64,000 nucleotides of DNA from a virus. The position numbers were made by a program, and so were the translations under genes. Where the stretch lies: positions 102,892 through 166,891 of IMG/VR virus record IMGVR_UViG_3300044972_002389. The stretch is one strand, 5' to 3'. The notes beneath the pieces were generated by a model. That model worked only from the letters and a program-made list of their open reading frames with translations. It searched no databases and was not told the DNA's origin. Shown here in pieces: positions 1 through 64,000 of this stretch. Positions within the stretch are counted from its first letter, which is position 1; the number at the start of each line of letters is the position of its first letter.

Positions 1-9
1 TTATTTTCA

Positions 10-942
10 TCAGCGTGTTTTCCTTTCAATATCTGCAACAATCTTTTGATAGATGTCGTCTAGTTCTTTGGTTGAGAATTTCATTGTGCCTTCATTCAGC
101 CTATTGCTGAGATTTACGTCCAGACCAGCAATACGAATAGGACTATATTTCCTAGCAGCAGGCTTTTCAATTATTTGAAAGTAATCTGGATAGCTGGTGT
201 TCTTGGGAAACGTACTCCCAATAATTACTGTGCCTGGTACTCCAGAGGCTCTAGCAATATGCTGGCCTACACTGTCACATCCTACAAAATAGTCAGAGTT
301 GGCAACTAGAGCTGACCAAACTCTTAAATCAGCAGTGTATTTGGCACTCCAGTTGTCGTCTTTCAATTGAAAGTCAGGCTCGCCAAAAAAGATCATGTTG
401 TATTTTTGATTAAGACGCCGGCTCAGGCTCAAATAGTCGTTTGAGCTTAAGCTTCTGCTTTCTTCGTCAATCACTGTGGCACGATCCAGTTTGGCACCAC
501 GGCCAAAGGGTTGAAATACAATAGTTTTGTTCTTTTTGCTCACACTTTTGAGATCAGCTATGGTATTCTTGGCTACTAGAGTTTCTTGTTGATTGAATGC
601 CAAGCGTGGTGGCAATAAATCACTGTGATCTGTAGTTTGGTTGATTTCCCTGTCAAAAGCTTCAGCCAAACTTATCTCTTGCCTAAAATATGCTGGGATA
701 CGATAAGGCTCCGGGGTTACTATTTGATCAGCATTCTTGACTACGTTGTCAAAAACACCTTTTGTATCAAGATTGTAGGTGCGATCTTGCAGCTCGGGAA
801 TACCCCAGTATAAGAAATCCCATGCCCCAACCAACACAGCCCATTCGCTGTTGGGATGCAATCGACCGTATTTGATTAATGCAGGAATAGCGGTGATTAC
901 TCTACCAGCACCACCGTCTATCCAAAATATCTTTTTTGTCAT
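10..942 (-). CDS. GT9-family (heptosyltransferase-like) glycosyltransferase
   Basis: C-terminal VGCDSVGQHIARASGVPGTVIIGSTFP matches the GT9 D-S-G-x-x-H-L/I-A...G-T-P...G-P-T signature. The ORF-track start at 996 is a TTG; ATG at 942 is preceded by GAGGAA. Confidence 0.6.
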   Translation of the reverse strand: MTKKIFWIDGGAGRVITAIPALIKYGRLHPNSEWAVLVGAWDFLYWGIPELQDRTYNLDTKGVFDNVVKNADQIVTPEPYRIPAYFRQEISLAEAFDREINQTTDHSDLLPPRLAFNQQETLVAKNTIADLKSVSKKNKTIVFQPFGRGAKLDRATVIDEESRSLSSNDYLSLSRRLNQKYNMIFFGEPDFQLKDDNWSAKYTADLRVWSALVANSDYFVGCDSVGQHIARASGVPGTVIIGSTFPKNTSYPDYFQIIEKPAARKYSPIRIAGLDVNLSNRLNEGTMKFSTKELDDIYQKIVADIERKTR

Positions 943-1064
943 TCTAGTTCCTCGAAGCTTCAAGATATTATAAGGCAAATTGACTATTTTTGCCAAAATT
1001 TAAGATTCATCTGCCTATAATAGACTAAAAAGCTGTTGAGAACTTGACCAACACTTGTAGGTAG

Positions 1065-1763
1065 TCACAATTGCCGGCCTTTTGTCTGTCCCAGCCCTGT
1101 GTACCATTGTAGGAAGTCACCCTGATATTGCTTATAGCCGCCGTGCTTGCAAGTGATTGTGGTGTCAAGATATATGGGAAATCCGCCTTCCTGAAGTTTT
1201 TCAAACATACGTATGTCCTCACTCATAAGACCGGTGTTGGTAACTATCACATCACAGATCATTCGGCGTTGCTTCATGTCTTTGGGATCAATATAGGCTT
1301 GACTGGTGTTCCACAAATGGTTTATAGCTTGTCGACTCATGCGTGCAAATCCTGTGCCCAAGCCATCAACTTCCATCAAACCAGTTTGCGGGTCAATAGG
1401 GCGTTTAGTCATTTGTCTTACAACATATTCTGGACGATCCCCTTTTTTGGGATATGTGCCACCCACAACATCTACAGGATGATCCAGTAGTTTAAAAAAC
1501 TGTTGCGGGGTCCATTCAATATCTTGATCAATCCATACGAGATCATCAACACCGATCTCATATGCTAATTGCAAGGTGTCATTTCTAGCTCTTTGAATCA
1601 ATGCATCGAAGCTGACCCATAAGGGTAAAAGTTCAATGTTTCTTTTTTCAGCAGCTTTAGTAGTATAAAATAAACTGCTAGTGTAGCTGACCTCTACCTT
1701 GCCATCATAGCTAGGGGTGCCTATCATTACTCTGCGACGAGTTGATTGATTAAAATTTGCCAT
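1065..1763 (-). CDS. putative glycosyltransferase (fold unassigned)
   Basis: 232-aa ORF that overlaps and is co-oriented with two glycosyltransferase genes. It has a WIDQD acidic motif, and no confident family match can be made from sequence alone. Confidence 0.4.
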   Translation of the reverse strand: MANFNQSTRRRVMIGTPSYDGKVEVSYTSSLFYTTKAAEKRNIELLPLWVSFDALIQRARNDTLQLAYEIGVDDLVWIDQDIEWTPQQFFKLLDHPVDVVGGTYPKKGDRPEYVVRQMTKRPIDPQTGLMEVDGLGTGFARMSRQAINHLWNTSQAYIDPKDMKQRRMICDVIVTNTGLMSEDIRMFEKLQEGGFPIYLDTTITCKHGGYKQYQGDFLQWYTGLGQTKGRQL

Positions 1764-2635
1764 TCGTGTATTCTAGTGTTCCAACTGTAGAGTTTGTCAA
1801 ATAATAATGCTTGATTTTGCCATTGAGGGTTATTTGAATCATATTTGCTCAATTGGTTATCAAGAGATTTAGCAAAGGCTGCTGACAATACCCGTTTGTT
1901 GGTAGTATAGTCTACAAAACAAGCACTTTCGCCAAGGGTTTCTTCAAGAGCACCAAGTCGAGTGGTGACCACCTGGCACCCAGCACTAGCAGCCTCTATT
2001 GCTGAGATGCAGCTGGTTTCTGGGAAAGTGCTGGGATATACCCATAAGTGACTGCCTTGCAATCTCTTTCTCACAGCTTGATTGAGCCCGTAACCAACAT
2101 ACTGGATTTGAGTGTGCTGGCGACAGCGATCAAACAAAGACTGATAGCCTCTCATGGTGCTGTCACTGAAACCTTTGCCATAGATAATGGTGCTGCTGTA
2201 AACTGTGAGACGCCAGTTTTGATATTGCAGTTGGTCTACAGCATCCAGCAACACATCAAGTCCTCTCCAAGGAGTGCTGGTGTAGATCATTTCAATTTGC
2301 TGAGAGGCGGGTTTGAGTTGCCAATTGAAAGAGTGTATGGCATTGCGGATCACAACTGTTTTGTTTGGATCTATGCCAAAATAGTTTATCCATTTTATAC
2401 GTTGCCATTCACTTACAAATATCCAGCAAGCAACAGCCTGTTGAAACTGTGGATTAGCCGCACCTTGACTGGCCTCTTGGTCGGTGTCGAGATGCTGCCA
2501 AACAACGTTCTTTTTGTTGGGATCTATTTGATGTAAGCTGCAATTGCTTACTATGAGATTCAACGATGTTGGCCAACCTCCCAGTTGTTGAGAGAGATTG
2601 GCCATCATGAGTTCAGTGCCACCGCGTGGGATCAT
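1727..2635 (-). CDS. GT4-family glycosyltransferase
   Basis: FPETSCISAIEAASAGCQVVTT is the GT4 E-x7-E motif region. 302 aa. Confidence 0.6.
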   Translation of the reverse strand: MIPRGGTELMMANLSQQLGGWPTSLNLIVSNCSLHQIDPNKKNVVWQHLDTDQEASQGAANPQFQQAVACWIFVSEWQRIKWINYFGIDPNKTVVIRNAIHSFNWQLKPASQQIEMIYTSTPWRGLDVLLDAVDQLQYQNWRLTVYSSTIIYGKGFSDSTMRGYQSLFDRCRQHTQIQYVGYGLNQAVRKRLQGSHLWVYPSTFPETSCISAIEAASAGCQVVTTRLGALEETLGESACFVDYTTNKRVLSAAFAKSLDNQLSKYDSNNPQWQNQALLFDKLYSWNTRIHEWQILINQLVAE

Positions 2636-2646
2636 AAGCCTAAAGT

Positions 2647-5600
2647 CTACACACCTTTGGCAGTGAGTGCAAGTTCAAGAGCTGTCACACGCTGATTGAG
2701 CTGATCGTTGCTTTCAGCCAACTCTTGCACAGCTCGAATCAACACAGGGAACACGTTAGCTACTGTGGCTTCAAGCTTCTCTGGGTTGTCCTCAAGCACC
2801 AAATGCAGCCAGTCTTGTAGATTATATCGATTGCTGACTTCCAGTACTTCTTGAGCAATAAATCCAGCGCTCTTGACCCCTACTCGGCTGCCATCTCTAG
2901 TATTCCATGTGAATTTTACTGGACGTAGATCACGTATCAGCTGCAATCCCAAAGGAATATCTTCGATGTCAGTTTTGTCTCTAGCATCAGACAAAGCAGT
3001 AATAGTAGTTACCTGAGCTCGCAGTGTAGTAATGCTGGAATCACCAAAAGTTATTGTGTTGTTGCTGGTTGCTGTTGCTCCACTTGCACCGCATCCCAAA
3101 AACACGTTGTTACTGCCATTTGTGTTGCTCGTACCTGCTGATCGTCCTATTGCAGTGTTGTTTGTGCCATTGGTATTCTGCTGTAGGGCAGCGCCGCCAA
3201 TTGCTATGTTTGAATTGGTGGTATTGTTCCTTAGAGCACATGCCCCCAATGCAATGTTGTCACTGCCACAAAAGTTAGTGCCAAGGGCATCAAAGCCCAG
3301 GCCTATATTATTGATACCACTTGTATTAAATTGGAGTGCCCAACAACCAACTGCAATGTTATTGCTACCAGTTGTATTGCATCGTAGAGCACAAGCACCG
3401 ATAGCTGTATTATTACTACCATTTTGGTTGCAACAAAGCGCAGCTAGGCCAAATGCCATGTTAAATAGCCCAGTGCTGCTGGTATTGGATGTGCCTATTT
3501 TATAACTGCTAGTGCAGTCCAAACACGCATATCCACAACAGCCCACAGGGTTGCCGTTTATAGCAAATCCATTCCCATCTATAGCCAGTCGCAGACAACT
3601 GCCAGCAGCAATCAGCACACAAGATACACTGCCTGCTGCTGGTGTTACATTGCCAATTACCGTGTTGTTGAACCCAGTTGTGATCAGACTTCCAGCGTTT
3701 TGGCCAATTGCTATGTTACATGTTCCAGTGGTGTTGGCAGTCAGCGCACCAATACCCAGTGCTATGTTACCAGTCCCAGTAGTATTCTGCTGTAGGGCAG
3801 CGCCGCCAATTGCTATGTTTGAATTGGTGGTATTGTTCCTTAGAGCACATGCCCCCAATGCAATGTTGTCACAGCCACCAGGGTTAATTCCAAGGGCATC
3901 AAAGCCCATGCCTATGTTATTGTTACCACTTGTATTAAATTGGAGTGCTAAACAACCAACTGCAATGTTGTGACACCCGCTAGTATTGCATCGTAGAGCA
4001 GACGCACCGATAGCTGTATTGCTACAACCATTACGGTTGCAACAAAGCGCAGCTAGGCCAAATGCCATGTTAAATAGCCCAGTGCTGCTGGTATTGGATG
4101 TGCCTATTTTATAACTGCTAGTGCAGTCCAAACACGCATATCCACAACAGCCCACAGGGTTGCCGTTTATAGCAAATCCATTCCCATCTATAGCCAGTCG
4201 CAGACAACTGCCAGCAGCAATCAGCACACAAGATACACTGCCTGCTGCTGGTGTTACATTGCCAATTACCGTGTTGTTGAACCCAGTTGTGATCAGACTT
4301 CCAGCGTTTTGGCCAATTGCTATGTTACATGTTCCAGTGGTGTTGGCAGTCAGCGCACCAATACCCAGTGCTATGTTACCAGTCCCAGTAGTATTCTGCG
4401 ATAGGGCAAAGTAACCAATTGCTATGTTGCAACCGGTGGTGTTTGAGCAAAGGGCCAATGCCCCCAATGCTATGTTGTCACTTCCATTCAAGTTAGTGCC
4501 TAGGGCATTAACTCCCATGCCTATGTTATTGCAACCTAGTGTGTTGAATTGAAGTGCCAAACAACCAATTGCAATATTATGAGACCCGTTCTGGTTGCAT
4601 CGTAGAGCAGACGCACCGATAGCTGTATTGCTACAACCAGTTAAATTACAACAAAGCGCCCCTTGGCCAAATGCCATGTTAAATGTCCCAGCACTGCTGG
4701 ACATAAATGTGCCTATTTTATAACTGGAAGTGCAGTCCAAACATGCATATCCACAGCTACCAATAGATGCTCCATTAACATAAAGCCCAGTTCCGTCTAC
4801 TCGCAGTCGTTCACATGCGCCAGCACCAATCAATACAGTGCAAACCAAACCCCCGGTGCCAGACAAATTGCCAATTACCGTGTTGTTGAACCCAGTGGTT
4901 ATTAGGGAGCCAGCGTTTTGGCCAATTGCTATGTTACATGTTCCAGTGGTGTTGGCAGTCAGCGCACCAATACCCAGTGCTATGTTAAATGTGCCATTGG
5001 TATTCTGCTGTAGGGCAGCGCCGCCAATTGCTATGTTTGAATTGGTAAGATTGTTCCTTAGAGCACATGCCCCCAATGCAATGTTGTCACAGCCACCAGG
5101 GTTAATGCCAAGGGCATCAAAGCCCATGCCTATGTTATTGTTACCAGTTAGGTTTAATTGGAGTGCCAAACAACCAACTGCAATGTTATTGCTACCAGCA
5201 GTATTGCATCGTAGAGCAGACGCACCGATAGCTGTATTGCTACTACCATTACGGTTGCAACAAAGCGCACCTAGGCCAAATGCCATGTTATATAACCCAG
5301 TGCTGCTGGACATAAATGTGCCTATTTTATAACTGCTAGTGCAGTCCAAAGACGCATATCCACAGCTACCAATAGATGCCCCATTAACATAAAGCCCACT
5401 TGAGTCTACTTTCAGTCGTTCACAACTGCCAGCACCAATCAATACAGTGTTATTCAAACCCGTAGTGCCAGACAAATTGCCAATTATTGTGTTGTTGCAC
5501 CCAGTTGTGATCAGACTTCCAGCGAGTTGGCCAATTGCTATGTTACATGTTCCAACGGTGTTTGCACCTAGCGCACCAATACCCAGTGCTATGTTAAATG

Positions 5601-8600
5601 TGCCACTGCAATTCTGCTGTAGGGCAGCGCCGCCAATTGCTATGTTTGAATTGGTCTGATTGTTCCTTAGAGCACATGCCCCCAATGCAATGTTGTCACT
5701 GCCACCAGAGGTAGTGCCAAGGGTGCCAAGGGCATCAAAGCCCATGCCTATGTTATTGTTACCACTTGTATTAAATTGGAGTGCCAGACAACCAACTGCA
5801 ATGTTATTGCTACCAGTTGTATTGCATCGTAGAGCAGACGCACCGATAGCTGTATTATTACTACCATTTAGATTAAGACAAAGCGCAGCTAGGCCAAATG
5901 CCATGTTATATAACCCAGTGCTGCTGGACATAAATGTGCCTATTTTATAACTGCTATAGACGTCCAAACACGCATATCCACAGCTACCAATAGATGCCCC
6001 ATTAACATAAAGCCCACTTGAGTCTACTTTCAGTCGTTCACAACTGCCAGCACCAATCAATACAGTGTTATTCAAACCCGTAGTGCCAGACAAATTGCCA
6101 ATTATTGTGTTGTTGCACCCAGTTGTGATCAGACTTCCAGCGAGTTGGCCAATTGCTATGTTACATGTTCCAACGGTGTTTGCACCTAGCGCACCAATAC
6201 CCAGTGCTATGTTAAATGTGCCACTGCAATTCTGCTGTAGGGCAGCGCCGCCAATTGCTATGTTTGAATTGGTCTGATTGTTCCTTAGAGCACATGCCCC
6301 CAATGCAATGTTGTCACTGCCACCAGAGGTAGTGCCAAGGGTGCCAAGGGCATCAAAGCCCATGCCTATGTTATTGTTACCAGTTAGGTTAAGTTGGAGT
6401 GCTAAACAACCAACTGCAATATTGTGACACCCGCTAGTATTGCATCGTAGAGCAGACGCACCGATAGCTGTATTGCTACAACCATTTCGGTTACAACAAA
6501 GCGCACCTTGGCCAAATGCCATGTTAAATGTCCCAGTGCTGCTGGTATTGAATGTGCCTATTTTATAACTGCTAGTGCAGTCCAAACACGCATATCCGCA
6601 ACAGCCCACACCGCTGCCGTTTATAGCAAATCCATTCACATCTATAGCCAGTCGCTGACAACTGCCAGCAGCAATCAGCACACAACATACACTGCCGGCT
6701 GCTGGTGACAAATTGCCAATTATTGTGTTGTTGAACCCAGTTGTGATCAGACTTCCAGCGAGTTGGCCAATTGCTATGTTACATATTCCAGCGGTGTTTG
6801 CAGTCAGCGCACCAATACCCAGTGCTATGTTAAATGTGCCACTGGTATTCTGCTGTAGGGCAGCGCCGCCAATTGCTATGTTTGAATTGGTAATATTGTT
6901 CCTTAGAGCACATGCCCCCAATGCAATGTTGTCACTGCCATTAAAATTAGTGCCAAGGGCATCAAAGCCCATGCCTATGTTATTGTTACCACTTGTATTA
7001 AATTGGAGTGCCAAACAACCAACTGCAATGTTATTGCTACCAGTTGTATTGCATCGTAGAGCACTCGCACCGATAGCTGTATTGCTACAACCATTTCGGT
7101 TACAACAAAGCGCACCTTGGCCAAAAGCAAAGTTGTTTGTTCCTGTACTGACTGTAAGGCCGTTACCAACCTTATAGCTGGCATAGATGTCCAAATTGGC
7201 AGTAGTAGCCGCAACACCTGTTAAAGCAGCGCCGCAACCAAAATAACATCTTGCACACACGTCCCCTGTGCCGTTGTTGACAACCAAACAGTTTGCGTCA
7301 ACTCTTAGTCTTTCGTTTGTTCCAGCGCCTATCAACACTGTGTTCACACAATCAGCTGTGCCAGCCAAGTTACCAATTACTGTATTACTGCACCCAGTTG
7401 TTATTGAAAAACCTGCACAAACGCCTATACCAATGTTGCTGTTACCAGTTGTGTTGCAGTTCAGGGCCATGAATCCAAGTGCTGTATTGAAACAGCCTAT
7501 AGTATTTGACTTAAGACTATTCCCGCCAACCGCAGTATTGCACAAACCTATTGTGTTAGCTGTAAGGCTGCAAGTGCCTATACCAACATTTTCCACTCCT
7601 GTGGTATTGGCGTCTACAGCATAAGCCCCAATTCCAATGTTGTTAAAGCCTGAGGTATTAGCCCCCAATGCAAAGGCACCAAAACCTATGTTTTGGCATC
7701 CTATTGTATTGTTTTGAAGTACTTGCTCACCAACCGCAGTGTTGTAGCCACCAGTTGTAGTCCTTCTCAAGGCAAAATGTCCCAGAGCCACATTGGCTGT
7801 TCCCTGTGTGCCACTTACGCAACAAAGAGCCCCGTTACCAACACCAATGTTACCACACGGCCCGCCTCCTAACATCATGGTGTCAATGCCTATTGCGATA
7901 TTACTGCGCCCAGTTGTGCTTGCACACATGCTGCTGCTGCCAAATGCCAAGTTTTGACATCCAAAACCGTTGTTGACCAAAGCTAGACAACCAACTGCAA
8001 TGTTATCTGCTCCAGTAGCAGTAGTATTGCCAGCATTATATCCCAACTGCACATTCGACCCAACAGGAGTGTTGGCATAAACTGTCCCCAAACTTGTGGG
8101 AGTAGCAGCAGACACACTTCCGCCGCTAATGCCAGTTAAACCAGCACCACAGCCAAAGAAGCAGCGAGCACACACATCACCAGTGCCATTGTTTACAACT
8201 AGACAATTGGCGTCAACACGGATACGTTCAGTAGCCCCTGCGCCAATCAATACAGTGGCGGTGAGGCCAGCACAACCTGATAAATTACCTATAATAGTAT
8301 TGCTGGTTCCGGTTGTGATATTACCCCCACTGCTGTTGCCAATTGCTATATTACATGCACCAGTAGTTGTGTTGAGTAGCGAAAGAACACCAATGCCAAT
8401 GTTGCAGTTGCCAGTATTAGCGGCCAAAGCACATCTGCCCATTGCAATGTTACGAACTCCTACTGTATTGCTGGCCAAAGCAAATGGCCCAACAGCAACG
8501 TTGCTACCACCCGATGTGTTTGCAGCTAGTGAGCATGCGCCAAGAGCAATATTGCATGCTCCAATGGTGTTGGCACATGATGCGTAGTGGCCGATAGCTG

Positions 8601-9783
8601 TATTCAAGGTTCCTGTTGTGTTGGCAGAGAGGGCAAACGATCCAAATGCAGCATTGTCTGAACCAACTGAGCTGCTGCACATGCTGGAGAATCCCAAAGC
8701 AATATTGTTGCAGCCTGTGGTGTTGCAGCGCAAAGCATTTGAGCCCACAGCGATGTTCCATAAGCCGTTAGTGAGTCCTCCCAGGGCACTGCTGCCAACA
8801 GCTACGTTGTCTGATCCACTCACACTATTGAACAGGGCACAGTCACCAACAGCAATGTTCCGACTGCCACTGGTGTTGTTAAACAAACTGTTGTTGCCAA
8901 CAGCAATGTTCAAGTTGCCTTGGGTATTGCAACGCAAGGCGCTTGTGCCCAGTGCAGTATTGTAGCTGCCTGTTGTGTTGCACAACAGGGTGGCTTCACC
9001 AAATGCGGCATTGAAGCTGCCAGTGGTATTAGTGCACAGACTGTTCCGCCCAACAGCCACATTCATTTGGCCCACAGTGTTGGCATATAGTGCACACCGC
9101 CCTACAGCCACGTTCCAATTGCCAGTTGTGTTTGAGAACAACGCGTCGCTGCCAAGGGCAGTATTTTCTTGCCCAATCGTATTGGATTTGAGCGCGTCTA
9201 CCCCCACGGCAGTGTTTTGAACGCCAGTTGTGTTATTGCTGAGCGCCAAACAACCAATAGCAATATTTTCTGTGCCTGTGCTGGTTGTGCTGCCTGCACA
9301 GTATCCTATTGCAGTGTTGGAGTTGTTGCTTGTGAGGCCATACACAGTTCCCAATTGAATTGGAGTTGCTGCTGAAACTGCCCCGCCAGAAATGCCAGTT
9401 AAACCAGCACCACAACCAAAGAAGCAGCGGGCACACACATCACCAGTGCCATTGTTGACAACTAGACAATTGGCGTCAACACGCAATCTCTCAGTTGTGC
9501 CAGCACCAATCAGCACAGTGTCAACGAGGCCTGGGGTACCAGCCAACTGCCCAATCACTGTGTTGGCACAGCCTGTTGTGATGCTACCACCAGCATAGAC
9601 ACCTAGACCCATGTTCAGAGAGCCGGTTGAGACAGCCAGAAGAGCCCCACCACCAAAAGCTGTATTGCTAACACCTGTGTTGAGATTACAAAGTGCATTG
9701 ATACCCACGGCTGTGTTAAGTGCAGTCGTATTGCATCCTGTACTATTGGGAATCACTATATTCCCACAAATTTTTATCGCCAT
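2647..9783 (-). CDS. giant tail fibre/spike protein with Hep_Hag-like NxAxG beta-helix repeats and C-terminal intramolecular chaperone (peptidase S74-type) domain
   Basis: 2378 aa, extremely Gly/Asn/Thr/Ala rich, with NIAIG/NTAIG repeat units. The C-terminus (TITALSDARDKTDIEDIPLGL...VQELAESNDQLNQRVTALELAL) matches the autoproteolytic intramolecular-chaperone module of endosialidase and T5 L-shaped fibre (Ser-Asp...Lys). Confidence 0.8.
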   Translation of the reverse strand: MAIKICGNIVIPNSTGCNTTALNTAVGINALCNLNTGVSNTAFGGGALLAVSTGSLNMGLGVYAGGSITTGCANTVIGQLAGTPGLVDTVLIGAGTTERLRVDANCLVVNNGTGDVCARCFFGCGAGLTGISGGAVSAATPIQLGTVYGLTSNNSNTAIGYCAGSTTSTGTENIAIGCLALSNNTTGVQNTAVGVDALKSNTIGQENTALGSDALFSNTTGNWNVAVGRCALYANTVGQMNVAVGRNSLCTNTTGSFNAAFGEATLLCNTTGSYNTALGTSALRCNTQGNLNIAVGNNSLFNNTSGSRNIAVGDCALFNSVSGSDNVAVGSSALGGLTNGLWNIAVGSNALRCNTTGCNNIALGFSSMCSSSVGSDNAAFGSFALSANTTGTLNTAIGHYASCANTIGACNIALGACSLAANTSGGSNVAVGPFALASNTVGVRNIAMGRCALAANTGNCNIGIGVLSLLNTTTGACNIAIGNSSGGNITTGTSNTIIGNLSGCAGLTATVLIGAGATERIRVDANCLVVNNGTGDVCARCFFGCGAGLTGISGGSVSAATPTSLGTVYANTPVGSNVQLGYNAGNTTATGADNIAVGCLALVNNGFGCQNLAFGSSSMCASTTGRSNIAIGIDTMMLGGGPCGNIGVGNGALCCVSGTQGTANVALGHFALRRTTTGGYNTAVGEQVLQNNTIGCQNIGFGAFALGANTSGFNNIGIGAYAVDANTTGVENVGIGTCSLTANTIGLCNTAVGGNSLKSNTIGCFNTALGFMALNCNTTGNSNIGIGVCAGFSITTGCSNTVIGNLAGTADCVNTVLIGAGTNERLRVDANCLVVNNGTGDVCARCYFGCGAALTGVAATTANLDIYASYKVGNGLTVSTGTNNFAFGQGALCCNRNGCSNTAIGASALRCNTTGSNNIAVGCLALQFNTSGNNNIGMGFDALGTNFNGSDNIALGACALRNNITNSNIAIGGAALQQNTSGTFNIALGIGALTANTAGICNIAIGQLAGSLITTGFNNTIIGNLSPAAGSVCCVLIAAGSCQRLAIDVNGFAINGSGVGCCGYACLDCTSSYKIGTFNTSSTGTFNMAFGQGALCCNRNGCSNTAIGASALRCNTSGCHNIAVGCLALQLNLTGNNNIGMGFDALGTLGTTSGGSDNIALGACALRNNQTNSNIAIGGAALQQNCSGTFNIALGIGALGANTVGTCNIAIGQLAGSLITTGCNNTIIGNLSGTTGLNNTVLIGAGSCERLKVDSSGLYVNGASIGSCGYACLDVYSSYKIGTFMSSSTGLYNMAFGLAALCLNLNGSNNTAIGASALRCNTTGSNNIAVGCLALQFNTSGNNNIGMGFDALGTLGTTSGGSDNIALGACALRNNQTNSNIAIGGAALQQNCSGTFNIALGIGALGANTVGTCNIAIGQLAGSLITTGCNNTIIGNLSGTTGLNNTVLIGAGSCERLKVDSSGLYVNGASIGSCGYASLDCTSSYKIGTFMSSSTGLYNMAFGLGALCCNRNGSSNTAIGASALRCNTAGSNNIAVGCLALQLNLTGNNNIGMGFDALGINPGGCDNIALGACALRNNLTNSNIAIGGAALQQNTNGTFNIALGIGALTANTTGTCNIAIGQNAGSLITTGFNNTVIGNLSGTGGLVCTVLIGAGACERLRVDGTGLYVNGASIGSCGYACLDCTSSYKIGTFMSSSAGTFNMAFGQGALCCNLTGCSNTAIGASALRCNQNGSHNIAIGCLALQFNTLGCNNIGMGVNALGTNLNGSDNIALGALALCSNTTGCNIAIGYFALSQNTTGTGNIALGIGALTANTTGTCNIAIGQNAGSLITTGFNNTVIGNVTPAAGSVSCVLIAAGSCLRLAIDGNGFAINGNPVGCCGYACLDCTSSYKIGTSNTSSTGLFNMAFGLAALCCNRNGCSNTAIGASALRCNTSGCHNIAVGCLALQFNTSGNNNIGMGFDALGINPGGCDNIALGACALRNNTTNSNIAIGGAALQQNTTGTGNIALGIGALTANTTGTCNIAIGQNAGSLITTGFNNTVIGNVTPAAGSVSCVLIAAGSCLRLAIDGNGFAINGNPVGCCGYACLDCTSSYKIGTSNTSSTGLFNMAFGLAALCCNQNGSNNTAIGACALRCNTTGSNNIAVGCWALQFNTSGINNIGLGFDALGTNFCGSDNIALGACALRNNTTNSNIAIGGAALQQNTNGTNNTAIGRSAGTSNTNGSNNVFLGCGASGATATSNNTITFGDSSITTLRAQVTTITALSDARDKTDIEDIPLGLQLIRDLRPVKFTWNTRDGSRVGVKSAGFIAQEVLEVSNRYNLQDWLHLVLEDNPEKLEATVANVFPVLIRAVQELAESNDQLNQRVTALELALTAKGV
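3200..7400 (-). repeat. about 7 tandem coding repeat units of 609-618 bp (203-206 aa) inside the tail fibre gene
   Basis: Opposite-strand ORF translations are identical at 3512/4121 (offset 609) and at 5447/6065 (offset 618). The protein unit CGYACLDCTSSYKIGTF..STG.FNMAFG..ALCCN recurs about 7 times. Boundaries are approximate. Confidence 0.7.
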
Positions 9784-9964
9784 AGTGGATTACACCTTGT
9801 TTTCGTTTTCAGAGTTCTTTCCTGCACTACAACAAAAATGGCTGAACCATCTTCGCTCTCCCCTGCTGGATCAAACTCGGCTACCCCTATTTACGGAATG
9901 GTCTTGGAGCTAGGTAGTTGATTACCGTTTTGCCTCTACCTTTTTAAGGTGTCCTGACACCGTC

Positions 9965-9981
9965 GGGAAAAATTTTTTCCC
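9965..9981. promoter_or_regulatory. perfect palindrome GGGAAAAA/TTTTTCCC between divergent fibre and HExxH-vWA genes
   Basis: gggaaaaattttttccc lies in the divergent intergenic region 9784-10056. Confidence 0.25.
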
Positions 9982-9989
9982 AAATTTCC

Positions 9990-10020
9990 ACGTGACTTAA
10001 GAGTTTTTGGTTGTATATTA
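9990..10020 (+). promoter_or_regulatory. candidate sigma70-type promoter for the 10057 gene
   Basis: GTGACT, about 16 nt, TGTATATT, then AAGGAGG RBS and ATG 10057. Confidence 0.3.
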
Positions 10021-10056
10021 TGCTGAATATGCCACTACGCAAGGAGGCCACTTATT

Positions 10057-11319
10057 ATGTCTATCGCCAATGACGATTCAGCTATGACCAAGATCCGCAA
10101 GGCTCGATTGAAGTTGATGTTCACCCATCCTTTTTTCGGAACATTGGTCATGAACCTTCCGGTTAAGGACGCAACTGATGCTGGATGGTGCCCGACTGCT
10201 GCGGTTGATGGTCGATATATCTACTACAACCGAAATTTCATCAACGACCTATCAGTTGATGAAGTGCTGTTTGTTTTTGCGCACGAGTGCTACCATTGTA
10301 TCTTTGATCACTTTGGTCGACGCAGCCATCGTGATCCGCAGTGGTTTAACATGGCCAATGATTACGTTATAAACGGCCTACTTGTGCAAGACAAGATTGG
10401 CAAAATGCCAGAAAAAAAGGTAGAAGTTAAAGACGCTGATGGCAAATCCACCCAGCGTGTTGGCCTCTACGACAGCAAGTATCTGGGCTGGACGTCAGAA
10501 AAAGTCTATGACGACCTTGTAAAGCGCAAGGTGAAGAAACAGCTTACTCTCGACGTGCACATTGAGATGGGCAAAGATGCCCAAAACTCAGATGGGCAAA
10601 AAAGCAACCAAGGCATTCCTGTTGAGATTGATGAGGAAAGCCTCAAACAGCTTCGAGCTGAGCTCAAAGACAAGGTTCTGCAAGCTGCCAATGCCTCTGC
10701 TGGAAATCTTCCAGCCAGCATTGCACGTCTTGTGGACCATCTTGTGGAGCCCAAGATCAACTGGCGTGACTTCATTCGCGAGACTATTCAAAGCCAACTC
10801 ACAAGCGACTACACCTACCGGCGCCCCAATCGTCGCCATCATGGTGGTGATGTGGTGTTTGCCAGCCTGGAGCGTGAGGAAACTGTGGATGTGGAGGTCA
10901 GCATTGACCAAAGCGGCAGCATCTCTGCTGACATGGCACGCGACTTTCTAAGTGAAGTTTTGGGGATAACTTCACAATATGATAATTTCCGGCTTGCAGT
11001 CAGCACCTTTGATACCCGGCTCTATAATCGCCAGGAGTTTACTCCAGAAAACATTGAAGAGCTGCTGGAGTATGAGCCCATGGGTGGCGGCGGAACCGAC
11101 ATTTCTGTGGTTATTAGATCACTCAAGGAAATGAATGTTGAGCCCAAGGTATTGATCATCTTCACAGATCTTGAATCAAGTGAGTTTGGCGAGCCCAATT
11201 TCTGTCCCGTTGTTTGGCTTGTCAACAATCCTTGGAACAAGAATATCGTTCCGCCGTTTGGTACCTGGGTGCGGTTCACAAAAGAAGAAGGGGTGGCTGA
11301 AACAGGAGATGCAGGCTAG
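10057..11319 (+). CDS. putative metallopeptidase (HExxH) fused to vWA domain, DUF2201-like
   Basis: FAHECYHCIFDH (HExxH) is in the N-terminal half. VEVSIDQSGSIS (D-x-S-x-S MIDAS) is in the C-terminal half. Strong RBS. Confidence 0.6.
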   Translation: MSIANDDSAMTKIRKARLKLMFTHPFFGTLVMNLPVKDATDAGWCPTAAVDGRYIYYNRNFINDLSVDEVLFVFAHECYHCIFDHFGRRSHRDPQWFNMANDYVINGLLVQDKIGKMPEKKVEVKDADGKSTQRVGLYDSKYLGWTSEKVYDDLVKRKVKKQLTLDVHIEMGKDAQNSDGQKSNQGIPVEIDEESLKQLRAELKDKVLQAANASAGNLPASIARLVDHLVEPKINWRDFIRETIQSQLTSDYTYRRPNRRHHGGDVVFASLEREETVDVEVSIDQSGSISADMARDFLSEVLGITSQYDNFRLAVSTFDTRLYNRQEFTPENIEELLEYEPMGGGGTDISVVIRSLKEMNVEPKVLIIFTDLESSEFGEPNFCPVVWLVNNPWNKNIVPPFGTWVRFTKEEGVAETGDAG

Positions 11320-11333
11320 ATAATTGCCTCAAT

Positions 11334-11360
11334 AGGCGGAAGTTATTTCCGCCTATTTTT
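11334..11360 (+). terminator. rho-independent terminator
   Basis: aggcggaa-gttat-ttccgcct 8-bp stem followed by ATTTTT. It sits between convergent genes and overlaps the last codons of the HNH gene. Confidence 0.5.
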
Positions 11361-12278
11361 AGCACTTGCAGACATTTTTCTTTTTGACTCGTCAGAATGT
11401 TTGAGACCTTGTCTGCTTTCACTGATTTTCTTTTTTGTCTCATCCGAAAGCTTGCGACCTTTGTTATTTTCGCTGATTTTCCTTTTTGTTTCTTCAGATT
11501 GAGTTTTACCCTTTTTAATCTCGCTCATTTTCTGTTTTGACAAATCGCTGTGTTTCTTTCCTTTGAACGGGTTAACCATTCCGTTGGTGTAATTCTGCTT
11601 GTTTTTTTGACGTGATTTTTCTTTTACTTCTTCGCTGCGCGGAATGCCACGGAGTTTACTGACCTTGCCCATATTGATTTGGGATAATAAGGCTCTAGTT
11701 TGCTCGGATACAATACGACCCTTCAATTTAGCTGCGCGTTTAGCCACTAATTCTAGTGGCTGTTTTTTACCTTTCAAAGCTTCTGATCTTTTTCTATTGG
11801 ACTCCTCTGAGGGAGTTCTGCCTTTGCTACTTTCTCCTATCTTCTTGCAGGTTTCTGGTGAATGTTTTCTGCCTGTCCTGACTTGTGATACCATCTTTCT
11901 GCACTTCTCATATAGAGATGCAGTAACAAAATGTGAATTTGTTCGATAACCTACCATATAATTCAGTGCATAAATCATTTTAGCTTTCGCTGAGTCAGTA
12001 GATACTATATAAATCAATAGTTGATGACATAACAAATGTTCTCTTGCTGTGAGGCGAACTAAATTCGAAGGGTCATTTGAATTTCCTTCAATCCATCCTC
12101 TTGTACCCTTCCGATTACGATGTAAAAAGAAAGAGTCAGGGACTATGTGATGTTGTTCTGTATACCCAACAAGTTGACGAATTCTTGCTGATTCAATTAT
12201 ACTGTAATACCATTGAGTGTATTTGTTGTCTAAATACGGATGGTTGATAGGCAAAGATACCCTAGGCAATAATTTCAT
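11343..12278 (-). CDS. HNH homing endonuclease with C-terminal NUMOD3 repeats
   Basis: EQHHIVPDSF...NLVRLTAREHLLCH is an HNH motif. Downstream lie 4-5 repeats of GKKHSDLSKQKMSEIKKGK/TQSEETKRKISENNKGRKLSDETKKKISE (NUMOD3-like). ATG at 12278 with AAGGAG RBS; the ORF-track start at 12374 is upstream. Confidence 0.75.
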   Translation of the reverse strand: MKLLPRVSLPINHPYLDNKYTQWYYSIIESARIRQLVGYTEQHHIVPDSFFLHRNRKGTRGWIEGNSNDPSNLVRLTAREHLLCHQLLIYIVSTDSAKAKMIYALNYMVGYRTNSHFVTASLYEKCRKMVSQVRTGRKHSPETCKKIGESSKGRTPSEESNRKRSEALKGKKQPLELVAKRAAKLKGRIVSEQTRALLSQINMGKVSKLRGIPRSEEVKEKSRQKNKQNYTNGMVNPFKGKKHSDLSKQKMSEIKKGKTQSEETKRKISENNKGRKLSDETKKKISESRQGLKHSDESKRKMSASAKNRRK

Positions 12279-12392
12279 GCTGAATGCTCCTTCATAGCGT
12301 TTAGAGCGGTCGGAGAGGTTAGAGGCTCGCGGACCGCAATTGTATTTAGTGTCAATTTTGACACGTACACACATAATTGTACAAACTCTGCT

Positions 12393-12662
12393 ATGAGCAC
12401 CAACATATCAACCCAACTTGAAGAACTGGCTGTGGGCATTGTCACCAGAGTCAGTGAAATGCTGTATGTGGCCAGCAAAGATCTTGAGCCCAGCAAGCGG
12501 GAAAAGATCGTAGAGATGATTGAAAACCAACTGCCTACAGTGGTTGTCAACACTCTCTTCCGAACAGAGGCTCTTCACACACCAAAAGGCATTGATCATC
12601 TCAGAGAGAATATCGAAGATTATTCAATGCAGTTCACACAAATGTTCATCAGGAACGATTGA
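12393..12662 (+). CDS. hypothetical protein (89 aa)
   Basis: ORF with ATG, followed by a 6-bp stem hairpin at 12671-12690. Confidence 0.4.
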   Translation: MSTNISTQLEELAVGIVTRVSEMLYVASKDLEPSKREKIVEMIENQLPTVVVNTLFRTEALHTPKGIDHLRENIEDYSMQFTQMFIRND

Positions 12663-12914
12663 GCTTAAATAGGGGTGTGACCCAACCCCTCACTGTTTGT
12701 CTCAAATTTCCACGAGACTGTTCCATGACACTGCTAAGAATAGCAGTACTGGAAACTCAAATCACAAACACATATGAAAATGTAGGTTTCCGCAAACAGG
12801 AAACAATTTATGACATTGACGTCACCATAGAGTTTAACTCAGTTGGTGACCAAATACATTGGGAATTTACCAATTCCTCCTTGACACAAGTGGCTGGCAT
12901 GTTATTTTGGCCCC

Positions 12915-13493
12915 ATGAGCAAGAAAACAACAGCTTATTTTTCCATAGACATCGAAACCGATGGACCCTGTCCAGGACTCAATAGTATGTTGAGCTTGGG
13001 TTGTGTGGCTTTTGATGAACAGGGCAACAATCTTGACACCTACTATGTGAACTTGAATCTGTTGCCTGAGGCCAAACCAGACCCCAAAACAATGGATTTC
13101 TGGGCACAACATCAAAAATATTATGATGAGACGCGAGTGTGGTGTCAAAGCCCAGAGGAGGCTATGCCCCATTTCAGTCAGTGGGTGGCAAGTTTTCCTG
13201 GTAGTCCAGTGGCAGTGTGCATGCCCAGTGGATTTGACTTCACTTGGGTGTATTACTATCTCATGCGTTTCACAGGGAAAAGTGTGTTCAGTTTCAGTGT
13301 GTTAGACATGAAGACCATGGCCATGTGCATGCTGCGGCTGCCTTACCGTGAGAGTGTGAAAAGGAATTGGCCACGACATTGGTTTAGCAAGTTGCCGCAC
13401 ACTCACAACGCTCTTGCAGATTCGCTCGAGCAGGCTGAGACCTTCAAACTCATGCTGAAGGATTTGATGGGAAGTGATGATGAGAAAGCTTGA
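12915..13493 (+). CDS. DEDDh 3'-5' exonuclease (DnaQ/RNase T-like)
   Basis: FSIDIETDG (Exo I), FDFTWVYYY (Exo II region) and HNALADSLE (Exo III with His). Confidence 0.75.
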   Translation: MSKKTTAYFSIDIETDGPCPGLNSMLSLGCVAFDEQGNNLDTYYVNLNLLPEAKPDPKTMDFWAQHQKYYDETRVWCQSPEEAMPHFSQWVASFPGSPVAVCMPSGFDFTWVYYYLMRFTGKSVFSFSVLDMKTMAMCMLRLPYRESVKRNWPRHWFSKLPHTHNALADSLEQAETFKLMLKDLMGSDDEKA

Positions 13494-13776
13494 CCGATGG
13501 CAGTGCATTGATGCTGGTGGGCACTGGCGCTACCCATTAGCCGACAATTTCCTCAACCATCATTTGGAGAACATTTTCCACCAGTATGGTGGTCGCAAAG
13601 GGTGGCTACAACACTATTTTCCTGAACTTTGGTGTTGGCTAGAGTTGAATGTGCCGCATTATGAGTGGGATATAGGCTACAAGATACCTTTTGAAACCCT
13701 TGATTTGTTGCTGGTCTATAATGTGAGACCTCTGTTTGAAGCTGCCTGGGAGGATCAGATCCTTGACACCGTTTGA
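13474..13776 (+). CDS. small protein, PDLYTW-family paralogue 1
   Basis: YFPELWCWLELN motif; overlaps its neighbours; 100 aa. Confidence 0.5.
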   Translation: MMMRKLDRWQCIDAGGHWRYPLADNFLNHHLENIFHQYGGRKGWLQHYFPELWCWLELNVPHYEWDIGYKIPFETLDLLLVYNVRPLFEAAWEDQILDTV

Positions 13777-14068
13777 CTACAACCCCCCTTATAGTCGAGG
13801 AGATGGTGTGTTTGTGTATCCATTGGCTAACAATCTCACCAAACATGAAAAAGTCCTGGCTACAAGGAACGCACACTCAAGACTTCTGTTGTTTCAAGAA
13901 AATTTCCCTGATCTCTATACCTGGTGTATCTTGAATTTAGATGGTGAAGAGTGGGACTTAGTGACTGCCTGGGACACAAGCACCAATTGGCAATTTGAGC
14001 TGCTGTTGGGAGAAAGGGCCTTTGAGAGATTTCAAGCTGCTTGGGGAGAAGATGATGAGGCAGCTTGA
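13736..14068 (+). CDS. small protein, PDLYTW-family paralogue 2
   Basis: NFPDLYTWCILNLDGEEW. The N-terminal region aligns with paralogue 1 (WRYPLADNFLNHH versus FVYPLANNLTKHE). TTG start. Confidence 0.45.
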   Translation: MKLPGRIRSLTPFDYNPPYSRGDGVFVYPLANNLTKHEKVLATRNAHSRLLLFQENFPDLYTWCILNLDGEEWDLVTAWDTSTNWQFELLLGERAFERFQAAWGEDDEAA

Positions 14069-14366
14069 TCCCATTCGTGCCACTCGGCGTTTTGCCAATG
14101 GTTTTTTCTATACTCTCTCTGATGATCTTGATGAGAATGAAACAACACAAGTTACTAAAGATGAAACTGAGAGAATGCGGTTTTTCCAGACACATTGGCC
14201 TGATCTCTACACCTGGCTGATGTTGAACAGTAATGAGGAACACTTGAGTTTGTATTACAGAGGGATCTATCCCAATGTGAGTTTTATATTGGCAATCTAT
14301 TTTGATGATGCACTCTATTTCAACAGTGCATTCAGGAATCGAATAGAGTTTGTAGATATACTATAA
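14052..14366 (+). CDS. small protein, PDLYTW-family paralogue 3
   Basis: MMRQLD start parallels the MMMRKLD of paralogue 1. HWPDLYTWLMLN motif. Confidence 0.5.
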   Translation: MMRQLDPIRATRRFANGFFYTLSDDLDENETTQVTKDETERMRFFQTHWPDLYTWLMLNSNEEHLSLYYRGIYPNVSFILAIYFDDALYFNSAFRNRIEFVDIL

Positions 14367-14573
14367 ACACCTGATTATACAATTGGGTATTTCCTGGTTG
14401 GCTCAGAGAACATACTCTCCCTGAGCAAGTCAGGGAGATAAAAGCTTTCCCGGCAGTACGCAGAGACTGGGTTTTGATGCTGTATGTCTACAGAAGTGGT
14501 TACTCGGTACTTCTTGATCCTTGGGGATCCACATCCTATCTCGAACAAAAATTGTTCAGTAGCGGCAAAAAAC

Positions 14574-14602
14574 TGGAGGAGACCCAATCAACCTCCAGTT
14601 TT
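14574..14602 (+). terminator. candidate terminator hairpin
   Basis: A-run, then ctggagg-(11 nt)-cctccag, then TTTT, inside the 600-bp non-coding stretch. Confidence 0.3.
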
Positions 14603-14960
14603 CCTGATCGTTGTCAATGCACAGACAGAGCGATCCATTTGAACACAGTGCCTCACACTGCGAAGATGATTTGAGCCTATTCTGTGACTGGGCTTGTTAT
14701 TCCGGGTTCGCGCTGGAGAGTTTCTTTGCATAACAGACAGCGGTGCTTCCCGGTCCGGTGGGCAGAGTTCCACCGACTTGTTTGCGTTCCTGACAGGTCA
14801 CCTGTCCCTTCCGCCAGCGGATGCCATTTACCGCCATATCAATACTGCTGTTGCTCATATGTTAAGCTCCAAGGCGCATTCATGCTATCAAAATCACCAA
14901 CTTTTCTGTTGACTTGGTAGGAGAGTGTTATATTGTTGAGTCAATGAGAAAGGACTCCAA

Positions 14961-15320
14961 TTGAATATAGTGGCCTTATTTTTGTCAGTGTTCTTTTGGT
15001 CACAAGTGGCTATAATGGCCATTTGTGTGGGCCTCATGCTTCCCCTGATAATTTGGTATGAGTGGCGCAAGGGCAACGATCTCACATATGAACAGTTTTT
15101 CAAACTGTTGATTTTGTTCTCTGCAATGGGCGCCACCGGACTTGGGTTGGTATTGTTGGCGCTTATCTTGTGGAAATTTCCACCAGACAGTGTGGAATTG
15201 TTGGGCCAATATCAACCCAACAGCATTTACGAGCCAGTTGGCTCTCAAACCCTTATGCTGCCAGGCAGCCGGAGTGCCAAAACAATGCGAGCATTGCTTA
15301 GCTCAAGTGAGGATTCTTGA
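14961..15320 (+). CDS. small membrane protein, paralogue a
   Basis: Hydrophobic segments. C-terminus LPGSRSAKTMRALLSSSEDS parallels the neighbouring gene. Confidence 0.5.
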   Translation: MNIVALFLSVFFWSQVAIMAICVGLMLPLIIWYEWRKGNDLTYEQFFKLLILFSAMGATGLGLVLLALILWKFPPDSVELLGQYQPNSIYEPVGSQTLMLPGSRSAKTMRALLSSSEDS

Positions 15321-15613
15321 ACATGGACGCAGTTATTTTTTGGATAGTAATGTATTTTGGAACAGGTTTCTTAGTTGGAGTGATAGGTGGAGCTGTTTCA
15401 ATTTGGGAAAAATGGCGGCAAGGCGATGATGTACTGCTATGCGATCTCTTTGATCTCGTTGGGGCAATGATGGTATGCTTGTTCGTATGGCCGGCCGTAA
15501 TCTGGATGGTGATTGTAGACGTCACAAAAAGCAAGTTCAAAATCAACAAAAACAGCGTTGTGCTCAAAGGTAGCAGGAGTGCCAAAACCTATCGAGCATT
15601 GACTGAGGAATAG
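15317..15613 (+). CDS. small membrane protein, paralogue b
   Basis: Hydrophobic segments. C-terminus LKGSRSAKTYRALTEE. ATGA overlap with paralogue a. Confidence 0.5.
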   Translation: MNMDAVIFWIVMYFGTGFLVGVIGGAVSIWEKWRQGDDVLLCDLFDLVGAMMVCLFVWPAVIWMVIVDVTKSKFKINKNSVVLKGSRSAKTYRALTEE

Positions 15614-15625
15614 CTTAAATATCTC

Positions 15626-16225
15626 ATGAAGATAAATGAGATCACACAACGCATAGTTTGGCACAGCAGCCATGTTCCTGATATTCAAGAGTTTAGGTTT
15701 TTAACACATCTTGGAACCTGGGCTGCTGCTGTTGAACGTGCGTTGCAAAAAGATTTTTATACCGACATGCTCATGGCCGATCTGGGCCCAAAAACCTACA
15801 TGTATCAAGTCAACATAGATGCCTGTGAGCGAGGCATTAGAATCAAGGACGATCCTGATTATGGTGATCCCTGGGATCACATTGCCTACAACTGGGATCG
15901 CATGCCAACGGAAATACAAACCAACATATCAAAAGATGCTCCTTATCATGAGCTGGCAGAAAAGCTTCCTGATATGTTCAAAAGCCTAGGCATTGACTAT
16001 CTTTGGTACTACAACCGAATTGAAAGTCCACGCAGCAAAAGCTATATTGCACTCAACCCCAAATGTTTCAAAATAATAGACATTCATGCATACGCTCCGC
16101 GCGAGCTACTTTTAGCTGATCCGAGAGTGATTGATTTACAGGTAAGGCGCGGAATGTGGGCCAAATCAACAGCTCAGAAAATCAAAAGCATCCTTCGAGC
16201 CCGAGACCCAAACATCAAATTTTAG
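15626..16225 (+). CDS. hypothetical protein (199 aa)
   Basis: Long ORF in consistent plus-strand gene order. Confidence 0.5.
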   Translation: MKINEITQRIVWHSSHVPDIQEFRFLTHLGTWAAAVERALQKDFYTDMLMADLGPKTYMYQVNIDACERGIRIKDDPDYGDPWDHIAYNWDRMPTEIQTNISKDAPYHELAEKLPDMFKSLGIDYLWYYNRIESPRSKSYIALNPKCFKIIDIHAYAPRELLLADPRVIDLQVRRGMWAKSTAQKIKSILRARDPNIKF

Positions 16226-16226
16226 G

Positions 16227-16254
16227 TTGACTCTAGTGTAAACTTTGTTACTGT
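16227..16254 (+). promoter_or_regulatory. candidate sigma70-type promoter
   Basis: TTGACT-16-TGtTACTGT, followed by the (AGTAAC)3 microsatellite and ATG 16286. Confidence 0.35.
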
Positions 16255-16285
16255 AGTAACAGTAACAGTAACAGGAACATTTCAC

Positions 16286-16471
16286 ATGTTTGACCATAAG
16301 CAACAAGTTTTAGCTGCACTCGAGGCAGCACGAGCGAGAATTGATTCAGAGGATTGGCATGGAGAATGTGTATGCCTTCACAGGACACTAGGACGATGCC
16401 CTTGCCATGAGGATCATCAAACTCTGTTGATTCAGTTGGAAGCTGCCATCAAAACCATGCAAACTGTTTGA
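16286..16471 (+). CDS. small Cys/His-rich protein (61 aa)
   Basis: CVCLH...CPCH suggests a small metal-binding module. Confidence 0.45.
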   Translation: MFDHKQQVLAALEAARARIDSEDWHGECVCLHRTLGRCPCHEDHQTLLIQLEAAIKTMQTV

Positions 16472-16483
16472 CAGGAGACTGGG

Positions 16484-17371
16484 ATGCTGCTGCACACATT
16501 AGTTGACCGAAAACTCATACACCCGCCCAAGTGGTTGCCCGACAACACTCAATTTCTGGGCTATGCTGGTAGTGCTGCCTATGGTGTCAGCAACGACACG
16601 AGTGACATGGACTGCTTTGGCTTCTGCATCCCGCCCCGTGAGATTGTGTTCCCCTTCACCGACGGCGGCAGGGTGTATGGCTTTGGCACACAGGAACAGC
16701 GGTTTCGAGTGTGGAGCGAGCATCACATTCAGCTGCCGGATCAACGGAAAGAGTTGGACTTTTCTATTTATAATATCGTTGATTTTATGCAACTGGCGAT
16801 GGAAAATAATCCAAATGTTTTGGACGTTCTCTTTCTTCCCCGCCGCTGCATTCTCCACAGCACCAAAATCGCAGAGCATGTGAGAGAGCATAGGAAAGAG
16901 TTCCTCCACAAAGGAGCTATGGGAAAACTTCGGGGATACGCATTTTCACAAATTTCAAAAATTCGCAACAAAACCAACAGCAGCAATCCCAAAAGAGCTG
17001 CCACTATTGCTGAACACGGATGGGATCTGAAGTTTGGAGTGCATGTAGTGAGGCTCATGCTGCAATGCGAGCAGATCCTGGTAGAGCATGACCTTGACAT
17101 TGAGCGCAACAGCGAGGTGCTCAAGAGCATTCGGCGAGGTGAGTGGACACTAGAGCAGCTGGACAGTTGGTTTGATGTCAAGGAAAAATCTCTAGAGACA
17201 CTACATGCCAACAGCACGTTGCGAGATAAGCCAGATGAGAAGAGGATCAAACATCTACTTCTTGACTGTTTGTCAATGCACTATGGCCCTCTCACCACCG
17301 GTGTCAAGCGAGAAACTGGTGTTGATCAACTGGTAAATGAGCTGCAAACTGTGCTGGATAGATATCGATAA
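16484..17371 (+). CDS. predicted nucleotidyltransferase (Pol-beta superfamily)
   Basis: GSAAYGVSNDTSDMD fits the GS-x9-13-D-x-D nucleotidyltransferase motif. 295 aa. Confidence 0.5.
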   Translation: MLLHTLVDRKLIHPPKWLPDNTQFLGYAGSAAYGVSNDTSDMDCFGFCIPPREIVFPFTDGGRVYGFGTQEQRFRVWSEHHIQLPDQRKELDFSIYNIVDFMQLAMENNPNVLDVLFLPRRCILHSTKIAEHVREHRKEFLHKGAMGKLRGYAFSQISKIRNKTNSSNPKRAATIAEHGWDLKFGVHVVRLMLQCEQILVEHDLDIERNSEVLKSIRRGEWTLEQLDSWFDVKEKSLETLHANSTLRDKPDEKRIKHLLLDCLSMHYGPLTTGVKRETGVDQLVNELQTVLDRYR

Positions 17372-17379
17372 GGTCTAGG

Positions 17380-17407
17380 TTGACAAGATCGTCAACCGTG
17401 CTATATT
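17380..17407 (+). promoter_or_regulatory. sigma70-type promoter (consensus family)
   Basis: TTGACA-16-TGcTATATT, then AAGGAG RBS and ATG 17432. Confidence 0.5.
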
Positions 17408-17431
17408 CCCTACACAAAAAAGGAGCCACAC

Positions 17432-17776
17432 ATGAGTTACCTCCGTAAGCGTATGATGGAGCAAACCGAACTTTTGCGCACTGTGGACTTCAGCACAGTA
17501 GCTAATTACCAGGTGATGAAACGAGTGTATCACCAGCTGGTGAGCCAGCACCATTTCCCAGGCGATCTAGCCGCCGAAATCTCCGCTAGCATGCAGATCA
17601 ATGTAAGTGATGCTGCACTACTTGATGAGGAGTTCATCACAGCCATCATCACCAGCACATGTGTGGCAGCGAGCCGACTGTATCGCCAACTGGAGATTGA
17701 TTTTGGAGTCAATCGTGCCAACGTGATGCTGACGAGCCTCACCGGTCAGTTCAGCATCACTTACGACGTGCCATGA
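17432..17776 (+). CDS. hypothetical protein (114 aa)
   Basis: ORF preceded by a consensus promoter and RBS. Confidence 0.5.
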   Translation: MSYLRKRMMEQTELLRTVDFSTVANYQVMKRVYHQLVSQHHFPGDLAAEISASMQINVSDAALLDEEFITAIITSTCVAASRLYRQLEIDFGVNRANVMLTSLTGQFSITYDVP

Positions 17777-17982
17777 TCCTTGACGTTGCCATGCTGGTGA
17801 TTGCAGCTGGCTTTTGGTACACAGGCTACCTTCTGTGGACCATGAGGCAGGGGTTCAAAGCGTCAGCAAGCTTGGCTCTGCTATGTGGGTTTTTCAGCTT
17901 CTTGGCCTTTTGGGCAGTGGTTGAGTGGTTGCCGTTGGCAGCGGGCCTGTTTTGTCTATTCACTCTAGTCATGTTGAGTTGA
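17773..17982 (+). CDS. small two-TM membrane protein
   Basis: 69 aa, two hydrophobic helices, ATGA overlap with the upstream gene. Confidence 0.4.
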   Translation: MILDVAMLVIAAGFWYTGYLLWTMRQGFKASASLALLCGFFSFLAFWAVVEWLPLAAGLFCLFTLVMLS

Positions 17983-17985
17983 GCC

Positions 17986-18519
17986 ATGGATGACAAGTTT
18001 CGCAAGATACTGGAACGAGCGCTGCATCCCAGCACCATGGAGGGCGAGTGGGACTCGGCTTTCCGTGCAGCACGTCGCATGGTTGGGGCCAGCAGCTTGG
18101 ACAAGCTGTTGGGTGCTGCCTCGCAGCCACAGGTGCGGGAGGTGGTGCGTGAACGTGTGGTGTATCGGGAACCCAACTACAGCCACAGCATGGAAGTCAG
18201 TCTCAAGATCTCTGCTCGTTGGCAGCACAGCTTCATGGAAACCATCTGGAAGGACGCCCAGAGTGGTGGCTTGAAGATTGAGATCTTGCACCTGCGATGC
18301 CGAGACAAAACCTTGAACAGCGGCTTGGACATGCGCGTGAAGGTGCACGGTAGTGCAAGTGGTTTGGCATGGTGGAATGGTCGAGTGGACGATTATTTAG
18401 CGGAGATGAACAGCAAGAACAAGAACAACACGAGGCCTACAGGTCCAGATGTAGCTGGTGAAACCATCCCCAAAAAGCCTGGATTTTGGCAGCGTTTGGC
18501 GAACGTCCTTCGGGGATAA
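17986..18519 (+). CDS. hypothetical protein (177 aa)
   Basis: ORF in an operon-like arrangement. Confidence 0.5.
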   Translation: MDDKFRKILERALHPSTMEGEWDSAFRAARRMVGASSLDKLLGAASQPQVREVVRERVVYREPNYSHSMEVSLKISARWQHSFMETIWKDAQSGGLKIEILHLRCRDKTLNSGLDMRVKVHGSASGLAWWNGRVDDYLAEMNSKNKNNTRPTGPDVAGETIPKKPGFWQRLANVLRG

Positions 18520-18522
18520 CCG

Positions 18523-18780
18523 GTGAGGAAGCTCACTCCAGATACTGCGGTGAACCGCCGGCAATTTCCCTACTTTGTGCGAGTCGTCAACGTGAGTAAT
18601 TTTTCGCACTACACGGAAATTTGCAGCTGGACTAAACAGCGTTGGGGCTCACCAAGTAGACTCCACAAAGACGCATTGTGGGCATGTCAGATTGAAACAA
18701 GCACTGCTGGAGAGCAGGAGATGTGGATTTGGTTCCGGCATGAAGATGACATGGTGCTGTTCTCTCTCACTTGGTGCTAG
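18523..18780 (+). CDS. LTW-motif small protein family, array A member 1
   Basis: C-terminus WIWFRHEDDMVLFSLTWC. Confidence 0.6.
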   Translation: MRKLTPDTAVNRRQFPYFVRVVNVSNFSHYTEICSWTKQRWGSPSRLHKDALWACQIETSTAGEQEMWIWFRHEDDMVLFSLTWC

Positions 18781-18786
18781 GGCAAC

Positions 18787-18996
18787 ATGACAGACGTTGA
18801 AAGAGAACTAATCAACCTTGGGTTTGATATCCTCAAAGGCTGGCACAGTTGTCGACTGAGCAGTCCGTTGCCTGATCAAAAATCCGTTTACAACTGGCTC
18901 AACACTACAGATGGCGGACGCTATTGGGTTGGTGTCATCTCCATTTATTTTGAACGAGAAGAAGACATGATCCTGTTCCAGCTCACATGGTGTTGA
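18787..18996 (+). CDS. LTW-motif small protein family, array A member 2
   Basis: WLNTTDGGRYW...YFEREEDMILFQLTWC. Confidence 0.6.
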   Translation: MTDVERELINLGFDILKGWHSCRLSSPLPDQKSVYNWLNTTDGGRYWVGVISIYFEREEDMILFQLTWC

Positions 18997-19012
18997 TTGG
19001 TAGGAAGAATAA

Positions 19013-19234
19013 ATGATCGATATTGATCAACAATACCCCAGCGACTACCACACTAACCACACTAAAATCCAGGAATGGCATAGCTGTTCTATTCGCCAAT
19101 TTGTTGGGCCTGATCGACATACCATCCTCCAGTGGCTCAAAACAACAGATGGTGGCCGCTTTTGGGAGGGCGGAACTCGAGTATGGTTTGAGAGAGAAGA
19201 AGACATGATCTTGTTCACGCTCACGTGGTCATAG
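19013..19234 (+). CDS. LTW-motif small protein family, array A member 3
   Basis: WLKTTDGGRFW...WFEREEDMILFTLTWS. Confidence 0.6.
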   Translation: MIDIDQQYPSDYHTNHTKIQEWHSCSIRQFVGPDRHTILQWLKTTDGGRFWEGGTRVWFEREEDMILFTLTWS

Positions 19235-19237
19235 CCC

Positions 19238-19468
19238 GTGCACGATATCGACAACGACTATCTCGCCAAAGGTCACAACCAGAGACGTGACTACAGCATG
19301 CTGGACCAATGGCATCTCTGCCAAGTGAATTTCTCCGCCGTTAACGGAGACAAGATGTTTAGTTGGCTTGACGCAGCACCTGGGGAACGGTATTATTGGA
19401 CACGAGCTGGTAACATTTGGTTTGAGAGGGAAGAAGACATGCTCTTGTTCAAGCTCACATGGTGTTGA
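19238..19468 (+). CDS. LTW-motif small protein family, array A member 4
   Basis: WFEREEDMLLFKLTWC. Confidence 0.6.
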   Translation: MHDIDNDYLAKGHNQRRDYSMLDQWHLCQVNFSAVNGDKMFSWLDAAPGERYYWTRAGNIWFEREEDMLLFKLTWC

Positions 19469-19567
19469 GGGATGCAAGCCGGCAAAGTGTCAGAGCATGG
19501 CACGCTTTTGCTCCCTGTTGCCATTCAAAGACGTGATAGTGATCAGCTGTTTCCATCGTGCATAAAG

Positions 19568-19589
19568 CCTTGTTTGCTGTCAAACAAGG
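19568..19589 (+). promoter_or_regulatory. perfect 9-bp stem hairpin abutting the -35 box
   Basis: ccttgtttg-ctgt-caaacaagg has no U-tract and sits immediately 5' of TTGACA at 19591. Confidence 0.3.
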
Positions 19590-19590
19590 G

Positions 19591-19618
19591 TTGACACCCT
19601 GCCTAAATCTGCTATACT
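19591..19618 (+). promoter_or_regulatory. sigma70-type promoter (consensus family)
   Basis: TTGACA-16-TGcTATACT. Confidence 0.5.
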
Positions 19619-19645
19619 CACCACACAAGGAAAGAGGACAAGTTG

Positions 19646-20026
19646 ATGAGCAACAAGCGAGCACTAGTTAAGCTGGGTCAGTTTATGATGCAGAGTGCTA
19701 GTAATTTTAAGTGCGATGTGACCTTCAACAAGTGGGCACGAGTAGGACAAGCACTTACTGAGCTGGACAGAATTTTTGCGCCGCAACTGCGCGAGTTTCC
19801 TGTAGAGGACCAACTGGTGGTGAAGTCTGCTGCGGCTGTGATGATGGGCAAGCTTGAAATGCCTGATATGCTGGTGCCTCGCGAGAGTATTCCTCGACGC
19901 ACGCGTCGTGCTCGCATGACCCGGGTTATGAGCAAGAAGGAGCCCAAGGCTGCCAAGCCAACACTGTCCCAAGACAGTGTGGCGCCTCGCAAGCGTGGTC
20001 GACCCCGTAAAGTGGTGGCTGCATGA
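19646..20026 (+). CDS. hypothetical protein with C-terminal AT-hook-like motif
   Basis: C-terminus PRKRGRPRKVV. ATG one codon after the TTG the ORF track used. Confidence 0.5.
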   Translation: MSNKRALVKLGQFMMQSASNFKCDVTFNKWARVGQALTELDRIFAPQLREFPVEDQLVVKSAAAVMMGKLEMPDMLVPRESIPRRTRRARMTRVMSKKEPKAAKPTLSQDSVAPRKRGRPRKVVAA

Positions 20027-20232
20027 GCCACTCTCTGCAAGCGGGCTGCGATGAAAACACCCTCAACCATATCACAATGGTGCTGAGTGAGCTGAGCAAG
20101 CATTTTGATGTGAGTTTCCGTCATGCAGCAATGCGAGCTGTGGGGTTGGAACTGATCTCTCAGGACCAATGGGTGGCACTCCAAGAACTAGCCAAGAGCG
20201 AAGCTGTTCATCAAGCTTTGATGAAAGAATAG
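20023..20232 (+). CDS. hypothetical protein (69 aa)
   Basis: ATGA overlap with the upstream gene. Confidence 0.4.
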   Translation: MSHSLQAGCDENTLNHITMVLSELSKHFDVSFRHAAMRAVGLELISQDQWVALQELAKSEAVHQALMKE

Positions 20233-20349
20233 GAAAACTGCACATGCGAGTTTTGTATCTAGACTGGGACCCTGCCACTCGGTGCTACTTTGCTGTTACC
20301 AGCCAGGGCAGCCGCATTACATTGAAAAGCTCAACTGAGCCTGACGCAG

Positions 20350-20631
20350 ATGCTGAGGCTTCTCAACTGGAAGCTGATGAAATGGTTCACGATGAGTTCT
20401 GAACGAAAAGTGCTGTATCAGCGGAATACTATGGGCTATTGGATCTTGCAGCATCCATCAGGTTTGTATCCTGCTGATACAGCACAGGGTTTTTGGAGTA
20501 ATCACCAGGTGGAAGCCATGAGATTCCTCACAAAAGAGGAAGCCAACGCCTGTGCTGAGTATCTCTCCACGAGCGTTATAAGCGGTATCAAATGTGACAG
20601 TCTCTTGGTGGAGCCGCTGTTTCAGATGTGA
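20350..20631 (+). CDS. hypothetical protein (start uncertain, possibly 20377/20392)
   Basis: ORF with several in-frame Met. Converges on the minus-strand GT25-like gene. Confidence 0.3.
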   Translation: MLRLLNWKLMKWFTMSSERKVLYQRNTMGYWILQHPSGLYPADTAQGFWSNHQVEAMRFLTKEEANACAEYLSTSVISGIKCDSLLVEPLFQM

Positions 20632-21350
20632 ACATCAGGGTTGTAGTTGGCATTGTGACAGAGATCATGCCACTGAGTTTGAGTGTCATCTCTATAAGCT
20701 TTGCCACCACCCTTCTCTTCTACAGCTAACATTGGGTAGATAAGGGCCCTGCGGCCGCTTTTGGTGATAGTCCAGTCAGCATTGTTTGAAATGCTATAAT
20801 GAGGATCAATCAAAGTTTTCCATTGGTGAACTGGGTCCTCAAATGTGTCTACAGCCCATTGAGCATGACGTCGGCGTATCATATACATTTGAGTACCATA
20901 AACATTGAATTCAAAGCTGTGATACGTGTAGGGCTGACTGATAATTGGCATAGTGGCCTCTACTCTAGAGATGGTTTCAGGCCTTAGGTATCCCAGCATC
21001 AATATATCCAAATCAAGCTTCTGGAAATTGGCTACCACACAAGGCAATTCTTCAGCAAAGTCTCGGCGGATCATAACATCATCCTCCACTACTATACAAA
21101 TTTCGTCACCTGAATAGATAAACTTTTTGAGAATCTTCATGTGACCAGCCATGCAACTCCAAGCCAGCTCGCTCCATTTGTTTTCTTTTTTGATCCTTTC
21201 TTTTTGCCAGTTATCTGGTGCCAGTGTGGGGTGCGATGCAGCAACACTCTCCACAAGAGAGATGTCTAGCCCCACTTGCTCAAACCGGTGTCGCATGCGT
21301 TCTGCTTTGCTGAGATTGCGAAAAGTTAGGCAATAGATCGTGGGAATCAT
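20622..21350 (-). CDS. GT25-like glycosyltransferase (LPS/LOS biosynthesis family)
   Basis: 242 aa. N-terminal IYCLTFRNLSKAERMRHRFEQVGLD resembles the GT25 I-x-V-I-N-L...R-R...L...G pattern. One of only two minus-strand genes inside the plus block. Confidence 0.45.
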   Translation of the reverse strand: MIPTIYCLTFRNLSKAERMRHRFEQVGLDISLVESVAASHPTLAPDNWQKERIKKENKWSELAWSCMAGHMKILKKFIYSGDEICIVVEDDVMIRRDFAEELPCVVANFQKLDLDILMLGYLRPETISRVEATMPIISQPYTYHSFEFNVYGTQMYMIRRRHAQWAVDTFEDPVHQWKTLIDPHYSISNNADWTITKSGRRALIYPMLAVEEKGGGKAYRDDTQTQWHDLCHNANYNPDVHI

Positions 21351-21443
21351 AATCCATAGTAGTTGACGTTGTGGAAAATCACAAATAACTTGTTGACAAA
21401 GATGTCGTCTGTCCTACACTGGAAGGATATGGAGAATCTTACA

Positions 21444-21866
21444 ATGGGTAAATCAACAAGTTGTGGTGTGGTGATAACTGACGGGAACAAGTTGGTTGTT
21501 GGGCATGTAACACGTGGTAAATGGTGGGACCTACCTAAAGGAGGCATGAACCCTGGAGAAAGCTTTCTTGAAGCTGCACTGAGGGAACTAAATGAAGAAA
21601 CTGGTTTGGTAGTGGAAGACACCTCAGCCCTTACGCCTCTGGGCGTGTTCCTATATAAGCCAAAAAAGGATCTAGTGCTGTATCTTTGGAAGGTCGAACA
21701 AATGCCAGACCCCACTTCCCTAGTCTGCAAGAGCACGTTTAAAGACTCCAAAGGTCGTGATGTCAAAGAATTGGATCAATTTAAAGTAGTCACCTGGCAA
21801 GAAGCTGCAAACTTAGTCAATCCAGATATGCAAAAAGTATTGAAAAAAGTAGAGAAGGAAATTTAA
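21444..21866 (+). CDS. Nudix hydrolase
   Basis: GGMNPGESFLEAALRELNEETGL is the Nudix box. Internal ATG with GGAG RBS; the ORF-track start at 21363 is upstream. Confidence 0.75.
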   Translation: MGKSTSCGVVITDGNKLVVGHVTRGKWWDLPKGGMNPGESFLEAALRELNEETGLVVEDTSALTPLGVFLYKPKKDLVLYLWKVEQMPDPTSLVCKSTFKDSKGRDVKELDQFKVVTWQEAANLVNPDMQKVLKKVEKEI

Positions 21867-22162
21867 TGACACGAGATCAATTTGTTGAAAAACTGTTGTC
21901 TGGTGAAGTCAACCTAGTGTTTGAGAAACGAGATGGCTCTCACCGAAAAATGAAGGCCACATTATCTGAACAACTTGTGCCGCAAGTATCCACGACGCAA
22001 GTATCAACCAATAGAAAGTCAAAGGGGCAAAACTTGAATCTAGTGGTCCTCTGGGATCTAGATAAGGGAAATTGGCGCAGTCTGAGGTTTGATAGTCTGC
22101 TGTCTGTTAATGGAATAGACATGTCTCAACTCATCAAAAATACTGAACGCTCCACAAATTGA
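21866..22162 (+). CDS. hypothetical protein (98 aa)
   Basis: ATGA overlap with the Nudix gene. Confidence 0.4.
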   Translation: MTRDQFVEKLLSGEVNLVFEKRDGSHRKMKATLSEQLVPQVSTTQVSTNRKSKGQNLNLVVLWDLDKGNWRSLRFDSLLSVNGIDMSQLIKNTERSTN

Positions 22163-22242
22163 GATTGAGGTATGTGTTTTGAGCATGCCTGTCTGGTAGC
22201 TATGCAACTTGTTGATCGCATAAATCTAGTGTAAATATTGCA

Positions 22243-22449
22243 GTGCAACATAGAGAAAGAGAGAAAGCAATGTTTACTACACTTATCCGCGCTATTTTTG
22301 GCGACGTTTCAACCCACAACAGCAACATGAACCTGCGTTGGTCCAGCAACACTGAACTAGCCAATTATTTCCGCGCAGAGTACAAGGAAAATGCTCCAGA
22401 AGCATATGACTACTTCATGTGCACAGGCAAGGGCAACTTTGCTGGCTGA
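22243..22449 (+). CDS. hypothetical protein (68 aa)
   Basis: ORF followed by a strong terminator. Confidence 0.45.
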   Translation: MQHREREKAMFTTLIRAIFGDVSTHNSNMNLRWSSNTELANYFRAEYKENAPEAYDYFMCTGKGNFAG

Positions 22450-22475
22450 GTGCTAGCCCACATCTAAGATAGTGC

Positions 22476-22505
22476 AAAAAGCCCGGTGTATTCCGGGCTT
22501 TTTCC
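22476..22505. terminator. rho-independent terminator (A-run/hairpin/T-run, bidirectional-looking)
   Basis: aaaaa-gcccgg-tgtatt-ccgggc-ttttt. Confidence 0.65.
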
Positions 22506-22547
22506 TTGACATCGTAAGCAGCTATTTGGTAGTGTGATTACACTGGC

Positions 22548-22748
22548 ATGACACTTTCTCATTGTTACAACACACGGCTAATCAGGATGAGTATTCAAGA
22601 AGCCAACAGTCGTATCTGTTGGTGTGCTGATAATTTTGGTGACCGGGATATCAAGTGGACTGTGCGATGCCACGACAGAAGTCGTTATGAATGGTGGTTT
22701 ACAAATAAGGATGATTTAATTTGGTTTGGCCTTGTTTGGGAAAGTTGA
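22548..22748 (+). CDS. LTW-motif small protein family, array B member 1
   Basis: CWCADNFGDRDIKW...WWFTNKDDLIWFGLVWES. Confidence 0.55.
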   Translation: MTLSHCYNTRLIRMSIQEANSRICWCADNFGDRDIKWTVRCHDRSRYEWWFTNKDDLIWFGLVWES

Positions 22749-22791
22749 CTGAACAACAGGGTGTGTTAAGTTTCAGATTGTTGAAACACTC

Positions 22792-23088
22792 GTGTATGGA
22801 GTAGGAAAAATGAACACTCGCGTTTCTGAGTCTCAGCGTCGGGAAAATTCTCGAGCTATTGCTCGTAGGGATAAATGGCGTCAACAATATGTGGTTGTGG
22901 TGAAGGCTATTCGTGAACTCAAAAGCCAAACTCGCGGCCGGCCATATGATCCGGTGATCAAAGTGCAACTGCGTACAATGAGGCAGCTGGCTTGCGACAT
23001 GATGTTTGAACGGACGCATTACATCCGTTTTGATCTGGTGAATACAGCATATCCTTATGCAGCTACAACACTGGAACAAGCTGCATGA
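22792..23088 (+). CDS. hypothetical basic protein (98 aa)
   Basis: ORF only. Confidence 0.4.
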   Translation: MYGVGKMNTRVSESQRRENSRAIARRDKWRQQYVVVVKAIRELKSQTRGRPYDPVIKVQLRTMRQLACDMMFERTHYIRFDLVNTAYPYAATTLEQAA

Positions 23089-23600
23089 ACAAAGAAACTG
23101 TGTTAATGCAGGAGGTAATTGTAAATTATCACCCGCAATTCGCTGACAGCACTCAACTTCGTGAGATCGGCATGTTGCGGCCAGAGATTTTCAAGGTGGA
23201 AATGCTGATTGAAGAATGTCTGGCGGCATGGGGTCCTTACAACTTGGTCAGAGGGGATCATCAAGATTTCAGTGATGGAAGTGATTGTAAAACTGCAAGT
23301 ATTCGATCAGAACCGGTTAAAGCTGGTACAGCATCTCATAAAGGTGAAATCTCAGGTGTACAAACCAGTGCTGGTGTTGTCAAGCAGGGAGCATTACGGT
23401 GTGTAGTTTATAACCCTTGCGAAAACAATATCTTGTATTTTTACTTACCCAAAGAGTTTTGGACACAAAATATCAATCGGCATCCCACAACTGGTATGGG
23501 ACGGATCTTTTTCACGTATAATCGTAACACAATGGTAATTCCCAAACTTATTCAATATCAAGTGAATAATTTTGAAGAATTAGCAAGGACCACAGGGTAA
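23085..23600 (+). CDS. hypothetical protein (171 aa)
   Basis: ORF with ATGA overlap. Confidence 0.45.
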   Translation: MNKETVLMQEVIVNYHPQFADSTQLREIGMLRPEIFKVEMLIEECLAAWGPYNLVRGDHQDFSDGSDCKTASIRSEPVKAGTASHKGEISGVQTSAGVVKQGALRCVVYNPCENNILYFYLPKEFWTQNINRHPTTGMGRIFFTYNRNTMVIPKLIQYQVNNFEELARTTG

Positions 23601-23605
23601 CAAGC

Positions 23606-23791
23606 ATGCAGAACCTGGGTGCAGAACTTTGGCCCCACAGAGTTGAAACTCTGGGGGGCAGTGATCAAGCTGGCATGCGTGGTTGGCTTGAGCGGAACGT
23701 GGACTGCACTGCTTGGTTCTTTGCAGCAGCCAATGTTGTGTATTTTTCGCACAAAGAAGATGCTATGCGATTCAGTTTGATTTGGACATGA
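23606..23791 (+). CDS. LTW-motif small protein family, array B member 2
   Basis: FSHKEDAMRFSLIWT. Confidence 0.55.
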   Translation: MQNLGAELWPHRVETLGGSDQAGMRGWLERNVDCTAWFFAAANVVYFSHKEDAMRFSLIWT

Positions 23792-24000
23792 AGTATTGGG
23801 CAGCAACCACGTTGGATGAGCCCAGACGTCAGGAAATGTCACGCTGGTGCAACCAAAGTTTTGGCTACACTGGGTGGATGGTTCACCCCCAGTTTGGGCA
23901 ATGTGAGGAAGAATGCTATCTCAAATGGAGTTTTTGGTATCAAGCGGATGTTGTTCTTTTCACCTTGGTTTGGGATGTCGCTGCCAATGAAGATAAGTGA
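23788..24000 (+). CDS. LTW-motif small protein family, array B member 3
   Basis: WCNQSFGYTGW...WYQADVVLFTLVWD. Internal ATG with ATGA overlap; the ORF-track start at 23713 is upstream. Confidence 0.55.
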   Translation: MKYWAATTLDEPRRQEMSRWCNQSFGYTGWMVHPQFGQCEEECYLKWSFWYQADVVLFTLVWDVAANEDK

Positions 24001-24188
24001 ACCAACGTGGGACAAAATTATAGCCTATTACCAAACAAAATCTCACATAGATGATTATAATTGGGCGAGCTTCAAACAGTGGGTATGTACAACCTATAAC
24101 GTTGATAAAGTCTATTTGGGTGTTGAGGTTGAACTTGTTTTTTATCTCCCAAGAAGATGAGGCTGTGTTCGCATTAAGTTGGCTATAA
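23987..24188 (+). pseudogene. LTW-family member interrupted by +1 frameshift at a T6 tract
   Basis: Frame A gives MKISEPTWDKIIAYY...KVYLGVEVELVF then YLPRR-stop. Skipping one T in gttttttat continues as ISQEDEAVFALSWL-stop (24188), which aligns with neighbour KWMYIGQGRWLFPSEEQAAEFALIWT. Confidence 0.4.
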
Positions 24189-24386
24189 ATGGGCCCTACA
24201 CCGTGGAGCCACTTGCCTTATGAAGTTACCTTGCCCATCAACTCAGTTCACAATCTGTTGAAGATCAGCATCTGGTGCAACAACAACTTTGGTGACCAAC
24301 CCATCAAATGGATGTATATTGGGCAAGGTCGCTGGTTGTTTCCTTCAGAGGAGCAAGCTGCTGAGTTTGCGTTGATTTGGACATGA
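24189..24386 (+). CDS. LTW-motif small protein family, array B member 4
   Basis: IWCNNNFGDQPIKW...FPSEEQAAEFALIWT. Confidence 0.55.
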   Translation: MGPTPWSHLPYEVTLPINSVHNLLKISIWCNNNFGDQPIKWMYIGQGRWLFPSEEQAAEFALIWT

Positions 24387-24478
24387 ACAAAATTTGACAG
24401 CAGCGATAGCTACCTGTTTTGGCTGCTGACCGTCAGTTGACACAAACCAAATTGGCCTGCATAAATTGGAGTATGACA

Positions 24479-25531
24479 ATGGAAACTCTCAAACTACTGG
24501 CGGCCAATTTGCGTTGCACTGATGCAGATTTTGAAGCAAAATACGCTGATTTATTGAATCAAATCAACGTTGAACTGGACCAACGCGAGTTGAAGAAGCA
24601 GCTGGCCACTTATGCAGCTTCCTTAGGCAAAGAAAACAGTGTGCTGGATTTGAGCAGCAGTGTTGTTGGCCTCGAAGGCAAGATTGCATTTTGTTTGAAC
24701 CATGGTGCTGAGTTGAACGCAAGCAGTCTCACCCGAGTGGTGTTGCTGCTGGACCGCCTGGCAGAGCAAACTGAGCGAGCTACTCCCACATGGCAAAATT
24801 TGCCCATTACTAGCCAAACACGGCAGCGGGATCAGTATGTTAACTGTTACAGTCGAATTGACAACCTCAAAACACAAACGTTACAAGGCACTCGAACAAT
24901 ACGTGAGGTGGCAGCAGGTGTGCGAGACATTGTATCAGCGTATGCACCCAGCAACAGCGGAGTTCATCGTCAGTTATTGACTCATTACAAAGACTGTTTG
25001 CATGAAGCCCAAAGTGACCCCACTGTCAGCAATTGGGTGCCTGTGTTACGAACAGTGGTTGAAACCCTCACACTACTTAACAGCAATCGTGGCAGCATCA
25101 AACAAGGCAAGCGAACTGCACGGGCTAGGTTGATGAGCAGCACTGTTGACACTAGAGATCGCCAAGGAGAAGCTGCTGCCACTCGTATCAAAGTGAAGTC
25201 AACAGACACTGATTTGGGTATCACGTCAGTGGATCCCACTAATGTGGTTGGTGCTGAACTGGCCGTAGTCTACAACACCAAAACTCATCACGTGGAAGTG
25301 TATCGAGCCAGTGGAGAGCAAAAGCTCAGTGTGCAAGGGGCTCGCATCACCAATTTTGACCCTGCCTTGAGTCAAGGGCGAGCTTTGCGTGAGCCCGACA
25401 GTTGGCTGCCACGATTTACCAGCATTACCACAGTTCGACGTGCAGAAGTGTTGATGACCAGCCTCAAGGGCAAAAAGTGGGCACTCTCTGGCAAACTAAA
25501 CAGCAACCATCTTATCCTGAAAACTCTCTAA
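24479..25531 (+). CDS. hypothetical protein (about 350 aa)
   Basis: GGAG RBS 8 nt before ATG 24479. The ORF-track start at 24419 is upstream. Confidence 0.5.
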   Translation: METLKLLAANLRCTDADFEAKYADLLNQINVELDQRELKKQLATYAASLGKENSVLDLSSSVVGLEGKIAFCLNHGAELNASSLTRVVLLLDRLAEQTERATPTWQNLPITSQTRQRDQYVNCYSRIDNLKTQTLQGTRTIREVAAGVRDIVSAYAPSNSGVHRQLLTHYKDCLHEAQSDPTVSNWVPVLRTVVETLTLLNSNRGSIKQGKRTARARLMSSTVDTRDRQGEAAATRIKVKSTDTDLGITSVDPTNVVGAELAVVYNTKTHHVEVYRASGEQKLSVQGARITNFDPALSQGRALREPDSWLPRFTSITTVRRAEVLMTSLKGKKWALSGKLNSNHLILKTL

Positions 25532-25591
25532 AAAATCTTGCATTAGTGAAACGCCCTGTTACAACTGTTGGGCATATAGAGGAACAACGCT

Positions 25592-25897
25592 GTGGAACCC
25601 AAAGACCAACCAAACCCATTTGGTAAGTGGACCATTATTGGTGGGAATTTTCCACCGGAATGGAAAGATGACCCAGAAATGGCTCGGATCATGCAAGCAC
25701 TCTTGGAGGCTAGCATCATTGCTGCTCAGCGCGAAGAGGCTCTTGAACGACTTATGGGGGTCCAGCAGGATCCGGATCCTGAACTGGATGATGCCATTAC
25801 TGACATTATCCTTGACGATGTGCAGGAATATCCTGAGGCACTGGGTTGGATCATGGGCGCATATCGCAAGGGTGAAGAACTGGGCTGGAAACGCTAA
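25592..25897 (+). CDS. hypothetical acidic protein (101 aa)
   Basis: ORF only. Confidence 0.4.
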   Translation: MEPKDQPNPFGKWTIIGGNFPPEWKDDPEMARIMQALLEASIIAAQREEALERLMGVQQDPDPELDDAITDIILDDVQEYPEALGWIMGAYRKGEELGWKR

Positions 25898-25905
25898 AAC
25901 CACTG

Positions 25906-25934
25906 TTGACAACCCCGTAACCCCCTGCTACTTT
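25906..25934 (+). promoter_or_regulatory. candidate sigma70-type promoter
   Basis: TTGACA-17-TGcTACTTT, 7 nt before ATG 25941. Confidence 0.35.
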
Positions 25935-25940
25935 AGGCAC

Positions 25941-26177
25941 ATGAACAACAAACCCAAACCCACTCCCGCCCGTCTTGTGCGCAGCCTCATCACCCTGCTG
26001 GGTACACCTCGAATCCTGTTCAGCGACCGCATTCAAAATGGTCGCAGCATCAAGGTATGGGGGTGGGATGAACGCCTCTACAGCGAGGCCAGCATGATCC
26101 TTGCGCGGCATGGCTACCGTGTGCGCAAGGTAAAGACCTCGTTTGGCAGCACTCGTCTTCACGTGTTTGAGAAATAG
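25941..26177 (+). CDS. small basic protein (78 aa)
   Basis: MNNKPKPTPARL... is the internal start of ORF 25620..26177, placed directly after the candidate promoter. Confidence 0.35.
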   Translation: MNNKPKPTPARLVRSLITLLGTPRILFSDRIQNGRSIKVWGWDERLYSEASMILARHGYRVRKVKTSFGSTRLHVFEK

Positions 26178-26188
26178 GAAAACCGGTT

Positions 26189-26560
26189 ATGACCGATGAT
26201 CTCGGAAACCTTTCTGACAATGACTTCAAGCGCCTAGTGCACCTGGTGAACGAGATCATCCACCTAAGCCACGAAGGTGCTCGAGAAGGGCAAGCTCGGG
26301 CACACGACATCTACGCACTGTCACGAGATGCACGCGACATCTTGATCCTGGACGAAACCAGTCGGGAAGCTATGCGACGCCTCACAAATACTGAACGTCC
26401 CACCATGTATGGGGTCACCATCAGCAAGTCTGTGGAAGACTATGTTCGTGCTGGCATGAAGATCAATGCCATCAAAGAGCTGCGAACTGAAACGGCTCTG
26501 GGCCTGAAAGAGGCCAAGGACGTTGTGGAGGCTTTTGCCAGCACAATTACGCCCTTTTAG
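26189..26560 (+). CDS. protein with ribosomal bL12 (L7/L12) C-terminal-domain-like segment
   Basis: C-terminal [23 protein letters not shown] versus E. coli bL12 [21 protein letters not shown], about 14 of 20 identical. The N-terminal 75 aa are unrelated and the protein ends shortly after the motif. Confidence 0.55.
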   Translation: [123 protein letters not shown]

Positions 26561-26572
26561 GCACATCTTTGG

Positions 26573-26600
26573 TTGACAACACTCAATATCCTGCTATGTT
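26573..26600 (+). promoter_or_regulatory. sigma70-type promoter (consensus family)
   Basis: TTGACA-16-TGcTATGTT. Confidence 0.5.
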
Positions 26601-26624
26601 GCGCTGGTAAATGGAGTACATGAC

Positions 26625-27212
26625 ATGACCAACAAGCCTCAGAAGATCGTTGTTCACAAGCACGCCGCCAAGCGGTTGTTTCATGTGAGCATTCACAATG
26701 TTGACAGCAAGGCTGCTAACACCACTTGGCAGGGTATTGCAGGCAAGAGCCGTTATGCATATGAACAGGGCTTGGTAGGCAACTACAAGAACGATCGCGT
26801 TCTCACTGGTGGGCTGATGCTGGCTTTTGTCAACACCCAATATGAGGGTTGGGAAACACAGGACGTGGAGGGCGAGTTTCCCAACATGATCCGTGCTGCT
26901 GAACACAAGGAACAGGTGGCGGATCAGCTGATCCAGGAGGGTCTTACAAACGTTGGTGTGCGCAATGTGAACAGCAAGCGCGATCCCAGCAGTGATGGCA
27001 TGGGCAGCAACTGGAACGCCAAGTTCAACCCCAACCGGATGACAATGGCCAAGGTGAACGAGAAGATTGACTGGATCAACACAAGCCTGCAGATGAACAT
27101 CTCTCGAGACGTTCGGAGCCGGGCACTGCGGGCAGTGATTGGTGCTAACGGCAATGTGGACAGCATGGCTGGCCTGCTCCGCTTCATCCGACAGGAAATG
27201 GGCCTGGTTTGA
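26625..27212 (+). CDS. hypothetical protein (195 aa)
   Basis: ORF after a consensus promoter. Confidence 0.5.
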   Translation: MTNKPQKIVVHKHAAKRLFHVSIHNVDSKAANTTWQGIAGKSRYAYEQGLVGNYKNDRVLTGGLMLAFVNTQYEGWETQDVEGEFPNMIRAAEHKEQVADQLIQEGLTNVGVRNVNSKRDPSSDGMGSNWNAKFNPNRMTMAKVNEKIDWINTSLQMNISRDVRSRALRAVIGANGNVDSMAGLLRFIRQEMGLV

Positions 27213-27505
27213 TGGCTGCTGTTTATCGGATCCTGCATGTGCCTACTAGCATGTATTTTTGCCCCAGCAGGGAAGTGCGAGTCAAGCTCGCAGACCTACC
27301 CAGCTATTATGGCAGCGGCACGATTGCAGTAAAGAGCAATCTCAGCAAAACTGGTAAGACCTATCTCAAACTGCCTACCATCAAGCAAATTGGCCAAAGA
27401 TACTACACTCACTTGTTCAATTCTGTGACAGACATGGCTCCTGGAACACATTACTGTGTGAGGGCTGTGGTGGTGGATGAGTGGGTGGTTGAGGAAATGG
27501 CATAA
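27209..27505 (+). CDS. hypothetical protein (98 aa)
   Basis: ATGA overlap. Confidence 0.4.
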   Translation: MMAAVYRILHVPTSMYFCPSREVRVKLADLPSYYGSGTIAVKSNLSKTGKTYLKLPTIKQIGQRYYTHLFNSVTDMAPGTHYCVRAVVVDEWVVEEMA

Positions 27506-27514
27506 AGTTTTTGG

Positions 27515-27541
27515 TTGACACATAGCTACACCTAGTCTAAT
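27515..27541 (+). promoter_or_regulatory. candidate promoter (weak -10)
   Basis: GGTTGACA followed by TAGTCTAAT; weaker than the other family members. Confidence 0.25.
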
Positions 27542-27574
27542 GTGCGTTGATAAGACAGTTTTTGTGAGGACGAG

Positions 27575-28786
27575 ATGAGCAAGTTCAGTTGCCCTGTGGT
27601 GCGTGTGGCCGCAGTCGAAGAACATCCGAATGCGGATCGCCTTTCTCTTGTGCGCCTTGAAGGCCTCGGTTATCTCTGCATCGCAAACAAACTAGAGGAT
27701 GGTAGCCCGCGCTACAAGCCCGGTGACTGGGTCGTATACATTCCCTCAGCCTCGGTGCTGCCTGAATGGCTGCTCAAGGACATGGGATTTTGGAACGAAG
27801 ACGCTGGTAAGGGTGTGCTGGCAGGCAGTGATGGCAACCGTGTGAAGCCACTCAAGCTGCGTGGTATTTTCAGCGAAGGTGTGCTGTATGGGCTCATTGC
27901 ATATGGTGATGACGATTGCCTTTCTGCTGATTTTGGGTCGGCGACGGATGTACATGTAGTAGGCAAAGACAGTCTTGAATATCCAGTCAAGCTAGGCGAG
28001 GATGCTGCTGCAATCTTGGGCATCACCAGGTGGGAGCCGCCCATTCCCGCTGCGATGTCTGGTGAAGTTGCCAGTGTTGCTGAGGCTGCTCTTACCTACG
28101 ATTTTCAGCGTTGGGAGAGCGTGCCTGACATCTTCGAACCTGGTGAGGTGGTGGTGGCCCAAGAAAAAATTCATGGATCTTGTACCATCATCCAGTACTT
28201 CCCAGGCATGGACCATCCCGAGATGTTCCCCGACCATGCAGGCTACCGCAGCATCACTGTCAGCAGCAAGGGACTAGGCGGTCAGGGTTTGGTGTTCAAG
28301 AACAACGAAGCCAACGCCAACAACCTCTATGTGCGGGCACTTGGCACACTGCTAGCCGACCATGACCTCGCCGGGCTCCTCCACAGGATGAGCAAGGTGG
28401 ACGGCGGTGCTCATCCGGTGGCTATCCTGGGAGAAGTTTTCGGCAAGGGCGTGCAGGACCTCGACTACGGCACCACTAAGCCCACGTTCCGGGTGTTCGA
28501 CATGCGGATCGGGCGGGAGTGGCTAAGTCCCGATGCCGTGGCCTACTGGGCAAAGGACCTGCCCTGTGTACCTACCCTCTACACTGGCCCCTTTGACCAA
28601 ACTGCCATTGAGGCTGTGAGAGACGGTGTCACAACGGTGGGTGGCACCAATGTGCGGGAAGGTGTGGTGGTGCGCAGCCTGGTTCCCACCGAGCATCCCC
28701 TGCACGGTAGGAAAATCTGCAAATTCATCTCTCCGGCGTATCTGCTCCGCCGAGTGAAGAACGGCGAGGCAACGGAGTTCAACTGA
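27575..28786 (+). CDS. ATP-dependent RNA ligase, Rnl2-like nucleotidyltransferase domain fused to N-terminal tRNA-binding OB domain
   Basis: N-terminal VAAVEEHPNADRLSLVRLEGLGYLCIANK resembles the tRNA_bind (Trbp111/EMAP-type) OB fold. VAQEKIHGSCTII matches T4 Rnl2 motif I (VAREKIHGTNFSLII). EVFGKGVQDLDYG, REGVVVR and RKICKFISP parallel motifs III to V. Confidence 0.7.
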   Translation: MSKFSCPVVRVAAVEEHPNADRLSLVRLEGLGYLCIANKLEDGSPRYKPGDWVVYIPSASVLPEWLLKDMGFWNEDAGKGVLAGSDGNRVKPLKLRGIFSEGVLYGLIAYGDDDCLSADFGSATDVHVVGKDSLEYPVKLGEDAAAILGITRWEPPIPAAMSGEVASVAEAALTYDFQRWESVPDIFEPGEVVVAQEKIHGSCTIIQYFPGMDHPEMFPDHAGYRSITVSSKGLGGQGLVFKNNEANANNLYVRALGTLLADHDLAGLLHRMSKVDGGAHPVAILGEVFGKGVQDLDYGTTKPTFRVFDMRIGREWLSPDAVAYWAKDLPCVPTLYTGPFDQTAIEAVRDGVTTVGGTNVREGVVVRSLVPTEHPLHGRKICKFISPAYLLRRVKNGEATEFN

Positions 28787-28868
28787 TGCGCTACGATCTA
28801 CTGGAGGTCTACTGCTGCCTATGCCCAAGTCCCTAGACATATTGATCCCAGAAACAGAAACTTTCTGG

Positions 28869-28896
28869 TTGACAATGTCCGGAACTGTGCTAATAT
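28869..28896 (+). promoter_or_regulatory. sigma70-type promoter (consensus family)
   Basis: TTGACA-16-TGcTAATAT, plus a second TATAAT at 28901. Confidence 0.5.
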
Positions 28897-28923
28897 GACG
28901 TATAATACATAAAGGACTAACAA

Positions 28924-29196
28924 ATGAGCGATCTCCCCAAGCCTATGTTTGCTAACGTTGGCCGCGCGTATGTGGCTGCTGCCGCGTTGGGTCTAGACAC
29001 TAGCAATCTCAGTCGTGATCGTGCTGATACTGTGCTCCGCGCGCTGGTCAAAATGCCTGGTTGGCTGGAACAAAACCTGGATGTGTATCAGATGTGGATG
29101 GCTGATGTTGACCCCTGGCATTGCTTCATCCGTGACCTGAGCGCGTACACCAAGCAAGTGCGGGCTCACACGAAAGCTACCACGCGGGCCAAGTGA
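28924..29196 (+). CDS. hypothetical protein (90 aa), moron-like cassette
   Basis: Own promoter and RBS. Flanked by direct repeats of the ligase 3' end. Confidence 0.45.
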   Translation: MSDLPKPMFANVGRAYVAAAALGLDTSNLSRDRADTVLRALVKMPGWLEQNLDVYQMWMADVDPWHCFIRDLSAYTKQVRAHTKATTRAK

Positions 29197-29208
29197 GTAT
29201 CGACTGCA

Positions 29209-29290
29209 TAGCAGGAAAATCTGCAAGTTCCTCTCTCCGTCATATCTTCTCCGACGGGTGAAGAACGGTGAAACAACAGAGTTCAACTGA
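29209..29290 (+). pseudogene. orphan 3' fragment of an RNA-ligase homologue (last about 26 codons)
   Basis: About 86% nt identity to 28705-28786. Translation RKICKFLSPSYLLRRVKNGETTEFN-stop versus GRKICKFISPAYLLRRVKNGEATEFN-stop. The differences are mostly synonymous. Confidence 0.5.
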
Positions 29291-29302
29291 GTCGGGGCCA
29301 CG

Positions 29303-29581
29303 ATGACCGAAAACTATATTCTCTTGAAATGGGGCACACTCAAGGGCTATCGGGTAGCTGACAACCCTGTGGCGCAAGGTTTGATTAAACAGTACATGGA
29401 GTTGGGTGCCAGCGCCATGCACCAACAGGACACTCCCGAACAAAAACAAATCATATGCGAACTGCTGCCTGCTCTGGCGTGCCCGCGCCGTGCCTTCCCC
29501 AACCCATACGACCCCACAGGGCTGCTGCACTGGATCGCAACCCAGGAGCCGGTCATTCTCGGACGCGACCCCGCTGGCTAG
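29303..29581 (+). CDS. hypothetical ORF spanning the low-GC/high-GC junction
   Basis: GC content rises sharply inside this ORF from about 29450. It may be a junction artefact. Confidence 0.3.
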   Translation: MTENYILLKWGTLKGYRVADNPVAQGLIKQYMELGASAMHQQDTPEQKQIICELLPALACPRRAFPNPYDPTGLLHWIATQEPVILGRDPAG

Positions 29582-30745
29582 CCGGCTGGCCATTTCAGGA
29601 TGCCGCCATGTCACGCCGCTTTCTCGTTACCGGAGGTGCCGGCTTCGTCGGCAGCCATCTCGTCGCCGCCCTGCTGGACCAAGGCGCGGAGGTGGTGGTG
29701 TTCGACAACCTGCGCACCGGCCATCGCGAAGCCGTGCTCCCCGGCGCCACGCTGGTCACCGGCGCGCTGGAGGACCCCGATGCGATCGCGTCCGTGCTGG
29801 CGCAGGGGCCGTGGCATGCGGTGTTCCACTTCGCCGCGCTGTCGCTGGTGGGCGATTCCATGCGCGACCCGATCGGCTATCTCTCGGCCAATGTCGGCAA
29901 CGGCCTGCGCCTGTTGGAGGCCTGCGTGAAGCACGGCGTGCCCCGCTTCGTGTTCTCCTCCACCGCCGCCCTGTTCGGCACGCCAGACCGCATGCCGATC
30001 GACGAGGAAACCGCGATCGACCCCGGCTCACCCTACGGCGAAAGCAAATGGATGATGGAGCGCGCGCTGGGCTGGGCCGAACGCATCCACGGCATGCGCT
30101 CCGCCTGCCTGCGCTACTTCAACGCCGCCGGCGCCGACCCGCAGGGCCGCCTGGGCGAGGACCACACGCCGGAAACCCATCTGATCCCGTTGGCCATCGA
30201 CGCCATGCTCGGCCGTCGCGCCGAACTCGCCGTGTTTGGCACCGATTACGACACGCCGGACGGCACCTGCATCCGCGACTACATCCATGTCACCGACCTC
30301 GCCGCCGCCCACCTCGCGGCGCTGGAGCGGCTGGACCACGCCAGCGTCACCTACAACCTCGGCACCGCCGCCGGGCATTCGGTGCTGGAGGTGATCCAGA
30401 GCGTGGAGCGCGTCAGCCGCCGCCCGGTGCCGCACCGCTTCGCCCCACGCCGCCCTGGCGACCCCGCCCGCCTTGTTGCCAGCCCGGCGCGGATCATGCG
30501 CGAAACCGGCTGGCAGCCGCGCCTCGCAGCACTGGATGACATCGTCGCCACCGCCCTGGCCTGGCGCGAAGCCCATCCGCGCGGCTACGGCGGATGAGTT
30601 ACCGCATCCCGGCGCATCGGCCTGTGCGTGTTCTCAGAAGTGCATTTTTCACCTACTTATGTCCTCATCCGCCCAGCCGCCGCAGCGAGGACCGCCACGC
30701 CATGAGCCAGCCTGCCGCGACCACGGTCGCCAAGAACCTGGGCGC
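29450..30745 (+). other. high-GC (about 70%) island of foreign origin carrying galE
   Basis: Abrupt compositional shift relative to the roughly 45% GC flanks. It contains intact galE plus about 150 bp of donor 3' flank with a truncated downstream start (MSQPAATTVAKNLGA). Confidence 0.6.
29608..30597 (+). CDS. galE: UDP-glucose 4-epimerase
   Basis: LVTGGAGFVGSH Rossmann motif, YGESK catalytic Y-x-x-x-K, and full-length SDR-extended GalE architecture. High-GC codon usage. ATG at 29608; the ORF-track start at 29455 is upstream. Confidence 0.85.
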   Translation: MSRRFLVTGGAGFVGSHLVAALLDQGAEVVVFDNLRTGHREAVLPGATLVTGALEDPDAIASVLAQGPWHAVFHFAALSLVGDSMRDPIGYLSANVGNGLRLLEACVKHGVPRFVFSSTAALFGTPDRMPIDEETAIDPGSPYGESKWMMERALGWAERIHGMRSACLRYFNAAGADPQGRLGEDHTPETHLIPLAIDAMLGRRAELAVFGTDYDTPDGTCIRDYIHVTDLAAAHLAALERLDHASVTYNLGTAAGHSVLEVIQSVERVSRRPVPHRFAPRRPGDPARLVASPARIMRETGWQPRLAALDDIVATALAWREAHPRGYGG

Positions 30746-30885
30746 ATGACGCTGGAAGTCCTGCATGGAGTTTCCCAACCAAGAAACTTATCTGCAATGT
30801 TTGCTCACATGGAGTTGACGGCATCTGTGAGTCTGTTGCGTGTGATACAATGTACCAACACCCTCTCTATGGACGGAGATAAAAA

Positions 30886-30914
30886 GGTTGACACAGTCTG
30901 TCTGTGCTGTATAT
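30886..30914 (+). promoter_or_regulatory. sigma70-type promoter (consensus family)
   Basis: GGTTGACA-17-TGTATATT, then AAGGAG RBS and ATG 30940. Confidence 0.45.
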
Positions 30915-30939
30915 TGAAGCTACACAAGGAGAACAACAA

Positions 30940-31422
30940 ATGGAAGCCACGCCTGATCTAGCTGTCTACGTGCTGGCCCGAACTGATCTGCCCAGTATGA
31001 ACCCAGGAAAGCTGGCTGCACAAGTACATCATGCTGGAACCCAGATGATGAGCCTATTTGCAGATCATCCACTAGTTCAACAGTATGTTGCCGACGGTGT
31101 CTCACAAGGTGCCTACTACTTCAACACCACAATTGTGCTGGGTGCCACAATGGACCAGCTTCATGGTCTGAGATGCACTTATGGTTGGGAATACCACCTC
31201 ACTGTCAAGGGGTCAGTCGTCGACCCCAGCTACCCATTTTTTGTGGAAAATCAAGAGGTAGCTGATCTTGTTGCAGCTAATGGCAAGGCAGCTGTCATCA
31301 AAACCATGGATGATGGGCGTGTGCTGATGACTCGCCAAGAGACCACTTGCATTTGGTGCCTTGTGGATCGCAACAAGCCCGAAGTTTCAGACATTCTAGG
31401 CCATCTCAAACTCTATCCCTAA
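30940..31422 (+). CDS. PTH2-like (peptidyl-tRNA hydrolase 2 family) protein
   Basis: LAVYVLARTDLPSMNPGKLAAQVHHAG parallels the PTH2 N-terminal motif MVLVVRxDLxMGKGKIAAQxxHA. The remainder is divergent. Confidence 0.45.
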   Translation: MEATPDLAVYVLARTDLPSMNPGKLAAQVHHAGTQMMSLFADHPLVQQYVADGVSQGAYYFNTTIVLGATMDQLHGLRCTYGWEYHLTVKGSVVDPSYPFFVENQEVADLVAANGKAAVIKTMDDGRVLMTRQETTCIWCLVDRNKPEVSDILGHLKLYP

Positions 31423-31570
31423 CAACAAAGGACACTGCCTGTGCTATTGCTGATTGAACTCATCGGTGCTCTGGTGCTCATTGGCGTATGTGCCTATGGT
31501 GCCAGCAAACTGATCGAAAGTTTCTACGATCGCAACCGAACCCCTCCCGACCGCAAGGACCCCAACTGAT

Positions 31571-32491
31571 ATGTGGAATCAACCTCCGCGTGACTCCAAT
31601 CCTCGAATCAACCCTCTACAGGAGACTCCCCGAGTGAACGCTCGATTCATCGCTACCATGGTAGGTGGCGCAATGGCTGCTCTGCTGGCACTCACAGTGA
31701 TCCTCGGCAGCTGGTACACAGTTGATGAGCGTCAGCGCGGTGTGCTGCTCCGCAACGGCAAGCTGGTGAGCGTGGTGCAGCCAGGGCTGGGATTCAAAAT
31801 CCCCTTCATCGACAATGTGGTGCTCATGAGCACCGAGACCGTCCTGCTGCGACTGGACAAGGAAGCGGTCTACAGCCGAGACCAGCAACCTGCAACTATC
31901 ACCTTCTCGGTGAGCTGGCGTGTGAGCGAAGACAATGTGGACGATGTCTACAAGGAGTTTGGCGGGCTCCGAGGAGTTCAAGACCGTGTGATCCTGCCGG
32001 GTGTGCGTGACGAGCTCAAGAACGTAATGGGTCGCTACAACGCAGTCACAGCGATTCAGGATCGCACCCGACTGGGCACAGATGTCAAGGCGGCCATTGT
32101 GGCCAACATCAAAGGGCCGTTTGTGATCGAGAATCTGGCTATTGAAAACATTGATTTCAGTGACGCTTACGAAAAATCCATCGAACAGCGAATGCTCGCG
32201 GAGGTGGCTGTTGAAAGAGATCGACAGGATGCGATCCGAGAGAAGGTGCAGGCTGAAATTGTTGTAACCAAAGCGCAGGCCGAAGCTGATGCAGTCAAGG
32301 CACGAGCTGGAGCTGAAGCTGAAGCTATCCAACTGCGCGGCGAAGCTGAAGCCAAGGCCATCCGGGCCCGAGGCGATGCACTTCGCGCGAACGCAGAGCT
32401 AGTCACACTTACGGCTGCAGAGCGATGGGACGGTAAGCTCCCTACCACTATGGTCCCAGGTGCAGCACTGCCCTTTGTGCATGTGAAGTAA
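31571..32491 (+). CDS. SPFH/band-7 (HflC/prohibitin-like) membrane protein
   Basis: N-terminal TM segment. TVDERQRGVLLRNGKL...PGLGFKIPFID is SPFH-like. C-terminal Ala/Glu-rich coiled coil AEADAVKARAGAEAEAIQLRGEAEAKAIRARGD. Confidence 0.7.
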   Translation: MWNQPPRDSNPRINPLQETPRVNARFIATMVGGAMAALLALTVILGSWYTVDERQRGVLLRNGKLVSVVQPGLGFKIPFIDNVVLMSTETVLLRLDKEAVYSRDQQPATITFSVSWRVSEDNVDDVYKEFGGLRGVQDRVILPGVRDELKNVMGRYNAVTAIQDRTRLGTDVKAAIVANIKGPFVIENLAIENIDFSDAYEKSIEQRMLAEVAVERDRQDAIREKVQAEIVVTKAQAEADAVKARAGAEAEAIQLRGEAEAKAIRARGDALRANAELVTLTAAERWDGKLPTTMVPGAALPFVHVK

Positions 32492-32498
32492 TCAAACA

Positions 32499-32527
32499 GA
32501 AAGGTGGGTGAAAGCTCACCTTTCTCC
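32499..32527 (+). terminator. rho-independent terminator
   Basis: gaaaggtg-(10 nt)-cacctttc followed by a T-rich tract; 8 nt after the SPFH stop. Confidence 0.45.
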
Positions 32528-32555
32528 TTGACAAAAGTGTCAAACCCGCTAAATT
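32528..32555 (+). promoter_or_regulatory. candidate sigma70-type promoter
   Basis: TTGACA-16-cgcTAAATT, preceding ATG 32560. Confidence 0.4.
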
Positions 32556-32559
32556 ACAG

Positions 32560-32745
32560 ATGTTGATAAACCAAGTGAGCTATCCACACATGACCGAAGA
32601 TCAGATTGAGCGTACCGTGGAACGTGCAACAGATCGCCTGGACGAGCGTTATATGCGAGGGGAGATCAGCCGGGCACGCTATGCTGATGAAGCTGACAAG
32701 CTGAGTACATGGGCTGAACGCGAGTATCGCAGGGCGCGTCGGTGA
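32560..32745 (+). CDS. hypothetical protein (61 aa)
   Basis: ORF between a promoter and a terminator. Confidence 0.4.
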   Translation: MLINQVSYPHMTEDQIERTVERATDRLDERYMRGEISRARYADEADKLSTWAEREYRRARR

Positions 32746-33083
32746 AATTGGGACAACACCTACACCAACGCCAAATGCTGTTGGATCAAGAGCTGTTGAG
32801 AACCACGTTGTTGGCAGTGCAACGTGAGCGAGAACGTGTGCATGACCAGCACTATGATCTGGAACGCTTTAAAAGCCAGATCATCAGTTGTGTTTTGGAA
32901 AATCGGCCCATGCTCATGTTTACTCCTGGAAATAACTGGACTGACCCTCAAAATCCTGAACACCCTCCACGTTTTGTGTGCCATCGAGACCACAAGTTAT
33001 GGCAAGAGTTCCTAGTTTGGTTGGAAAGTGAACACATGGAAATCCAATACCATGGATGGAATTTCACTGTGATAGCCAAGTGA
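32742..33083 (+). CDS. hypothetical protein (113 aa)
   Basis: ATGA overlap. Confidence 0.45.
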   Translation: MKLGQHLHQRQMLLDQELLRTTLLAVQRERERVHDQHYDLERFKSQIISCVLENRPMLMFTPGNNWTDPQNPEHPPRFVCHRDHKLWQEFLVWLESEHMEIQYHGWNFTVIAK

Positions 33084-33364
33084 CAGAAGACAGAGTCTTC
33101 CACAATGCGCTGCTTTTGTTTCCCAAAGATCTTTTCTGCTGCTCTGTTACACTTGGCGAGGAATACTACCGCCAACAATACGAAATCTTGGATTGGCTAC
33201 GCCAACAAGGACCTGGTGACACTGGAATTGGTGATCCACCACAAGGTGAGTGCGTTTGGGCATATACACAGCTTTTTGGATACCAGTATATCGCTTTCCC
33301 CACTAGGGAACTGGTGACGCATTTTCAGCTGGTTTGGCAAAACAACACAGGACATAGTGGTTGA
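33056..33364 (+). CDS. possible LTW-family relative
   Basis: C-terminus FPTRELVTHFQLVWQN resembles the family motif. Cys/Trp-rich. Confidence 0.4.
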   Translation: MEFHCDSQVTEDRVFHNALLLFPKDLFCCSVTLGEEYYRQQYEILDWLRQQGPGDTGIGDPPQGECVWAYTQLFGYQYIAFPTRELVTHFQLVWQNNTGHSG

Positions 33365-33389
33365 CACGGATGTGCAGACTCTGTATGTT
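33361..33389 (+). promoter_or_regulatory. candidate sigma70-type promoter
   Basis: TTGACA-17-TGTATGTT, then AAGGAG and ATG 33414. Confidence 0.4.
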
Positions 33390-33413
33390 GTGGGTGTTGC
33401 AAAGGAGACGGAT

Positions 33414-34139
33414 ATGCGAATTGATGTGCCCAGCATCGTAAATGATCCCCAGATGAGAACCTTGCCCTATTGGCTGGAGGTATATCCCAATCAGGATCAA
33501 GCTCGCCGGGCTCGAGCACTGGCTCGCAAGGCGTATGATCGCACACGGCTAGCTGAGGTGCAGCGTTGGCGCTGCTGCTGGTGTCACTGCGAGATGCGTG
33601 GCGAACAAGGCTTCAAGAACAGTGCCACCATTGAGCACATCACTCCTCGCAGTTGTGGTGGCACTGACCACATCACCAACTTGGCTGTGGCGTGTGGCCG
33701 ATGCAACAACCGTCGAGGCAACACGCCCTGGGAAGATTTCCTGCAGGCTATGGAAATGAGTCGGCCCGCGCCTGAGACTGGCAGCTTTCGCTCACTGGCT
33801 TTTGAACGTAAGATGCGCCGAGAGGCTGCTGAGCAGAACAAGCGCATCAAGCAGTTGACTCATTTGGTGCGCAACCACGAGGTGCAAGCCACTGCTACTC
33901 AAACGCGACGCGAACAGTGCAAGTCACTGGAAGCCCAATACTCAGACATGCTGCCAGGATTGCAGCTGGCTGGTTTCCAACGAGCCAAGAGGATGCGTCG
34001 CGAAGTTGACCGTCAACTGGCACTGCAAGCCCTCTCACAAAAGGTCAGCAACCCTTTTGAAGTGGACAGTCGGCCCTGGCGCATCTACGAGCGTATGCGT
34101 AACAAGCAGAGTGTTGACACACTGCAAGCAGCCGCTTAA
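33414..34139 (+). CDS. HNH endonuclease
   Basis: CCWCHCEM...ATIEHITPRSCGGTDHITNLAVACGRCNNRRGN is an HNH motif with a C4 zinc site. ATG at 33414; the ORF-track start at 33357 is a GTG. Confidence 0.7.
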   Translation: MRIDVPSIVNDPQMRTLPYWLEVYPNQDQARRARALARKAYDRTRLAEVQRWRCCWCHCEMRGEQGFKNSATIEHITPRSCGGTDHITNLAVACGRCNNRRGNTPWEDFLQAMEMSRPAPETGSFRSLAFERKMRREAAEQNKRIKQLTHLVRNHEVQATATQTRREQCKSLEAQYSDMLPGLQLAGFQRAKRMRREVDRQLALQALSQKVSNPFEVDSRPWRIYERMRNKQSVDTLQAAA

Positions 34140-34147
34140 ATAAGGTT

Positions 34148-34441
34148 ATGAAAAGGTTCCTTGTTGCATTCATGTTGCTGTCCTCCAGTCCCTGTTGGGC
34201 GCAAGGATACCACTACCGCCCCTATGGCTATACTCCTGCGCCTCACTACCGCCACCATCACCATAACCACGGTGGCGGAAACTGGGTAGCCCCTCTTGTA
34301 GGGGGCATTGTTGGCGGTGCAGTGTTGGGCGCTATCATTGCACCAAACATCTATGCTCCTGCACCAGAGCCCATTTGCACTGATAGGCTAGTGGGATATG
34401 ATGTTTATGGTCGTGCCGTTGTGGAACGTTTTTGTAGGTAA
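34148..34441 (+). CDS. small secreted/membrane-anchored His-rich protein
   Basis: Signal-peptide-like MKRFLVAFMLLSSSPCWA, then an HYRHHHHNHGGG segment and a Gly-zipper hydrophobic helix. Confidence 0.5.
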   Translation: MKRFLVAFMLLSSSPCWAQGYHYRPYGYTPAPHYRHHHHNHGGGNWVAPLVGGIVGGAVLGAIIAPNIYAPAPEPICTDRLVGYDVYGRAVVERFCR

Positions 34442-34485
34442 AGTGTGCCTGCAGCCAGCACATCAATCATCCGAAAACAAACCAG

Positions 34486-34513
34486 TTGACAACCTTGCAA
34501 AACCTGCTATAAC
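34486..34513 (+). promoter_or_regulatory. sigma70-type promoter (consensus family)
   Basis: TTGACA-16-TGcTATAAC. Confidence 0.5.
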
Positions 34514-34540
34514 TCACGCAACGCAACAGAGGATACAGCA

Positions 34541-35443
34541 ATGAGTCACTTCACCGTTATGGTTATTGGGCCTGACCATGAAGCCCAGCTTGCTCCCTAC
34601 CACGAGTTTGAATGCACTGGTGTGGCAGACCAGTATGTGGTGGATGTGGACGTCACTGACAAGTTCCTTGCCGATATGAAAGATGCGGAGGAACATGCAG
34701 AGGAAGACCAATCTGCCCTTGACTATGCGCTGGAATATTACGGTTTTGAAGACCAGGTAGTTGAAGATGAGAGCGAAGTTGATCGAGAGGGTGAGCACAA
34801 GTTTGGATTTGTGGTGGTCCGGGACGGTGAGCTCGTCCGGGCTGTGAAGCGCACCAACCCCAACAAGCAGTGGGACTGGTACGAGGTTGGTGGGCGATGG
34901 ACTGGCACGCTCAAGCTCAAGCCTGGTGCAAAGGGTGTGCAAGGCCGCCCTGGACTGGGAACCCAAGGAGCAAAACAAGGGTATGCTGACCAGGCGAGGA
35001 TGGGAGACATCGACTGGGCAGGCATGCGTGACGAGGCAGGCGAGAAGGCCGGAGTCTATTGGGATCGGGTGCGGGCACTTGCTCCAAATGTTTGGGAAAG
35101 CTGGGACAGTGTGATTTCACGCTTCCCCAGGGACACTGACGGTGCTCGAAATTTCTATCATAACCAAACGGGCAGGCAGGCCCTGCACCAAGCCAAAGAC
35201 TTGTTTTGGTGTGAGGACTCGGTGCTGGTCGGCCGTGAAGAGTATGTGCAAACTGCTCGAGACAGTGCTGGCATGACCTTTGCATTTGTCAAGGACGGTG
35301 CGTGGATGGAGCGCGGCAGCATGGGCTGGTGGGGCATGAGCACAGACGACATGCCCAAGAGTGAGTGGTATGCTCGGATGAATGAGATGATCAACGGACT
35401 GCCCGAGGACACACTGATCACCATTGTTGACTGCCACATCTAG
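34541..35443 (+). CDS. hypothetical protein (300 aa, acidic N-terminus)
   Basis: Long ORF after a consensus promoter. Confidence 0.55.
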   Translation: MSHFTVMVIGPDHEAQLAPYHEFECTGVADQYVVDVDVTDKFLADMKDAEEHAEEDQSALDYALEYYGFEDQVVEDESEVDREGEHKFGFVVVRDGELVRAVKRTNPNKQWDWYEVGGRWTGTLKLKPGAKGVQGRPGLGTQGAKQGYADQARMGDIDWAGMRDEAGEKAGVYWDRVRALAPNVWESWDSVISRFPRDTDGARNFYHNQTGRQALHQAKDLFWCEDSVLVGREEYVQTARDSAGMTFAFVKDGAWMERGSMGWWGMSTDDMPKSEWYARMNEMINGLPEDTLITIVDCHI

Positions 35444-35455
35444 CCAAAAAACGGG

Positions 35456-35483
35456 TTGACAGCCCTGAAAATCGTGCTATACT
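35456..35483 (+). promoter_or_regulatory. sigma70-type promoter (consensus family)
   Basis: GGTTGACA-16-TGcTATACT. Confidence 0.5.
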
Positions 35484-35511
35484 GCCCACAGTAGCTGGAA
35501 AGGCGCTGAAC

Positions 35512-36729
35512 ATGCACTACACGTTTCCCGAGATCACGCACCTGGATCAAGTGCTGGAAGCTGTCCAGGGTGTGGAAGGCTTCATTGTAGCCCAGCGGCC
35601 CTGGGGCACTGTGGTCAACTACATTCAGATGGGCCCGGACATGTTCCCCGAGGTCCATACTGCTGGAGGCAGCGCCAGCATGCGCGAGCGGCAGACTCGA
35701 CTCAAGGCTATCCGCCGGGAGTGTAGGGGGCTGCTGTTCAGCCTTGATGGAAAGTTGGTGAGCCGCGCATTTCAGAAGTTTTGGAACGTGGGCGAACGGC
35801 GCGAGACTTTGATTGAAAACATCGATCTCACTCAGCCACACATCATCCTTGAGAAGTTGGATGGAAGTATGATTCGTGCTCTACCTCTAGGTAAGGGCTA
35901 CTGTCTTGCAACCAAGATGGGGCCCACTGCTGTAGCAGCACAGGTTGAGCCGTTCGTGGCAACTCGAGACAACTATGACCGATTTATCCGAGACACACTG
36001 GAGCAGGGATACACTGCCTGTTTCGAGTGGTGTACTCGTCAACAAAAGATTGTGTGTGATTATCCAGTTGATCGACTGGTGCTGACTGCTGTGCGTCACA
36101 TCAACTCGGGTGAGTATCTCACCTACTCTCAGATGCAGGAACTGGCGGCCGAGTATGAGCTGGATCTAGTCAAGGCCTATCCTGGTACTGTGGCTAGCAT
36201 GGAGCAGCTCGTTCGGGAGACGCATGAGCTGGAAGGCGAGGAGGGGTGGATCATCCGGTGGGATGATGGACATATGGCCAAGTTGAAATCGGCCTGGTAT
36301 GTGCGTATCCACCGTGCCAAGGATGCTCTCACGCAGGAGAAGAACCTCATCGACCTCATGCTGGCGGAAAAGCTGGACGACGTCAAGAGCTTTCTGCCTG
36401 TGGAGGACCTGGCTCGCATCGACGCCTACGAGAACGCCTTCTGGACGGGTGTGGGGCAAACTGCCTACATATGGAAGGACCAGTATGTCAAGCTCCGGCG
36501 GCAGTTTGGTGACGATAGAAAGCGGTTTGCACTGGAGGCAGCACCGGGTCTTGAGCCCAACCTGCGTAGTGCTGTGTTCAAGGTCTGGGCCCGTGAGGGC
36601 CACGTGGACTGGCGTGAGCTGGTGTGCGATGTGATCCGCAAATGCACTGGCACGCAGACCCGGGTGGACGAGGCACGCTCACTGTTCCGTGCGCCGCGGT
36701 GGAGCCAGCAAAGTGTGGGAGACGAATGA
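35512..36729 (+). CDS. rnlA: T4 Rnl1-family RNA ligase
   Basis: Collinear matches to T4 Rnl1: [25 protein letters not shown] vs [40 protein letters not shown] vs ILTKEDGSLV (motif I KxDG); [19 protein letters not shown] vs [43 protein letters not shown] vs [24 protein letters not shown]. Confidence 0.8.
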   Translation: [405 protein letters not shown]

Positions 36730-36920
36730 TGGCCTACAAAGGTGACACGGTGAAGTTTCGAGTGAGCAGTCCCAACGGCACTTGGCGCACAGTCTCCACG
36801 CTGGAAGAGGCTGAGCAAGAGATCAAAACTCTGGTGGACACCTATGGTGTGGCCTGGGCCGCAGTGGATAGGATTGAGACCACAAGGATCCTTGTTCGGC
36901 AAGTCAAGGCTGATGAGTGA
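36726..36920 (+). CDS. hypothetical protein (about 64 aa)
   Basis: ATGATG overlapping the ligase stop. Internal Met of ORF 36624..36920. Confidence 0.4.
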   Translation: MMAYKGDTVKFRVSSPNGTWRTVSTLEEAEQEIKTLVDTYGVAWAAVDRIETTRILVRQVKADE

Positions 36921-37140
36921 CTCTTACCTTGTAACTTTGGTAGCGCCTATGTGCGATGATTTTGATCAAGTGTGTGATTGGTGCATGCAACAATGGCCGT
37001 GTAAGGAGCGGCGCTGGCATATACACTGGGCTGGATTAACAACTAGAGGCAAGGGGTGGCAAATCACTTGCAGTTTCTGGCACCAAGATGATCTCACCAT
37101 GTTCCTGCTCACATGGGCGCACCTGGTTGAATCTAGATAA
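36913..37140 (+). CDS. LTW-motif small protein family, array C member 1
   Basis: VTLVAPMCDDFDQVCDWCMQQWPC...HQDDLTMFLLTWAHLVESR. ATGA overlap. Confidence 0.55.
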   Translation: MSDSYLVTLVAPMCDDFDQVCDWCMQQWPCKERRWHIHWAGLTTRGKGWQITCSFWHQDDLTMFLLTWAHLVESR

Positions 37141-37153
37141 ACAGGCGATAGTG

Positions 37154-37393
37154 ATGGCTATACTGCCCTACACAGCCACATTGGTAGCACCCAAACTCCG
37201 GGAGCTTGACCAAGTTCAGGAATGGTGCCTACAAATGTGGCCTTGTACTCATCGAGCCACATGGTATCAAGATAATATGACAATGCAAGTATTTGCAAGG
37301 TTTGAATTCAAATGCACCTGGAGTTTTCAGTTTCGAGAAGATCTCACCATGTTCCTGCTGACCTGGAGTCATTTGGTGGACAGCCATGAGTGA
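37154..37393 (+). CDS. LTW-motif small protein family, array C member 2
   Basis: TLVAPKLRELDQVQEWCLQMWPC...FREDLTMFLLTWSHLVDSHE. Confidence 0.55.
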   Translation: MAILPYTATLVAPKLRELDQVQEWCLQMWPCTHRATWYQDNMTMQVFARFEFKCTWSFQFREDLTMFLLTWSHLVDSHE

Positions 37394-37640
37394 TGCATAT
37401 GTTGTGACAGTGATGGCTTACTCACTTGAAGAATTTATCCCAGTTTACAACTGGTGCTGCCGCATGTGGGGCGATACAAGCTTGTATCAGACTTGGTGTA
37501 TGGGTTGGGCTAATTCAGATCTTTTGCGTGGAGTATATGTTTGCGATTGGGCTTTTCAACACAAGGATGATCTCATCATGTTTTTACTGACTTGGGGTCA
37601 TTTGGTTGACTCTAGCCAAGAGGCAGAAAGTTGTGAATGA
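37386..37640 (+). CDS. LTW-motif small protein family, array C member 3
   Basis: HKDDLIMFLLTWGHLVDSSQ. Confidence 0.55.
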   Translation: MSDAYVVTVMAYSLEEFIPVYNWCCRMWGDTSLYQTWCMGWANSDLLRGVYVCDWAFQHKDDLIMFLLTWGHLVDSSQEAESCE

Positions 37641-37909
37641 CAAGTTCAAGATAACATTGAGTGCCCACACAAAGGGAGAACTCGAAGCTGTGAATCTATG
37701 GTGCCAACAGTTGTGGCCAGGTGAGTGCGGGACAGTATGGGACAGCGGATGGCCACTACCTACAACTTTTTTTTAGAGCAGGTGGCATCACTGCGTGGCG
37801 TTGCAGTTGGTGGTTGACACGCAGGGAAGATCATGCTATGTTCCTGTTGACATGGGCACATTTGGTAGAGCCGCCCCAGAATTACACAAGGTATCCTCAA
37901 AGTGAATAA
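37640..37909 (+). pseudogene. LTW-family array C member 4, split by a frame shift at a T8 homopolymer
   Basis: Frame 1 gives NDKFKITLSAHTKGELEAVNLWCQQLWPGECGTVWDSGWPLPTTFF then TAG immediately after T8 (37767-37774). The +1 frame continues RAGGITAWRCSWWLTRREDHAMFLLTWAHLVEP. Skipping one T restores a full-length paralogue. Confidence 0.45.
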
Positions 37910-37921
37910 GGACAACAAACG

Positions 37922-38305
37922 ATGACCCCGGCACAGAAAATCAAACAGCGAATCCTTCTCGATCTTGTTAACCAGGGTTCACTCAGCATTGACCCTGCTG
38001 CTATCACATCAGACAATGTGGACGAGCTTTACGAGGAGCAAGATGCCTGGGACATTGAGTGTGACTTTCGCCAAGGCGAAGTTGAAACTGGTATTCCCTG
38101 CGAATATTCCCGGCACTACGAAAGCCAGAGCGTGGCTGCCCAGATGGCAGATGGTTCCTGGGTAGGCTGGACCTACTGGTATGGTGGCGGCAAGCATGGT
38201 GAACCCGAATCCATTCCTTGGATGAGCGAGGCCTACGAACTAGACGTCAAGGAAGAGGAGAAGTTGGTGATTGTTCAAACGTTCTCAAAGAAGGGAAAAG
38301 AATGA
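37922..38305 (+). CDS. hypothetical acidic protein (127 aa)
   Basis: ORF only. Confidence 0.5.
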   Translation: MTPAQKIKQRILLDLVNQGSLSIDPAAITSDNVDELYEEQDAWDIECDFRQGEVETGIPCEYSRHYESQSVAAQMADGSWVGWTYWYGGGKHGEPESIPWMSEAYELDVKEEEKLVIVQTFSKKGKE

Positions 38306-38514
38306 ACCAGGATCTCAAAACTCGGCATATAGCACTGGCCTTGGCTCGAGCTGATGATGAATACCGTGGCTTTGAGCCTTTTCCGGAACCTCCCCTGGAT
38401 GCTGATGCGGACTGGTATCATGATCACGTGGATGGATGGCCATGGTATAAGCACATGGCAGAAAGGCTGTTGACGCAACCCAACCTCTGTGCTATCCTAC
38501 AAAACAATACATGA
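38302..38514 (+). CDS. hypothetical protein (about 70 aa)
   Basis: Internal ATG with ATGA overlap. The 3' end overlaps the next promoter. Confidence 0.4.
   Translation: MNQDLKTRHIALALARADDEYRGFEPFPEPPLDADADWYHDHVDGWPWYKHMAERLLTQPNLCAILQNNT
38470..38498 (+). promoter_or_regulatory. candidate sigma70-type promoter
   Basis: TTGACG-17-TGcTATCCT, preceding ATG 38524. Confidence 0.35.
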
Positions 38515-38523
38515 GGTAAATCC

Positions 38524-38778
38524 ATGCAATACCTGCTCACCCAAGAAGAGTATGACGCACTCCGAGCTCGACAGGAGCATGAACTCAAGCTGAGTAGAGC
38601 CAAGCTTCAGAAACTCTGCACCAGGATTGCGGACACTATGCCTGTGAAGTGGGGATGGAGCAAGGACGAGGAAGCCAAGCCCTGGGGTTGTATCCACTCT
38701 CAGCAAGAAGAATGGTATTGCGATAGCTGTCCTGTGCAGGAAATCTGTCCTGAGCCCCACAAAGAGTGGAGCAAGTGA
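38524..38778 (+). CDS. hypothetical protein (84 aa) with CxxC pair
   Basis: ORF with YCDSCPVQEICPEP. Confidence 0.5.
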   Translation: MQYLLTQEEYDALRARQEHELKLSRAKLQKLCTRIADTMPVKWGWSKDEEAKPWGCIHSQQEEWYCDSCPVQEICPEPHKEWSK

Positions 38779-39035
38779 CAGCACTCCTACTCACCATCGC
38801 ACTGGTCACAGGACTATGCTATCTGGTCAGCTTGTATCTGTCATTGTGGGTTGGTGTGTTTATGATCCTATGGATACTGTTCAGCATCGGCTGGTTTTTC
38901 CGAACCTGGGCAGTCAAGGACAAGGATGGCCCGGAAACCATGTTTGATCGGATAGTGATCTCAAGCATAATACCAGTTGCCATGCTGTTTGGATTTTTGA
39001 ATAATCTCCTACAAAAAAGGTTGGGATTGCCCTGA
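38766..39035 (+). CDS. small two-TM membrane protein
   Basis: Two long hydrophobic helices. Confidence 0.45.
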   Translation: MEQVTALLLTIALVTGLCYLVSLYLSLWVGVFMILWILFSIGWFFRTWAVKDKDGPETMFDRIVISSIIPVAMLFGFLNNLLQKRLGLP

Positions 39036-39304
39036 TGAAATCAGATATTATCAATCGCCTCACAGATCAAGCTGATGAGCATGCCAGTGACTATGTTGGC
39101 AGTCTACGCCAGCGTGGTCTTCAAGTGCTGCCCGAATACTACGAGCAAGCGTTCAGGAATAAGTTTGCTGAACTGATTGTGAGAGAATGTGCTGACATTG
39201 TGGACCGGATGGATGAGGGTCGCAATGAATACTTCCAGCGACTGGACGGGACCAAGGTCGTCACCGGAGACGTATTGAAACACTATTTTGGTATCCGGGA
39301 ATAA
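39035..39304 (+). CDS. hypothetical protein (89 aa)
   Basis: ATGA overlap. Confidence 0.45.
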   Translation: MKSDIINRLTDQADEHASDYVGSLRQRGLQVLPEYYEQAFRNKFAELIVRECADIVDRMDEGRNEYFQRLDGTKVVTGDVLKHYFGIRE

Positions 39305-39309
39305 CCAAC

Positions 39310-39618
39310 ATGCTGTGCTATAACCCAGCCCACCCACACCATCACAATCAAACATTGTGGTGTGTGTATGGGTTTGAAAGCTTTCCTGAAATTATCTGCT
39401 GCAAGATTGTCCCCCATCCCGAGTTTGGGCCCATCATCTGGGGCTACAGCGTCTACCGGGGCGTGCCAGGGTTCCGCACGCTGGGCCAAAATGTCATCAA
39501 CTGGCAGAGGGGATTGGAAGAGCGGTTTGGCCACACCATGTTTGAATTCTATACCACGCAAGAAGAGGCCTTGGAGAGGCTGCGGGAGCTTACCACCCCA
39601 GCGGCAGAGGCAGTGTGA
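39310..39618 (+). CDS. hypothetical protein (102 aa)
   Basis: ORF only. Confidence 0.45.
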   Translation: MLCYNPAHPHHHNQTLWCVYGFESFPEIICCKIVPHPEFGPIIWGYSVYRGVPGFRTLGQNVINWQRGLEERFGHTMFEFYTTQEEALERLRELTTPAAEAV

Positions 39619-39621
39619 CTT

Positions 39622-39834
39622 ATGCACTTGATGCGCACCTGGCTGTTGAATCTCAGTGATGAAGAAATCACCCAGGCTATTGACAGTTGGTTTGATCGGG
39701 AGATTTGGGATCAAACTCCCGACAAGCTGCGATGGATAGTGATTGATCTTGATCTCTACGAACAAGCCGTGCATTTGCAAAAGTGTAACTTTGATCGTGC
39801 ATATGCCCAACTCACCTGGAAAGGACCCAGCTAG
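39622..39834 (+). CDS. hypothetical protein (70 aa), possible distant LTW relative
   Basis: Ends ...AYAQLTWKGPS. Confidence 0.4.
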   Translation: MHLMRTWLLNLSDEEITQAIDSWFDREIWDQTPDKLRWIVIDLDLYEQAVHLQKCNFDRAYAQLTWKGPS

Positions 39835-40112
39835 TGCTCTATACCGTAGCTGTGAGTTATTTTGCCACAGGCGAGGGACATACCTTGAGCCTGTGGATTG
39901 GCGTTGCTAGAGACCCCCAGGATGCCCGAGAAAAGTTTCAGCAGGCTGTGCCCAATGGCAGTTTTTGGGTGCAGGGTGCAGAAACTTTTGAAGGTGTCAA
40001 TCGTGAGCATGTGGCATGCAAGTATCTGCTCACACCATTGGCACTCACAAATCTAGAGGATCCTCATTGCATGCGTGAGTTTTCTGCTCAGCTGCATTTC
40101 AACTACAGTTGA
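39834..40112 (+). CDS. hypothetical protein (92 aa)
   Basis: ORF only. Confidence 0.4.
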   Translation: MLYTVAVSYFATGEGHTLSLWIGVARDPQDAREKFQQAVPNGSFWVQGAETFEGVNREHVACKYLLTPLALTNLEDPHCMREFSAQLHFNYS

Positions 40113-40163
40113 CATAGTGACAGACATGTGCTACTGTGCAAGCTGCACAATAAGGTGTGTTCA

Positions 40164-40370
40164 ATGTTTAGGATTGAAAAACGGCTCAGCAGTTTCTTCC
40201 GCAAAAACAGCTTGCGTGGTGCTCCATTCAAGCAATGGACCTTGCACAAAACCTATGACAGGCTAGCTGATGCAGTTCAAGCCTATGATACGATGATCTC
40301 CAAACCCGGATACGGTATGAATTGGCGCATTGTATCTGGAGATACTGTAGTCAAACAAAAGAACAAATAG
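40164..40370 (+). CDS. hypothetical protein (about 68 aa)
   Basis: Internal Met of ORF 40128..40370. Confidence 0.35.
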   Translation: MFRIEKRLSSFFRKNSLRGAPFKQWTLHKTYDRLADAVQAYDTMISKPGYGMNWRIVSGDTVVKQKNK

Positions 40371-40483
40371 ACATGGTAGCCGTATTATGAATTGGGAAAG
40401 TTTGTTGTTCCTTCTGCTGAGCATGTTGTTTGCCAGCTTGGTTGTGTTGACCACATTATTCCCATAGCACAAGGATTGAAGAA

Positions 40484-40759
40484 ATGAGCCAAGACTTGGA
40501 CGACGATTGGGATTGGGAAGAATTTTTCCGTCAATTTCCCTGTGGTGCGGCTGTGATTTTTGGTAACCATGTGGTGCATGCTGAGGGGTATCCTGAACCA
40601 GTCTCGGACATTGACGAAACTGAATTGCGCAAAGAGTTGGCAGAAGATCACGAGCTGGAACTGACCCTTCTCCGAGATTACTCAGTCATACGATTGGAAG
40701 GAGATAACTGGCGCCAGTTGATGCAGCAGTATGCAGGTGCAGATGGCACGCAGAAATAA
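40484..40759 (+). CDS. hypothetical acidic protein (91 aa)
   Basis: ORF only. Confidence 0.45.
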   Translation: MSQDLDDDWDWEEFFRQFPCGAAVIFGNHVVHAEGYPEPVSDIDETELRKELAEDHELELTLLRDYSVIRLEGDNWRQLMQQYAGADGTQK

Positions 40760-40982
40760 GACGCCACAACGGATCAAACCCCGCCGAGGATGGCACCGCG
40801 TGGTGTTGCCCAATGTACCCAATCCTTGGCGTGAGTTACTGACGGGCATGCCATCAACTGTGTCAAAGATTGACGACTGGCTGGCAGAAAACACCTCTGG
40901 CAAATGTGAGCAGTTTCGCTACAACACATGGGACTTCAAACGCCAAGAAGATGCCCTGTTGTTTACCTTGACGTGGGGATAG
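40743..40982 (+). CDS. LTW-motif small protein family, array D member 1
   Basis: WDFKRQEDALLFTLTWG. Confidence 0.5.
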   Translation: MARRNKTPQRIKPRRGWHRVVLPNVPNPWRELLTGMPSTVSKIDDWLAENTSGKCEQFRYNTWDFKRQEDALLFTLTWG

Positions 40983-40983
40983 C

Positions 40984-41319
40984 ATGGAAATAAAAATCAC
41001 CAAACAAACTGTCCTTGCCCCTGTGCGTAAGTTGAGCGCAACTTGGACAATGGAAAAACCACAAACATTGAAACACACTGTGAGCGATGAGATCGAGCAA
41101 CTTATCCAGGAAGAGATCAACAGTGAAATTTTAGCCGAAATATATCGAGTCCAAGGATGGTATCTTGTACCCCTCACTGCTCACAGCGTCTGGACAAAAG
41201 GCGCAGTGACGCCATGGCTCTTGGAACATTACCCAGATGGTGGTTACTATCTCTTCACTGGTGGTTGCATGTTCCGGGACAAAGAGATGGCTGTGGAGTT
41301 TGAGCTCACATGGACATAA
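40984..41319 (+). CDS. LTW-motif small protein family, array D member 2
   Basis: FRDKEMAVEFELTWT. Confidence 0.5.
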   Translation: MEIKITKQTVLAPVRKLSATWTMEKPQTLKHTVSDEIEQLIQEEINSEILAEIYRVQGWYLVPLTAHSVWTKGAVTPWLLEHYPDGGYYLFTGGCMFRDKEMAVEFELTWT

Positions 41320-41522
41320 TACCCAAGTTCAGTTTCCTGCATCGTGTGGAATATCGGGATCTGCCCGAAGACCCGAGAGTTATGAACTATGGAGAATCTC
41401 GCACACAAATGATCATATGGTGCTGGAAAAATCTTCCTTTGAGCGATTGGTCGCATGACCCCTTGGGTATTGATTTCAAGCATCAAGAAGGTCTCATGCA
41501 GTTTATGTTAACGTGGACATGA
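41310..41522 (+). CDS. LTW-motif small protein family, array D member 3
   Basis: FKHQEGLMQFMLTWT. Confidence 0.5.
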   Translation: MDIIPKFSFLHRVEYRDLPEDPRVMNYGESRTQMIIWCWKNLPLSDWSHDPLGIDFKHQEGLMQFMLTWT

Positions 41523-41740
41523 TTGTTACCAAGTGCTTGCCCGGCGGTGGATGGTATGCCGAAGTCATGCTGGACGATAGTGAATGGCCACCAATTGATG
41601 AAAATGACCAATGGTTAGACAGACCCATTCGACGTTGGGTAAGAGAACACACTGAGGGAGCACATTTTTTCAGTTTTAGGGGAACAATACTGTTCAGTAA
41701 CGAAAGTGATCTCACAGCGTTTGTGGTCTCTTGGTCATAA
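41513..41740 (+). CDS. LTW-motif small protein family, array D member 4
   Basis: SNESDLTAFVVSWS. Confidence 0.5.
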   Translation: MDMIVTKCLPGGGWYAEVMLDDSEWPPIDENDQWLDRPIRRWVREHTEGAHFFSFRGTILFSNESDLTAFVVSWS

Positions 41741-41988
41741 CACGTAGAGTGGCCCGCTTTTTGGAAAAGGAGAAGGATCCTCTCTACCCTTATCCGGTTG
41801 TGTTTGACAACATGGAAGTCTCTGAGGCTGAAATACTTCGAGCCTGGCTAAGACAGCATGGTGGCCGAGAAAACGAGGATTGGGCTTGGACTCATGGATG
41901 GTGGGGAGATACCGTTCACTGTTTTAGGTTTCGAGATCCTTGCACAGCAGAGTTTTTCCGCTTGACTTGGCACCCAACAAGCGTATAG
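41731..41988 (+). CDS. LTW-motif small protein family, array D member 5
   Basis: FRDPCTAEFFRLTWHP. Confidence 0.5.
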   Translation: MVITRRVARFLEKEKDPLYPYPVVFDNMEVSEAEILRAWLRQHGGRENEDWAWTHGWWGDTVHCFRFRDPCTAEFFRLTWHPTSV

Positions 41989-42149
41989 TTGCAGTATGAA
42001 ATACGACTCAGATATATGGTGTTGTGAGATTCTGCTGGCACGCTATCAGCAAGGATGTTTACAACATACCAATCTATCTTCTTGCCCTGATTTTTTGGTG
42101 AATTGGGCAGCACAATCTCAATTGTTTTGTAGGCAGTGGAAAACAAAAA

Positions 42150-42578
42150 ATGAACACCAATAATCCCAAAACTGTTTGGCACGAGGATGGAACCAGCCCA
42201 GTTCCTGGCTCGCGTGTATTTGTTTTTGGCAGCAATCTCGCTGGCATTCACGGTGCCGGAGCGGCCCGGGAGGCTGCCGCTAAATTTGGTGCCCTGTATG
42301 GTTGCGGCCATGGCTGGCAACCTCTCAATCAAAGCTATGCCATTCCCACCAAGGACCGTCGAATCCACACCCTAGCTTTGGATGAGATCAAACTCTATAT
42401 TGATGAATTTGTGCGACTCACACAAAGCCCGTTTGTTATGAATAGTGGTTATTGGGTCACCCGAGTGGGCTGTGGCCTAGCTGGTTACCAAGACCACGAC
42501 ATTGCACCATTGTTCCGTGGCGCAGTAAATTGCAGTTTTCCTTTGCCTTGGCGCCAGTATTTGGAGCTTGAGACTTGA
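42150..42578 (+). CDS. hypothetical protein with Gly-rich GSNxxGxHGxGAA motif
   Basis: VFVFGSNLAGIHGAGAAREAAAKFGALYGCGHG suggests a nucleotide-binding Rossmann/SLOG-like fold, unassigned. Confidence 0.5.
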   Translation: MNTNNPKTVWHEDGTSPVPGSRVFVFGSNLAGIHGAGAAREAAAKFGALYGCGHGWQPLNQSYAIPTKDRRIHTLALDEIKLYIDEFVRLTQSPFVMNSGYWVTRVGCGLAGYQDHDIAPLFRGAVNCSFPLPWRQYLELET

Positions 42579-42883
42579 TTGACATAGCTTTTCCTAATAG
42601 CCGCATTGGGCACTACATGCGGGTCACAAAGAGGTCTGGAAAGTGGGTGATGCAACAAAGCTACATTGCACTGATTCACAAAATCGCCACCACCGAAGAC
42701 TGCTATTACCTTGACTTCTACAAAAGCCGAGATAATGCCACAATGCTGGAGTGGTGCCAAAACGCATGGGGTCCGCCAGAGGTTGGTGAAACATGGTGGC
42801 AAAAGCTCACTGGGCAAGCTCAACTCACACTTGTGATACGTGGCGAAGAGCGTGTCACGCAATGGCAACTAACCTGGGAGTAA
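42575..42883 (+). CDS. LTW-motif family member (array E)
   Basis: WCQNAWGPPEVGETWW...RGEERVTQWQLTWE. Confidence 0.45.
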   Translation: MIDIAFPNSRIGHYMRVTKRSGKWVMQQSYIALIHKIATTEDCYYLDFYKSRDNATMLEWCQNAWGPPEVGETWWQKLTGQAQLTLVIRGEERVTQWQLTWE

Positions 42884-42887
42884 GCCA

Positions 42888-43175
42888 ATGAGCAGTGAAT
42901 ATCAGCATTTGAAAACTCTTGCATCGGAAATTTTCCGGCTGATGGGCGAGGAGAGTTTCACAGAGATAGACAGCATCTTGAGCAATATGCAGCCTACACT
43001 TCAAACAGAAGTAGAGATGGTGGCACTGCTACGCTACAGTTTTACAGCTCGGCATCATCTCACCTGTTACCATATCTATCTTGACGCAGTAGCACAGGAA
43101 TTGCTGCGTCGTGGCAAAGATGTGGAGAGGATTTTGCAGGGACTGCCCTTCTACAGCATCGATAGGTATCCATGA
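42888..43175 (+). CDS. hypothetical protein (95 aa)
   Basis: ORF only. Confidence 0.4.
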   Translation: MSSEYQHLKTLASEIFRLMGEESFTEIDSILSNMQPTLQTEVEMVALLRYSFTARHHLTCYHIYLDAVAQELLRRGKDVERILQGLPFYSIDRYP

Positions 43176-43438
43176 GTCAGCAGGCTGCGCAGACTAGGGA
43201 GGCACATTTGTTGAATCACCAACCAGTTGACTGGGCAGATGATGTGATGGGGTTTCCCTACGCAGTCGCATGCAAGGTCACAGTGGTGGATTTGTGGCTT
43301 CGAACCAACTGGTGCAAGCAAAACATTGGCTGCTGGTTGGTAGATTGGACTCACACATATGATAACCACCGGCAGGTGTATTGGTACTGTTTCTCTAGTC
43401 AGGAGCAATTGACACAGTTTCAACTCACATGGTGTTGA
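43172..43438 (+). CDS. LTW-motif family member (array E)
   Basis: WLRTNWCKQNIGCW...SSQEQLTQFQLTWC. Confidence 0.5.
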   Translation: MSQQAAQTREAHLLNHQPVDWADDVMGFPYAVACKVTVVDLWLRTNWCKQNIGCWLVDWTHTYDNHRQVYWYCFSSQEQLTQFQLTWC

Positions 43439-43702
43439 ACGTTTCACAAGAAGGAAGGAACAGGTGATTCGTATGGTTTTGCAGAAAATTTATCAACAAA
43501 ATCAATGGTATGATAGCTTAAGTGGACATTACGTGCACCCCTACAAAGTTCCTGTTGTTTCTCACGCCCCAAGCGGTTGCATTCGCCCGGGACATCTATT
43601 GGGTTATACTTTTCTCAGGCACTCCTATGTTCCTCTATCTCATGTGGGGCTTATGGCACTGTGGCGCTTTCCGTATGTGATCAAGAACAAGCGTCAGCAA
43701 CG

Positions 43703-43733
43703 TTGACACACAACAACAATCCGTTACTATAAT
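43703..43733 (+). promoter_or_regulatory. candidate sigma70-type promoter
   Basis: CGTTGACA followed by TACTATAAT, then AAGGAG and ATG 43753. Confidence 0.4.
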
Positions 43734-43752
43734 ATTACAAAAGGAGACTACT

Positions 43753-44124
43753 ATGCGAATTCAGGTGCCATTCAAGCCAGGCTACCGTTTCTGGAGCCCG
43801 CGTGTGCTCCGTCGAAGCGAGCTGGTCACCATCACGCATGAGTGCAAGGAGTATTCTCGGCGAGAAGAAACTCTTGAGATCAGTGCCCGGCACAAGGAGA
43901 TCACCAGTGTTGAAATCACACTGAACCAAACTGGTGAGTCCAAGTTTCGCTATTGGGCTGTGACTGTGGGAAAGACAATGGCTATACACACTCTTGTTGA
44001 TCCCTATTCGGGATTCAGCAATGAGCAAGATGCAACAGAGTTCGCTCGTCTCTGGCGAGATACACAGAGCACTGAATATTTTGGTAGCCCAATTGGCGAG
44101 TGCCATGATTACGACCATGAGTGA
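43753..44124 (+). CDS. hypothetical protein (123 aa)
   Basis: Promoter and RBS upstream. Confidence 0.5.
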   Translation: MRIQVPFKPGYRFWSPRVLRRSELVTITHECKEYSRREETLEISARHKEITSVEITLNQTGESKFRYWAVTVGKTMAIHTLVDPYSGFSNEQDATEFARLWRDTQSTEYFGSPIGECHDYDHE

Positions 44125-44317
44125 CGAAGTCATCAATTATGTGATTGCACGTCCTTGGGATACTCAAGAGCCCAACAATCTCTGCATCTATCACTTGCAC
44201 AGTGAAGTGCATCGTGGCACAATAGAGGATGCAATGCTGACCTTGTCTCGTGTGCAACAGAGTAATCCTGGTTTTGAATATGAGGTATATGAGGTGTTTT
44301 ACAGGAAGTTAAGTTGA
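44119..44317 (+). CDS. hypothetical protein (about 66 aa)
   Basis: ATGAGTGA start/stop overlap. Internal Met of ORF 43994..44317. Confidence 0.35.
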
Positions 44318-44592
44318 TGGGTTGGTTTGATAACTGCACAAAGGTTTGTCTATCGGGCCAAATACCCTGTAACTGTGATTTCATGCCGGGTCAGCAGGTG
44401 TTTCTCACAAGCAAGGACAGAGATCGTCATGCTGAAGACTATGCAAGTAGGAAAACCAATTGGAGTGCGCCTTTTGAACCTTGGGTTGTGGAAACATGGC
44501 GCAGGTGTAGTGAAGCAACAGGCGCAGACAAAGTTGCCCAGAAAGTGCGTGACCGTTTGACCAACAGGCCTGTCTTTGCCAAACGACCTTAA
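44314..44592 (+). CDS. hypothetical protein (92 aa)
   Basis: ATGA overlap. Cys-rich N-terminus. Confidence 0.4.
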   Translation: MMGWFDNCTKVCLSGQIPCNCDFMPGQQVFLTSKDRDRHAEDYASRKTNWSAPFEPWVVETWRRCSEATGADKVAQKVRDRLTNRPVFAKRP

Positions 44593-44872
44593 TACCTGCT
44601 GTATTTTTGAATTTCCTATGGGAGGTGTTACCAGCTGGGTAGTGCGGTTGCCCAACAGCACCAACGGCCACGAACCCCAAGTAGTCAATTGGCTAATTGA
44701 GAGATTTGGCATCGACGATCACGAATATTGGACAAAAATCTTCAACCAGAAGAGAGAGACGCCCAACAGCCTTTGGAAACGAGGCAGCATCTGCACCTAT
44801 GTGTATCAGGAATACTGGTTCACCAACAGAGATGATGCATTTGAGACCTATTTGGTGTTCTCAAAAATTTAA
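44576..44872 (+). CDS. possible degenerate LTW-family relative
   Basis: WFTNRDDAFETYLVFSKI resembles WFTNKDDLIWFGLVWES of 22548..22748. Confidence 0.35.
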   Translation: MPNDLNTCCIFEFPMGGVTSWVVRLPNSTNGHEPQVVNWLIERFGIDDHEYWTKIFNQKRETPNSLWKRGSICTYVYQEYWFTNRDDAFETYLVFSKI

Positions 44873-44887
44873 ATTGAAAGGAAAATT

Positions 44888-45544
44888 ATGTTAGATACTA
44901 TGGCAGATGTGATGCGCACAGCCTACGAGAGAGGTTGGATCACCACAAGAGACGGAAATGTAAGCATGCGACGAGCAGTACAAAACTGCATGTATATTAC
45001 ACCAACAGGAGTTCGCAAACAGGTTCTCACCAGCGAGAGCATGATCAAGCTGTATTTTCCTGAAGACCGGATGAGTTCAGATGCATGGAGCAGGATGACT
45101 CGTGCTGATGACCTTTACCAACAGCGAATCATTGGCTTGCGTCCCAGTGGTGAACTGCCCTTCCACTATTGGCTACAAGTTAACACGCCTACTTCAAATC
45201 GTGTTGTGTTGCATCTTCATCCCACTCACATTGTGGCTGCAATGTATGCTGGTATGGATCTACAACAGATTGTACGTGATTTTCCTGAGCTTGAGAACCA
45301 CACAACTGTAGGCCCAACTGTGGGCAAAGTACAAGCGCAAAGCACAGATCTTGGCTCAGCTGTTGCCCAAGCTTTTGATGTGCAACCTGATGGAGGCATC
45401 AATAGCCACATAATTGGGTTGCACATGCATGGCGTAGTAGCAGTGGATGTGGATCCTTGGTCAGCCTATGGTCACATCGAGAGATTGAACCATGTGTGTG
45501 AGATTGTGTTGGCTGCTGGAGGAATGCGTGACCAAACCCGTTGA
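44888..45544 (+). CDS. class II aldolase/adducin-fold protein (AraD/FucA/MtnB-like)
   Basis: AYERGWITTRDGNVSMRR...CMYITPTGV is the G-N-x-S-x-R...I-T-P-S/T-G motif. HLHPTHIVAAM and IGLHMHGVVAV are candidate metal-binding His clusters. Confidence 0.65.
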   Translation: MLDTMADVMRTAYERGWITTRDGNVSMRRAVQNCMYITPTGVRKQVLTSESMIKLYFPEDRMSSDAWSRMTRADDLYQQRIIGLRPSGELPFHYWLQVNTPTSNRVVLHLHPTHIVAAMYAGMDLQQIVRDFPELENHTTVGPTVGKVQAQSTDLGSAVAQAFDVQPDGGINSHIIGLHMHGVVAVDVDPWSAYGHIERLNHVCEIVLAAGGMRDQTR

Positions 45545-45824
45545 GCATGACCTCAACTCACTACCCCTTGGTCAAATCCACGAGGCCATGATTTGGTTTT
45601 ACGACACATATGATGTACGAGAAGCTGAGGCTGACAAGTCTACTGGCGTAATAAACGTTAAACTGCCTATTGACAACTTCTCTGAGGTGGCACTGACTTT
45701 GCACGAGCTGTGGCAGGAAACCTTCCTGCGCAGCCAGCACAGTGATCTCAAGGACGAGTATCAACGCTATGAAAGTTTGCGTCTGTTGATCAAAAGCTTG
45801 ACTGAAAAAACAATTCGCGTATAA
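45492..45824 (+). CDS. hypothetical protein (start uncertain, possibly 45588)
   Basis: ORF overlaps the aldolase gene by 53 nt. The first internal ATG lies downstream. Confidence 0.3.
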   Translation: MCVRLCWLLEECVTKPVEHDLNSLPLGQIHEAMIWFYDTYDVREAEADKSTGVINVKLPIDNFSEVALTLHELWQETFLRSQHSDLKDEYQRYESLRLLIKSLTEKTIRV

Positions 45825-45852
45825 CAAGACAACACTGCACTCAGGAAGCATC

Positions 45853-46953
45853 ATGTTTGAAAATGTAGATTTTGGCATTCGAGAAGATCATTTTGGCCAT
45901 GGGCTGTGTAGCCGGATGCGGTTGGAGTTTCTCAGCCAGCAAACCGGCGCGACAATGGTAGTGTGTCGAGCTGTGAAGCTGGAAATGCGCCGCAACATCG
46001 TAGACGTGTTCACTGGTATGGAAAGCCTCCTAAACAAGACTTTTCCTGAGGCAGAGGGCACTTGGCAGTTTGTGCAAGTAGATCCTGACTACTGGATGAT
46101 CCAGAATAGCAGTATGTTCATTATTGGTGAGCAGCGCAGTGCAAACAGCCGACGCAGTTGGGGGTATGATGAAGGCAGCGTTCGTGTGAACCGTGCCAGC
46201 ATCGAGGCATATGGAACTCCAGACCGGGTTAACCAGCTGCTGACTGCTGTGGAAGACACGTTCCAAGATCGCACTTTTACCAAAATCACGTGGTATTACA
46301 AGGATGGTTCTTCGGTGGACTATCGCAGCCTCTACGTTGATCAGGACAACCAGATTCAAAACAGCTTTTATCCTTGGTTCACACAAGGTGTTGATGCCTT
46401 CATTGAAGATTACCTGACTAGCACAGGCACAGTGCTACTCCTCTATGGGCCACCTGGAACTGGCAAAACCAGCTTTCTCAAGCATCTCATTTGTAGCCGG
46501 CGCATGAATGCGATCGTCAGCTACGATGAAGACATCCTGCGTGATGATCGCTTTTTCATTGACTTTTTGGCTGATGATGAGCACAACATCATGATCATCG
46601 AGGATGCTGACCTGCTGCTGAGCAATCGAGAAAGTGAACAGAACAAGATCATGAGCAAGTTCTTGAATGTCAGTGATGGCATTGTGAAGGTGGCCAGCAA
46701 GAAGATGGTGTTCACTACCAATATTAGCCAACTAAACAAGGTGGACCCAGCTTTGCTACGCAAGGGGCGTTGCTACAGTGCAGTGGAGTTCCGCAACATG
46801 AGTCCAAATGAGGCTGCCCTTGCTGCTGAGTCTGCTGGTGAACCCCAGCAAAACTGGAAAGGTAAGGAGCATTGGACACTAAGTGAAGTTTTCAATCGCG
46901 ATATTGCCACAGCAGAAGTTACGCCTACAATGGGATTTGGTTTCCGGGTTTGA
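45853..46953 (+). CDS. classic-clade AAA+ ATPase
   Basis: Walker A GPPGTGKTS, Walker B IMIIEDADLL, and second region of homology VFTTNISQLNKVDPALLRKGRC. Confidence 0.75.
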   Translation: MFENVDFGIREDHFGHGLCSRMRLEFLSQQTGATMVVCRAVKLEMRRNIVDVFTGMESLLNKTFPEAEGTWQFVQVDPDYWMIQNSSMFIIGEQRSANSRRSWGYDEGSVRVNRASIEAYGTPDRVNQLLTAVEDTFQDRTFTKITWYYKDGSSVDYRSLYVDQDNQIQNSFYPWFTQGVDAFIEDYLTSTGTVLLLYGPPGTGKTSFLKHLICSRRMNAIVSYDEDILRDDRFFIDFLADDEHNIMIIEDADLLLSNRESEQNKIMSKFLNVSDGIVKVASKKMVFTTNISQLNKVDPALLRKGRCYSAVEFRNMSPNEAALAAESAGEPQQNWKGKEHWTLSEVFNRDIATAEVTPTMGFGFRV

Positions 46954-46999
46954 AAATCATAGGAAATCTATAAATAAGGAACTATTACCAAGGCAGGCA

Positions 47000-47206
47000 A
47001 TGAAAACAATAGCAGTAATATTTCTTTCATATGTAGGCGCGTTGTGCGCCTTTGCTGCTAGTGGTTTTCTTGCCAGCTGGGCATATCAGTTAAATGGATG
47101 TATATGGACCTCAAGCGGTGTGTTTGGGGTCAGTTTTTTGGCTATTGTAACTGGATTTGCTGGTGTAATTACAAACTTGTTTGACTTCTCCGACTGGTTC
47201 CGTTGA
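47000..47206 (+). CDS. small membrane protein (about 68 aa)
   Basis: Internal Met of ORF 46883..47206. Two to three hydrophobic helices. Confidence 0.4.
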   Translation: MKTIAVIFLSYVGALCAFAASGFLASWAYQLNGCIWTSSGVFGVSFLAIVTGFAGVITNLFDFSDWFR

Positions 47207-47230
47207 CAGCCAAAAGTTTCATGCTATAGT
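47203..47230 (+). promoter_or_regulatory. sigma70-type promoter (consensus family)
   Basis: CGTTGACA-16-TGcTATAGT, 5 nt before ATG 47236. Confidence 0.5.
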
Positions 47231-47235
47231 TAAGC

Positions 47236-48468
47236 ATGAAAAAGTTATCCTTACATAGTATAGTAGTTTTGATTGGTCCCACTAAGAGTGGCAAAAGCAC
47301 ATGGGCCCAAAACCAGTTTGACGCTGATGAAATCATAAGCCTTTCTTCAATCAAGAAAGAGTTGACAGGCAACAATTCAACAGTGGATATTTTGCCAAAT
47401 ATTTGGCACGAACTCTATCGTAGAGTTGATATTCGTATCGCCAACGGGCAACGTGCAGTAGTTGATTCCACTAATCTAAAAGACAAGGACAGATTTACTT
47501 TTCTTGATATTGCCGAAAAGTATGGTGTGGAAGTCTATTACAAACCTTTTGACCTTGAATGGGGCACAATACAGCAAAACTCTGGTTCTTGTTATGACTT
47601 TGACTCTTTGAGAAAAAGCTATAGTATATGGAAAAATGCTCGCACACAGGTGTTACAGGGCGATAATAAACGAGCTGTTGTGCTGTGTGGTGACGAAACC
47701 ACTGTTGGATTTCCAAATGAATTGCAGAGTGCAAGGATTTTAGCAGTAGGCGATGTTCATGGCAATTTTCCAGCTATGCAGCAGGCAGTGCAAATGGCAC
47801 AACAGTTACACGCAAAGCTAGTGTGGCTGGGAGATATTGTGGACTATGGCGCCAATAATCTCAAATGTTTGAAACTTGCATATGACACTGTTCGAGACGG
47901 GCAAGCACTTATGATTTGGGGAAATCACGAAAGAAAAATTGATCGCTGGATTAGGAGCGACTTGGGTGAAACCTTTAATGGCAAACTTAGCGAGTCAAAT
48001 CTATCTACTATAAGAGAAATCAACAGTTTGAATGACTTGCGGAAAAAGAAGTTTCTTGCAGCTTGGACAGCACTAAGAAACTGGAGTTTTAACCACCTAA
48101 CAGTGGGAAAATTTTTGTTTACTCATGGTGCAGCAACACCTGCCATGTGGGCCAACAAGGATCGCAGATTGCAAGGTGTTTGTGCAAATATGGCCTATTT
48201 TGGTGAGGTAGACACTGTTTCACCGACCAAGAATGATGGATATCCAAACCGTATCTGGAATTGGGTTCAAAACATACCTGCTGATCATACTGTTGTTGTA
48301 GGGCATGATTGGCTTGATCGTGTCAGTTACAACGTTGTGGAAAAAGCAAATTCTTGTGGCGGCCGGGCATTTGTTACAGATTGTGGTAGCAGCAAAGGCG
48401 GTCGTTTGGGTGCACTTTTTGTTGATCAACATAGCAAAGAAGTTTTGCCTTACTATTTTGACACTTAA
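47236..48468 (+). CDS. pnk: polynucleotide kinase-phosphatase: T4 Pnk-like P-loop kinase domain fused to calcineurin-like metallophosphoesterase
   Basis: [20 protein letters not shown] vs T4 Pnk [58 protein letters not shown] vs T4 [36 protein letters not shown]. The C-terminal half has GDVHGN, GDIVDYG and GNHE, which are MPE/PPP phosphoesterase motifs rather than the T4 HAD phosphatase. Confidence 0.75.
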   Translation: [410 protein letters not shown]

Positions 48469-48496
48469 ATATCATAGCAGTTAAAAAAGGTGTGTT

Positions 48497-49078
48497 ATGA
48501 ATGCCACTCTGGTACTCAATGCTGATTACAGTCCTTTAGGTGTAGCTCCGTTGAGCACACTCAATTGGAAAGAAGCTATCAAGCTGATTTATCTTTCTCA
48601 AGTTAATGTAATAGAGCAGTATGACGATTGGTTTGTTCATAGCCCCAGCGTAACTATGCAAGTGCCCAGTGTTGTTGTTTCAAAAACCTATGTTAAGAGC
48701 AGTAGGACTGTGAAGTTCAATAAACAAAATTTGTGTATACGAGACAACTATACTTGTCAGTATTGTAATCAAATATTTGAGCTGAAAAGCCTTACTATTG
48801 AGCACGTTATTCCACGATGCTGTGGAGGCAAAACAACCTGGACTAACGTTTCAATGGCTTGTTCTAGATGCAACACCCGAAAAGGACATCGATTAGATAT
48901 ACATCCACAAATCTTACCTTACAGACCCAGTATTGGTGAAATTATAAGCAAAGTTAAAAGACAGCCAGTTGTTGTGCCCAACAGCAACTGGCTGCCTTAC
49001 ATTGGGTGGACACCCAGTTTGGTTTCAGTACGAGAGCCTTACAAAAATATTGACACGGTTGCATCAAAACACACATAG
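48497..49078 (+). CDS. HNH endonuclease
   Basis: CQYCNQ...LTIEHVIPRCCGGKTTWTNVSMACSRCNTRKGH. Confidence 0.7.
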   Translation: MNATLVLNADYSPLGVAPLSTLNWKEAIKLIYLSQVNVIEQYDDWFVHSPSVTMQVPSVVVSKTYVKSSRTVKFNKQNLCIRDNYTCQYCNQIFELKSLTIEHVIPRCCGGKTTWTNVSMACSRCNTRKGHRLDIHPQILPYRPSIGEIISKVKRQPVVVPNSNWLPYIGWTPSLVSVREPYKNIDTVASKHT

Positions 49079-49104
49079 TGATACACCCCTATAGGAGAAT
49101 ACCA

Positions 49105-49329
49105 ATGAGTGAAACAACAGAGGCAACAATGCCTCCCACATCTGCCTCTGGAGCAGCAGAAATAACCATTACTGATTTAAAAAATGTTTTAGTCCTTATT
49201 GATTTGTGCACCCAACGAGGTGCTTTTCGAGGACCTGAATTGAGTTCTGTTGCAGCTTTATACGACAAGATTCAAGGCTTTGTTGGTGTGGCTGAAGAAG
49301 GCAAAAACACTAAACCAACCGGCATTTAA
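49105..49329 (+). CDS. hypothetical protein (about 74 aa)
   Basis: AGGAGA RBS before an internal ATG of ORF 49078..49329. Confidence 0.4.
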   Translation: MSETTEATMPPTSASGAAEITITDLKNVLVLIDLCTQRGAFRGPELSSVAALYDKIQGFVGVAEEGKNTKPTGI

Positions 49330-49337
49330 GGAGCACA

Positions 49338-50054
49338 ATGATGTTTGACAATATGTACCGACACACAGGCCAGCTAAACAACACTGGCAAAAATGTAGTA
49401 GTTGTATTCATGCAACTGCCAGAAGATCCTGCACATGCATTAGTAATTGACACAGATGCATTGCCTGACATGTATAATGAGGCTCTCAGGAAGGTTGTCG
49501 AAAGCACTGAAGGACAGCAAGCCAAGAATCTTGCTGACGTTTTGGCCCGTCGTCCCAGCCCAGATGGCAGTTCCAGTAACATGCTAGCTAAGTTTCACCA
49601 AAGCAATAGACTGCAAAAAACACCTGTATCTAATGTCACAATGGTTCCTCGCCGCGGAGTTCGTTGGCCTCTCTCTGATGTAATTGCAGCAATGGCATCA
49701 CAGGAAACTGTTCCACAAGGCTTTAATGACCTAGACCCTGAAACAAAGGCTATGGTGGCTGCCGATCTCAGGAAGTTCAATGTTCATGCTGTGAACTCAG
49801 AAAATGACAACACCGGGCAGATAAAAGCACAGGCTGCCAATCTCTTGGAAATGGCACGCATGTTGGAAACAGATGCACATAGCAAAAGAGAACAAGCATA
49901 CCGGATTGATCCCAGTCTTAGGCCCGCAAAACGTAATCAACCAGCCGCAACAGCAGCACCTGTGGAGATAGCAGCACCTGTGGAGATAGCAGCTGACCCT
50001 CTTCCGGTTGTGCCTACTCTTAAGAAACCAAGTAAGGCTAAGCGAGCTGCCTAA
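49338..50054 (+). CDS. hypothetical protein (238 aa)
   Basis: AAGGAG RBS. C-terminal PVEIAA x2 mini-repeat. Confidence 0.5.
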   Translation: MMFDNMYRHTGQLNNTGKNVVVVFMQLPEDPAHALVIDTDALPDMYNEALRKVVESTEGQQAKNLADVLARRPSPDGSSSNMLAKFHQSNRLQKTPVSNVTMVPRRGVRWPLSDVIAAMASQETVPQGFNDLDPETKAMVAADLRKFNVHAVNSENDNTGQIKAQAANLLEMARMLETDAHSKREQAYRIDPSLRPAKRNQPAATAAPVEIAAPVEIAADPLPVVPTLKKPSKAKRAA

Positions 50055-50115
50055 GTAAAAATCTCAAGAGCTGGACAAACTGATAAATAAAGGAACTCCA
50101 GTTCTTGAGGTAGCT

Positions 50116-50481
50116 ATGGCAAAGAAGAAAACAACTGAAGACTTGGAATGGGAGTCTATATTCAACAGTATCTCTTTTAATACTGAACCTCCCGCCAAAT
50201 ATATAAAAGATGCTGTAGTACGCACGAGATACGGAAAGCGCATCAAATTATCAGGCAAAGAATTTGTTTCTGTAATGGAACAAGAGCGTATGATGGATCC
50301 TGAAGATGCGCTTATTGAAAGCTGCAAGGTAACCTTGGACTTTGATCGACTCAAGCAAGATATCTCACGTTTTGCCAACAGTGTGCTCAAGAAGGCCAGC
50401 AGTCGTTACAAAAAAAGTCGTGCACAAACAAGTCAAGCAGCTAAGTTACGCAAACTCTTATCTCAGCAGAAACAAAGTTAA
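50116..50481 (+). CDS. hypothetical Lys-rich protein (121 aa)
   Basis: ORF only. Confidence 0.45.
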   Translation: MAKKKTTEDLEWESIFNSISFNTEPPAKYIKDAVVRTRYGKRIKLSGKEFVSVMEQERMMDPEDALIESCKVTLDFDRLKQDISRFANSVLKKASSRYKKSRAQTSQAAKLRKLLSQQKQS

Positions 50482-50558
50482 TTTTATTTCCCAGCTGTTC
50501 AACTTGATTTAACCCAGTATCCTAGGACAAAATAGCAGTATAGGTATTGGAGATTGAG

Positions 50559-51491
50559 ATGACAACTTGGGAACAGGTGGCTGACGACAGCAGATACACA
50601 AAGGTACTTGACAAGGGCTTTGTGGGCTTGATTGACCACATGGGCAGTGATCAAGCCATTGTGCAAGCTGCTCGAGTCAGCTATGGCGAGGGCACAAAAT
50701 CTGTAAATGAGGATCGCGGTTTGATCCGCTATCTCATGAGGCACATGCACTCGACTCCATTTGAGATGGTGGAATTCAAGTTTCATCTCAAAATGCCAAT
50801 CTTTGTAATGCGTCAACATGTGCGACACCGAATGGCCTCAATCAACGAATACAGTGGTCGTTATAGTGTTATGACGGATGAGTTTTATATTCCTGAACCA
50901 ACTCGAATTCAAGCGCAAAGCAGTGACAACAAACAGGGCAGTGCCGGACAACTTGCAAAGCAAGAACTGGAAATAGCACTCAACACAATCCAGCGAGTAA
51001 GTGCTGAAAACTATCTAGACTATCTCAGCCTCATAAATGACCCCAATGGACGAGACTATAAATTTGGTGAGCGTCAGGGCCTGGCACGCGAGCTGGCACG
51101 TATGGTGCTGCCAGTAAACAACTACACTGAATTGTATTGGAAAATTGACCTCAAAAACCTGTTTCACTATCTCAATCTCAGAATTGATTCTCACGCGCAA
51201 TATGAGATCCAACAGTTGGCCTTACCTATTGCAGAGCATGTGAAACGCATTTGTCCAATTGCATGGGAAGCGTTTGAAGACTATTGGCAGCAAGCCACAA
51301 CTGTGAGTAGGCTTGAAAAAAACCTATTGCAGGAGCTTATCAACTTCAGTAACGTACAGAGCGTGAGTTTTGCAGACAGTTATGAGACTATGATCCAAAC
51401 CGCAGGTAGCAAATCACAACTGCAAACACAGTTTGGAATGAGCAAACGTGAGTTGGCAGAATTTGAGAAGCAGTGGAAGCTGGCCCTTTAG
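50559..51491 (+). CDS. thyX: flavin-dependent thymidylate synthase
   Basis: RHRMASINEYSGRY is the ThyX R-H-R-x7-S-x-R signature. LIDHMGSDQAIVQAARVSYG. GGAG RBS before ATG 50559; the ORF-track start at 50547 is upstream. Confidence 0.85.
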   Translation: MTTWEQVADDSRYTKVLDKGFVGLIDHMGSDQAIVQAARVSYGEGTKSVNEDRGLIRYLMRHMHSTPFEMVEFKFHLKMPIFVMRQHVRHRMASINEYSGRYSVMTDEFYIPEPTRIQAQSSDNKQGSAGQLAKQELEIALNTIQRVSAENYLDYLSLINDPNGRDYKFGERQGLARELARMVLPVNNYTELYWKIDLKNLFHYLNLRIDSHAQYEIQQLALPIAEHVKRICPIAWEAFEDYWQQATTVSRLEKNLLQELINFSNVQSVSFADSYETMIQTAGSKSQLQTQFGMSKRELAEFEKQWKLAL

Positions 51492-53299
51492 GCCAGCTTC
51501 GCTTCTAGGGCTGCAAGTTTTTGACTTAGTTCTTGCACTGCTGCCCATAATATAGGTACTAACTTGCTGTTGTCTACTGACTGATAGACTGGATGGCCGT
51601 TTTCATCAACTTCATCTTTCTGGCCCTTAACAGCTTGTGGTACCACAGCTTGAAGTTCATGAGCTAAGAAGCCACTAGACCTTTCAGTCCGCATTGAGTC
51701 AACCCAGTTATAGGTTTTGGCATGAACTTTGCCTACTAAATCCAGGGCTTGGCTTAACGGAGCAATGTTTGTTTTGCGTCGATAATCAGATAGGCTGTTG
51801 TAATAGGTGCCGGCATCATCGAAAAGTATACTTCCTGACTCATATGCGTTTAGGATTGATGTTGTATTGATTTTGAATGATATACCTTTTTGGACCGCAG
51901 GTGTTATTGGATAACTGCCCCAAAGATTTATCATAGTATTTGGCTGAGGGTTGAAGGGCTGACTTACGGTTGACCTGATGTTGATACCATCGGTGTTGGC
52001 TTGATTCATATTGATAGTAAGAAATGAATCATTGAACGCTGGGGAGGCAGTGGCATTTGCTGCAATTGTTACGTCACCCAACCTCAAACCACGGTTTACA
52101 AACCGGGCAGTCTCAACACCAGATATGAAACAGCTTAGCTGATTTGACGCCACTTGGCCTAGTCCTGTTTGTAAATCACCTTTGAAAACATATTTCATAG
52201 GGCCATCAGATTCAGAAGGGGAGCCAGCACAGAATTTGTGAGAAAACACTGTCCACAATTTTGTGTTCAAGCTACCAAGGTCAAATACGGCATCCACAGT
52301 AGGAATATTTGTAGCATCTTTCCGCATGAAAATTGTGGGACTGACGGGAGGCGTCCCAAGGGTATCAGCATTTAAGGCGCTTGTGGCTTTGCCATCAAAA
52401 TTTGTGGCGTAGATAGTATTGTATTTGAAGCTGGTACTACCAAGGTTGTATAAGTTGTCATTTATTGGTAGATTTGTTTGGTCGCGACGCATGTAGCTTC
52501 CTGATGGTATGCCACCAAGGAAAACGCTGTTTTGGGCCAACAAAGTGCTTGTGCTTTCGCCATAAAATTTGGCATTGGGCAATGTGGGATTTAAGGTTAT
52601 TCCTGGATAGACACTTGTGAACCCTTGTAATGGATTGGTTGGTGTTGCTGCTGGAGCGAAAGTTGCATCATTACTTACTACTGCAACCAGTTGTCCACCT
52701 ACAGTCAATCTCAATACCTTATGGATTGCATTTAAGGTGTCTGTTACCAACAGTGCATCAACATTTGTATAGACTGGTATGCTGGGACTATTTGCATCGT
52801 TGCCGTCAGCGGCACCCAGCGGACCAACTAAGTTCCACTGTGATGAACCATACACAAAAAGTTGTTTTTTAGTTTGATCATACAACAGCTCTCCGTCAAC
52901 AGGATTTACAGGGCCAGGAGGAGAGGGAGGGCCTGGAGGAGTAGGACCAGGTGGTGTGGGTGGAGGTATGTTGGGTGTAGTTTGTACCGGGGCTGCACTT
53001 TTCCAGGCAGTGCCGTCATATACTTTCAATTGAGCGTTGGCAACGTCATACCATAATTGACCAACTCTTGGATTACTGGGCCCAGATAATGGTGCCCCAG
53101 CAAAGTTTTCCAACATCCATACTAAGTTTTCAACAACAGGCTCACCGTAATTGGGATAATTACGCCCAGGCAACCGCAACGAAGTTGCGGTTGTGTTGAT
53201 TGTCTTGTCAGGAATGGATGCAATCGGAGTTCCGCTGTAACTGTTGATCACATATGTCATATTGCTTGCCTCAGAGTATTTCTGATATTTATGCAGCAA
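51488..53299 (-). CDS. tail fibre protein with Pro-rich linker and C-terminal intramolecular chaperone domain
   Basis: PPPTPPGPTPPGPPSPPGP linker. C-terminus SDYRRKTNIAPLSQALDLVGKV...LWAAVQELSQKLAALEAKLA parallels the chaperone domain of the 2647..9783 fibre. Confidence 0.7.
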   Translation of the reverse strand: MLHKYQKYSEASNMTYVINSYSGTPIASIPDKTINTTATSLRLPGRNYPNYGEPVVENLVWMLENFAGAPLSGPSNPRVGQLWYDVANAQLKVYDGTAWKSAAPVQTTPNIPPPTPPGPTPPGPPSPPGPVNPVDGELLYDQTKKQLFVYGSSQWNLVGPLGAADGNDANSPSIPVYTNVDALLVTDTLNAIHKVLRLTVGGQLVAVVSNDATFAPAATPTNPLQGFTSVYPGITLNPTLPNAKFYGESTSTLLAQNSVFLGGIPSGSYMRRDQTNLPINDNLYNLGSTSFKYNTIYATNFDGKATSALNADTLGTPPVSPTIFMRKDATNIPTVDAVFDLGSLNTKLWTVFSHKFCAGSPSESDGPMKYVFKGDLQTGLGQVASNQLSCFISGVETARFVNRGLRLGDVTIAANATASPAFNDSFLTINMNQANTDGINIRSTVSQPFNPQPNTMINLWGSYPITPAVQKGISFKINTTSILNAYESGSILFDDAGTYYNSLSDYRRKTNIAPLSQALDLVGKVHAKTYNWVDSMRTERSSGFLAHELQAVVPQAVKGQKDEVDENGHPVYQSVDNSKLVPILWAAVQELSQKLAALEAKLA

Positions 53300-53323
53300 A
53301 TGACCTTGCTAGCCACAAAAAGC

Positions 53324-53908
53324 TTAGGCTGTTTGAATACGGATAGTATAAACCACTTCAATTTCGCGATTCAAAGATTTTTGAACTGGTGAAAATACTA
53401 CATGGCTTATCAACAATCCTGTATCTGCAACTGCTTTTTTGGTTTTCAAGCCCAACTCATTGAACACGTAAGGACTTGACACATCTGTTGCTGTATCAAA
53501 TGCATCTTGGCCAGCTGGTTCACCCAAGCCCAAAACACATGTGATTTTCACATCAGTATATACTGTACCAGGTCTGTGAATAACTTTGATAAAGTTACGA
53601 GTGGGGTCACTGTTGTCTGGACTGAGATCATTTACAACTTTGTAATATGTTTCGTTGTATAGTTGTGCATCAAGGCCCTGTACATTGGGTGGGAGATAAA
53701 TTACTGTTCCTACACCAGAAACAACAGCAGCACCATTGCCGAACACCATTTCTTGAATATAACCTTCGGGGCGATAAGCCAACCCTTGTGCCAATGCAAT
53801 GCTGAAATTCTCAAAATTGATGGCATTGTATTTGTCTACCAAAACTTCCTTGGTATGAAAGTCGCGGATCAAAACGTGTCCTGTAATATTATTCAAGGGA
53901 GTTTCCAT
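53324..53908 (-). CDS. hypothetical virion/fibre-associated protein (194 aa)
   Basis: Co-oriented, between two fibre-like genes. Confidence 0.45.
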   Translation of the reverse strand: METPLNNITGHVLIRDFHTKEVLVDKYNAINFENFSIALAQGLAYRPEGYIQEMVFGNGAAVVSGVGTVIYLPPNVQGLDAQLYNETYYKVVNDLSPDNSDPTRNFIKVIHRPGTVYTDVKITCVLGLGEPAGQDAFDTATDVSSPYVFNELGLKTKKAVADTGLLISHVVFSPVQKSLNREIEVVYTIRIQTA

Positions 53909-54047
53909 TTTTAGGAGAGCCTTTTGTCTAGGATTATTTTGTTTGAGTTTAAATCTTTTATCAGTAGATGACTGCTTACTACTAATTTTTGACAGTCATC
54001 TACTTTTGTATCAACTATTTTTTCTGTCTGCTGTTCCATGGCTATAT

Positions 54048-57000
54048 TTATGCTGGTATCGACCCAGGTTGTGACAACAAAAATTGAGCTTGGTAAGTGC
54101 TGCTATATTGTAGCCCTAGTCCACCATAAGGCCACTGATACCCACCTGGGATAACTTGCCGCACACTACCATCTCGCACTACGCTGGTAGTTGGGTGAGA
54201 CATAGCTGTTGTTTTCCAGTCTTGTTTGAAGATTATAAGTCCAATATTTTTATTGCCTGCAGGAGGTGGTTCAAAAATTGGAGCCAATGTCTGAGAGGGG
54301 AATTGCAGATAAAATCCAGGGGCTGCATTTGAGGGGTTGCTTACTAGCATCCAATCGTTTTGGAGCTTGCCATCCACAATAACATACGCATTTACCATTC
54401 CTGCTTGCCATTCTCCTGCGTTTGTAATAGTTACAGGATACAAATCACTGTTGCCTGTGCTACTCCAATACTGTGCCACAAATTTATCACTAATGCCGCC
54501 AGGTGTTCCCAGTGTGCCACGATTGATTTTTCTCAAAACAGCTTGGTTAGGAAATGCAGTTGAGGCCGCAGGAGCTTTGTCAAAATATTCAATTCTTTCA
54601 CCCTCAATCCAAATAACCCCAGGTCGTTTGTCATCAGGTTCAAGAAGAGTGTCGCCATTTGCTACAAAAATTTCCTGATCATTCCAGTTCAACACCTGAG
54701 TAAGAACGGTCCTGTCCTGATTCCCAAGGCGTAGGTATTGTGTGTCGTTATACACATTTGTCACAGCACGGAATGCAACACCATCTTTGCTGGGCAACGC
54801 TGTGGGATAATAGGCTTGAATCTCATCAGCTGCTGTCAAAGTGTAATGATTTCCTAACTTTAGGTACCAACTGTTTCCGGTTTTGACTATGGTATAGTCT
54901 AAAATCCAGCTTAAGCTACTGCCGTTGAGCCATACTTGCACACTTTGGAACTCCAACGGAGTATTGGTGAATAGGTATTGGTTGCTGGAATCACCTGTCC
55001 AGACATCGTTATAAAAGGCACTTGCGCTGTCTTCACCCCAAGTTCTTACAACAATAGTATCGCCGTCAACCACCGCCCAACTTGCCAAAAGTAGGTTTGT
55101 TCCTTGGATTTGATAATCATAGTTTTGGGCGACTGGATCAGCCACTTCAATGTAAATGAAACTTTTATCTGATGGCGCTGTAGTGAATATTATTTGATTT
55201 CCAGCCAATGTATATTCTGTGTTAGGCAATACTGAGGCATTTAACCAAACTTGAATAAATGACCCAGGATCTGGGAAAATAGCCAAATTATATGCTGTTG
55301 TGTTGTTGTCACCAATTGCACTCAAAAGGTAGGGTGGCTTCAATCGCTTGCCGTTACTGTAGACCAGTGCATTGTTACTTTGTGCAGGATTGAATCCGCT
55401 CAAGGGATTATTTGGTGTATTCAAATTCAGCGGATACGTGAGCAATGGCAAGGTTACTACCAAACTCTGTAATTTTTGTAGACTTTGATATTGACTGCTG
55501 TATACCAAAATTACAATAGTGTCGCCAGGCAAAGGTGTAAATCCCAGTCCAATTTGACGATTGTCGGCAGGGTTTACACCAAAACTCACTGTAGGCACTC
55601 CATTCCAAGTCATCAGAATAGTGTTAGCGCCTATGGGTTGATCCATTGTGATCACAAAACTTGTGATGTCAAAAACAACAGTTTTAGTTTCTTGAATATG
55701 GCTGGAATAGTTAGCAATGCTGAACCCTGTGCCAGTACCAGGTGCTCCACCACTTATGGTTACACCCACTTGTTGGAGGCCAACATTCTTATTCAAATAA
55801 CTACCACGAGTCAACGGCAAGATGCTGGCTACTCCCCATTGTGGAGTAATCAACCCTCCTATACCTGTTCCATTTGTATACCATTCATTTTGACTTATGC
55901 TGGGCTGAGTATAATAGCCTTGATTTACAATACTCACAGCAGTAATTTGTCCAGCTACACCACCAAAAGCAGTAGTGCTGTCAACCTTGATTACCAAAGT
56001 TTGCGTTCCGCTCCCGTATTTGAAATACAAGAGATCTCCTACCTTGTAGCCAGATCCTGGCTGATTTACATTTACAGCAGTTGCACGTATTGCAGTGACT
56101 AACACTGTTGTAGATGTGTAGCTCTGTGATGTATCACTTAACACGATAGTATCGTTCAAGTTGTAATCAATTCCTTGATTTACTATGCTCCAATTTCCGA
56201 GACCAGGGGTTGCTCCACCAAAACCAAAGCTGGTAATTACAACTGATCCCACTGGCGGGAAAACAAAAACAATGCTATTGCTGCTGGGATCATATACATA
56301 ATCAGAGGTTGGTCCTAGAGTTTTCAAAATTCCGCCTACACTGACAATAATGTCAGCAGCACTGAACACTGGTTGGCCAATATAAAATCTATCAGTAATG
56401 CTGTCGCCAAGCCAACTTTCAGACAACACATTCCCAAAGCCCACTGTGGGTTGATTGGCAACATCTATTATCAAGGTTTCTTTTCCTTGAAGCGGGAACA
56501 ACTCTTCAGGATGATTGCCTTCCACATGTGGTCGACTCAACCCCTGTCCATCATATACAGCATCAAGCGTGCCTCCTAGGGCACTTTCAAATGTGCTGCC
56601 TGCTTCTGCTACCCAAATGTTGGGTTTGGCTACAGCACTAAGTGGCGCCAGTGCAAATTCAAGACTTGTGCCGCCCCAACGTAGGACAAAGGTGGCATTT
56701 ACGCCTGAACCGCCAGAGGCTTGCACTGCTGTTCCACTGGGAGTCAGTGTGTATGCCCCTGGAAAGACCACCTCAATTTTCAAAATTGCACCTGTCAAAC
56801 TTGTGTTGACTACTTTCAGCTGAGCAGGAATAGTATAAGTGCCTCCAGATACAGAGAGTATATCATTTACACTATATCCTAATCCTTGATTAGCAACATC
56901 CACAGCAGTTATCCAGTTTTTGACTGTCCAATTGAGAGGAGTGTTTTGAAGATTACCATTTACCCAAACACGCAAGTCATTTGGAGCTTGTGGGGCCTGA

Positions 57001-60000
57001 GGCAGGGCAAACTTTGTTTGCAGCCCGTCCCCTTTGAATACCCAATATTGTGGCCTTGCTCCACCATTTATGTATTGATCAAATAACCGATCAACTTCTT
57101 GGCTAGTGTTGTCCCAGCCCAATACGCCATCCCACACTGGCTCGCCCCAACGACCATTTAGATTGAAATCCAAACCATCCAACACTGTTCCTTTGGGAGC
57201 ACATCCACTGATCAGTAAGGGATCATTTGGAGGAGGCATGCTAGGAGTGGGCTGATACAACTGTTGAATTCTGTCTGCTGCTCCGTTATCCAGTTGATAT
57301 CCAACCAATTCAAATATGCCTTGATTGAACACAAACAAACTCCAAAGCCCAATGTTGTCGTAAATTACTTTGATTATTTCTCCATTAGGCAAGTTTGTCA
57401 GAGCTTTCATTTCTTCGATAGTGTCAATAAACCTATTTGGCACAGTATTCTCGCTGTATCCAGGACTGTAATAGTCTTCTGCGGGCACACACGCCAGTCG
57501 GTCCAACACAATTTTTGTCCTTGTGCTGCGTACACTGAGGTTTGCTATATCAAATACAGTCACAGTAACAATATCTCCAACACCTGGTGTGAAGTTGAGT
57601 TCAACGAGAGTGCTGTCGTCTAAATTTATCTCATAATCATTAGTTAATAAGTTGTTCCATCGAACTTGTGTAAATTGCCAAGTTATGGGATTTGTCATGC
57701 TTACTATTTGAGAAATGCCGTCACCAATAAATGTCTTACGCTCAAGATAGCTAGATGCGTATACATACGCCTGCACAACATCGTTAGTGTTAGGCACAAA
57801 GACCAAATCAATTATTGAGTTGTCTCCAGGACGCAAATTCCAAGCTTGAGAAAGCTTGCTATTCCAGTATACCAAAACATTTTCAGGTTTGGTGCTAGTG
57901 CTTAGTTGAAGAGATTTGGTTGATCCGTTACCAGTTAAGGTCACTGTTTCAATCAATGCACCACTGCTGGCTTTGTAGTTGTCGTACCACGGCTTGTATA
58001 TGGTATCTCCGGACAAAATCGCAAGATCAACTGGGTTACTGACATTCAAGATTGAAACATTATTGTTCAGGTCAATATAGGGAGGGTTATCCAAATCGCT
58101 GCTGTTGCTTTCCCAATAGTCCGAGACCACTCTGTAATCCACAAATTGGCGTATGACAACGTGGTAGGGTTTAACCTCTTGAATATATTTTTCCAAGCTG
58201 TCTATTTTACTTGGGTCATAATAGGCTGAACTCAAGAGTTGTTGGCTGAAACCTTTCAAATTGATAAAGCTTGTTTTGAAACACCAATCTACGAAATTTT
58301 GTTCAGCCAGCACATGGCTCACTAGCTCAAAAAATACCATGTTACGTTCATTTACATCACTGTCAACTTTCAAAAGTCCCACAGCTTTGTTGTTTTCAGG
58401 CCACAATCCCTGCAAAATATAGCTCAATTCTAGGCGTGTATCATACTCCCAACCTTGATAATCAACTGCATAACTTCCTCCACTGAAGCCCATGCTGTAC
58501 TTTTCGTAGTCATAGAGATTGTCACTGAGTTGTAGATTGCCGTTTTGTACACCTACTACGGTCCATAAGGTTTCAGAATCAGGCGTGTATTCAAAAAGAT
58601 TCCAACGGCCATTGCCTGTATTCAACACTTTGACCAAAGTTCCAGAGTCAACCACAAGAGTGTCACGGTCAGCCAAAGTGGCAACAGTAGCCCCAATCAG
58701 GGTGTCGGCACTGATGCCGCTGGCATACCAATCTACCAAGTACCAAACTTGGTTAGTGTCCCATGCTTGCATACGCTCTAATGAAAACTGGTTTTGTCCT
58801 TGATAAAGCCAAATGGTCCAGCGGTTGTTGGTGGCAGCACTTACATCTACCAAAACTTTGTTACCAGGTATTAGGCTGGGAATCAAAGCATCTCTTGCCG
58901 CCAAAGTAGCTACGTAATAATCCCAATTGCAGGGCAATATGCCTTTTACTGGCCGTACAATTTGCCACTCTAGGGGATCAATTCCCAATTTCAAAATGTT
59001 CTTGTTGTTTTGAATATAGGTTGTTGGCAATAGCTGTGATGCACCTTCCAAAACCAACACTTGTGCATCTATTAGGTTGTCATCTATGCTGTCAAAATCT
59101 GCAGACCTCATCAAGATCCATGGATTGTTGAGCGAGCCAATGTCCACTACATCATAAATTCCATTTTGATTAGGTGTTTGTGTGACAATAGAGCTGGTAA
59201 GAGTAACTGGATTTTGATTTTTAACAATTATTCGGTCTCCCAAATTTACTGTTATACCATCAACAACCAATGCACTATAAGATGAGCCATTATAGGTTAA
59301 GGTAGCACCCTTGCCATTTTCCCCAGGATAGTAAACAGTGTCTAGAGCAGTTGTGGTTGCCACTCGAGCATTGGCTTTGGTATTTTTTTGGAGAGGCTGT
59401 GGCTCTACGCTCTGAAAATACTGTAACCAGCCAAGCCTGTCAGGGTCATCCAATGGCGGCACACTGCTGCTGCTAAGGAGGCTGTTGATTTTTTTAACAA
59501 AAGCTCTCCTAGCAGTAATACCATCCTTGAACCAACTTTGTGAAGGTCGTGTCAGCATGCCATACTTGCTCATTTCAGGCAGTCGCAAATTGGGAACACT
59601 GTTGCCTACGTTGTTGAATTCCACAAGACTATCACACATTTTGCTCCACAAATCTAGTGTAGGTGTGCTCAAAGGATCGTTGGGTCTCAACAATGTCCAC
59701 TCTTTGTAGATTTTATCTACATTTTCTCTACTTGTATAATTCACTTGCCAGACAGTGTTGTTTTCATCCAAGAAACTGCCAATGTTTGCTAACAATGCGC
59801 CTGTGCTGCTGATTGCGGCCCACCAGCTTTGGTTTTGTGTTTGTGGACTTTCAACAATTTGACTCAAAGATGCAACACTTATCTTGCGATCTGGCACGTT
59901 GGGCACTGTGGTTTTGTTTTTTACCCAAAAGTAATAGGCATTTGTGTATTGGCCGCTTTCATTACGCTCACTTGCCAACACGTAGGGATAATCAGCACCT

Positions 60001-63000
60001 TTTACTGATCCTGTAGGGGTTTGATCTCCCCCTGTGGCTGCTGAGTTGCCCGCTGTAACAGCGCCTGCCCAAGATGAAGGAGGCACAAGGCTTCGTATCC
60101 ATTCATAAATGTCAATGCTGATTCCTGGAGCAATTTGTCCCCAATGTCTCCGGCGGTAGCTGTCTGTTCCAATTTCATAATCAATAAACCTTGTTGTGCT
60201 TAAATCCCACCAAGTTTGCCCCACTTGGTTTGGGCCCCACGCTGTAGAGGGGTCAACTTGATACAATCTTGAATCTCCAGCATTATAGCTCGCTGGATCC
60301 CAGTGTGTGCGATATGTTACTTCCTCATTTACAAGCCCTGGCAATGCACCTTTGCTGGGGTCCCAAATATTCAAATGAGCTAGTGTTTGTAATGTTGTTT
60401 TGTTATAAAGTGTGCTGGTCAATAATAGGCTGGTGTCAACTTTCTTGTCTTCTCTGCGATATTCAAACCAGACACCATATTTTTGATAGACTTTCCAAGG
60501 TTCATCTTGATTACCATCAACATAGGCAAAATCTCTTTGTGTCCAACCACCAGGAGGGGTTGCGTTATTGAATGCAGCATATGTGGGAAATCTTATACTC
60601 CAGTATTGTAACACTTGTCCATTGGCACCAGTAGCAGAGGTGGTTGCCTGCACATCAAAAGTATTCCTAGTGACATTGAAAACTGAAAAAGTACCATCCA
60701 GTCTACCATTTACCCCTGTAACTCCGCTCAATACAAGGATGTTGCCATTTTGCAGATTGTGAGGCAAGCTGGTTGATATTGTTGTTTGATTCAATGTTAC
60801 AGGAGTAGTTTGTTGAATTTGCCAGGCTGGCCGGCATACTTTGTAAATGTTCCATCCAATAGCAGTGTCAATAAATTGCCAAACTCTGTCATGTGCCTGC
60901 AAGGGAGTATTTTTAGTTTCAAGAGTTTGAGAGAGACTAAACAACTCTGCTTGATCTTTGACATAATAAGTGGCCTCGGAAAATAACACGTATCCGCTGT
61001 TTGGCAAATCCCCTGGGGCTGAACCGTAGTGGCTTCTCAATGAGAAGTTTGGCGTTGCCTCACTTTTATACAAGACTCTACTGTCTTTGGGGGTTATTGT
61101 AATTGTGTCGTCATAAGCCAAATCTTCAATAGAGCCAGAGAAAAACTCAACCAACTGCGGATTACTTCTCACTTCAGTTTGCAGTAGCAGCACGTCAATG
61201 CCGTGAATAAGTTCGTTGCTGCCATAAGTACCCAAACGGAAAGCGTACTCTTCGTAGTAGCTAAAGCTTTCATTGGCATCAACCAGTTGAGTGTTTCGCA
61301 ACAAACTATCAATAGTGCCTTTTGTGCCTTTTTGTTTGATCATGCCTTGATAAAATTGAAACTGTGTGGTTTCATCCACAAGGAGATTGGTCAAATATTC
61401 GCGTTGTTGATAGCCCACTAAGTGAGTAGCCAACATGTTATATCTTTTAGGCAAGGCTTGCGACAGTGCGCTGGTGGCATTTGTATGCATCCCTGTGCTG
61501 TCGCTGTAATTGTAGGGAGTTGGCACATCTATGTTGTATAACTTGCGAATATCGTCAACAGTTTTTTCAAAGTTAGCTAAGATCTGGTTATTGACAATTA
61601 TCCGATCACCAATGGTAGATGTGGTTTGTGTTACTAGATAACCAGGCGCCTCAAGACGGCCTGCCCAGTCCATGCTCTTGTAAGTCTGTATCTTGAATCG
61701 GCTTTGTCTTACGTCAAACAGTGGGTCATACACAATATCGCCAAAAATTGTTTTGTTTTGGAACAGGAGTGCATGTTCAAGGCCAGTAGTGTAGAGTCTA
61801 ATGCCAAAAATGCCTTGATCATTCAAAGGTCTTACTGAAACTTGATCATCAATGCGCAAGAAATCTATATTTTGGACTTGAATTGGTCGTCCGCCACGAT
61901 CTAAAATCGTGTAGCTGCCATTTACTATGCCGCCGATGTTTTGAATAGTTCCAAAACTTGTGACAAATTTTGTTTTGAGTGCCAAAGGACTCAAGGCAAT
62001 GTAATTGCCTGCTGCCCAAGGTCCTTGACTCCAGAACAAGAACTCTCGGCCGCTCAGGCTCCAATCTTGCAATTGGCCAGTGGTGCTGGAATATTCATCA
62101 AAAATCCAACCTTGGCTGACTTGCCAACGCCCCAAGCTTACCAAAAAGTCAAATACATCTTGCTGTGTAGGCAAAATGGTACCATACGGCACTTTTTTAA
62201 CAGATGGCAACCCCAGCTTGTATTCAATAACCTTGATTTTGTCTACAATCACTGTTGTTTTTGGACCAGTAAGGTTACTGGGAATTACATAAAAGTTGGG
62301 ATCATAGCTGTCGTATCCAATGACTCGGTAACCCTCAGATCCTCTATATTCCACAATTACGCCGCTATAGAAGAACTCTTTTAAGCTGGCACTGCGTATG
62401 AGATTGTTGGTCACATCTTCTTGGGGGATCAACAAACTGTCGTTGGAGCTTAGACCAAAGCTGTCAACCAAAAGCTTAACACTTGTGCCATCAATAAATC
62501 CTCCAGCTCTGTATCCTAGAGTTACATCACTGTTGCGGATAACATTACCAAAATATTCTGTGACGGAACGACTGTCATTTATCAAATACTCACTTATCCA
62601 GTGTTGAATGCCGCATGATCCATAATAGCTTAAGTCACTGCTTAAGGTTGTTACATTTTGTGGATCTTCACGATGAACAAAAATGTCACTGTTGCTGATT
62701 CTTTTCCTGTAATCCTTCCAAACCCATTGACTGTTGGTTTGTGTGGCAAAAATCTGTTGGGCCCGTGGGCCGTCCCAGAGGTATTCAATAAATTGCGCTG
62801 GCTTGGCCAGATATCCTATCTGCGCCCAAATTTGGTCACTGTCAACTGCTGTAAGCCAGACATTTTCCAAAGGACCGCGGTCCCCAAATTTCCAATCGGC
62901 CCGGGCTTCAATTTCGCTAGGCAATGTGGTGACTATGCGAGCTGGACCAGGAGGCAACAGTTGCCCAAATTCGTCCACTGGCAAATATTGCATCAACCCA

Positions 63001-64000
63001 GGACGAGCATACGCCGGATCAATTCCCTGTCGTTGTCCTTGGCGTATCCTGCCATCTCTTAAATCATACCACAATTGGGTGTTGCCACTGGTGTAAGGTG
63101 CGGCACCATATTCTGCATTCCACCAAAGTGGTTGCTGACTGAAGCCCAACATTTCCCAAGGGCAAGAGTTGGGGCGATCAGTATCAAAAAAGAGAAAATA
63201 GATACCGCGCCAATGACCAGGCACTGGGTTGTTTTCTTGATCAGTGCAACTGCTGTAATTCCAACTAAAGGGATCATCTATTTTGTAGGTTGTGTTCTTA
63301 AATGCATCCAACTGATTTGTTGTTAACCAACGTTCAAAAACTGGATACAACATTGTTAACTGATCTTTGTAAGAGTAGTTTGTGGTTCTCCACTTGCCAG
63401 AAAATATCGTTTTGATATCAAGCTTTTGCACACTGTCAGGATTTCTGTAGCTGGCTGGCAGAGAGTTGAACAAATTTACTTCCAATTGCATCCAAGCTCT
63501 AGCCACAGGATGCGTCAACAGTTGAGGATCAACGGTGCTTGATTGCTGGTCAGCTATTGTTCCCAAGTCAGCACCGTTAAAATCTTGTAATACAACAACT
63601 GCACCATTGTGGCATCGGAGACTCAAGGGACTGTTGGGCTGGGTGACATCAAAAAATGCTGTTGGCACAAAACTGGGGGTGACTCCCAGCCGGGCTGCGC
63701 TTGCTGGGACAAATGTGGGTGTTATTGACTTTTCACTGCAATATCGGCCAGGAACGCCGTCAAAGCCGCTCATTGCCCAAGGACTGCTAAGTGTTTTGCC
63801 GACATTTATGGATTTCAATGCCTTATCTAGCCATTCACTAATGGGATTGGCCAAAGTCAGGCCTCCACTGTTGAATAAGTTAACTAAACTGTTGATGTAT
63901 TTGTTGTAAAAGCGGAGATATTCTTTTTGTGACCATTGCATAACACCAATGGGATCCAACAATGCATTACTGCTGGTCAAAGCAGATGTTTGTGCTATGC
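54048..64000 (-). CDS. giant virion structural protein (more than 3310 aa), 5' end beyond window
   Basis: Uninterrupted minus-strand frame to the window edge. The ORF-track start at 63980 is a TTG and the frame stays open upstream. No enzymatic motifs recognised. Confidence 0.7.
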   Translation of the reverse strand, partial: IAQTSALTSSNALLDPIGVMQWSQKEYLRFYNKYINSLVNLFNSGGLTLANPISEWLDKALKSINVGKTLSSPWAMSGFDGVPGRYCSEKSITPTFVPASAARLGVTPSFVPTAFFDVTQPNSPLSLRCHNGAVVVLQDFNGADLGTIADQQSSTVDPQLLTHPVARAWMQLEVNLFNSLPASYRNPDSVQKLDIKTIFSGKWRTTNYSYKDQLTMLYPVFERWLTTNQLDAFKNTTYKIDDPFSWNYSSCTDQENNPVPGHWRGIYFLFFDTDRPNSCPWEMLGFSQQPLWWNAEYGAAPYTSGNTQLWYDLRDGRIRQGQRQGIDPAYARPGLMQYLPVDEFGQLLPPGPARIVTTLPSEIEARADWKFGDRGPLENVWLTAVDSDQIWAQIGYLAKPAQFIEYLWDGPRAQQIFATQTNSQWVWKDYRKRISNSDIFVHREDPQNVTTLSSDLSYYGSCGIQHWISEYLINDSRSVTEYFGNVIRNSDVTLGYRAGGFIDGTSVKLLVDSFGLSSNDSLLIPQEDVTNNLIRSASLKEFFYSGVIVEYRGSEGYRVIGYDSYDPNFYVIPSNLTGPKTTVIVDKIKVIEYKLGLPSVKKVPYGTILPTQQDVFDFLVSLGRWQVSQGWIFDEYSSTTGQLQDWSLSGREFLFWSQGPWAAGNYIALSPLALKTKFVTSFGTIQNIGGIVNGSYTILDRGGRPIQVQNIDFLRIDDQVSVRPLNDQGIFGIRLYTTGLEHALLFQNKTIFGDIVYDPLFDVRQSRFKIQTYKSMDWAGRLEAPGYLVTQTTSTIGDRIIVNNQILANFEKTVDDIRKLYNIDVPTPYNYSDSTGMHTNATSALSQALPKRYNMLATHLVGYQQREYLTNLLVDETTQFQFYQGMIKQKGTKGTIDSLLRNTQLVDANESFSYYEEYAFRLGTYGSNELIHGIDVLLLQTEVRSNPQLVEFFSGSIEDLAYDDTITITPKDSRVLYKSEATPNFSLRSHYGSAPGDLPNSGYVLFSEATYYVKDQAELFSLSQTLETKNTPLQAHDRVWQFIDTAIGWNIYKVCRPAWQIQQTTPVTLNQTTISTSLPHNLQNGNILVLSGVTGVNGRLDGTFSVFNVTRNTFDVQATTSATGANGQVLQYWSIRFPTYAAFNNATPPGGWTQRDFAYVDGNQDEPWKVYQKYGVWFEYRREDKKVDTSLLLTSTLYNKTTLQTLAHLNIWDPSKGALPGLVNEEVTYRTHWDPASYNAGDSRLYQVDPSTAWGPNQVGQTWWDLSTTRFIDYEIGTDSYRRRHWGQIAPGISIDIYEWIRSLVPPSSWAGAVTAGNSAATGGDQTPTGSVKGADYPYVLASERNESGQYTNAYYFWVKNKTTVPNVPDRKISVASLSQIVESPQTQNQSWWAAISSTGALLANIGSFLDENNTVWQVNYTSRENVDKIYKEWTLLRPNDPLSTPTLDLWSKMCDSLVEFNNVGNSVPNLRLPEMSKYGMLTRPSQSWFKDGITARRAFVKKINSLLSSSSVPPLDDPDRLGWLQYFQSVEPQPLQKNTKANARVATTTALDTVYYPGENGKGATLTYNGSSYSALVVDGITVNLGDRIIVKNQNPVTLTSSIVTQTPNQNGIYDVVDIGSLNNPWILMRSADFDSIDDNLIDAQVLVLEGASQLLPTTYIQNNKNILKLGIDPLEWQIVRPVKGILPCNWDYYVATLAARDALIPSLIPGNKVLVDVSAATNNRWTIWLYQGQNQFSLERMQAWDTNQVWYLVDWYASGISADTLIGATVATLADRDTLVVDSGTLVKVLNTGNGRWNLFEYTPDSETLWTVVGVQNGNLQLSDNLYDYEKYSMGFSGGSYAVDYQGWEYDTRLELSYILQGLWPENNKAVGLLKVDSDVNERNMVFFELVSHVLAEQNFVDWCFKTSFINLKGFSQQLLSSAYYDPSKIDSLEKYIQEVKPYHVVIRQFVDYRVVSDYWESNSSDLDNPPYIDLNNNVSILNVSNPVDLAILSGDTIYKPWYDNYKASSGALIETVTLTGNGSTKSLQLSTSTKPENVLVYWNSKLSQAWNLRPGDNSIIDLVFVPNTNDVVQAYVYASSYLERKTFIGDGISQIVSMTNPITWQFTQVRWNNLLTNDYEINLDDSTLVELNFTPGVGDIVTVTVFDIANLSVRSTRTKIVLDRLACVPAEDYYSPGYSENTVPNRFIDTIEEMKALTNLPNGEIIKVIYDNIGLWSLFVFNQGIFELVGYQLDNGAADRIQQLYQPTPSMPPPNDPLLISGCAPKGTVLDGLDFNLNGRWGEPVWDGVLGWDNTSQEVDRLFDQYINGGARPQYWVFKGDGLQTKFALPQAPQAPNDLRVWVNGNLQNTPLNWTVKNWITAVDVANQGLGYSVNDILSVSGGTYTIPAQLKVVNTSLTGAILKIEVVFPGAYTLTPSGTAVQASGGSGVNATFVLRWGGTSLEFALAPLSAVAKPNIWVAEAGSTFESALGGTLDAVYDGQGLSRPHVEGNHPEELFPLQGKETLIIDVANQPTVGFGNVLSESWLGDSITDRFYIGQPVFSAADIIVSVGGILKTLGPTSDYVYDPSSNSIVFVFPPVGSVVITSFGFGGATPGLGNWSIVNQGIDYNLNDTIVLSDTSQSYTSTTVLVTAIRATAVNVNQPGSGYKVGDLLYFKYGSGTQTLVIKVDSTTAFGGVAGQITAVSIVNQGYYTQPSISQNEWYTNGTGIGGLITPQWGVASILPLTRGSYLNKNVGLQQVGVTISGGAPGTGTGFSIANYSSHIQETKTVVFDITSFVITMDQPIGANTILMTWNGVPTVSFGVNPADNRQIGLGFTPLPGDTIVILVYSSQYQSLQKLQSLVVTLPLLTYPLNLNTPNNPLSGFNPAQSNNALVYSNGKRLKPPYLLSAIGDNNTTAYNLAIFPDPGSFIQVWLNASVLPNTEYTLAGNQIIFTTAPSDKSFIYIEVADPVAQNYDYQIQGTNLLLASWAVVDGDTIVVRTWGEDSASAFYNDVWTGDSSNQYLFTNTPLEFQSVQVWLNGSSLSWILDYTIVKTGNSWYLKLGNHYTLTAADEIQAYYPTALPSKDGVAFRAVTNVYNDTQYLRLGNQDRTVLTQVLNWNDQEIFVANGDTLLEPDDKRPGVIWIEGERIEYFDKAPAASTAFPNQAVLRKINRGTLGTPGGISDKFVAQYWSSTGNSDLYPVTITNAGEWQAGMVNAYVIVDGKLQNDWMLVSNPSNAAPGFYLQFPSQTLAPIFEPPPAGNKNIGLIIFKQDWKTTAMSHPTTSVVRDGSVRQVIPGGYQWPYGGLGLQYSSTYQAQFLLSQPGSIPA

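Follow-up and report, generated by a model that had tools for sequence, protein, structure and literature searches.

Moron-type accessory genes and the mosaic slots of phage genomes arise by illegitimate recombination (the Hendrix-type model), and a moron of the classical type carries a promoter and a terminator of its own. In lambda gal specialised transducing phages, illegitimate recombination yields a host galE fragment with truncated neighbouring genes.

The gene galE, which encodes UDP-glucose 4-epimerase, is listed as a phage or jumbo-phage gene (PMC11662467, PMC12911398, PMC10436341). The galE described here resembles such nucleotide-sugar and lipopolysaccharide auxiliary genes of jumbo phages, cyanophages and metagenomic phages, as it encodes a host-type enzyme in a phage with a presumed role in surface-glycan change or in supply to phage glycosyltransferases. 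Phage-borne galE is already a known kind of borrowed host gene, and the present locus reveals no new system. Whereas phage galE mostly appears as an entry in lists of auxiliary genes, its whole acquisition history can be read here almost base by base, and its composition is still near that of the donor. One can see the donor locus and the empty site, the microhomologies at the two junctions and what is left of three neighbouring host genes, as well as stepwise trimming that spared only galE, purifying selection, a first compositional drift and cassette transfer. The locus is therefore useful as a worked example of host-gene domestication by large phages.

The gene lies in a 64,000-nucleotide stretch (hereafter, the window) of an uncultured freshwater phage of roughly 327 kb (contigs of 326-329 kb). 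The window encodes a 3310-aa virion structural protein (phrog_10938, 1002 bits), which identifies it as phage, and has further PHROG matches to tail fibres, homing endonucleases and thymidylate synthase. Phage genes flank galE on both sides, with an RNA ligase gene upstream and PTH2-like and SPFH genes downstream, and the same holds in seven loci described below. We consider it very likely, as an account of the whole, that host DNA was captured, trimmed and spread between phages, leaving a functional galE in a phage operon. Judged from its sequence, the island's galE appears to be a real, functional, host-derived auxiliary gene.

A bacterial galE island between phage genes

The features of the site are listed below in window coordinates. 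A slash marks the break in a junction.

28869..28896 (+), sigma-70-like promoter TTGACA-16-TAATAT with TG (consensus match only)
29303..29581 (+), chimeric ORF of 92 aa, start of a phage gene joined to the end of a donor gene
29461..29471 (no strand), left junction GAACTGCT/GCCTGCTCTGG, break between 29466 and 29467 (comparison with relatives and donor)
29467..30764 (+), donor-derived high-GC island of about 1.3 kb, equivalent to positions 4849-6157 of bacterial locus L108
29483..29492 (no strand), 10-nt deletion site within the donor remnant (window aligned with L104, L101 and L108)
29597..29600 (+), AGGA, a Shine-Dalgarno-like motif 7 nt upstream of the ATG of galE (read from sequence)
29608..30597 (+), galE, UDP-glucose 4-epimerase, intact, 329 aa (TIGR01179, PF01370 and PDB 2c20 matches)
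30630..30681 (+), conserved AT-richer donor intergenic element GTTCTCAGAAGTGCATTTTTCACCTACTTATGTCCTCATCCGCCCAGCCGCCG (comparison of copies)
30702..30749 (+), complete 15-codon donor uORF, MSQPAATTVAKNLGA and stop (counterparts with their own stops in L101 and L009)
30746..30760 (+), first about 4-5 codons (MTLE..) of the donor GT2 glycosyltransferase gene (L104, L101, L108)
30758..30764 (no strand), right junction ..ACGCTGGAAG TCCTG/CATGGAG.. (identical in the window, L096, L097 and L106)
30765..30818 (+), remnant of a ~99-aa phage gene, its last 17 codons MEFPNQETYLQCLLTWS and stop (full gene in L010)
30888..30915 (+), sigma-70-like promoter TTGACA-16-TATATT, 11/12 matches (consensus scan; conserved in L010 and L097)

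The island has a GC content of 0.698, against a mean of 0.466 (s.d. 0.039, maximum 0.567) for all other 1298-nt windows of the 64-kb window (z = 6.0). In 200-nt windows, GC rises from 0.49-0.55 to 0.63-0.77 (~29450 to ~30700) and returns to 0.48-0.52. A preliminary description of this DNA, made from the sequence alone, had reported a GC jump from about 45% to about 70% inside ORF 29303..29581, with island limits at 29450-30745. On recomputation GC is not uniform, the switch does fall inside that ORF and the jump is real; the figure of 45% fits the whole window (0.467), but the direct flanks are nearer 50%. The limits agree to within about 17 nt with 29467-30764, which we set by blastn against an unrelated phage locus, L104, that shares the island alone with the window (96.2% identity). 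A full-length galE with high-GC codon usage had also been reported, and it is present, with a GC3 of 0.88 against 0.47-0.63 in adjacent phage genes.

On its left side, the island replaced the 3' end of a phage gene of 88 aa. Collinearity with the phage relatives L010, L093, L094 and L097 stops at 29464-29468 and donor similarity starts at 29467, with a CTGCT(C)TG-type microhomology between phage gene and donor. The chimeric ORF begins with 54 codons from a conserved phage gene of 87/88 aa (intact in the same four relatives, ...CELLRVHQGPIINDWSGEE...), followed by 7 out-of-frame donor codons and then by the last 30 codons of a donor 353-aa gene in native frame with native stop (C-terminus ...RRAFPAPFDPAGLLHWIATQEPAILGRGPAG). 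This tail of the donor upstream gene, of which the island holds the last ~38 codons fused in frame to the truncated phage gene, had been overlooked in the preliminary description. The 10-nt deletion is flanked by GCGCCG direct repeats, where L104 has GCGCCGATCTGCGCCG, and it brought the rest of the donor remnant back into the donor's native frame.

Downstream of galE, the intergenic element is nearly invariant in the bacterial loci L101, L009 and L008 and in all phage copies, whereas its flanks differ by 9-16%. An Rfam scan of 29400-30900 returned no family for it, and only a spurious lncRNA match (E = 0.47). The 15-codon ORF had been described as the start of a truncated gene; the ORF exists, but its counterparts in L101 (MTQPAAPPVAKIQGA and stop) and L009 (a 20-codon version) end in stops of their own. 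Its stop overlaps (ATGA) the ATG at 30746 of the donor GT2 gene of ~930 aa, which is full-length (926 aa) in L101 and L108 and about 58 codons long in L104. Collinearity with L010 is back from 30763. The island overwrote the first ~80% of the ~99-aa phage gene, which is complete in L010 (2042..2341 of that locus) and is represented by a diverged 73-aa allele in L097. Neither Pfam nor PHROG searches assigned a family to the phage ORFs of 88, ~99 and 90 aa or to the donor 353/356-aa gene.

Relatives without the island carry small phage genes at the same site. L010 (~86% nucleotide identity) is collinear with the window as far as 29466 and again from 30763, and has phage genes spanning 328 bp in between. 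In L093 and L094 the break falls at the same place, and the site holds other phage ORFs of ~50% GC. A metagenome scan with the PTH2-like protein returned only three loci, of which L093 and L094 were useful, and viral-contig scans returned only L010/L092 and the distant L011.

The gene order of the donor lineage (676-aa gene, 353-aa gene, galE, GT2, GT4) is common to the bacterial loci L101, L108 and L008; together with the related bacterial locus L009, these hold the closest homologues of the phage galE, which are cellular and lie in a conserved cellular neighbourhood. L101 and L108 have 70-72% GC, and the bacterial galE contigs overall 70-73%. The island is 89.7-89.8% identical to L101/L108, and the nucleotide identity over it with the non-coding flanks included is given as 90-91%. 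Donor-lineage GalE proteins differ from phage GalE at 9-16 of 329 residues, the closest variant (P0134, from JGI 3300059473) at 9, and the nearest named genome is an Acetobacterales MAG (84% amino acid identity). In the phage collection, no record exceeded 49% amino acid identity to the window's GalE, and we therefore regard this galE as an independent acquisition. GalE-like sequences are present in 293 records of that collection, including Synechococcus and Rhizobium/Agrobacterium phages annotated with UDP-glucose 4-epimerase or nucleotide-sugar epimerase. Positions 24000-36000 had no megablast match in 50,697 phage records, and blastn of the island gave only two weak matches, to unannotated faecal 'Bacteriophage sp.' contigs.

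The donor would very probably be the host of the phage or a close relative of it, which gives a concrete host prediction, freshwater Acetobacterales, for an uncultured phage of ~327 kb. A tRNA scan of the window for host clues found no tRNA genes.

The nearest available bacterial DNA is still about 7.5% different, and the exact donor is not sampled. The gap between phage GC (47%) and donor GC (70%) is wide for a phage-host pair, and counts against the host being the donor.

The island contains galE and neighbour-gene remnants, with no transposase, integrase or endonuclease gene; the nearest HNH gene (33357..34139) is 2.6 kb away. No direct or inverted repeat pair brackets 29467/30764, and the junctions show only 5-8 nt of microhomology. 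As repeats and mobility genes were not found, an origin as transposon, integron or homing element was rejected. The illegitimate capture from a high-GC bacterium proposed in the preliminary description is upheld by donor loci with the same gene order, by relatives with an empty site and by the lack of flanking repeats and mobility genes. We propose that a large lytic-type phage would have captured a fragment of a polysaccharide-biosynthesis locus from a freshwater alphaproteobacterium of ~70% GC (Acetobacterales/Acetobacteraceae lineage) through illegitimate, microhomology-mediated recombination.

Like morons and mosaic slots, the island has conserved phage genes on either side, occupies a slot that varies in content among relatives, and shows short microhomologies, an alien composition and no mobility machinery. 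It differs from a classical moron in that no promoter or terminator was detected in it (crude scan) and in that it seems to form part of a phage transcription unit. Instead of being cleanly intergenic, it also replaced parts of two resident genes. As in lambda gal phages, a galE-containing chromosomal fragment with truncated neighbour genes resides in a phage. In contrast to them, nothing points to integration or aberrant excision, as there is no integrase or att site near the island and the genome is large and of lytic type; the fragment is fixed in natural populations, selected and present in several backbones, and is not a defective one-off particle.

Trimming, spread and maintenance of galE in phages

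The galE lineage occurs in two further configurations besides that of the window (type A, L108 4849-6157). Type B corresponds to L108 ~4985-6157, and type C, which lies in the unrelated backbone of L104, to L108 ~3709-3742 plus 4838-6293. The nested donor ends imply an original capture of at least 2.6 kb that was trimmed later. In each configuration donor DNA is trimmed on both sides with galE and its Shine-Dalgarno motif intact, and the AGGA is kept in all three. In L097, the 99-aa gene is present as a foreign (L010-type) allele that holds the island and, next to it, as the native allele, an arrangement that indicates transfer as a cassette. Synonymous divergence (dS) of galE between the window and L097 is 0.077, compared with 0.37-1.16 for backbone genes.

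We interpret these configurations as products of one capture. The piece, first at least 2.6 kb long, would have entered a slot of variable content made up of small accessory genes, and later deletions would always have spared galE; in the window's lineage 1.3 kb would be left, replacing the 3' end of the 88-aa gene and most of the ~99-aa gene. Recombination during co-infection may then have moved the cassette into already diverged phage backbones. Several independent captures from the same host locus could instead account for type C, whose backbone is unrelated and whose junctions both differ. Among phage copies the SNPs form a mosaic, the window and L104 each sharing some ancestral states with bacterial copies, and the history could thus involve more than one capture, or gene conversion with host copies. 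Since the donor is unsampled, donor polymorphism could also explain the 54 differences from L101 common to the phage copies. We nevertheless consider repeated capture rather improbable. The right junction is identical between types A and B, the donor ends are strictly nested, and the three phage copies are 2-3.4% apart but 7.3-8.1% from the nearest bacterial DNA. They also have derived changes in the non-coding flanks in common, such as GCCATTTCAGGATGCC upstream of the ATG, and the island in the L010-type allele of L097 points to cassette transfer. The same distances qualify the earlier description of the capture as 'recent', which holds in a relative sense only, the phage copies having already diverged from each other and lying ~7.5% from available bacterial DNA.

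The pattern of changes demonstrates, at the level of the aligned copies, that galE is kept by purifying selection in phage genomes. Only 3-4 amino acid changes accompany 22-34 nucleotide changes among the phage galE copies (dN/dS 0.03-0.06), although some of this divergence, and some of the lowness of dN/dS, could be older than the capture, as the exact donor is not sampled. The window and L097 differ by 22 nucleotides and 3 amino acids; because they share the right junction, this divergence arose after insertion, inside phages. GC3 is 0.875-0.884 in phage galE copies and 0.915-0.93 in bacteria, and GC>AT versus AT>GC changes number 34:5 in the phage lineage and 53:23 in bacteria (p = 0.042). 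The base composition of the phage galE is in early amelioration and still almost that of the donor.

This almost unameliorated composition (GC3 0.88) would also fit a real but functionless hitch-hiking fragment whose decay is pending. The slot tolerates junk, as the island destroyed two phage genes, and useless donor remnants persist (the uORF, the GT2 start and the upstream-gene tail). Such a neutral passenger is very unlikely, however, given the low dN/dS, the divergence accrued inside phages by copies with a common junction, trimming that spared galE and its Shine-Dalgarno motif in every configuration, and the spread of the cassette over diverged backbones. The locus points to nucleotide-sugar supply as a need of these phages.

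Authenticity of the insertion and direction of transfer

The preliminary description had left open a chimeric assembly, in which a phage contig is joined to high-GC bacterial reads and back. The abrupt GC change at both ends and the short microhomologies at the junctions would suit such an artefact, and a related contig, L107, which has a left flank of type B and a right flank of type C, could have arisen by an assembler cross-over within the island. However, the same junctions recur in at least seven loci, which come from seven samples and from several sources of data. Over both junctions these loci match the window at 99.4-100% identity, and for this reason we treat the insertion as real. 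The exact GalE protein occurs on at least 16 contigs; those examined are all flanked by phage sequence, and the allele did not turn up on any bacterial contig among them. The 10-nt deletion and the in-frame fusion recur throughout, and the two other configurations were each recovered in several samples. A chimera is effectively refuted.

Among the near-identical loci, the island has 0 differences and the sequence outside it 0.06-0.75%. We discarded this contrast in SNP density as evidence, since exact GalE identity had been the criterion for retrieving the loci and since the flank SNPs all lie in one divergent tract (33.9-34.4 kb).

Derivation of the bacterial galE genes from phage, for which sequence similarity alone would speak, is practically untenable: fragments of neighbouring bacterial genes sit inside the phage island, which refutes it, and galE is host-like in composition within 70-73% GC bacterial contigs, syntenic across bacterial lineages 12-18% diverged, and compositionally alien in phages.

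Predicted enzyme, expression and use of its product

As part of the capture account, the gene in all likelihood encodes a functional NAD-dependent UDP-glucose 4-epimerase. The protein scores 388.3 bits against the TIGR01179 equivalog (cutoff 262.3), with residues 5-326 of 329 covered, and matches PF01370 (E = 4e-57) and PDB 2c20 (GalE; E = 1.4e-93 over residues 5-327). All 33 PDB sequences that match it at E < 1e-40 are GalE. It aligns over its full length with bacterial GalE enzymes of the extended SDR type (PDB 2c20, 1udc/1xel, 1ek6), passes the TIGR01179 equivalog cutoff as they do, and has their GxxGxxG and Ser...YxxxK motifs: the Rossmann NAD-binding motif is GGAGFVG (residues 9-15), YxxxK is YGESK (residues 143-147), and FSSTAA aligns with FSSTAA of 2c20, which includes the catalytic Ser/Thr. 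It differs from them in being virus-encoded. The residue that we take to be the 'gatekeeper' (Tyr299 in E. coli) appears to be Leu, in ...GDPARLVAS..., presumably as in enzymes that also accept N-acetylated substrates, which offers a lead for this protein.

Transcription of galE from an upstream phage promoter, within a phage operon, is probable. The site at 28869..28896 probably drives orf90, the chimeric ORF and galE, being the nearest promoter-like site upstream, and a consensus scan found no terminator-like site between it and galE. The same scan found no promoter-like or terminator-like sites within 29467-30764, which is weak negative evidence given that the scan is crude. Its number of promoter matches was no better than in shuffled sequence. 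The site at 30888..30915 is the predicted promoter of the next phage unit (PTH2-like gene).

During infection, GalE would likely convert host UDP-glucose to UDP-galactose, and possibly UDP-GlcNAc to UDP-GalNAc. These UDP-sugars may feed phage glycosyltransferases and so serve to remodel the host surface glycan or to glycosylate phage components. The preliminary description had linked galE to glycosyltransferase genes at 10-2635 and 20622-21350. The window does encode glycosyltransferases of the GT25 family (20622..21350, minus strand) and the GT1 family (1727..2635, minus strand), but 10..996 and 1065..1763 have no Pfam match. The suggested tie of galE to the GT25 and GT1 genes rests on co-occurrence in one genome, 8-28 kb apart.

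More tentatively, and with doubt, we envisage a portable, favoured galE cassette that moves between unrelated freshwater jumbo phages, recombines (possibly with host galE) and reshuffles genomes as shared homology, with L107 as a recombinant. In this broader picture the ~47% GC, ~327-kb phage would infect an Acetobacterales host of ~70% GC, and the enzyme would feed UDP-galactose (or UDP-GalNAc) to GT25, GT1 and GT2 enzymes that glycosylate virions or remodel the host surface. In the unrelated locus L104, genes for an SDR dehydratase/epimerase, a formyltransferase, a GT2-like protein and an FkbM methyltransferase lie 2-5 kb downstream of galE.

A high-GC island carrying galE

In a 200-nt sliding profile, GC content climbs at about 29450-30700 from 0.49-0.55 to 0.63-0.77 and afterwards returns to about 0.5, staying at 0.40-0.56 over the rest of the window. 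The island (29467-30764) has a GC content of 0.698, compared with 0.466 +/- 0.039 (maximum 0.567) for all other windows of the same size (z = 6.0), and the switch falls within ORF 29303..29581. This bears out the high-GC island of the preliminary description, whose coordinates were off by at most about 17 nt. The gene and its junctions (break marked by a slash) are:

29608..30597, + strand: galE, a 329-aa ORF with its ATG at 29608
Between 29466 and 29467: left junction, GAACTGCT / GCCTGCTCTGG
30758-30764: right junction, ...ATGACGCTGGAAG TCCTG / CATGGAGTTTCCC

The product matched the NCBIfam equivalog TIGR01179 (galE) with 388.3 bits (cutoff 262.3) and PF01370 with 4e-57, and aligned end to end with solved GalE structures (top 2c20, 1.4e-93). 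It has the motifs GGAGFVG (residues 9-15) and YGESK (143-147). The island galE codes for an intact, conserved GalE, with a GC3 of 0.88 against 0.47-0.63 in the adjoining phage genes.

The window is part of a large phage. It codes for a 3310-aa virion structural protein (phrog_10938, 1002 bits), tail-fibre proteins, two homing endonucleases, thymidylate synthase, two RNA ligases, a PTH2-like protein, an SPFH protein and an HNH endonuclease, and contigs bearing the exact GalE protein reach 326-329 kb. Megablast of 24000-36000 against 50,697 known phage records found none resembling this region.

Several other features of this genome were observed. RNA-repair-type genes are unusually concentrated at 27575-28786, 35512-36729 and 47236-48468 (two RNA ligases, of PF09414 and T4 Rnl1 type, and a phosphatase/polynucleotide-kinase-like protein), accompanied by a PTH2-like peptidyl-tRNA hydrolase (30904-31422), which suggests a tRNA-repair module; a Thg1-like gene is also present in a type-B relative. 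A 123-aa protein (26189-26560, +) resembles the ribosomal protein L7/L12 C-terminal domain (PF00542, 31.6 bits, cutoff 25.9), though the match extends over residues 90-120 only. Two adjacent homing/HNH endonuclease genes (10057-11319, +, phrog_1314, 3e-103; 11343-12374, -, phrog_655, 9e-39) lie within a stretch of low GC (0.41-0.42) between a 2378-aa tail-fibre-like gene and a small-ORF region. L003 and L005, with zero differences from the window over 24.2-33.9 kb, carry about 45-65 clustered substitutions at 33941-34400, in and just after the HNH endonuclease gene 33357..34139. The cluster resembles a tract replaced locally beside an HNH gene, which would suggest endonuclease-associated gene conversion.

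Junctions, empty sites and the bacterial donor

The exact GalE protein occurs on at least 16 contigs, and phage flanks are present on every contig listed for the window's allele. We compared seven loci (ENA ERZ27272062 and ERZ27272044; Logan SRR27419724; JGI 3300034082, 3300042907 and 3300043467; NCBI GCA_043535365.1). The chimeric assembly that had been offered as an alternative is refuted, as all seven are 99.4-100% identical to the window across both junctions and have the same gene order (RNA ligase, 90-aa ORF, 92-aa ORF, GalE, PTH2-like, SPFH).

At the left junction, the donor reads CGCCTGCTCTGG and the intact phage gene (in the type-B phage L097) GAACTGCTCTGCC, with a short patch of CTGCT(C)TG type common to both; at the right junction, the donor continues as GAGGCCCCGCTCTGGCTCGAG and the phage (L010) as CACCTGGCGCATGGAG. 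We found no repeat pair bracketing the island and no mobility gene inside it, the pattern expected of illegitimate recombination.

The island-free relative L010 (IMG/VR UViG_3300042894_005510; ~86% nucleotide identity) is collinear with window 27590-29466 and 30763-32491. Between these segments it has 328 bp, against about 1296 bp in the window, comprising the 3' end of an 88-aa gene and a ~99-aa gene ending ...MEFPNQETYLQCLLTWS*. The window lineage lost the final ~34 codons of the 88-aa gene to the island, together with about 80% of the 99-aa gene, of which only the last 17 codons remain (30765-30818). Two more distant relatives (L093, L094) lose collinearity at ~29464 and regain it at ~30853-30869, with an intact 87/88-aa gene followed by different small ORFs of ~50% GC. 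As the content differs among these three phages, the site is a variable accessory slot.

On the upstream side of the island, a second copy of the RNA-ligase gene's 3'-terminal 96 nt (28691-28786) lies 504 nt downstream of the first (29195-29290; 82% identity), as it does in L010 and L097. The copies differ mostly synonymously (…KICKFISPAYLLRRVKNGEATEFN* and …KICKFLSPSYLLRRVKNGETTEFN*), and a promoter-like site and the 90-aa ORF sit between them (28787-29194). In L093, which lacks this cassette, the ligase gene runs straight into the 88-aa gene; L097 has an additional NTP_transf_2 gene after the ligase. The cassette looks like an older insertion that came with a ligase 3' end of its own.

The donor lineage is represented by bacterial contigs. 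L008 and L009 (71-73% GC) encode GalE homologues of 84-89% amino acid identity in the order 676/688-aa gene, 353/356-aa gene, galE, ~930-aa GT2, GT4. Closer versions were found in the 54-member GalE 90% protein cluster: P0125 (locus L101) and P0129 (L108), with 15 and 12 amino acid differences from the window and conserved donor synteny, and P0134, with 9 differences, compared as protein only. At the nucleotide level, non-coding flanks included, L101 and L108 share 89.7-91.5% identity with the phage islands. The closest named genome is 'Acetobacterales bacterium TH-08apr19-80' (84%), and named protein matches are to Acetobacteraceae MAGs and Limobrevibacterium gyesilva. One contig of the donor lineage (L102) and one phage contig with galE (L107) have a common source, JGI sample 3300046006. 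Taken with the empty-site relatives and the lack of repeats and mobility genes, these loci support the earlier suggestion of capture from a high-GC bacterium. Illegitimate capture of galE-bearing DNA, later trimmed and spread, is very probably the explanation.

Donor sequence starts within the terminal ~50 codons of the 353-aa gene. Past that point, the donor's native frame is restored by the loss of 10 nt between direct GCGCCG repeats (L104 keeps GCGCCGATCTGCGCCG). The result is the chimeric 92-aa ORF, which runs to the native donor stop, 26 nt upstream of galE. On the other side, the 15-codon ORF at 30702..30749 had been read as a truncated downstream gene. This needs correction: its bacterial counterparts (MTQPAAPPVAKIQGA* in L101, a 20-codon version in L009) have their own stops, so it is a complete short ORF of the donor galE-GT2 intergenic region. 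The actual downstream gene is GT2, whose ATG (30746) overlaps the stop of the short ORF (ATGA in the donor) and of which only about 4-5 codons lie within the window. An AT-richer element of ~50 nt (30630-30681) upstream of the short ORF is nearly invariant, in L101, L009 and L008 too, though coding sequences differ by 9-16%; it has no Rfam match. Element and short ORF may be a regulatory leader conserved in front of the glycosyltransferase operon in these bacteria.

Configurations, spread and age of the island

In type B (L096-L100, L106; 16 contigs for the GalE variant P0122), the 88-aa gene is intact and codons 1-26 of an L010-type 99-aa gene meet donor position -14 at a GCCATT microhomology, giving the fusion MARINPYYRNNLVLTEHDKVVVELPF / QDAA-MSRRF.... 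Type B has exactly the same right junction as the window, and beyond it the backbone's own diverged 73-aa allele of the 99-aa gene is intact. In type C (L104, a 177-kb contig, and L105), the island alone is common with the window (blastn 29467-30764, 96.2%). It is larger, with a remnant of at least 34 nt of the donor 676-aa gene (L108 3709-3742), an internal ~1.07-kb deletion and then L108 4838-6293, including about 58 GT2 codons. The donor ends are nested (C contains the window's type A, and A contains B), which implies an original capture of at least 2.6 kb. All captured DNA except galE would then have been whittled away, differently in each configuration.

Between the window and L097, dS is 0.077 for the island, against 0.67 for the RNA ligase, 0.37 for orf90 and 1.16 for SPFH; PTH2 (0.12) and orf42 (0.03) are near the island's value. 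Together with the foreign-allele flanks in L097, the low island dS indicates that the cassette moved between already diverged backbones. SNPs among the galE copies are mosaic, probably reflecting recombination among copies or with host genes. The same mosaic leaves some room for multiple captures instead of one.

The upstream frame is open across the phage-donor junctions in all three configurations (29303-29581; L097 2583-3662; L104 3554-3925): a 92-aa chimera to the donor stop in A, 26 phage codons in frame with GalE in B and a 123-aa triple chimera in C. This could reflect translational coupling or polarity avoidance, or chance, given the rarity of stop codons in DNA of 70% GC. L107 (JGI 3300046006, Ga0485181_006763) has a type-B left flank and a type-C right flank, with galE SNPs switching somewhere from gene position 763 to 855. 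Either natural recombination inside galE, with the shared island as homology, or an assembler cross-over in the 1.3-kb repeat common to two co-occurring phages would account for this contig.

Phage galE copies are 22-34 of 987 nt apart, with only 3-4 amino acid differences (dN/dS 0.03-0.06). Their distance is 72-80 nt to L101 and about 130-144 nt to L009 and L008. Since the right junction is common to both, the divergence between window and type B (22 nt, 3 aa) arose after insertion, inside phage genomes. This is direct evidence that purifying selection acts on a working galE. GC3 is 0.875-0.884 in phage copies and 0.915-0.93 in the closest bacteria, and polarised GC>AT:AT>GC changes number 34:5 in the phage lineage versus 53:23 on bacterial branches (Fisher p = 0.042). 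Amelioration of galE has begun and is slight so far.

galE in phages and its proposed use

Phage-borne galE has precedents: it is listed for gut jumbo phages as an NAD-dependent gene of LPS biosynthesis (PMC11662467) and for groundwater phages as a nucleotide-sugar AMG for O-antigen (PMC12911398), and tables of cyanophage AMGs include it (PMC10436341). GalE-like sequences occur in 293 phage-collection records, none above 49% identity to the island GalE, which points to independent acquisition of a known sort of phage gene. Carriage of galE is alike in these phages and here; the value of this case is its unusually complete acquisition record and host prediction.

Transcription of galE would start at a candidate phage promoter (28869-28896, TTGACA-16-TAATAT) and run on across orf90 and the chimeric ORF. 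Between this promoter-like site and galE, no terminator-like site was found, and the next promoter-like site (30888-30915) was assigned to the PTH2-like gene. An AGGA 7 nt 5' of the galE ATG has been retained in every configuration. GalE is predicted to turn UDP-glucose into UDP-galactose, and it may use the N-acetylated pair too. Possible UDP-galactose consumers in the window are:

20622..21350, - strand: GT25-family protein (30 bits, cutoff 24)
1727..2635, - strand: GT1-family protein, adjoining the 2378-aa tail-fibre-like protein

Further possible consumers are encoded 2-5 kb downstream of galE in type C: an SDR dehydratase/epimerase, a formyltransferase, a GT2-like protein and an FkbM methyltransferase. 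The product may be used on the host envelope, on virion proteins or on another target, and we propose these specific downstream uses only tentatively.

The promoter-like motif CAnAAAnTTTnTGGTTGACA, followed by 16 nt and a TAnAnT-type box, recurs at 27501-27520, 28855-28874 and 30880-30915, before successive small gene units, and may be a type of early or middle promoter proper to the phage.

What the first reader, a model, noticed from the sequence alone, without database searches (positions are those of the whole stretch)
37640..37909. Family member split exactly at a T8 homopolymer followed by an in-frame TAG, a candidate +1 frameshift site
Frame 1 ends ...PLPTTFF-TAG immediately after TTTTTTTT (37767-37774). 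The +1 frame continues RAGGITAWRCSWWLTRREDHAMFLLTWAHLVEP, the canonical family C-terminus. The geometry UUU UUU UAG resembles prfB-type +1 programmed frameshifting, with a slippery Phe codon and a 0-frame stop. Alternatives are homopolymer sequencing error, slipped-strand phase variation or an inactivating mutation.
Basis: seen in the sequence. Interest (0 to 1): 0.55.

Follow-up and report, generated by a model that had tools for sequence, protein, structure and literature searches.

The report
One-base insertion splits a phage paralog
One strain of an uncultivated freshwater jumbo phage has gained a single extra T in a run of seven Ts, which breaks one of four tandem copies of a small orphan gene; sister strains keep the intact T7 version, so this is an ordinary frameshift mutation and not a programmed frameshift signal.

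Summary
T8 lies at 37767-37774, and its last T starts an in-frame TAG (37774-37776). The +1 frame carries the family C-terminus through to TAA at 37907-37909.

The tract is polymorphic in nature. Six other independent assemblies from three sources (JGI, Logan, ENA) carry T8. All are 99.99-100% identical to the window over up to 21 kb, so they are one clone. Four different sister haplotypes (88-99.5% identical) carry T7 and an intact gene with exactly the predicted junction, ...TTFFRAGG... T8 is perfectly linked to a derived C at 37799.

This rules out a random sequencing error. It also removes the key requirement for programmed frameshifting, which is conservation of the shift. No SD-like stimulator lies upstream, no RNA structure lies downstream, and Rfam finds no recoding element.

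Gene 4 is the most divergent member of a tandem array whose copy number varies from 1 to 5 between related phages, so its loss is plausibly tolerated.

Best explanation: a replication-slippage insertion (T7 to T8) fixed in one clone. It gives a 47-aa truncated product, with perhaps 1-10% unprogrammed rescue by RNA-polymerase slippage on T8 or by +1 slippage at UUU-UAG.

Interest is low. The phenomenon is already known.

The parts
36913..37140 (+). Family member 1 of the tandem array (75 aa, ends ...DDLTMFLLTWAHLVESR)
   Evidence: ORF list and motif scan; aligned in A3
37154..37393 (+). Family member 2 (79 aa, MAILPYTATLVAP...MFLLTWSHLVDSHE). This subtype is the only copy present in related phages.
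   Evidence: the single-copy orthologue in L012-L028 is gene-2-like
37386..37640 (+). Family member 3 (84 aa). The exact protein is indexed in 67 blocks of the public collection.
37633..37776 (+). Gene 4, N-terminal reading frame: GTG start overlapping the gene-3 stop (GTGAATGA), 47 codons, closed by TAG
   Evidence: weak SD (AAGAGG, -5.8 kcal/mol) upstream; N-terminus MNDKFKITL aligns with MSDSYLVTL and MSDAYVVTV of the paralogs
37767..37774 (+). T8 homopolymer. It reads T7 in sister haplotypes. The extra T is the frameshifting insertion.
   Evidence: only run of 8 or more bases in the window
37774..37776 (+). TAG stop, brought into frame by the extra T
37775..37909 (+). Gene 4, C-terminal part in the +1 frame (44 codons plus TAA). 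It encodes the last beta-strand and helix with the conserved ED..MFLLTW.HLV motif.
   Evidence: structure model
37799..37799 (+). Derived C (CGT Arg), perfectly linked to T8. All T7 haplotypes have G (GGT Gly).
40731..41988 (+). Second tandem block of five distant members of the same family (context, not part of the break)

Best explanation
A real, heritable one-base insertion (T7 to T8) arose in the ancestor of one clonal lineage of an uncultivated jumbo phage whose contigs come mostly from freshwater metagenomes. The most likely cause is replication slippage on the homopolymer. The change ACT TTT TTT AGA to ACT TTT TTT TAG A shifts the frame of gene 4, which is the youngest and most divergent of four tandem paralogs of a small orphan alpha/beta protein. 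Standard decoding therefore gives a 47-aa fragment that lacks the family's most conserved C-terminal strand and helix. Array copy number varies from 1 to 5 between close relatives, and the clone is recovered in many samples, so losing or strongly reducing this copy is tolerated. The shift is not programmed. Some unselected leakage to full-length protein is expected, on the order of 1-10%. It could come from RNA-polymerase deletion slippage on T8 (producing U7 mRNA) or from +1 ribosomal slippage of tRNA-Phe at UUU-UAG. Shown here: the allele is real, it is derived, it is confined to one clone, and no stimulatory signals are present. Inferred: the replication-slippage origin, the tolerance of loss, and the leakage.
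For: (1) The intact T7 allele exists. P0001 and L001 encode the uninterrupted protein at about 98% DNA identity. L003/L040, L006 and L007 also have T7. These are four different mosaic haplotypes, 88-99.5% identical to the window.
(2) T8 is reproducible. It occurs in L002/L039 (Logan SRR27422518), L004 (Logan SRR10955144), L005 (JGI 3300044637), L011 (JGI 3300042863), L036 (ENA ERZ27272062, a 326-kb contig) and L037 (JGI 3300042446). All are 99.99-100% identical to the window over 3-21 kb.
(3) T8 is perfectly linked to C at 37799. All T7 haplotypes have G, including the most diverged one, L007. T7 with G is therefore ancestral and T8 with C is derived.
(4) No other homopolymer of 8 or more bases occurs in the window, so the assembly shows no general homopolymer-error signature.
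(5) No programmed-frameshift signals: no SD-like element within 20 nt upstream, downstream folding no better than shuffles (z = +0.7 and +1.9), and no Rfam element.
(6) The gene looks dispensable. Related phages whose 127-aa neighbour is 90-91% identical carry a single, gene-2-like copy. L007 carries five copies. The gene-4 subtype has no representative outside its own cluster among 1.84 billion proteins.
(7) The break lies in the low-confidence variable loop (P0001 residues 62-71), ahead of the conserved strand E77-83 and helix H86-99.
(8) Leakage is plausible. E. coli RNAP restores about 10% of expression across a T8 by deletion slippage (PMC6260861).
Against: No read-level data were available, so within-population heterogeneity of the tract (reversible switching) cannot be excluded. 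The downstream frame in the T8 clone is still open and carries only one extra nonsynonymous change. This fits a very young pseudogene, but it fits a still-expressed gene equally well. The clone shows only about 1 SNP per 3-13 kb of microdiversity, so there is no power to detect decay. The UUU-UAG geometry does allow perfect +1 re-pairing. Sequencing platforms of the public assemblies were not verified.
Confidence: 0.8

Rival explanations
1. Programmed +1 ribosomal frameshifting of the prfB or shifty-stop type. tRNA-Phe on UUU slips +1 onto UUU while UAG waits in the A site, and the full-length protein is the intended product.
For: The geometry UUU UUU UAG permits perfect re-pairing in the +1 frame with a 0-frame stop. 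The +1 frame is open and encodes the conserved family C-terminus. The T8 allele is stable across six other assemblies.
Against: The four closest haplotypes are in frame with T7 and give the identical junction, so the shift is not conserved. No SD-like stimulator lies 3-15 nt upstream: +2 to +3.8 kcal/mol, against -10.3 for prfB. There is no downstream structure and no Rfam hit. None of the other eight family members in the window needs a shift, nor do the 16 sequenced representatives of the 76 found.
Confidence: 0.04
2. Homopolymer sequencing or assembly error: the true sequence is T7 and the gene is intact.
Against: T8 recurs in six other independent assemblies from JGI, Logan and ENA. The JGI pipeline, which also produced T8 contigs, gives T7 on sister haplotypes. 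T8 is perfectly linked to a substitution 25 nt downstream of the tract, at 37799. No other broken homopolymer or long run occurs in the 64 kb.
Confidence: 0.03
3. A phase-variable contingency switch. The tract toggles between T7 and T8 at high frequency by slipped-strand mispairing, switching this accessory gene on and off within phage populations.
For: Tract length is polymorphic between strains, including contigs with consecutive JGI identifiers (Ga0453xxx) that are presumably from one project. It is the longest homopolymer in the window and sits inside a coding region.
Against: There is no homoplasy. All 7 clone-type sequences have T8 with C, and all 4 other haplotypes have T7 with G, which fits a single event. 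A 7-8-nt tract is short for high-rate switching. The other family members have no such tract.
Confidence: 0.08
4. A functionally retained leaky allele ('compensatory' recoding). The insertion is real, but RNA-polymerase slippage on T8 or +1 slippage at UUU-UAG supplies enough full-length protein for the gene to stay under selection at a reduced dose.
For: E. coli RNAP gives about 10% rescue on T8 by deletion slippage, and T7 RNAP gives more than 60% (PMC6260861). Corrective frameshifting at indels in homopolymers is documented (PMC5009743; PMC8254509). The downstream frame remains open in the clone.
Against: There is no evidence of selection. The allele is too young for decay to show, and the one linked change is nonsynonymous. 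The typical length at which selection against slippage runs becomes evident in bacteria is 9 nt (PMC1088944). The host and its polymerase are unknown.
Confidence: 0.12

Closest known systems
Frameshift mutation by replication slippage in a coding mononucleotide run (ordinary indel polymorphism or young pseudogene)
   Same: A single-base expansion of a homopolymer, found in one sub-lineage. Intact alleles occur in sister lineages, and the affected gene is a redundant tandem paralog.
   Different: Nothing essential. The only unusual point is that the extra T itself creates the stop codon (TTT TAG), which gives a geometry that mimics a shifty-stop site.
prfB (RF2) programmed +1 frameshift site, CUU UGA C with an upstream SD
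   Same: The P-site codon can re-pair in the +1 frame and is immediately followed by a 0-frame stop. The functional C-terminus lies in the +1 frame.
   Different: There is no SD-like stimulator, no conservation of the shifted arrangement among orthologues, no autoregulatory logic, and the stop is UAG, not UGA.
Non-programmed or corrective transcriptional slippage at A/T runs (E. coli RNAP on T7/T8 reporters; Buchnera/Blochmannia poly(A) rescue; Oenothera atpB oligoA +1A)
   Same: A one-base insertion in a homopolymer that polymerase or ribosome slippage on the same run could partly bypass.
   Different: No expression data exist here. The tract is shorter than in most documented cases (9-11 nt), and the affected gene is non-essential and redundant.
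Phase-variable contingency genes with homopolymer tracts (as in Neisseria and Haemophilus)
   Same: A coding homopolymer whose length differs between strains and switches the reading frame on or off.
   Different: The tract is short, and its state follows haplotype without homoplasy. No within-sample heterogeneity has been shown.

Membership tests
prfB-type programmed +1 ribosomal frameshift | A slippery P-site codon that re-pairs in the +1 frame, followed by a 0-frame stop codon | tested here: met
   UUU (37771-37773) followed by UAG (37774-37776); the +1 codon is also UUU
prfB-type programmed +1 ribosomal frameshift | An internal Shine-Dalgarno-like stimulator a few nucleotides upstream of the shift codon | tested here: not met
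   Anti-SD duplex energies are +2.0 to +3.8 kcal/mol for all 9-mers starting at 37752-37767. The nearest weak site (-5.7) lies about 25 nt upstream. The prfB reference is -10.3.
prfB-type programmed +1 ribosomal frameshift | The shifted gene arrangement is conserved among orthologues | tested here: not met
   Four sister haplotypes have T7 and an uninterrupted ORF. No other family member is split.
Programmed recoding with a 3' RNA stimulator (phage PSA-type +1, or -1 sites) | A stable or conserved downstream stem-loop or pseudoknot | tested here: not met
   Downstream 100 nt: MFE -30.6 against a shuffle mean of -32.8 (z = +0.71). The 121-nt span across the site gives z = +1.92. No Rfam match.
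Programmed transcriptional slippage site (Thermus dnaX A9, IS elements A9/T9, mxiE T9) | An A/T run long enough for efficient slippage, typically 9 nt or more | tested here: inconclusive
   The run is T8. E. coli RNAP gives about 10% rescue on T8 (PMC6260861). Selection against such runs usually becomes evident at 9 nt, although 8 can be productive in some organisms (PMC1088944). The host polymerase is unknown.
Programmed transcriptional slippage site | The run and the two-ORF organisation are preserved across homologues | tested here: not met
   The T8 two-ORF state is confined to one clone, and sister haplotypes have a single ORF with T7.
Phase-variable contingency locus | Tract length polymorphism that switches the coding frame | tested here: met
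   T7 (in frame) and T8 (out of frame) both occur in natural populations.
Phase-variable contingency locus | Recurrent, reversible switching: homoplasy across haplotypes, or heterogeneity within a population | tested here: inconclusive
   No homoplasy among 11 sequences: 7 have T8 with C and 4 have T7 with G. Read-level heterogeneity could not be tested with these tools.
Frameshift pseudogene or null allele | The ORF is disrupted relative to intact orthologues, and the disrupted state is derived | tested here: met
   The T7 allele is intact in diverse haplotypes, including the most distant one, L007. T8 occurs only in one clone.
Frameshift pseudogene or null allele | Further degenerative changes accumulate after the break | tested here: inconclusive
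   There is one extra derived nonsynonymous change (37799 G to C). Both differences from L006 across 1149 bp fall within the 277-bp gene 4 (chance about 0.06). The clone is too young for a meaningful test.

The most novel reading that the evidence does not exclude
The T tract sets the ratio between two products, and both alleles make both. In the T7 allele, U_UUU_UUU is a perfect -1 slippery heptamer, and the -1 frame hits UAG immediately. That would give the same 47-aa N-terminal fragment that the T8 allele makes by standard decoding, a geometry like dnaX gamma. In the T8 allele, U7 transcripts or +1 slippage at UUU-UAG would give the full-length protein. Replication slippage between T7 and T8 would then be a heritable way to reset the ratio of full-length to truncated protein in a fast-evolving phage accessory gene.
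Probability: 0.06. Interest if true: 0.45.

Novelty: already known. Interest (0 to 1): 0.15.

Why it matters
For annotation, the locus in this clone should be marked as a frameshifted gene (a T7-to-T8 insertion). It should not be annotated as a programmed recoding event, and it should not be silently "corrected" as a sequencing error. It also shows that a UUU-UAG or homopolymer geometry alone is not evidence for programmed frameshifting, and that comparison with sister haplotypes settles the question quickly. The modest biological interest lies in the context. This is an orphan family of small alpha/beta proteins: nine copies in this window, but only 76 representatives among 1.84 billion proteins. 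It is undergoing visible birth-and-death evolution in a jumbo phage, with 1, 4 or 5 tandem copies in close relatives and one copy freshly broken. That pattern is typical of accessory genes under shifting selection, such as those involved in host takeover or counter-defence.

Tried and rejected
- Megablast of the 1.7-kb region against 50,697 deposited phages found no match. A tblastn of the repaired protein gave only E = 6 noise.
- Pfam and PHROGs on the four tandem proteins gave nothing meaningful: EGL-1 at 16 bits, below its cutoff, and PHROG hits at E >= 0.015.
- An IMG/VR scan with the repaired protein found no relative.
- Looking up the exact 56-aa N-terminal fragment and the 101-aa gene-2 ORF found neither on record, because gene callers use other starts.
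- A degenerate DNA pattern allowing any tract length found only one contig (L007) in the JGI metagenome collection and none in the GTDB genomes.
- Re-initiation after the TAG was considered and rejected. The SD-like AGGUGG at 37780-37785 is followed by GTG 37795 and TTG 37801 in the wrong frame. The only in-frame TTG (37814) has no usable spacing and would give just 31 aa.
- A literature search for the sample accessions, to identify the environment, returned nothing.
- A first literature query was rejected for syntax, as was one term search.

Full report
**1. Observation.**
The sequence at 37750-37780 reads TGG CCA CTA CCT ACA ACT TTT TTT TAG AGC. T8 occupies 37767-37774, and its last T is the first base of TAG at 37774-37776. 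That TAG closes a frame-1 ORF. The +1 frame continues as RAGGITAWRCSWWLTRREDHAMFLLTWAHLVEPPQNYTRYPQSE to TAA at 37907-37909.

Three genes immediately upstream end in the same ...(D/E)DL.MFLLTW.HLV... motif: 36913-37140, 37154-37393 and 37386-37640.

The likely start of the split gene is GTG 37633. It overlaps the gene-3 stop as GTGAATGA, parallel to the ATGAGTGA overlap between genes 2 and 3. The resulting N-terminus, MNDKFKITL, aligns with MSDSYLVTL and MSDAYVVTV.

T8 is the only homopolymer of 8 or more bases in the 64 kb, against about 4 A/T runs of that length expected.

**2. Comparison with related sequences.**
A search of 5.8 billion proteins with the frame-joined protein returned one hit, P0001. 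It is 96% identical and covers the whole query. Its contig (L001, JGI sample 3300042334) is about 98% identical to the window at the DNA level. It has T7 instead of T8, giving an uninterrupted ORF with exactly the predicted junction...TTFFRAGG....

I recovered more copies through exact matches to neighbouring window proteins. These show the tract is polymorphic in nature.

T8 is present in six other assemblies:
- L002/L039 (Logan SRR27422518)
- L004 (Logan SRR10955144)
- L005 (JGI 3300044637)
- L011 (JGI 3300042863)
- L036 (ENA ERZ27272062, a 326,193-bp contig)
- L037 (JGI 3300042446)

T7 is present in L001, L003/L040 (JGI 3300042450), L006 (JGI 3300042319) and L007 (Ga0105104_10037019).

All T8 contigs are 99.99-100% identical to the window over 3-21 kb. 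There are zero mismatches except one SNP at 45114 in L037. They therefore represent one clone.

The T7 contigs are four different mosaic haplotypes, 88-99.5% identical to the window. T8 is perfectly linked to C at 37799 (CGT, Arg). Every T7 contig has G (GGT, Gly), including the most distant one, L007.

T7 with G is therefore the ancestral and widespread state. T8 with C is a derived state that arose once.

**3. What this excludes.**
- **Random sequencing or assembly error.** The same T8 is produced by assemblies from three independent sources. The JGI pipeline, which also produced T8 contigs, gives T7 on sister haplotypes. Tract state also co-segregates with a substitution 25 nt downstream of the tract. 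The window shows no other homopolymer anomaly.
- **Programmed frameshifting.** This requires the shifted arrangement to be maintained, yet the nearest relatives are simply in frame.
- **Stimulatory signals.** No SD-like sequence lies within 20 nt upstream. Anti-SD duplex energies are +2.0 to +3.8 kcal/mol, the nearest weak site (-5.7) is about 25 nt upstream, and the prfB reference is -10.3. The downstream 100 nt and the 121 nt spanning the site fold no better than dinucleotide shuffles (z = +0.71 and +1.92). Rfam finds no recoding element.
- **Re-initiation after the TAG.** The nearest start codons after the downstream AGGUGG are in the wrong frame.

**4. Context.**
The window belongs to a large tailed phage. 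It encodes tail-fibre proteins with S74 intramolecular chaperone domains, a NUMOD3 homing endonuclease, Rnl1- and Rnl2-like RNA ligases, a PNK-like kinase/phosphatase and an epimerase.

A 326-kb contig matches the window 100% over 21 kb, so this is a jumbo phage. The nearest deposited relatives are Synechococcus phages B3 and B23, at 38% amino-acid identity on Rnl1. The metagenome sources are mostly freshwater; this is my reading of the record names and was not verified.

The small-protein family has no Pfam or PHROG assignment. An exhaustive profile search found 76 representatives among 1.84 billion proteins, all about 60-140 aa except one 1176-aa outlier at the E-value threshold. The window holds nine members: four in the tandem array, and five distant ones at 40731-41988.

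An AlphaFold model (pLDDT 72) gives a beta-beta-alpha-beta-beta-alpha order. The T tract falls in the low-confidence variable loop (P0001 residues 62-71). This lies ahead of the conserved strand E77-83 and helix H86-99. The T8 product therefore lacks the family's best-conserved module.

Fold searches return only generic two-layer alpha/beta sandwiches, and PDB sequence search finds nothing. The function of the family is unknown.

**5. Dispensability.**
Phages whose 127-aa downstream neighbour is 90-91% identical (L012-L028) carry only one family copy at this position. It is gene-2-like and intact. The window lineage has four copies. L007 has five, with an extra 79-aa copy inserted at about 37370. 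The gene-4 subtype is found only in this lineage.

The array is therefore evolving by gene birth and death, and gene 4 is its youngest and most divergent member. The T8 clone is recovered from at least six other samples, so the break is not strongly deleterious.

**6. Mechanism.**
*Shown.* There is a one-base insertion in a T7 run. It is derived, clonal, and truncates the ORF at codon 47.

*Inferred.* The insertion arose by replication slippage.

*Inferred from the literature.* Some frame restoration is likely without any programming.
- E. coli RNA polymerase restores about 10% of expression across a T8 by deletion slippage, and T7 RNAP restores more than 60% (PMC6260861).
- Selection against such runs usually becomes evident at 9 nt, although 8 can be productive in some bacteria (PMC1088944).
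- 'Corrective' or 'compensatory' frameshifting at indels is a recognised class (PMC5009743). One example is a +1A insertion in an oligoA tract of chloroplast atpB (PMC8254509).
- UUU-UAG also allows perfect +1 re-pairing of tRNA-Phe at a slow-to-decode stop. This point rests on established knowledge of shifty stops and was not tested here.

Nothing indicates that such leakage is selected. The clone is too young to show decay or constraint: its microdiversity is about 1 SNP per 3-13 kb. The only other derived change in the gene is nonsynonymous. Both differences from the nearest T7 haplotype, L006, fall within the 277-bp gene out of 1149 otherwise identical bases. The chance of that is about 0.06, which is suggestive at most.

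**7. Comparison with known systems.**
The site shares with prfB only the slippery-codon-plus-stop geometry. It fails the SD-stimulator and conservation criteria.

It resembles documented cases of non-programmed or corrective slippage at homopolymer indels, but no expression data exist here.

It meets the first criterion of a contingency locus, a frame-switching length polymorphism. It shows no homoplasy among 11 sequences, and read-level heterogeneity could not be tested.

The simplest filing is an ordinary frameshift allele, or young pseudogene, of a redundant paralog.

**8. Verdict.**
- **Observation:** confirmed.
- **Programmed +1 frameshift:** not supported (about 0.04).
- **Sequencing error:** contradicted (about 0.03).
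- **Best explanation:** a real lineage-specific T7-to-T8 insertion, non-programmed and possibly leaky (about 0.8).
- **Novelty:** already known as a phenomenon.
- **Interest:** low (0.15).

The residual interest lies in the orphan family's rapid copy-number turnover. There is also the untested possibility that the tract tunes the ratio of full-length to truncated product.

Noticed in passing
window 40731-41988: A second tandem block of five small genes (70-111 aa) ending in a related F.LTW motif. They align with the 36.9-37.9 kb array and are distant members of the same orphan family, making nine copies in the window.
   Followed up: partly
L007 1522-1761 (inserted at window ~37370); L012-L028 upstream of the 127-aa gene: Array copy number varies between close relatives. 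L007 has five copies (an extra 79-aa paralog), the window has four, and phages whose 127-aa neighbour is 90-91% identical have only one.
   Followed up: yes
window 27575-28786, 35512-36729, 47236-48468: An RNA-repair-like gene set: an Rnl2-like ligase, a T4 Rnl1-like ligase, and an AAA_33 plus metallophosphatase protein (PNK-like). This suggests a tRNA-repair counter-defence like that of T4.
   Followed up: no
window 26189-26560: A 123-aa ORF matches the ribosomal protein L7/L12 C-terminal domain above Pfam's cutoff (31.6 against 25.9 bits), but only over part of the domain. It may be a phage-encoded bL12-like protein.
   Followed up: partly
window 29406-30539 versus 29455-30597: A 377-aa alternative-frame ORF with no Pfam hit overlaps almost the whole NAD-dependent epimerase gene on the same strand. 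It is unusually long for a spurious overlapping ORF.
   Followed up: partly
L012 4446-6384 (likewise L013-L016, L018-L020 and L022): Related phage contigs carry a solute-binding protein gene (SBP_bac_3) and a sodium:dicarboxylate symporter gene (SDF) about 1 kb downstream of the 127-aa gene. The window has no such genes at that position. They may be auxiliary transport genes.
   Followed up: no
L036 (ENA ERZ27272062 k141_697863, 326,193 bp): A 326-kb contig is 100% identical to window 25512-46729. The element is therefore a jumbo phage, and this contig may be the window's source.
   Followed up: partly
window 2647-9783 and 54048-63980 (minus strand): Two giant ORFs of 2378 and 3310 aa. The first carries an S74 chaperone-of-endosialidase domain, as does the 603-aa ORF at 51488-53299. 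The 3310-aa protein has no Pfam hit at all.
   Followed up: no
window 37096-37107: A tight cluster of four SNPs in the C-terminal motif of gene 1 separates the T8 clone from L001, L006 and L007. It may be a short gene-conversion tract between paralogs.
   Followed up: no

Follow-up and report, generated by a model that had tools for sequence, protein, structure and literature searches.

A gene at positions 47236–48468 on the + strand of a 64,000-nucleotide stretch of viral DNA, hereafter the window, encodes a kinase-like domain followed by a metallophosphoesterase (MPE). The question is whether this is a new combination of domains or a form of an enzyme already known, and which of the two activities it is likely to have kept. 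The sequence-only reading had seen in it a hybrid polynucleotide kinase–phosphatase, a domain-swap variant in which a kinase of the T4 Pnk type is joined to a calcineurin-type phosphatase in place of the HAD domain. Every feature given below with coordinates lies on the + strand.

Architecture of the gene product

The interval coincides exactly with an open reading frame (ORF) of 410 codons running from ATG to TAA. Its product matches the Pfam families AAA_33 (2.6e-13) and Metallophos (4.4e-13) at levels judged to be far beyond chance, and its residues 1–396 align with positions 1–382 of the 417 positions of the phrog_246 profile (E 7.5e-33). The structure prediction that had been suggested as a check was obtained with AlphaFold and yielded, with high confidence, a Pnk fold and an MPE (mean pLDDT 95.8, pTM 0.93). 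The N-terminal P-loop domain of Pnk fold occupies aa 1–150 (47236..47685) and the C-terminal binuclear MPE domain aa 166–410 (47731..48465). An identical 410-aa protein occurs on contigs of up to 326 kb from many independent samples, so the ORF is no sequencing artefact. At the nucleotide level, a megablast search of 50,697 phage records with the gene as query returned zero matches; relatives in cultured phages are found at the protein level only. A scan for promoters and terminators gave consensus matches only, to which no weight was attached as evidence.

By sequence, profile and structure, both halves find their best match in a single bacterial protein, the Pnkp of Clostridium thermocellum (CthPnkp; Pnkp-Hen1 RNA repair, TIGR04075; PDB 4gp6/4jst/4mde for the kinase and 4j6o for the phosphatase), with which the domain order, Pnk fold and then binuclear MPE, is also shared. 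Searched as a single sequence, the protein has its best PDB matches in 4mde/4jst for the kinase (2e-7) and in 4j6o for the phosphatase (1e-4), while the family profile reaches 4e-20 for the CthPnkp kinase and 2e-17 for its phosphatase, with PP2A as runner-up (1e-8). The top NCBIfam match is the bacter_Pnkp model (TIGR04075), with a score of 98 bits where the cut-off is 750, and it covers the N-terminal part of the model only. The protein differs from CthPnkp in being phage-encoded and in ending at residue 410, as compared with about 850 residues in total, without the C-terminal ligase/adenylyltransferase domain. It also has no adjacent Hen1, as no methyltransferase match was found among the tested neighbours.

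Pfam, PDB, profile and structure matches bear out the earlier assignment of the N-terminal half to the Pnk-type P-loop kinases, and that of the C-terminal half to the calcineurin-type MPEs of the C. thermocellum Pnkp kind. The idea of a new domain swap has to be rejected, since one bacterial protein, already known, runs co-linear with both halves. The gene product represents an enzyme type already described, in variant form, and not a newly invented hybrid; it would best be described as a phage-borne, two-domain homologue of the kinase–phosphatase portion of bacterial Pnkp that has neither a ligase domain nor a Hen1 partner. T4 PseT (PDB 1ltq/1ly1), whose phosphatase is a DxDxT HAD enzyme, matches less closely than CthPnk does. 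Pfam found no HAD or DxDxT 3′-phosphatase domain in the C-terminal half, and assigned the region to PF00149 (Metallophos). The HD-Pnk proteins of phage RM378 and Runella and the Pnkp1-Rnl-Hen1 system (PDB 4xrp) likewise combine Pnk with an alternative phosphoesterase, or with a ligase acting in trans, but their phosphatases belong to the HD or HAD superfamilies, unlike the MPE found here, and the sequences are not close.

Nor is the arrangement unique to the window, as it defines phrog_246, a large family of jumbo phages labelled ‘NinI-like Ser/Thr phosphatase’, to which the protein belongs by its full-length profile match and its two-domain architecture. The family counts 363 representatives at E<=1e-30, a figure that is a lower bound on its clusters at 50% identity, and 217 of the 260 relatives collected have the kinase followed by the phosphatase. 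Among them are gp253 of Agrobacterium phage Atu_ph07 (YP_009611918, ‘NinI-like serine-threonine phosphatase’) and XYS97427 of Sinorhizobium phage Phosso (‘metallophosphatase’), which are full-length orthologues with 30–34% identity over 95–99% coverage. Literature searches found no biochemical study of any phage kinase–MPE protein.

The phosphatase active site

The three motifs cited in the sequence-only reading are literally present in the translation. Motif I, GDVHGN (aa 172–177, 47749..47766), is invariant in 77/77 family sequences and provides Asp173 and His175, corresponding to Asp187 and His189 of CthPnkp. Motif II, GDIVDYG (aa 199–205, 47830..47850), provides Asp200 (Cth Asp233), and motif III, GNHE (aa 229–232, 47920..47931), provides Asn230 and His231 (Cth Asn263 and His264). 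The remaining residues are His297 (48124..48126; Cth His323) and His357 (48304..48306; Cth His376), both metal ligands, together with Asp382 (48379..48381; Cth Asp392). All eight residues of the binuclear site of CthPnkp (D187, H189, D233, N263, H264, H323, H376, D392) thus have counterparts, and these eight positions, His231 and the seven of the metal site, are invariant in 77/77 sequences. The phosphatase site is intact, and the C-terminal domain is predicted to be an active phosphoesterase dependent on Mn2+/Ni2+.

A further likeness concerns the Pnkp-specific Cth-loop, which was defined next to the active site of the C. thermocellum enzyme (PMC3675462). In a profile alignment to 4j6o, aa 322–343 (48199..48264), a segment beginning FGEVD, align with Cth YGETTGETDEYGLPVRYDW with small insertions. 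Two features of CthPnkp are missing. The β3–β4 hairpin has no equivalent, about 20 residues of 4j6o (chain 33–52) being skipped between profile positions 187 and 189. In addition, the phosphate-binding Arg237 of the GDLVDRG motif is replaced by Tyr204, a substitution seen in 76/77 family sequences; 208/226 relatives have the DHD-Y-NHHHD signature in full. The 2′/3′-phosphomonoesterase activity of CthPnkp depends on this arginine (PMC3675462), so that complete 3′-end healing is not assured with a tyrosine in its place.

The same position bears on the database label, under which the protein would be a Ser/Thr protein phosphatase of the lambda NinI type acting on host or phage phosphoproteins. 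Motifs I and III of the single-domain NinI/PPP pattern (GDxHG, GDxVDRG, GNHE) are indeed there; in motif II, however, the hallmark arginine of the PPP family, Arg53 in lambda NinI, is a tyrosine. The label accounts for only half of the protein. Lambda NinI (PDB 1g5b) is a single domain of 221 aa without a kinase domain, and it has no Cth-loop (PMC3675462), of which a counterpart exists here. Against the family profile, lambda phosphatase scores 2.6e-7, well below the 2e-17 of the CthPnkp phosphatase, and a protein phosphatase would explain neither why a Pnk domain is fused to it nor why RNA-repair genes lie in its neighbourhood. This function is considered very improbable.

A small-nucleotide hydrolase is another candidate that would dispense with RNA end repair. 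Such an enzyme could act on Ap4A or Np4-capped species, as ApaH and PrpE-like enzymes do, or could be a counter-defence phosphodiesterase degrading 2′,3′-cyclic or cyclic-oligonucleotide immune signals, with the Pnk-like domain as a nucleotide-binding accessory. The scores against the NCBIfam equivalog models for Ap4A hydrolases fall far short of their cut-offs (33 bits against 340 for PrpE and 26 against 176 for ApaH), and the relative scores and the gene context make the Ap4A version unlikely. Taken as a whole, this proposal is rather improbable, if less so than a protein phosphatase.

Erosion of the kinase site

The N-terminal half has the P-loop kinase fold of CthPnk, to which it aligns without gaps from the P-loop to about residue 110. 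The Walker A motif GPTKSGKS (aa 14–21, 47275..47298) is intact in the ungapped alignment to CthPnk, with Lys20 and Ser21 at the positions of Cth Lys21 and Ser22, and Asp77 and Thr79 are intact as well. Since both the fold and the P-loop are kept, the domain probably still binds NTP.

The residues acting on the acceptor are different. In the segment S37-S38-I39-K40 (47344..47355), covered by an ungapped phmmer alignment of residues 8–111 to CthPnk chain 10–113, Ser37 takes the position of the general-base Asp (Cth Asp38, T4 Asp35) in sequence alignments that run without gaps from the P-loop on, and Lys40 takes that of the essential Arg41 of CthPnk, again in an ungapped sequence alignment. In the family, position 37 is D in 35 sequences, E in 15 and S in nine, and position 40 is R in 62 and K in seven. 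In CthPnk, Asp38 and Arg41 are each essential, and alanine changes as well as D38N abolish activity (PMC3902929). The lid, whose arginines are likewise essential in CthPnk (Arg120 and Arg123) and in T4 Pnk (PMC3902929), is also altered. The lid region of the window's protein (aa 104–125, 47545..47610) resembles T4 Pnk in sequence, yet is without any Arg or Lys, including the places where Cth Arg120/123 or T4 Arg122/126 fall; T4 Arg122 aligns with Gln114, whereas T4 Arg126 is opposite a gap. Hence neither the catalytic set of CthPnk (Lys21, Ser22, Asp38, Arg41, Arg120/Arg123) nor that of T4 Pnk (Lys15, Ser16, Asp35, Arg38, Arg122, Arg126) is complete, the T4 positions Asp35, Arg38, Arg122 and Arg126 being unconserved. 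With the general base, the acceptor-positioning arginine and the lid arginines lost, 5′-OH kinase activity is predicted to be weak or absent.

These substitutions are part of a wider pattern in the family. The kinase site is fully canonical in 60/226 relatives, and the P-loop has been lost in about 112, or roughly half. In a neighbour-joining tree, the protein falls within the clade where kinase erosion occurs, whereas the Atu_ph07 and Phosso orthologues, whose kinase residues are still canonical (GPSGAGKST, SSD..R, WR lid), sit in the canonical clade. Pairwise identity in the kinase domain, divided by that in the phosphatase domain, is 1.08 for canonical members, 0.65 for the class of the window's protein and 0.52 for members without the P-loop. 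In its sister lineages the P-loop is gone completely, while within its immediate subclade 12/12 members keep both the P-loop and Asp77, which points to nucleotide binding as a trait under selection and would allow for kinase chemistry that is residual or re-wired.

An alternative is an end-healing enzyme that is fully bifunctional. Its kinase would phosphorylate 5′-OH ends despite the substitutions, for example through Lys40 and another acidic residue, and both ends would be prepared for a ligase of the Rnl1 type. The confidently predicted Pnk fold, the intact P-loop, Asp77 and Thr79, their retention throughout the subclade and the presence of every catalytic residue in Atu_ph07 and Phosso all speak for it, as does the occurrence in the window of a ligase that requires a 5′-phosphate, with no other Pnk to supply it. 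Against it stand the serine and lysine at positions essential in CthPnk, the lid devoid of Arg and Lys, the faster evolution of the kinase domain than of the phosphatase in this class and the loss of the P-loop in the sister lineages. On balance this explanation appears unlikely, though it deserves more weight than either a protein phosphatase or a small-nucleotide hydrolase. Of the original description as a hybrid kinase–phosphatase, the two-domain make-up therefore stands, and the bifunctional enzyme is doubtful in view of Ser37, Lys40 and the lid.

Gene neighbourhood and the role of the family

The gene is flanked by genes for an AAA ATPase, a membrane protein of 68 aa and an endonuclease of the HNH type. 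The last of these (193 aa, 48497..49078; Pfam HNH_5 5.5e-16) lies directly downstream, and its orthologues, with 45–61% identity, adjoin the kinase–MPE gene in every divergent genome examined. The same order, kinase–MPE and then HNH, is found in Atu_ph07 and Phosso, where RNA ligase or tRNA genes lie upstream of the orthologue; ThyX follows further downstream in Atu_ph07 and is not seen in the Phosso stretch compared.

Several genes of RNA metabolism are found elsewhere in the window. An RNA ligase of the T4 Rnl1 type that has the Rnl1 C-terminal domain and motif I EKLDG (35512..36729; Pfam RNA_lig_T4_1 6.7e-26, T4_Rnl1_C 1.3e-7; PDB 2c5u, E 3.8e-26) is the likely sealing partner. A second ATP-dependent RNA ligase, similar to Naegleria Rnl, has an N-terminal OB domain (27575..28786; Pfam RNA_ligase 1e-18, PHA02142 OB domain; PDB 5cot, E 2.7e-4). 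They are accompanied by an RlaP nucleotidyltransferase of the RNA-ligase-associated Pol-β family (16484..17371; Pfam PF10127, 1.3e-16) and by PTH2-like and 3′-5′ exoribonuclease-like genes. A tRNA scan found no tRNA gene in the 64 kb, and a direct link to tRNA is thus missing from the window. In five related genomes (Atu_ph07, Phosso, L009, L010 and L013), a gene for RNA ligase, RlaP, PTH2 or a tRNA synthetase is found at most 10 kb from the orthologue, and no such RNA-repair or tRNA gene is annotated within this distance in a further one, L011. Iyer et al. 2021 (PMC7824862) point to calcineurin-like phosphatases among the RNA-repair genes of a few jumbo phages. Since the ligase genes are 10–20 kb away and the shared neighbourhood is a generally syntenic block, the linkage to repair genes is suggestive rather than specific.

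The explanation that is favoured as a whole, with a confidence only slightly above even, is that of a ligase-less Pnkp homologue which is an active RNA 3′-end phosphoesterase with a weak or absent kinase. Its most likely role would be the healing of RNA 3′ ends carrying 2′,3′-cyclic or 3′-phosphates for phage RNA repair. From homology to CthPnkp and the accompanying genes, we infer that the phosphoesterase would open 2′,3′-cyclic phosphates and/or strip 2′/3′-phosphates from broken RNA, probably tRNA, leaving a 3′-OH that could then be used by the separately encoded RNA ligases (Rnl1-type and second) and RlaP, while the main contribution of the N-terminal domain may be to structure, dimerisation or RNA binding.

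A further point weighs against this scheme. With a dead kinase, an ATP-dependent ligase would still need a 5′-phosphate, and no second Pnk-like kinase was detected in the 64-kb window. HMMs of the family's kinase and phosphatase, run on all six-frame ORFs of at least 60 aa, and a search for Walker A motifs returned only the protein itself, one AAA ATPase and two motifs taken to be spurious. A gene of 150 aa beside ThyX in L011, which resembles APS kinase and was considered as a candidate stand-alone Pnk, has only the P-loop in common with the family kinase HMM. A more far-reaching proposal is a route of repair or processing that requires nothing more than a clean 3′-OH. The protein would again be a 3′-end-healing phosphoesterase, its Pnk domain a natural ‘pseudo-Pnk’ that has repeatedly been made a non-catalytic binder of nucleotide or RNA, and with the adjacent HNH nuclease it would form a fixed two-gene unit; damaged tRNA 3′ ends, for example, would be trimmed and re-extended by RlaP or CCA-adding enzymes rather than joined by kinase-dependent ligation. 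Such a pathway is a tentative proposal, ranked level with the bifunctional enzyme and below the favoured ligase-less homologue.

For the family, these results mean that the annotation should be changed from ‘NinI-like Ser/Thr phosphatase’ to ligase-less Pnkp-type kinase/2′,3′-phosphoesterase, and, for the present protein, that the name ‘polynucleotide kinase’, if given on the P-loop alone, is probably wrong. With about one-third of its members having a canonical kinase site, about one-half lacking the P-loop, and an invariant phosphatase bearing the Arg-to-Tyr change, the family constitutes a natural mutant series. This series could reveal which end-healing activity phages need against host anticodon and tRNA nucleases, and how cyclic-diesterase and monoesterase activities are partitioned in phosphatases of the CthPnkp type.

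A ligase-less protein of the bacterial Pnkp type

The gene at 47236-48468 (+) is a single ATG-to-TAA open reading frame of 410 codons, whose product carries an AAA_33 domain (aa 10-115, 2.6e-13) and a Metallophos domain (aa 167-358, 4.4e-13) in Pfam. The three metallophosphoesterase (MPE) strings picked out in the sequence-only reading, GDVHGN (aa 172-177), GDIVDYG (aa 199-205) and GNHE (aa 229-232), are all found literally. The N-terminal strings it quoted (19 letters) are the T4 Pnk versions and not those of this protein, which has its own reading (17 letters) and IAEKYG. The collinearity with T4 Pnk that it claimed holds, with aa 8-26 corresponding to T4 3-21 and aa 74-130 to T4 81-141 (phmmer, E 1.2e-4). 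Given the open reading frame, the motifs, the Pfam matches and the occurrence of the identical protein on contigs of many samples (up to 326 kb), the feature is real and no chance match.

By every line of evidence, the nearest known protein for both halves is Clostridium thermocellum Pnkp (CthPnkp). A search of the PDB with the single sequence returned its kinase domain, CthPnk (E 2e-7; 4mde/4jst/4gp6), and its phosphatase (E 1e-4; 4j6o), followed by T4 Pnk (0.014). With a profile of 77 family members these values became 4e-20 and 2e-17, the next matches being PP2A (1e-8) and lambda phosphatase (2.6e-7). An AlphaFold model made from the family alignment is very confident (mean pLDDT 95.8, pTM 0.93), and Foldseek placed it closest to CthPnk (TM 0.77-0.80) and the CthPnkp phosphatase (E 1.5e-12, TM 0.70), then lambda phosphatase (E 2.4e-8). 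Structure prediction and profile searches of both halves agree on a Pnk-type kinase fold and a CthPnkp-type MPE. The top NCBIfam match is bacter_Pnkp (TIGR04075); its score is just 98 bits (cut-off 750), as nothing in the protein corresponds to the C-terminal ligase half of the model. The protein shares the kinase-phosphatase portion of CthPnkp but not its ligase domain, and therefore has the bacterial Pnkp architecture minus the ligase. The proposal of a domain swap, in which a T4 kinase was newly fused to a foreign phosphatase, had to be abandoned, since CthPnkp is the best match for both halves.

Phage relatives form phrog_246, which is matched along the entire protein (E 7.5e-33). A word-indexed search recovered 193 clusters (90% identity), almost all of which share the two domains and a length of 370-425 aa and many of which lie on contigs of 0.2-0.5 Mb, and an exhaustive profile search recovered 363 representatives at 50% identity (E<=1e-30). 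Among 260 collected relatives, 217 have the kinase before the phosphatase, 35 (including some fragments) have the phosphatase only, and 7 have the reverse order, MPE first and Pnk-like domain second (P0206, found at locus L012, P0225, P0229, P0235, P0246, P0253 and P0259). Among cultured phages, only two, both jumbo phages, have full-length relatives: Sinorhizobium phage Phosso (34% identity) and Agrobacterium phage Atu_ph07 (30%), where they are annotated as 'metallophosphatase' and 'NinI-like serine-threonine phosphatase', respectively. The latter is also the label of phrog_246; the function as a protein phosphatase that present annotation implies is highly improbable for an enzyme whose phosphatase half lies closest to CthPnkp in every search.

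A conserved phosphatase and an eroding kinase

Alignment to 4j6o equates D173, H175, D200, N230, H231, H297, H357 and D382 with Cth D187, H189, D233, N263, H264, H323, H376 and D392. All eight are invariant in the 77 aligned members, and 208 of 226 relatives have the complete signature. At aa 322-343 (beginning FGEVD) the protein has a clear equivalent of the 'Cth-loop', the stalk beside the active site that is specific to Pnkp (PMC3675462), whereas the beta3-beta4 hairpin of CthPnkp is absent. Another difference is the replacement of Cth Arg237 by Tyr204, a family-specific residue (76/77 members). In CthPnkp, Arg237 is needed for the 2'/3'-phosphomonoesterase activities, while the 2',3'-cyclic phosphodiesterase of R237A keeps its kcat with a Km up 3- to 6-fold (PMC3675462). 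By analogy, opening of a cyclic phosphate by the phage enzyme is likely and removal of the resulting monoester uncertain. A role as a phosphodiesterase acting on a small nucleotide or signal is regarded as improbable.

The kinase half aligns with CthPnk without gaps from the P-loop to about residue 110, so that residue n corresponds to Cth residue n+1. Lys20, Ser21, Asp77 and Thr79 (Cth Lys21, Ser22, Asp78 and Thr80) are kept; Ser37 and Lys40 stand at the positions of Cth Asp38, the essential general base, and Arg41, likewise essential and responsible for positioning the acceptor (PMC3902929). Ser37 is no error, because it recurs in independent samples and in the family representatives P0002 (70% identical) and P0005. 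The lid (aa 104-125) contains no Arg or Lys, whereas that of CthPnk holds the gamma-phosphate through Arg120 and Arg123 (PMC3902929). It is T4-like in sequence, but T4 Arg122 is replaced by Gln114 and T4 Arg126 falls in a gap.

Such changes are widespread. The canonical set (P-loop, Asp, Arg, Asp) is found in 30 of the 77 aligned members, Glu occupies the base position in 10, the P-loop is kept with an altered base or Arg in 18, this protein included, and the P-loop is lost in 19. Of the 226 relatives, no more than 60 are canonical throughout, lid Arg included, and about 112 are without a P-loop. A neighbour-joining tree of the phosphatase domain has two clades, one uniformly canonical in its kinase; in the other, to which this protein belongs, the kinase is eroded stepwise, with the lid Arg missing nearly everywhere, a variable base and loss of the P-loop in several sublineages. 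Full canonical kinase motifs are also seen in the orthologues from Atu_ph07 and Phosso, two sequences that were not part of the tree. Pairwise identity in the kinase, divided by that in the phosphatase, gives 1.08 for canonical members, but 0.65 for the class of this protein and 0.52 for members without a P-loop, a sequence signature pointing to relaxed constraint on the kinase and to the phosphatase as the conserved function. Selection for nucleotide binding is probably still acting in the immediate subclade, as 12/12 members retain the P-loop and Asp77, and residual or re-wired kinase activity might persist. A fully active bifunctional enzyme is nonetheless rather unlikely, given the missing essential residues.

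Neighbourhood and other features of the window

A dispersed RNA-repair and translation-maintenance set is present in the window. It comprises a T4 Rnl1-type ligase that also has the Rnl1 C-terminal domain (35512-36729, +; PDB 2c5u, E 3.8e-26; motif I EKLDG), a second, Naegleria-type ATP-dependent RNA ligase that has an OB domain at its N terminus (27575-28786, +), an RlaP nucleotidyltransferase (16484-17371, +), a PTH2-like peptidyl-tRNA hydrolase (30904-31422) and an Rv2179c-like 3'-5' exoribonuclease (12915-13493). No second Pnk-like kinase was found within the 64 kb. This content fits the RNA-repair complement described for 'group 2.2' jumbo phages (Iyer et al. 2021, PMC7824862), a paper that also mentions calcineurin-like phosphatases among the RNA-repair genes of a few jumbo phages. 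The gene at 10057-11319 (+) encodes a DUF2201 metallopeptidase domain and, after it, a vWA-like domain. This is the architecture of a MoxR-associated co-chaperone typical of that group (Iyer et al. 2021, PMC7824862) and supports the same placement.

The local order (AAA ATPase, 68-aa membrane protein, kinase-MPE, HNH, small ORF, ~237-aa ORF, ~121-aa ORF, ThyX) is repeated, wholly or partly, in both Atu_ph07 and Phosso and on four divergent jumbo-phage contigs from metagenomes. Genes for RNA ligase, RlaP, PTH2 or tRNA synthetases lie within 10 kb upstream of the orthologue in Atu_ph07, Phosso and the metagenomic contigs except locus L011, where none is annotated in that interval. The constant element is the kinase-MPE/HNH pair, with canonical and non-canonical kinases alike. 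The HNH endonuclease (Pfam HNH_5, ~160-195 aa) lies directly downstream in 7/7 divergent genomes examined (window 48497-49078, +; related loci L001 9375-9935, L002 9529-10086, L009 11410-11985, L010 11129-11704, L011 11203-11790 and L013 9468-9953). Since it is always adjacent and its orthologues (45-61% identity) are better conserved than those of the kinase-MPE protein, its behaviour is that of a fixed core gene, or perhaps of a partner, and not that of a mobile homing endonuclease. By contrast, two further nuclease genes (11343-12374, -, and 33357-34139, +), one combining NUMOD3 repeats with an AHH/HNH-like domain and one a second HNH, look like typical mobile homing endonucleases.

Directly upstream of the kinase-MPE gene is one for a small protein (66-68 aa) that is predicted to be a membrane protein, with apparently two hydrophobic helices (window 47003-47206, +; L010 9742-9942; L011 9732-9932), conserved in related contigs with an eroded kinase. 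A near-consensus sigma-70-type promoter match (47203-47230, +; TTGACA, 16-nt spacer, TATAGT, extended -10 TG, 11/12 positions) stops just 6 nt short of the ATG at 47236, with no evident Shine-Dalgarno sequence; the mRNA may be leaderless, or the match may be due to chance. At L011, where the P-loop of the kinase-MPE protein has been lost, ThyX is directly followed by an APS-kinase-like P-loop kinase of 150 aa (14132-14584, +; GLPGSGKT ... NADEVR). It could be a stand-alone replacement, but has the P-loop alone in common with the family kinase HMM; the window has no counterpart at this place.

Elsewhere, a GC-rich island at ~28000-32000 (GC 0.59 vs 0.43-0.48 on the flanks) may be horizontally acquired. 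The island takes in an NAD-dependent epimerase/dehydratase (29455-30597) and the PTH2-like gene, together with the 3' portion of the second RNA ligase gene and the beginning of an SPFH/Band-7 gene (31571-32491). At 29406-30597 two ORFs, each at least 377 aa long, overlap in different frames. Two giant virion structural protein genes occupy 2647-9783 (-) and 54048-63980 (-), the latter running off the window end. The product of the first has 2378 aa and is made of many repeats, with 11-23 stretches that match phrog_23837, 4636 and 6002; that of the second, of at least 3310 aa in the window and 3940-4132 aa on related contigs, matches phrog_10938. Both may have to do with the hair-like fibres known from phages of the Atu_ph07 type.

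Novelty and proposed role

Ever since CthPnkp, bacteria have been known to combine such a kinase with an MPE, and there were already hints of the combination in jumbo phages, so the headline finding is not new. Literature searches returned no report of how large the ligase-less phage family is, of its systematic mis-annotation, its Arg-to-Tyr change, the fixed HNH neighbour, or the repeated decay of the kinase site, seen here as well. Homology and context suggest that the phosphatase domain would heal RNA 3' ends bearing a 2',3'-cyclic phosphate or a 3'/2'-phosphate, and that the 3'-OH so made would pass to the phage ligases and/or RlaP. The Pnk-like domain would bind NTP and, because of its missing essential residues and the family-wide erosion, be a poor kinase or none. 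More speculatively, a 5'-phosphate, if required, may come from another enzyme, or the repair may need a 3'-OH alone.
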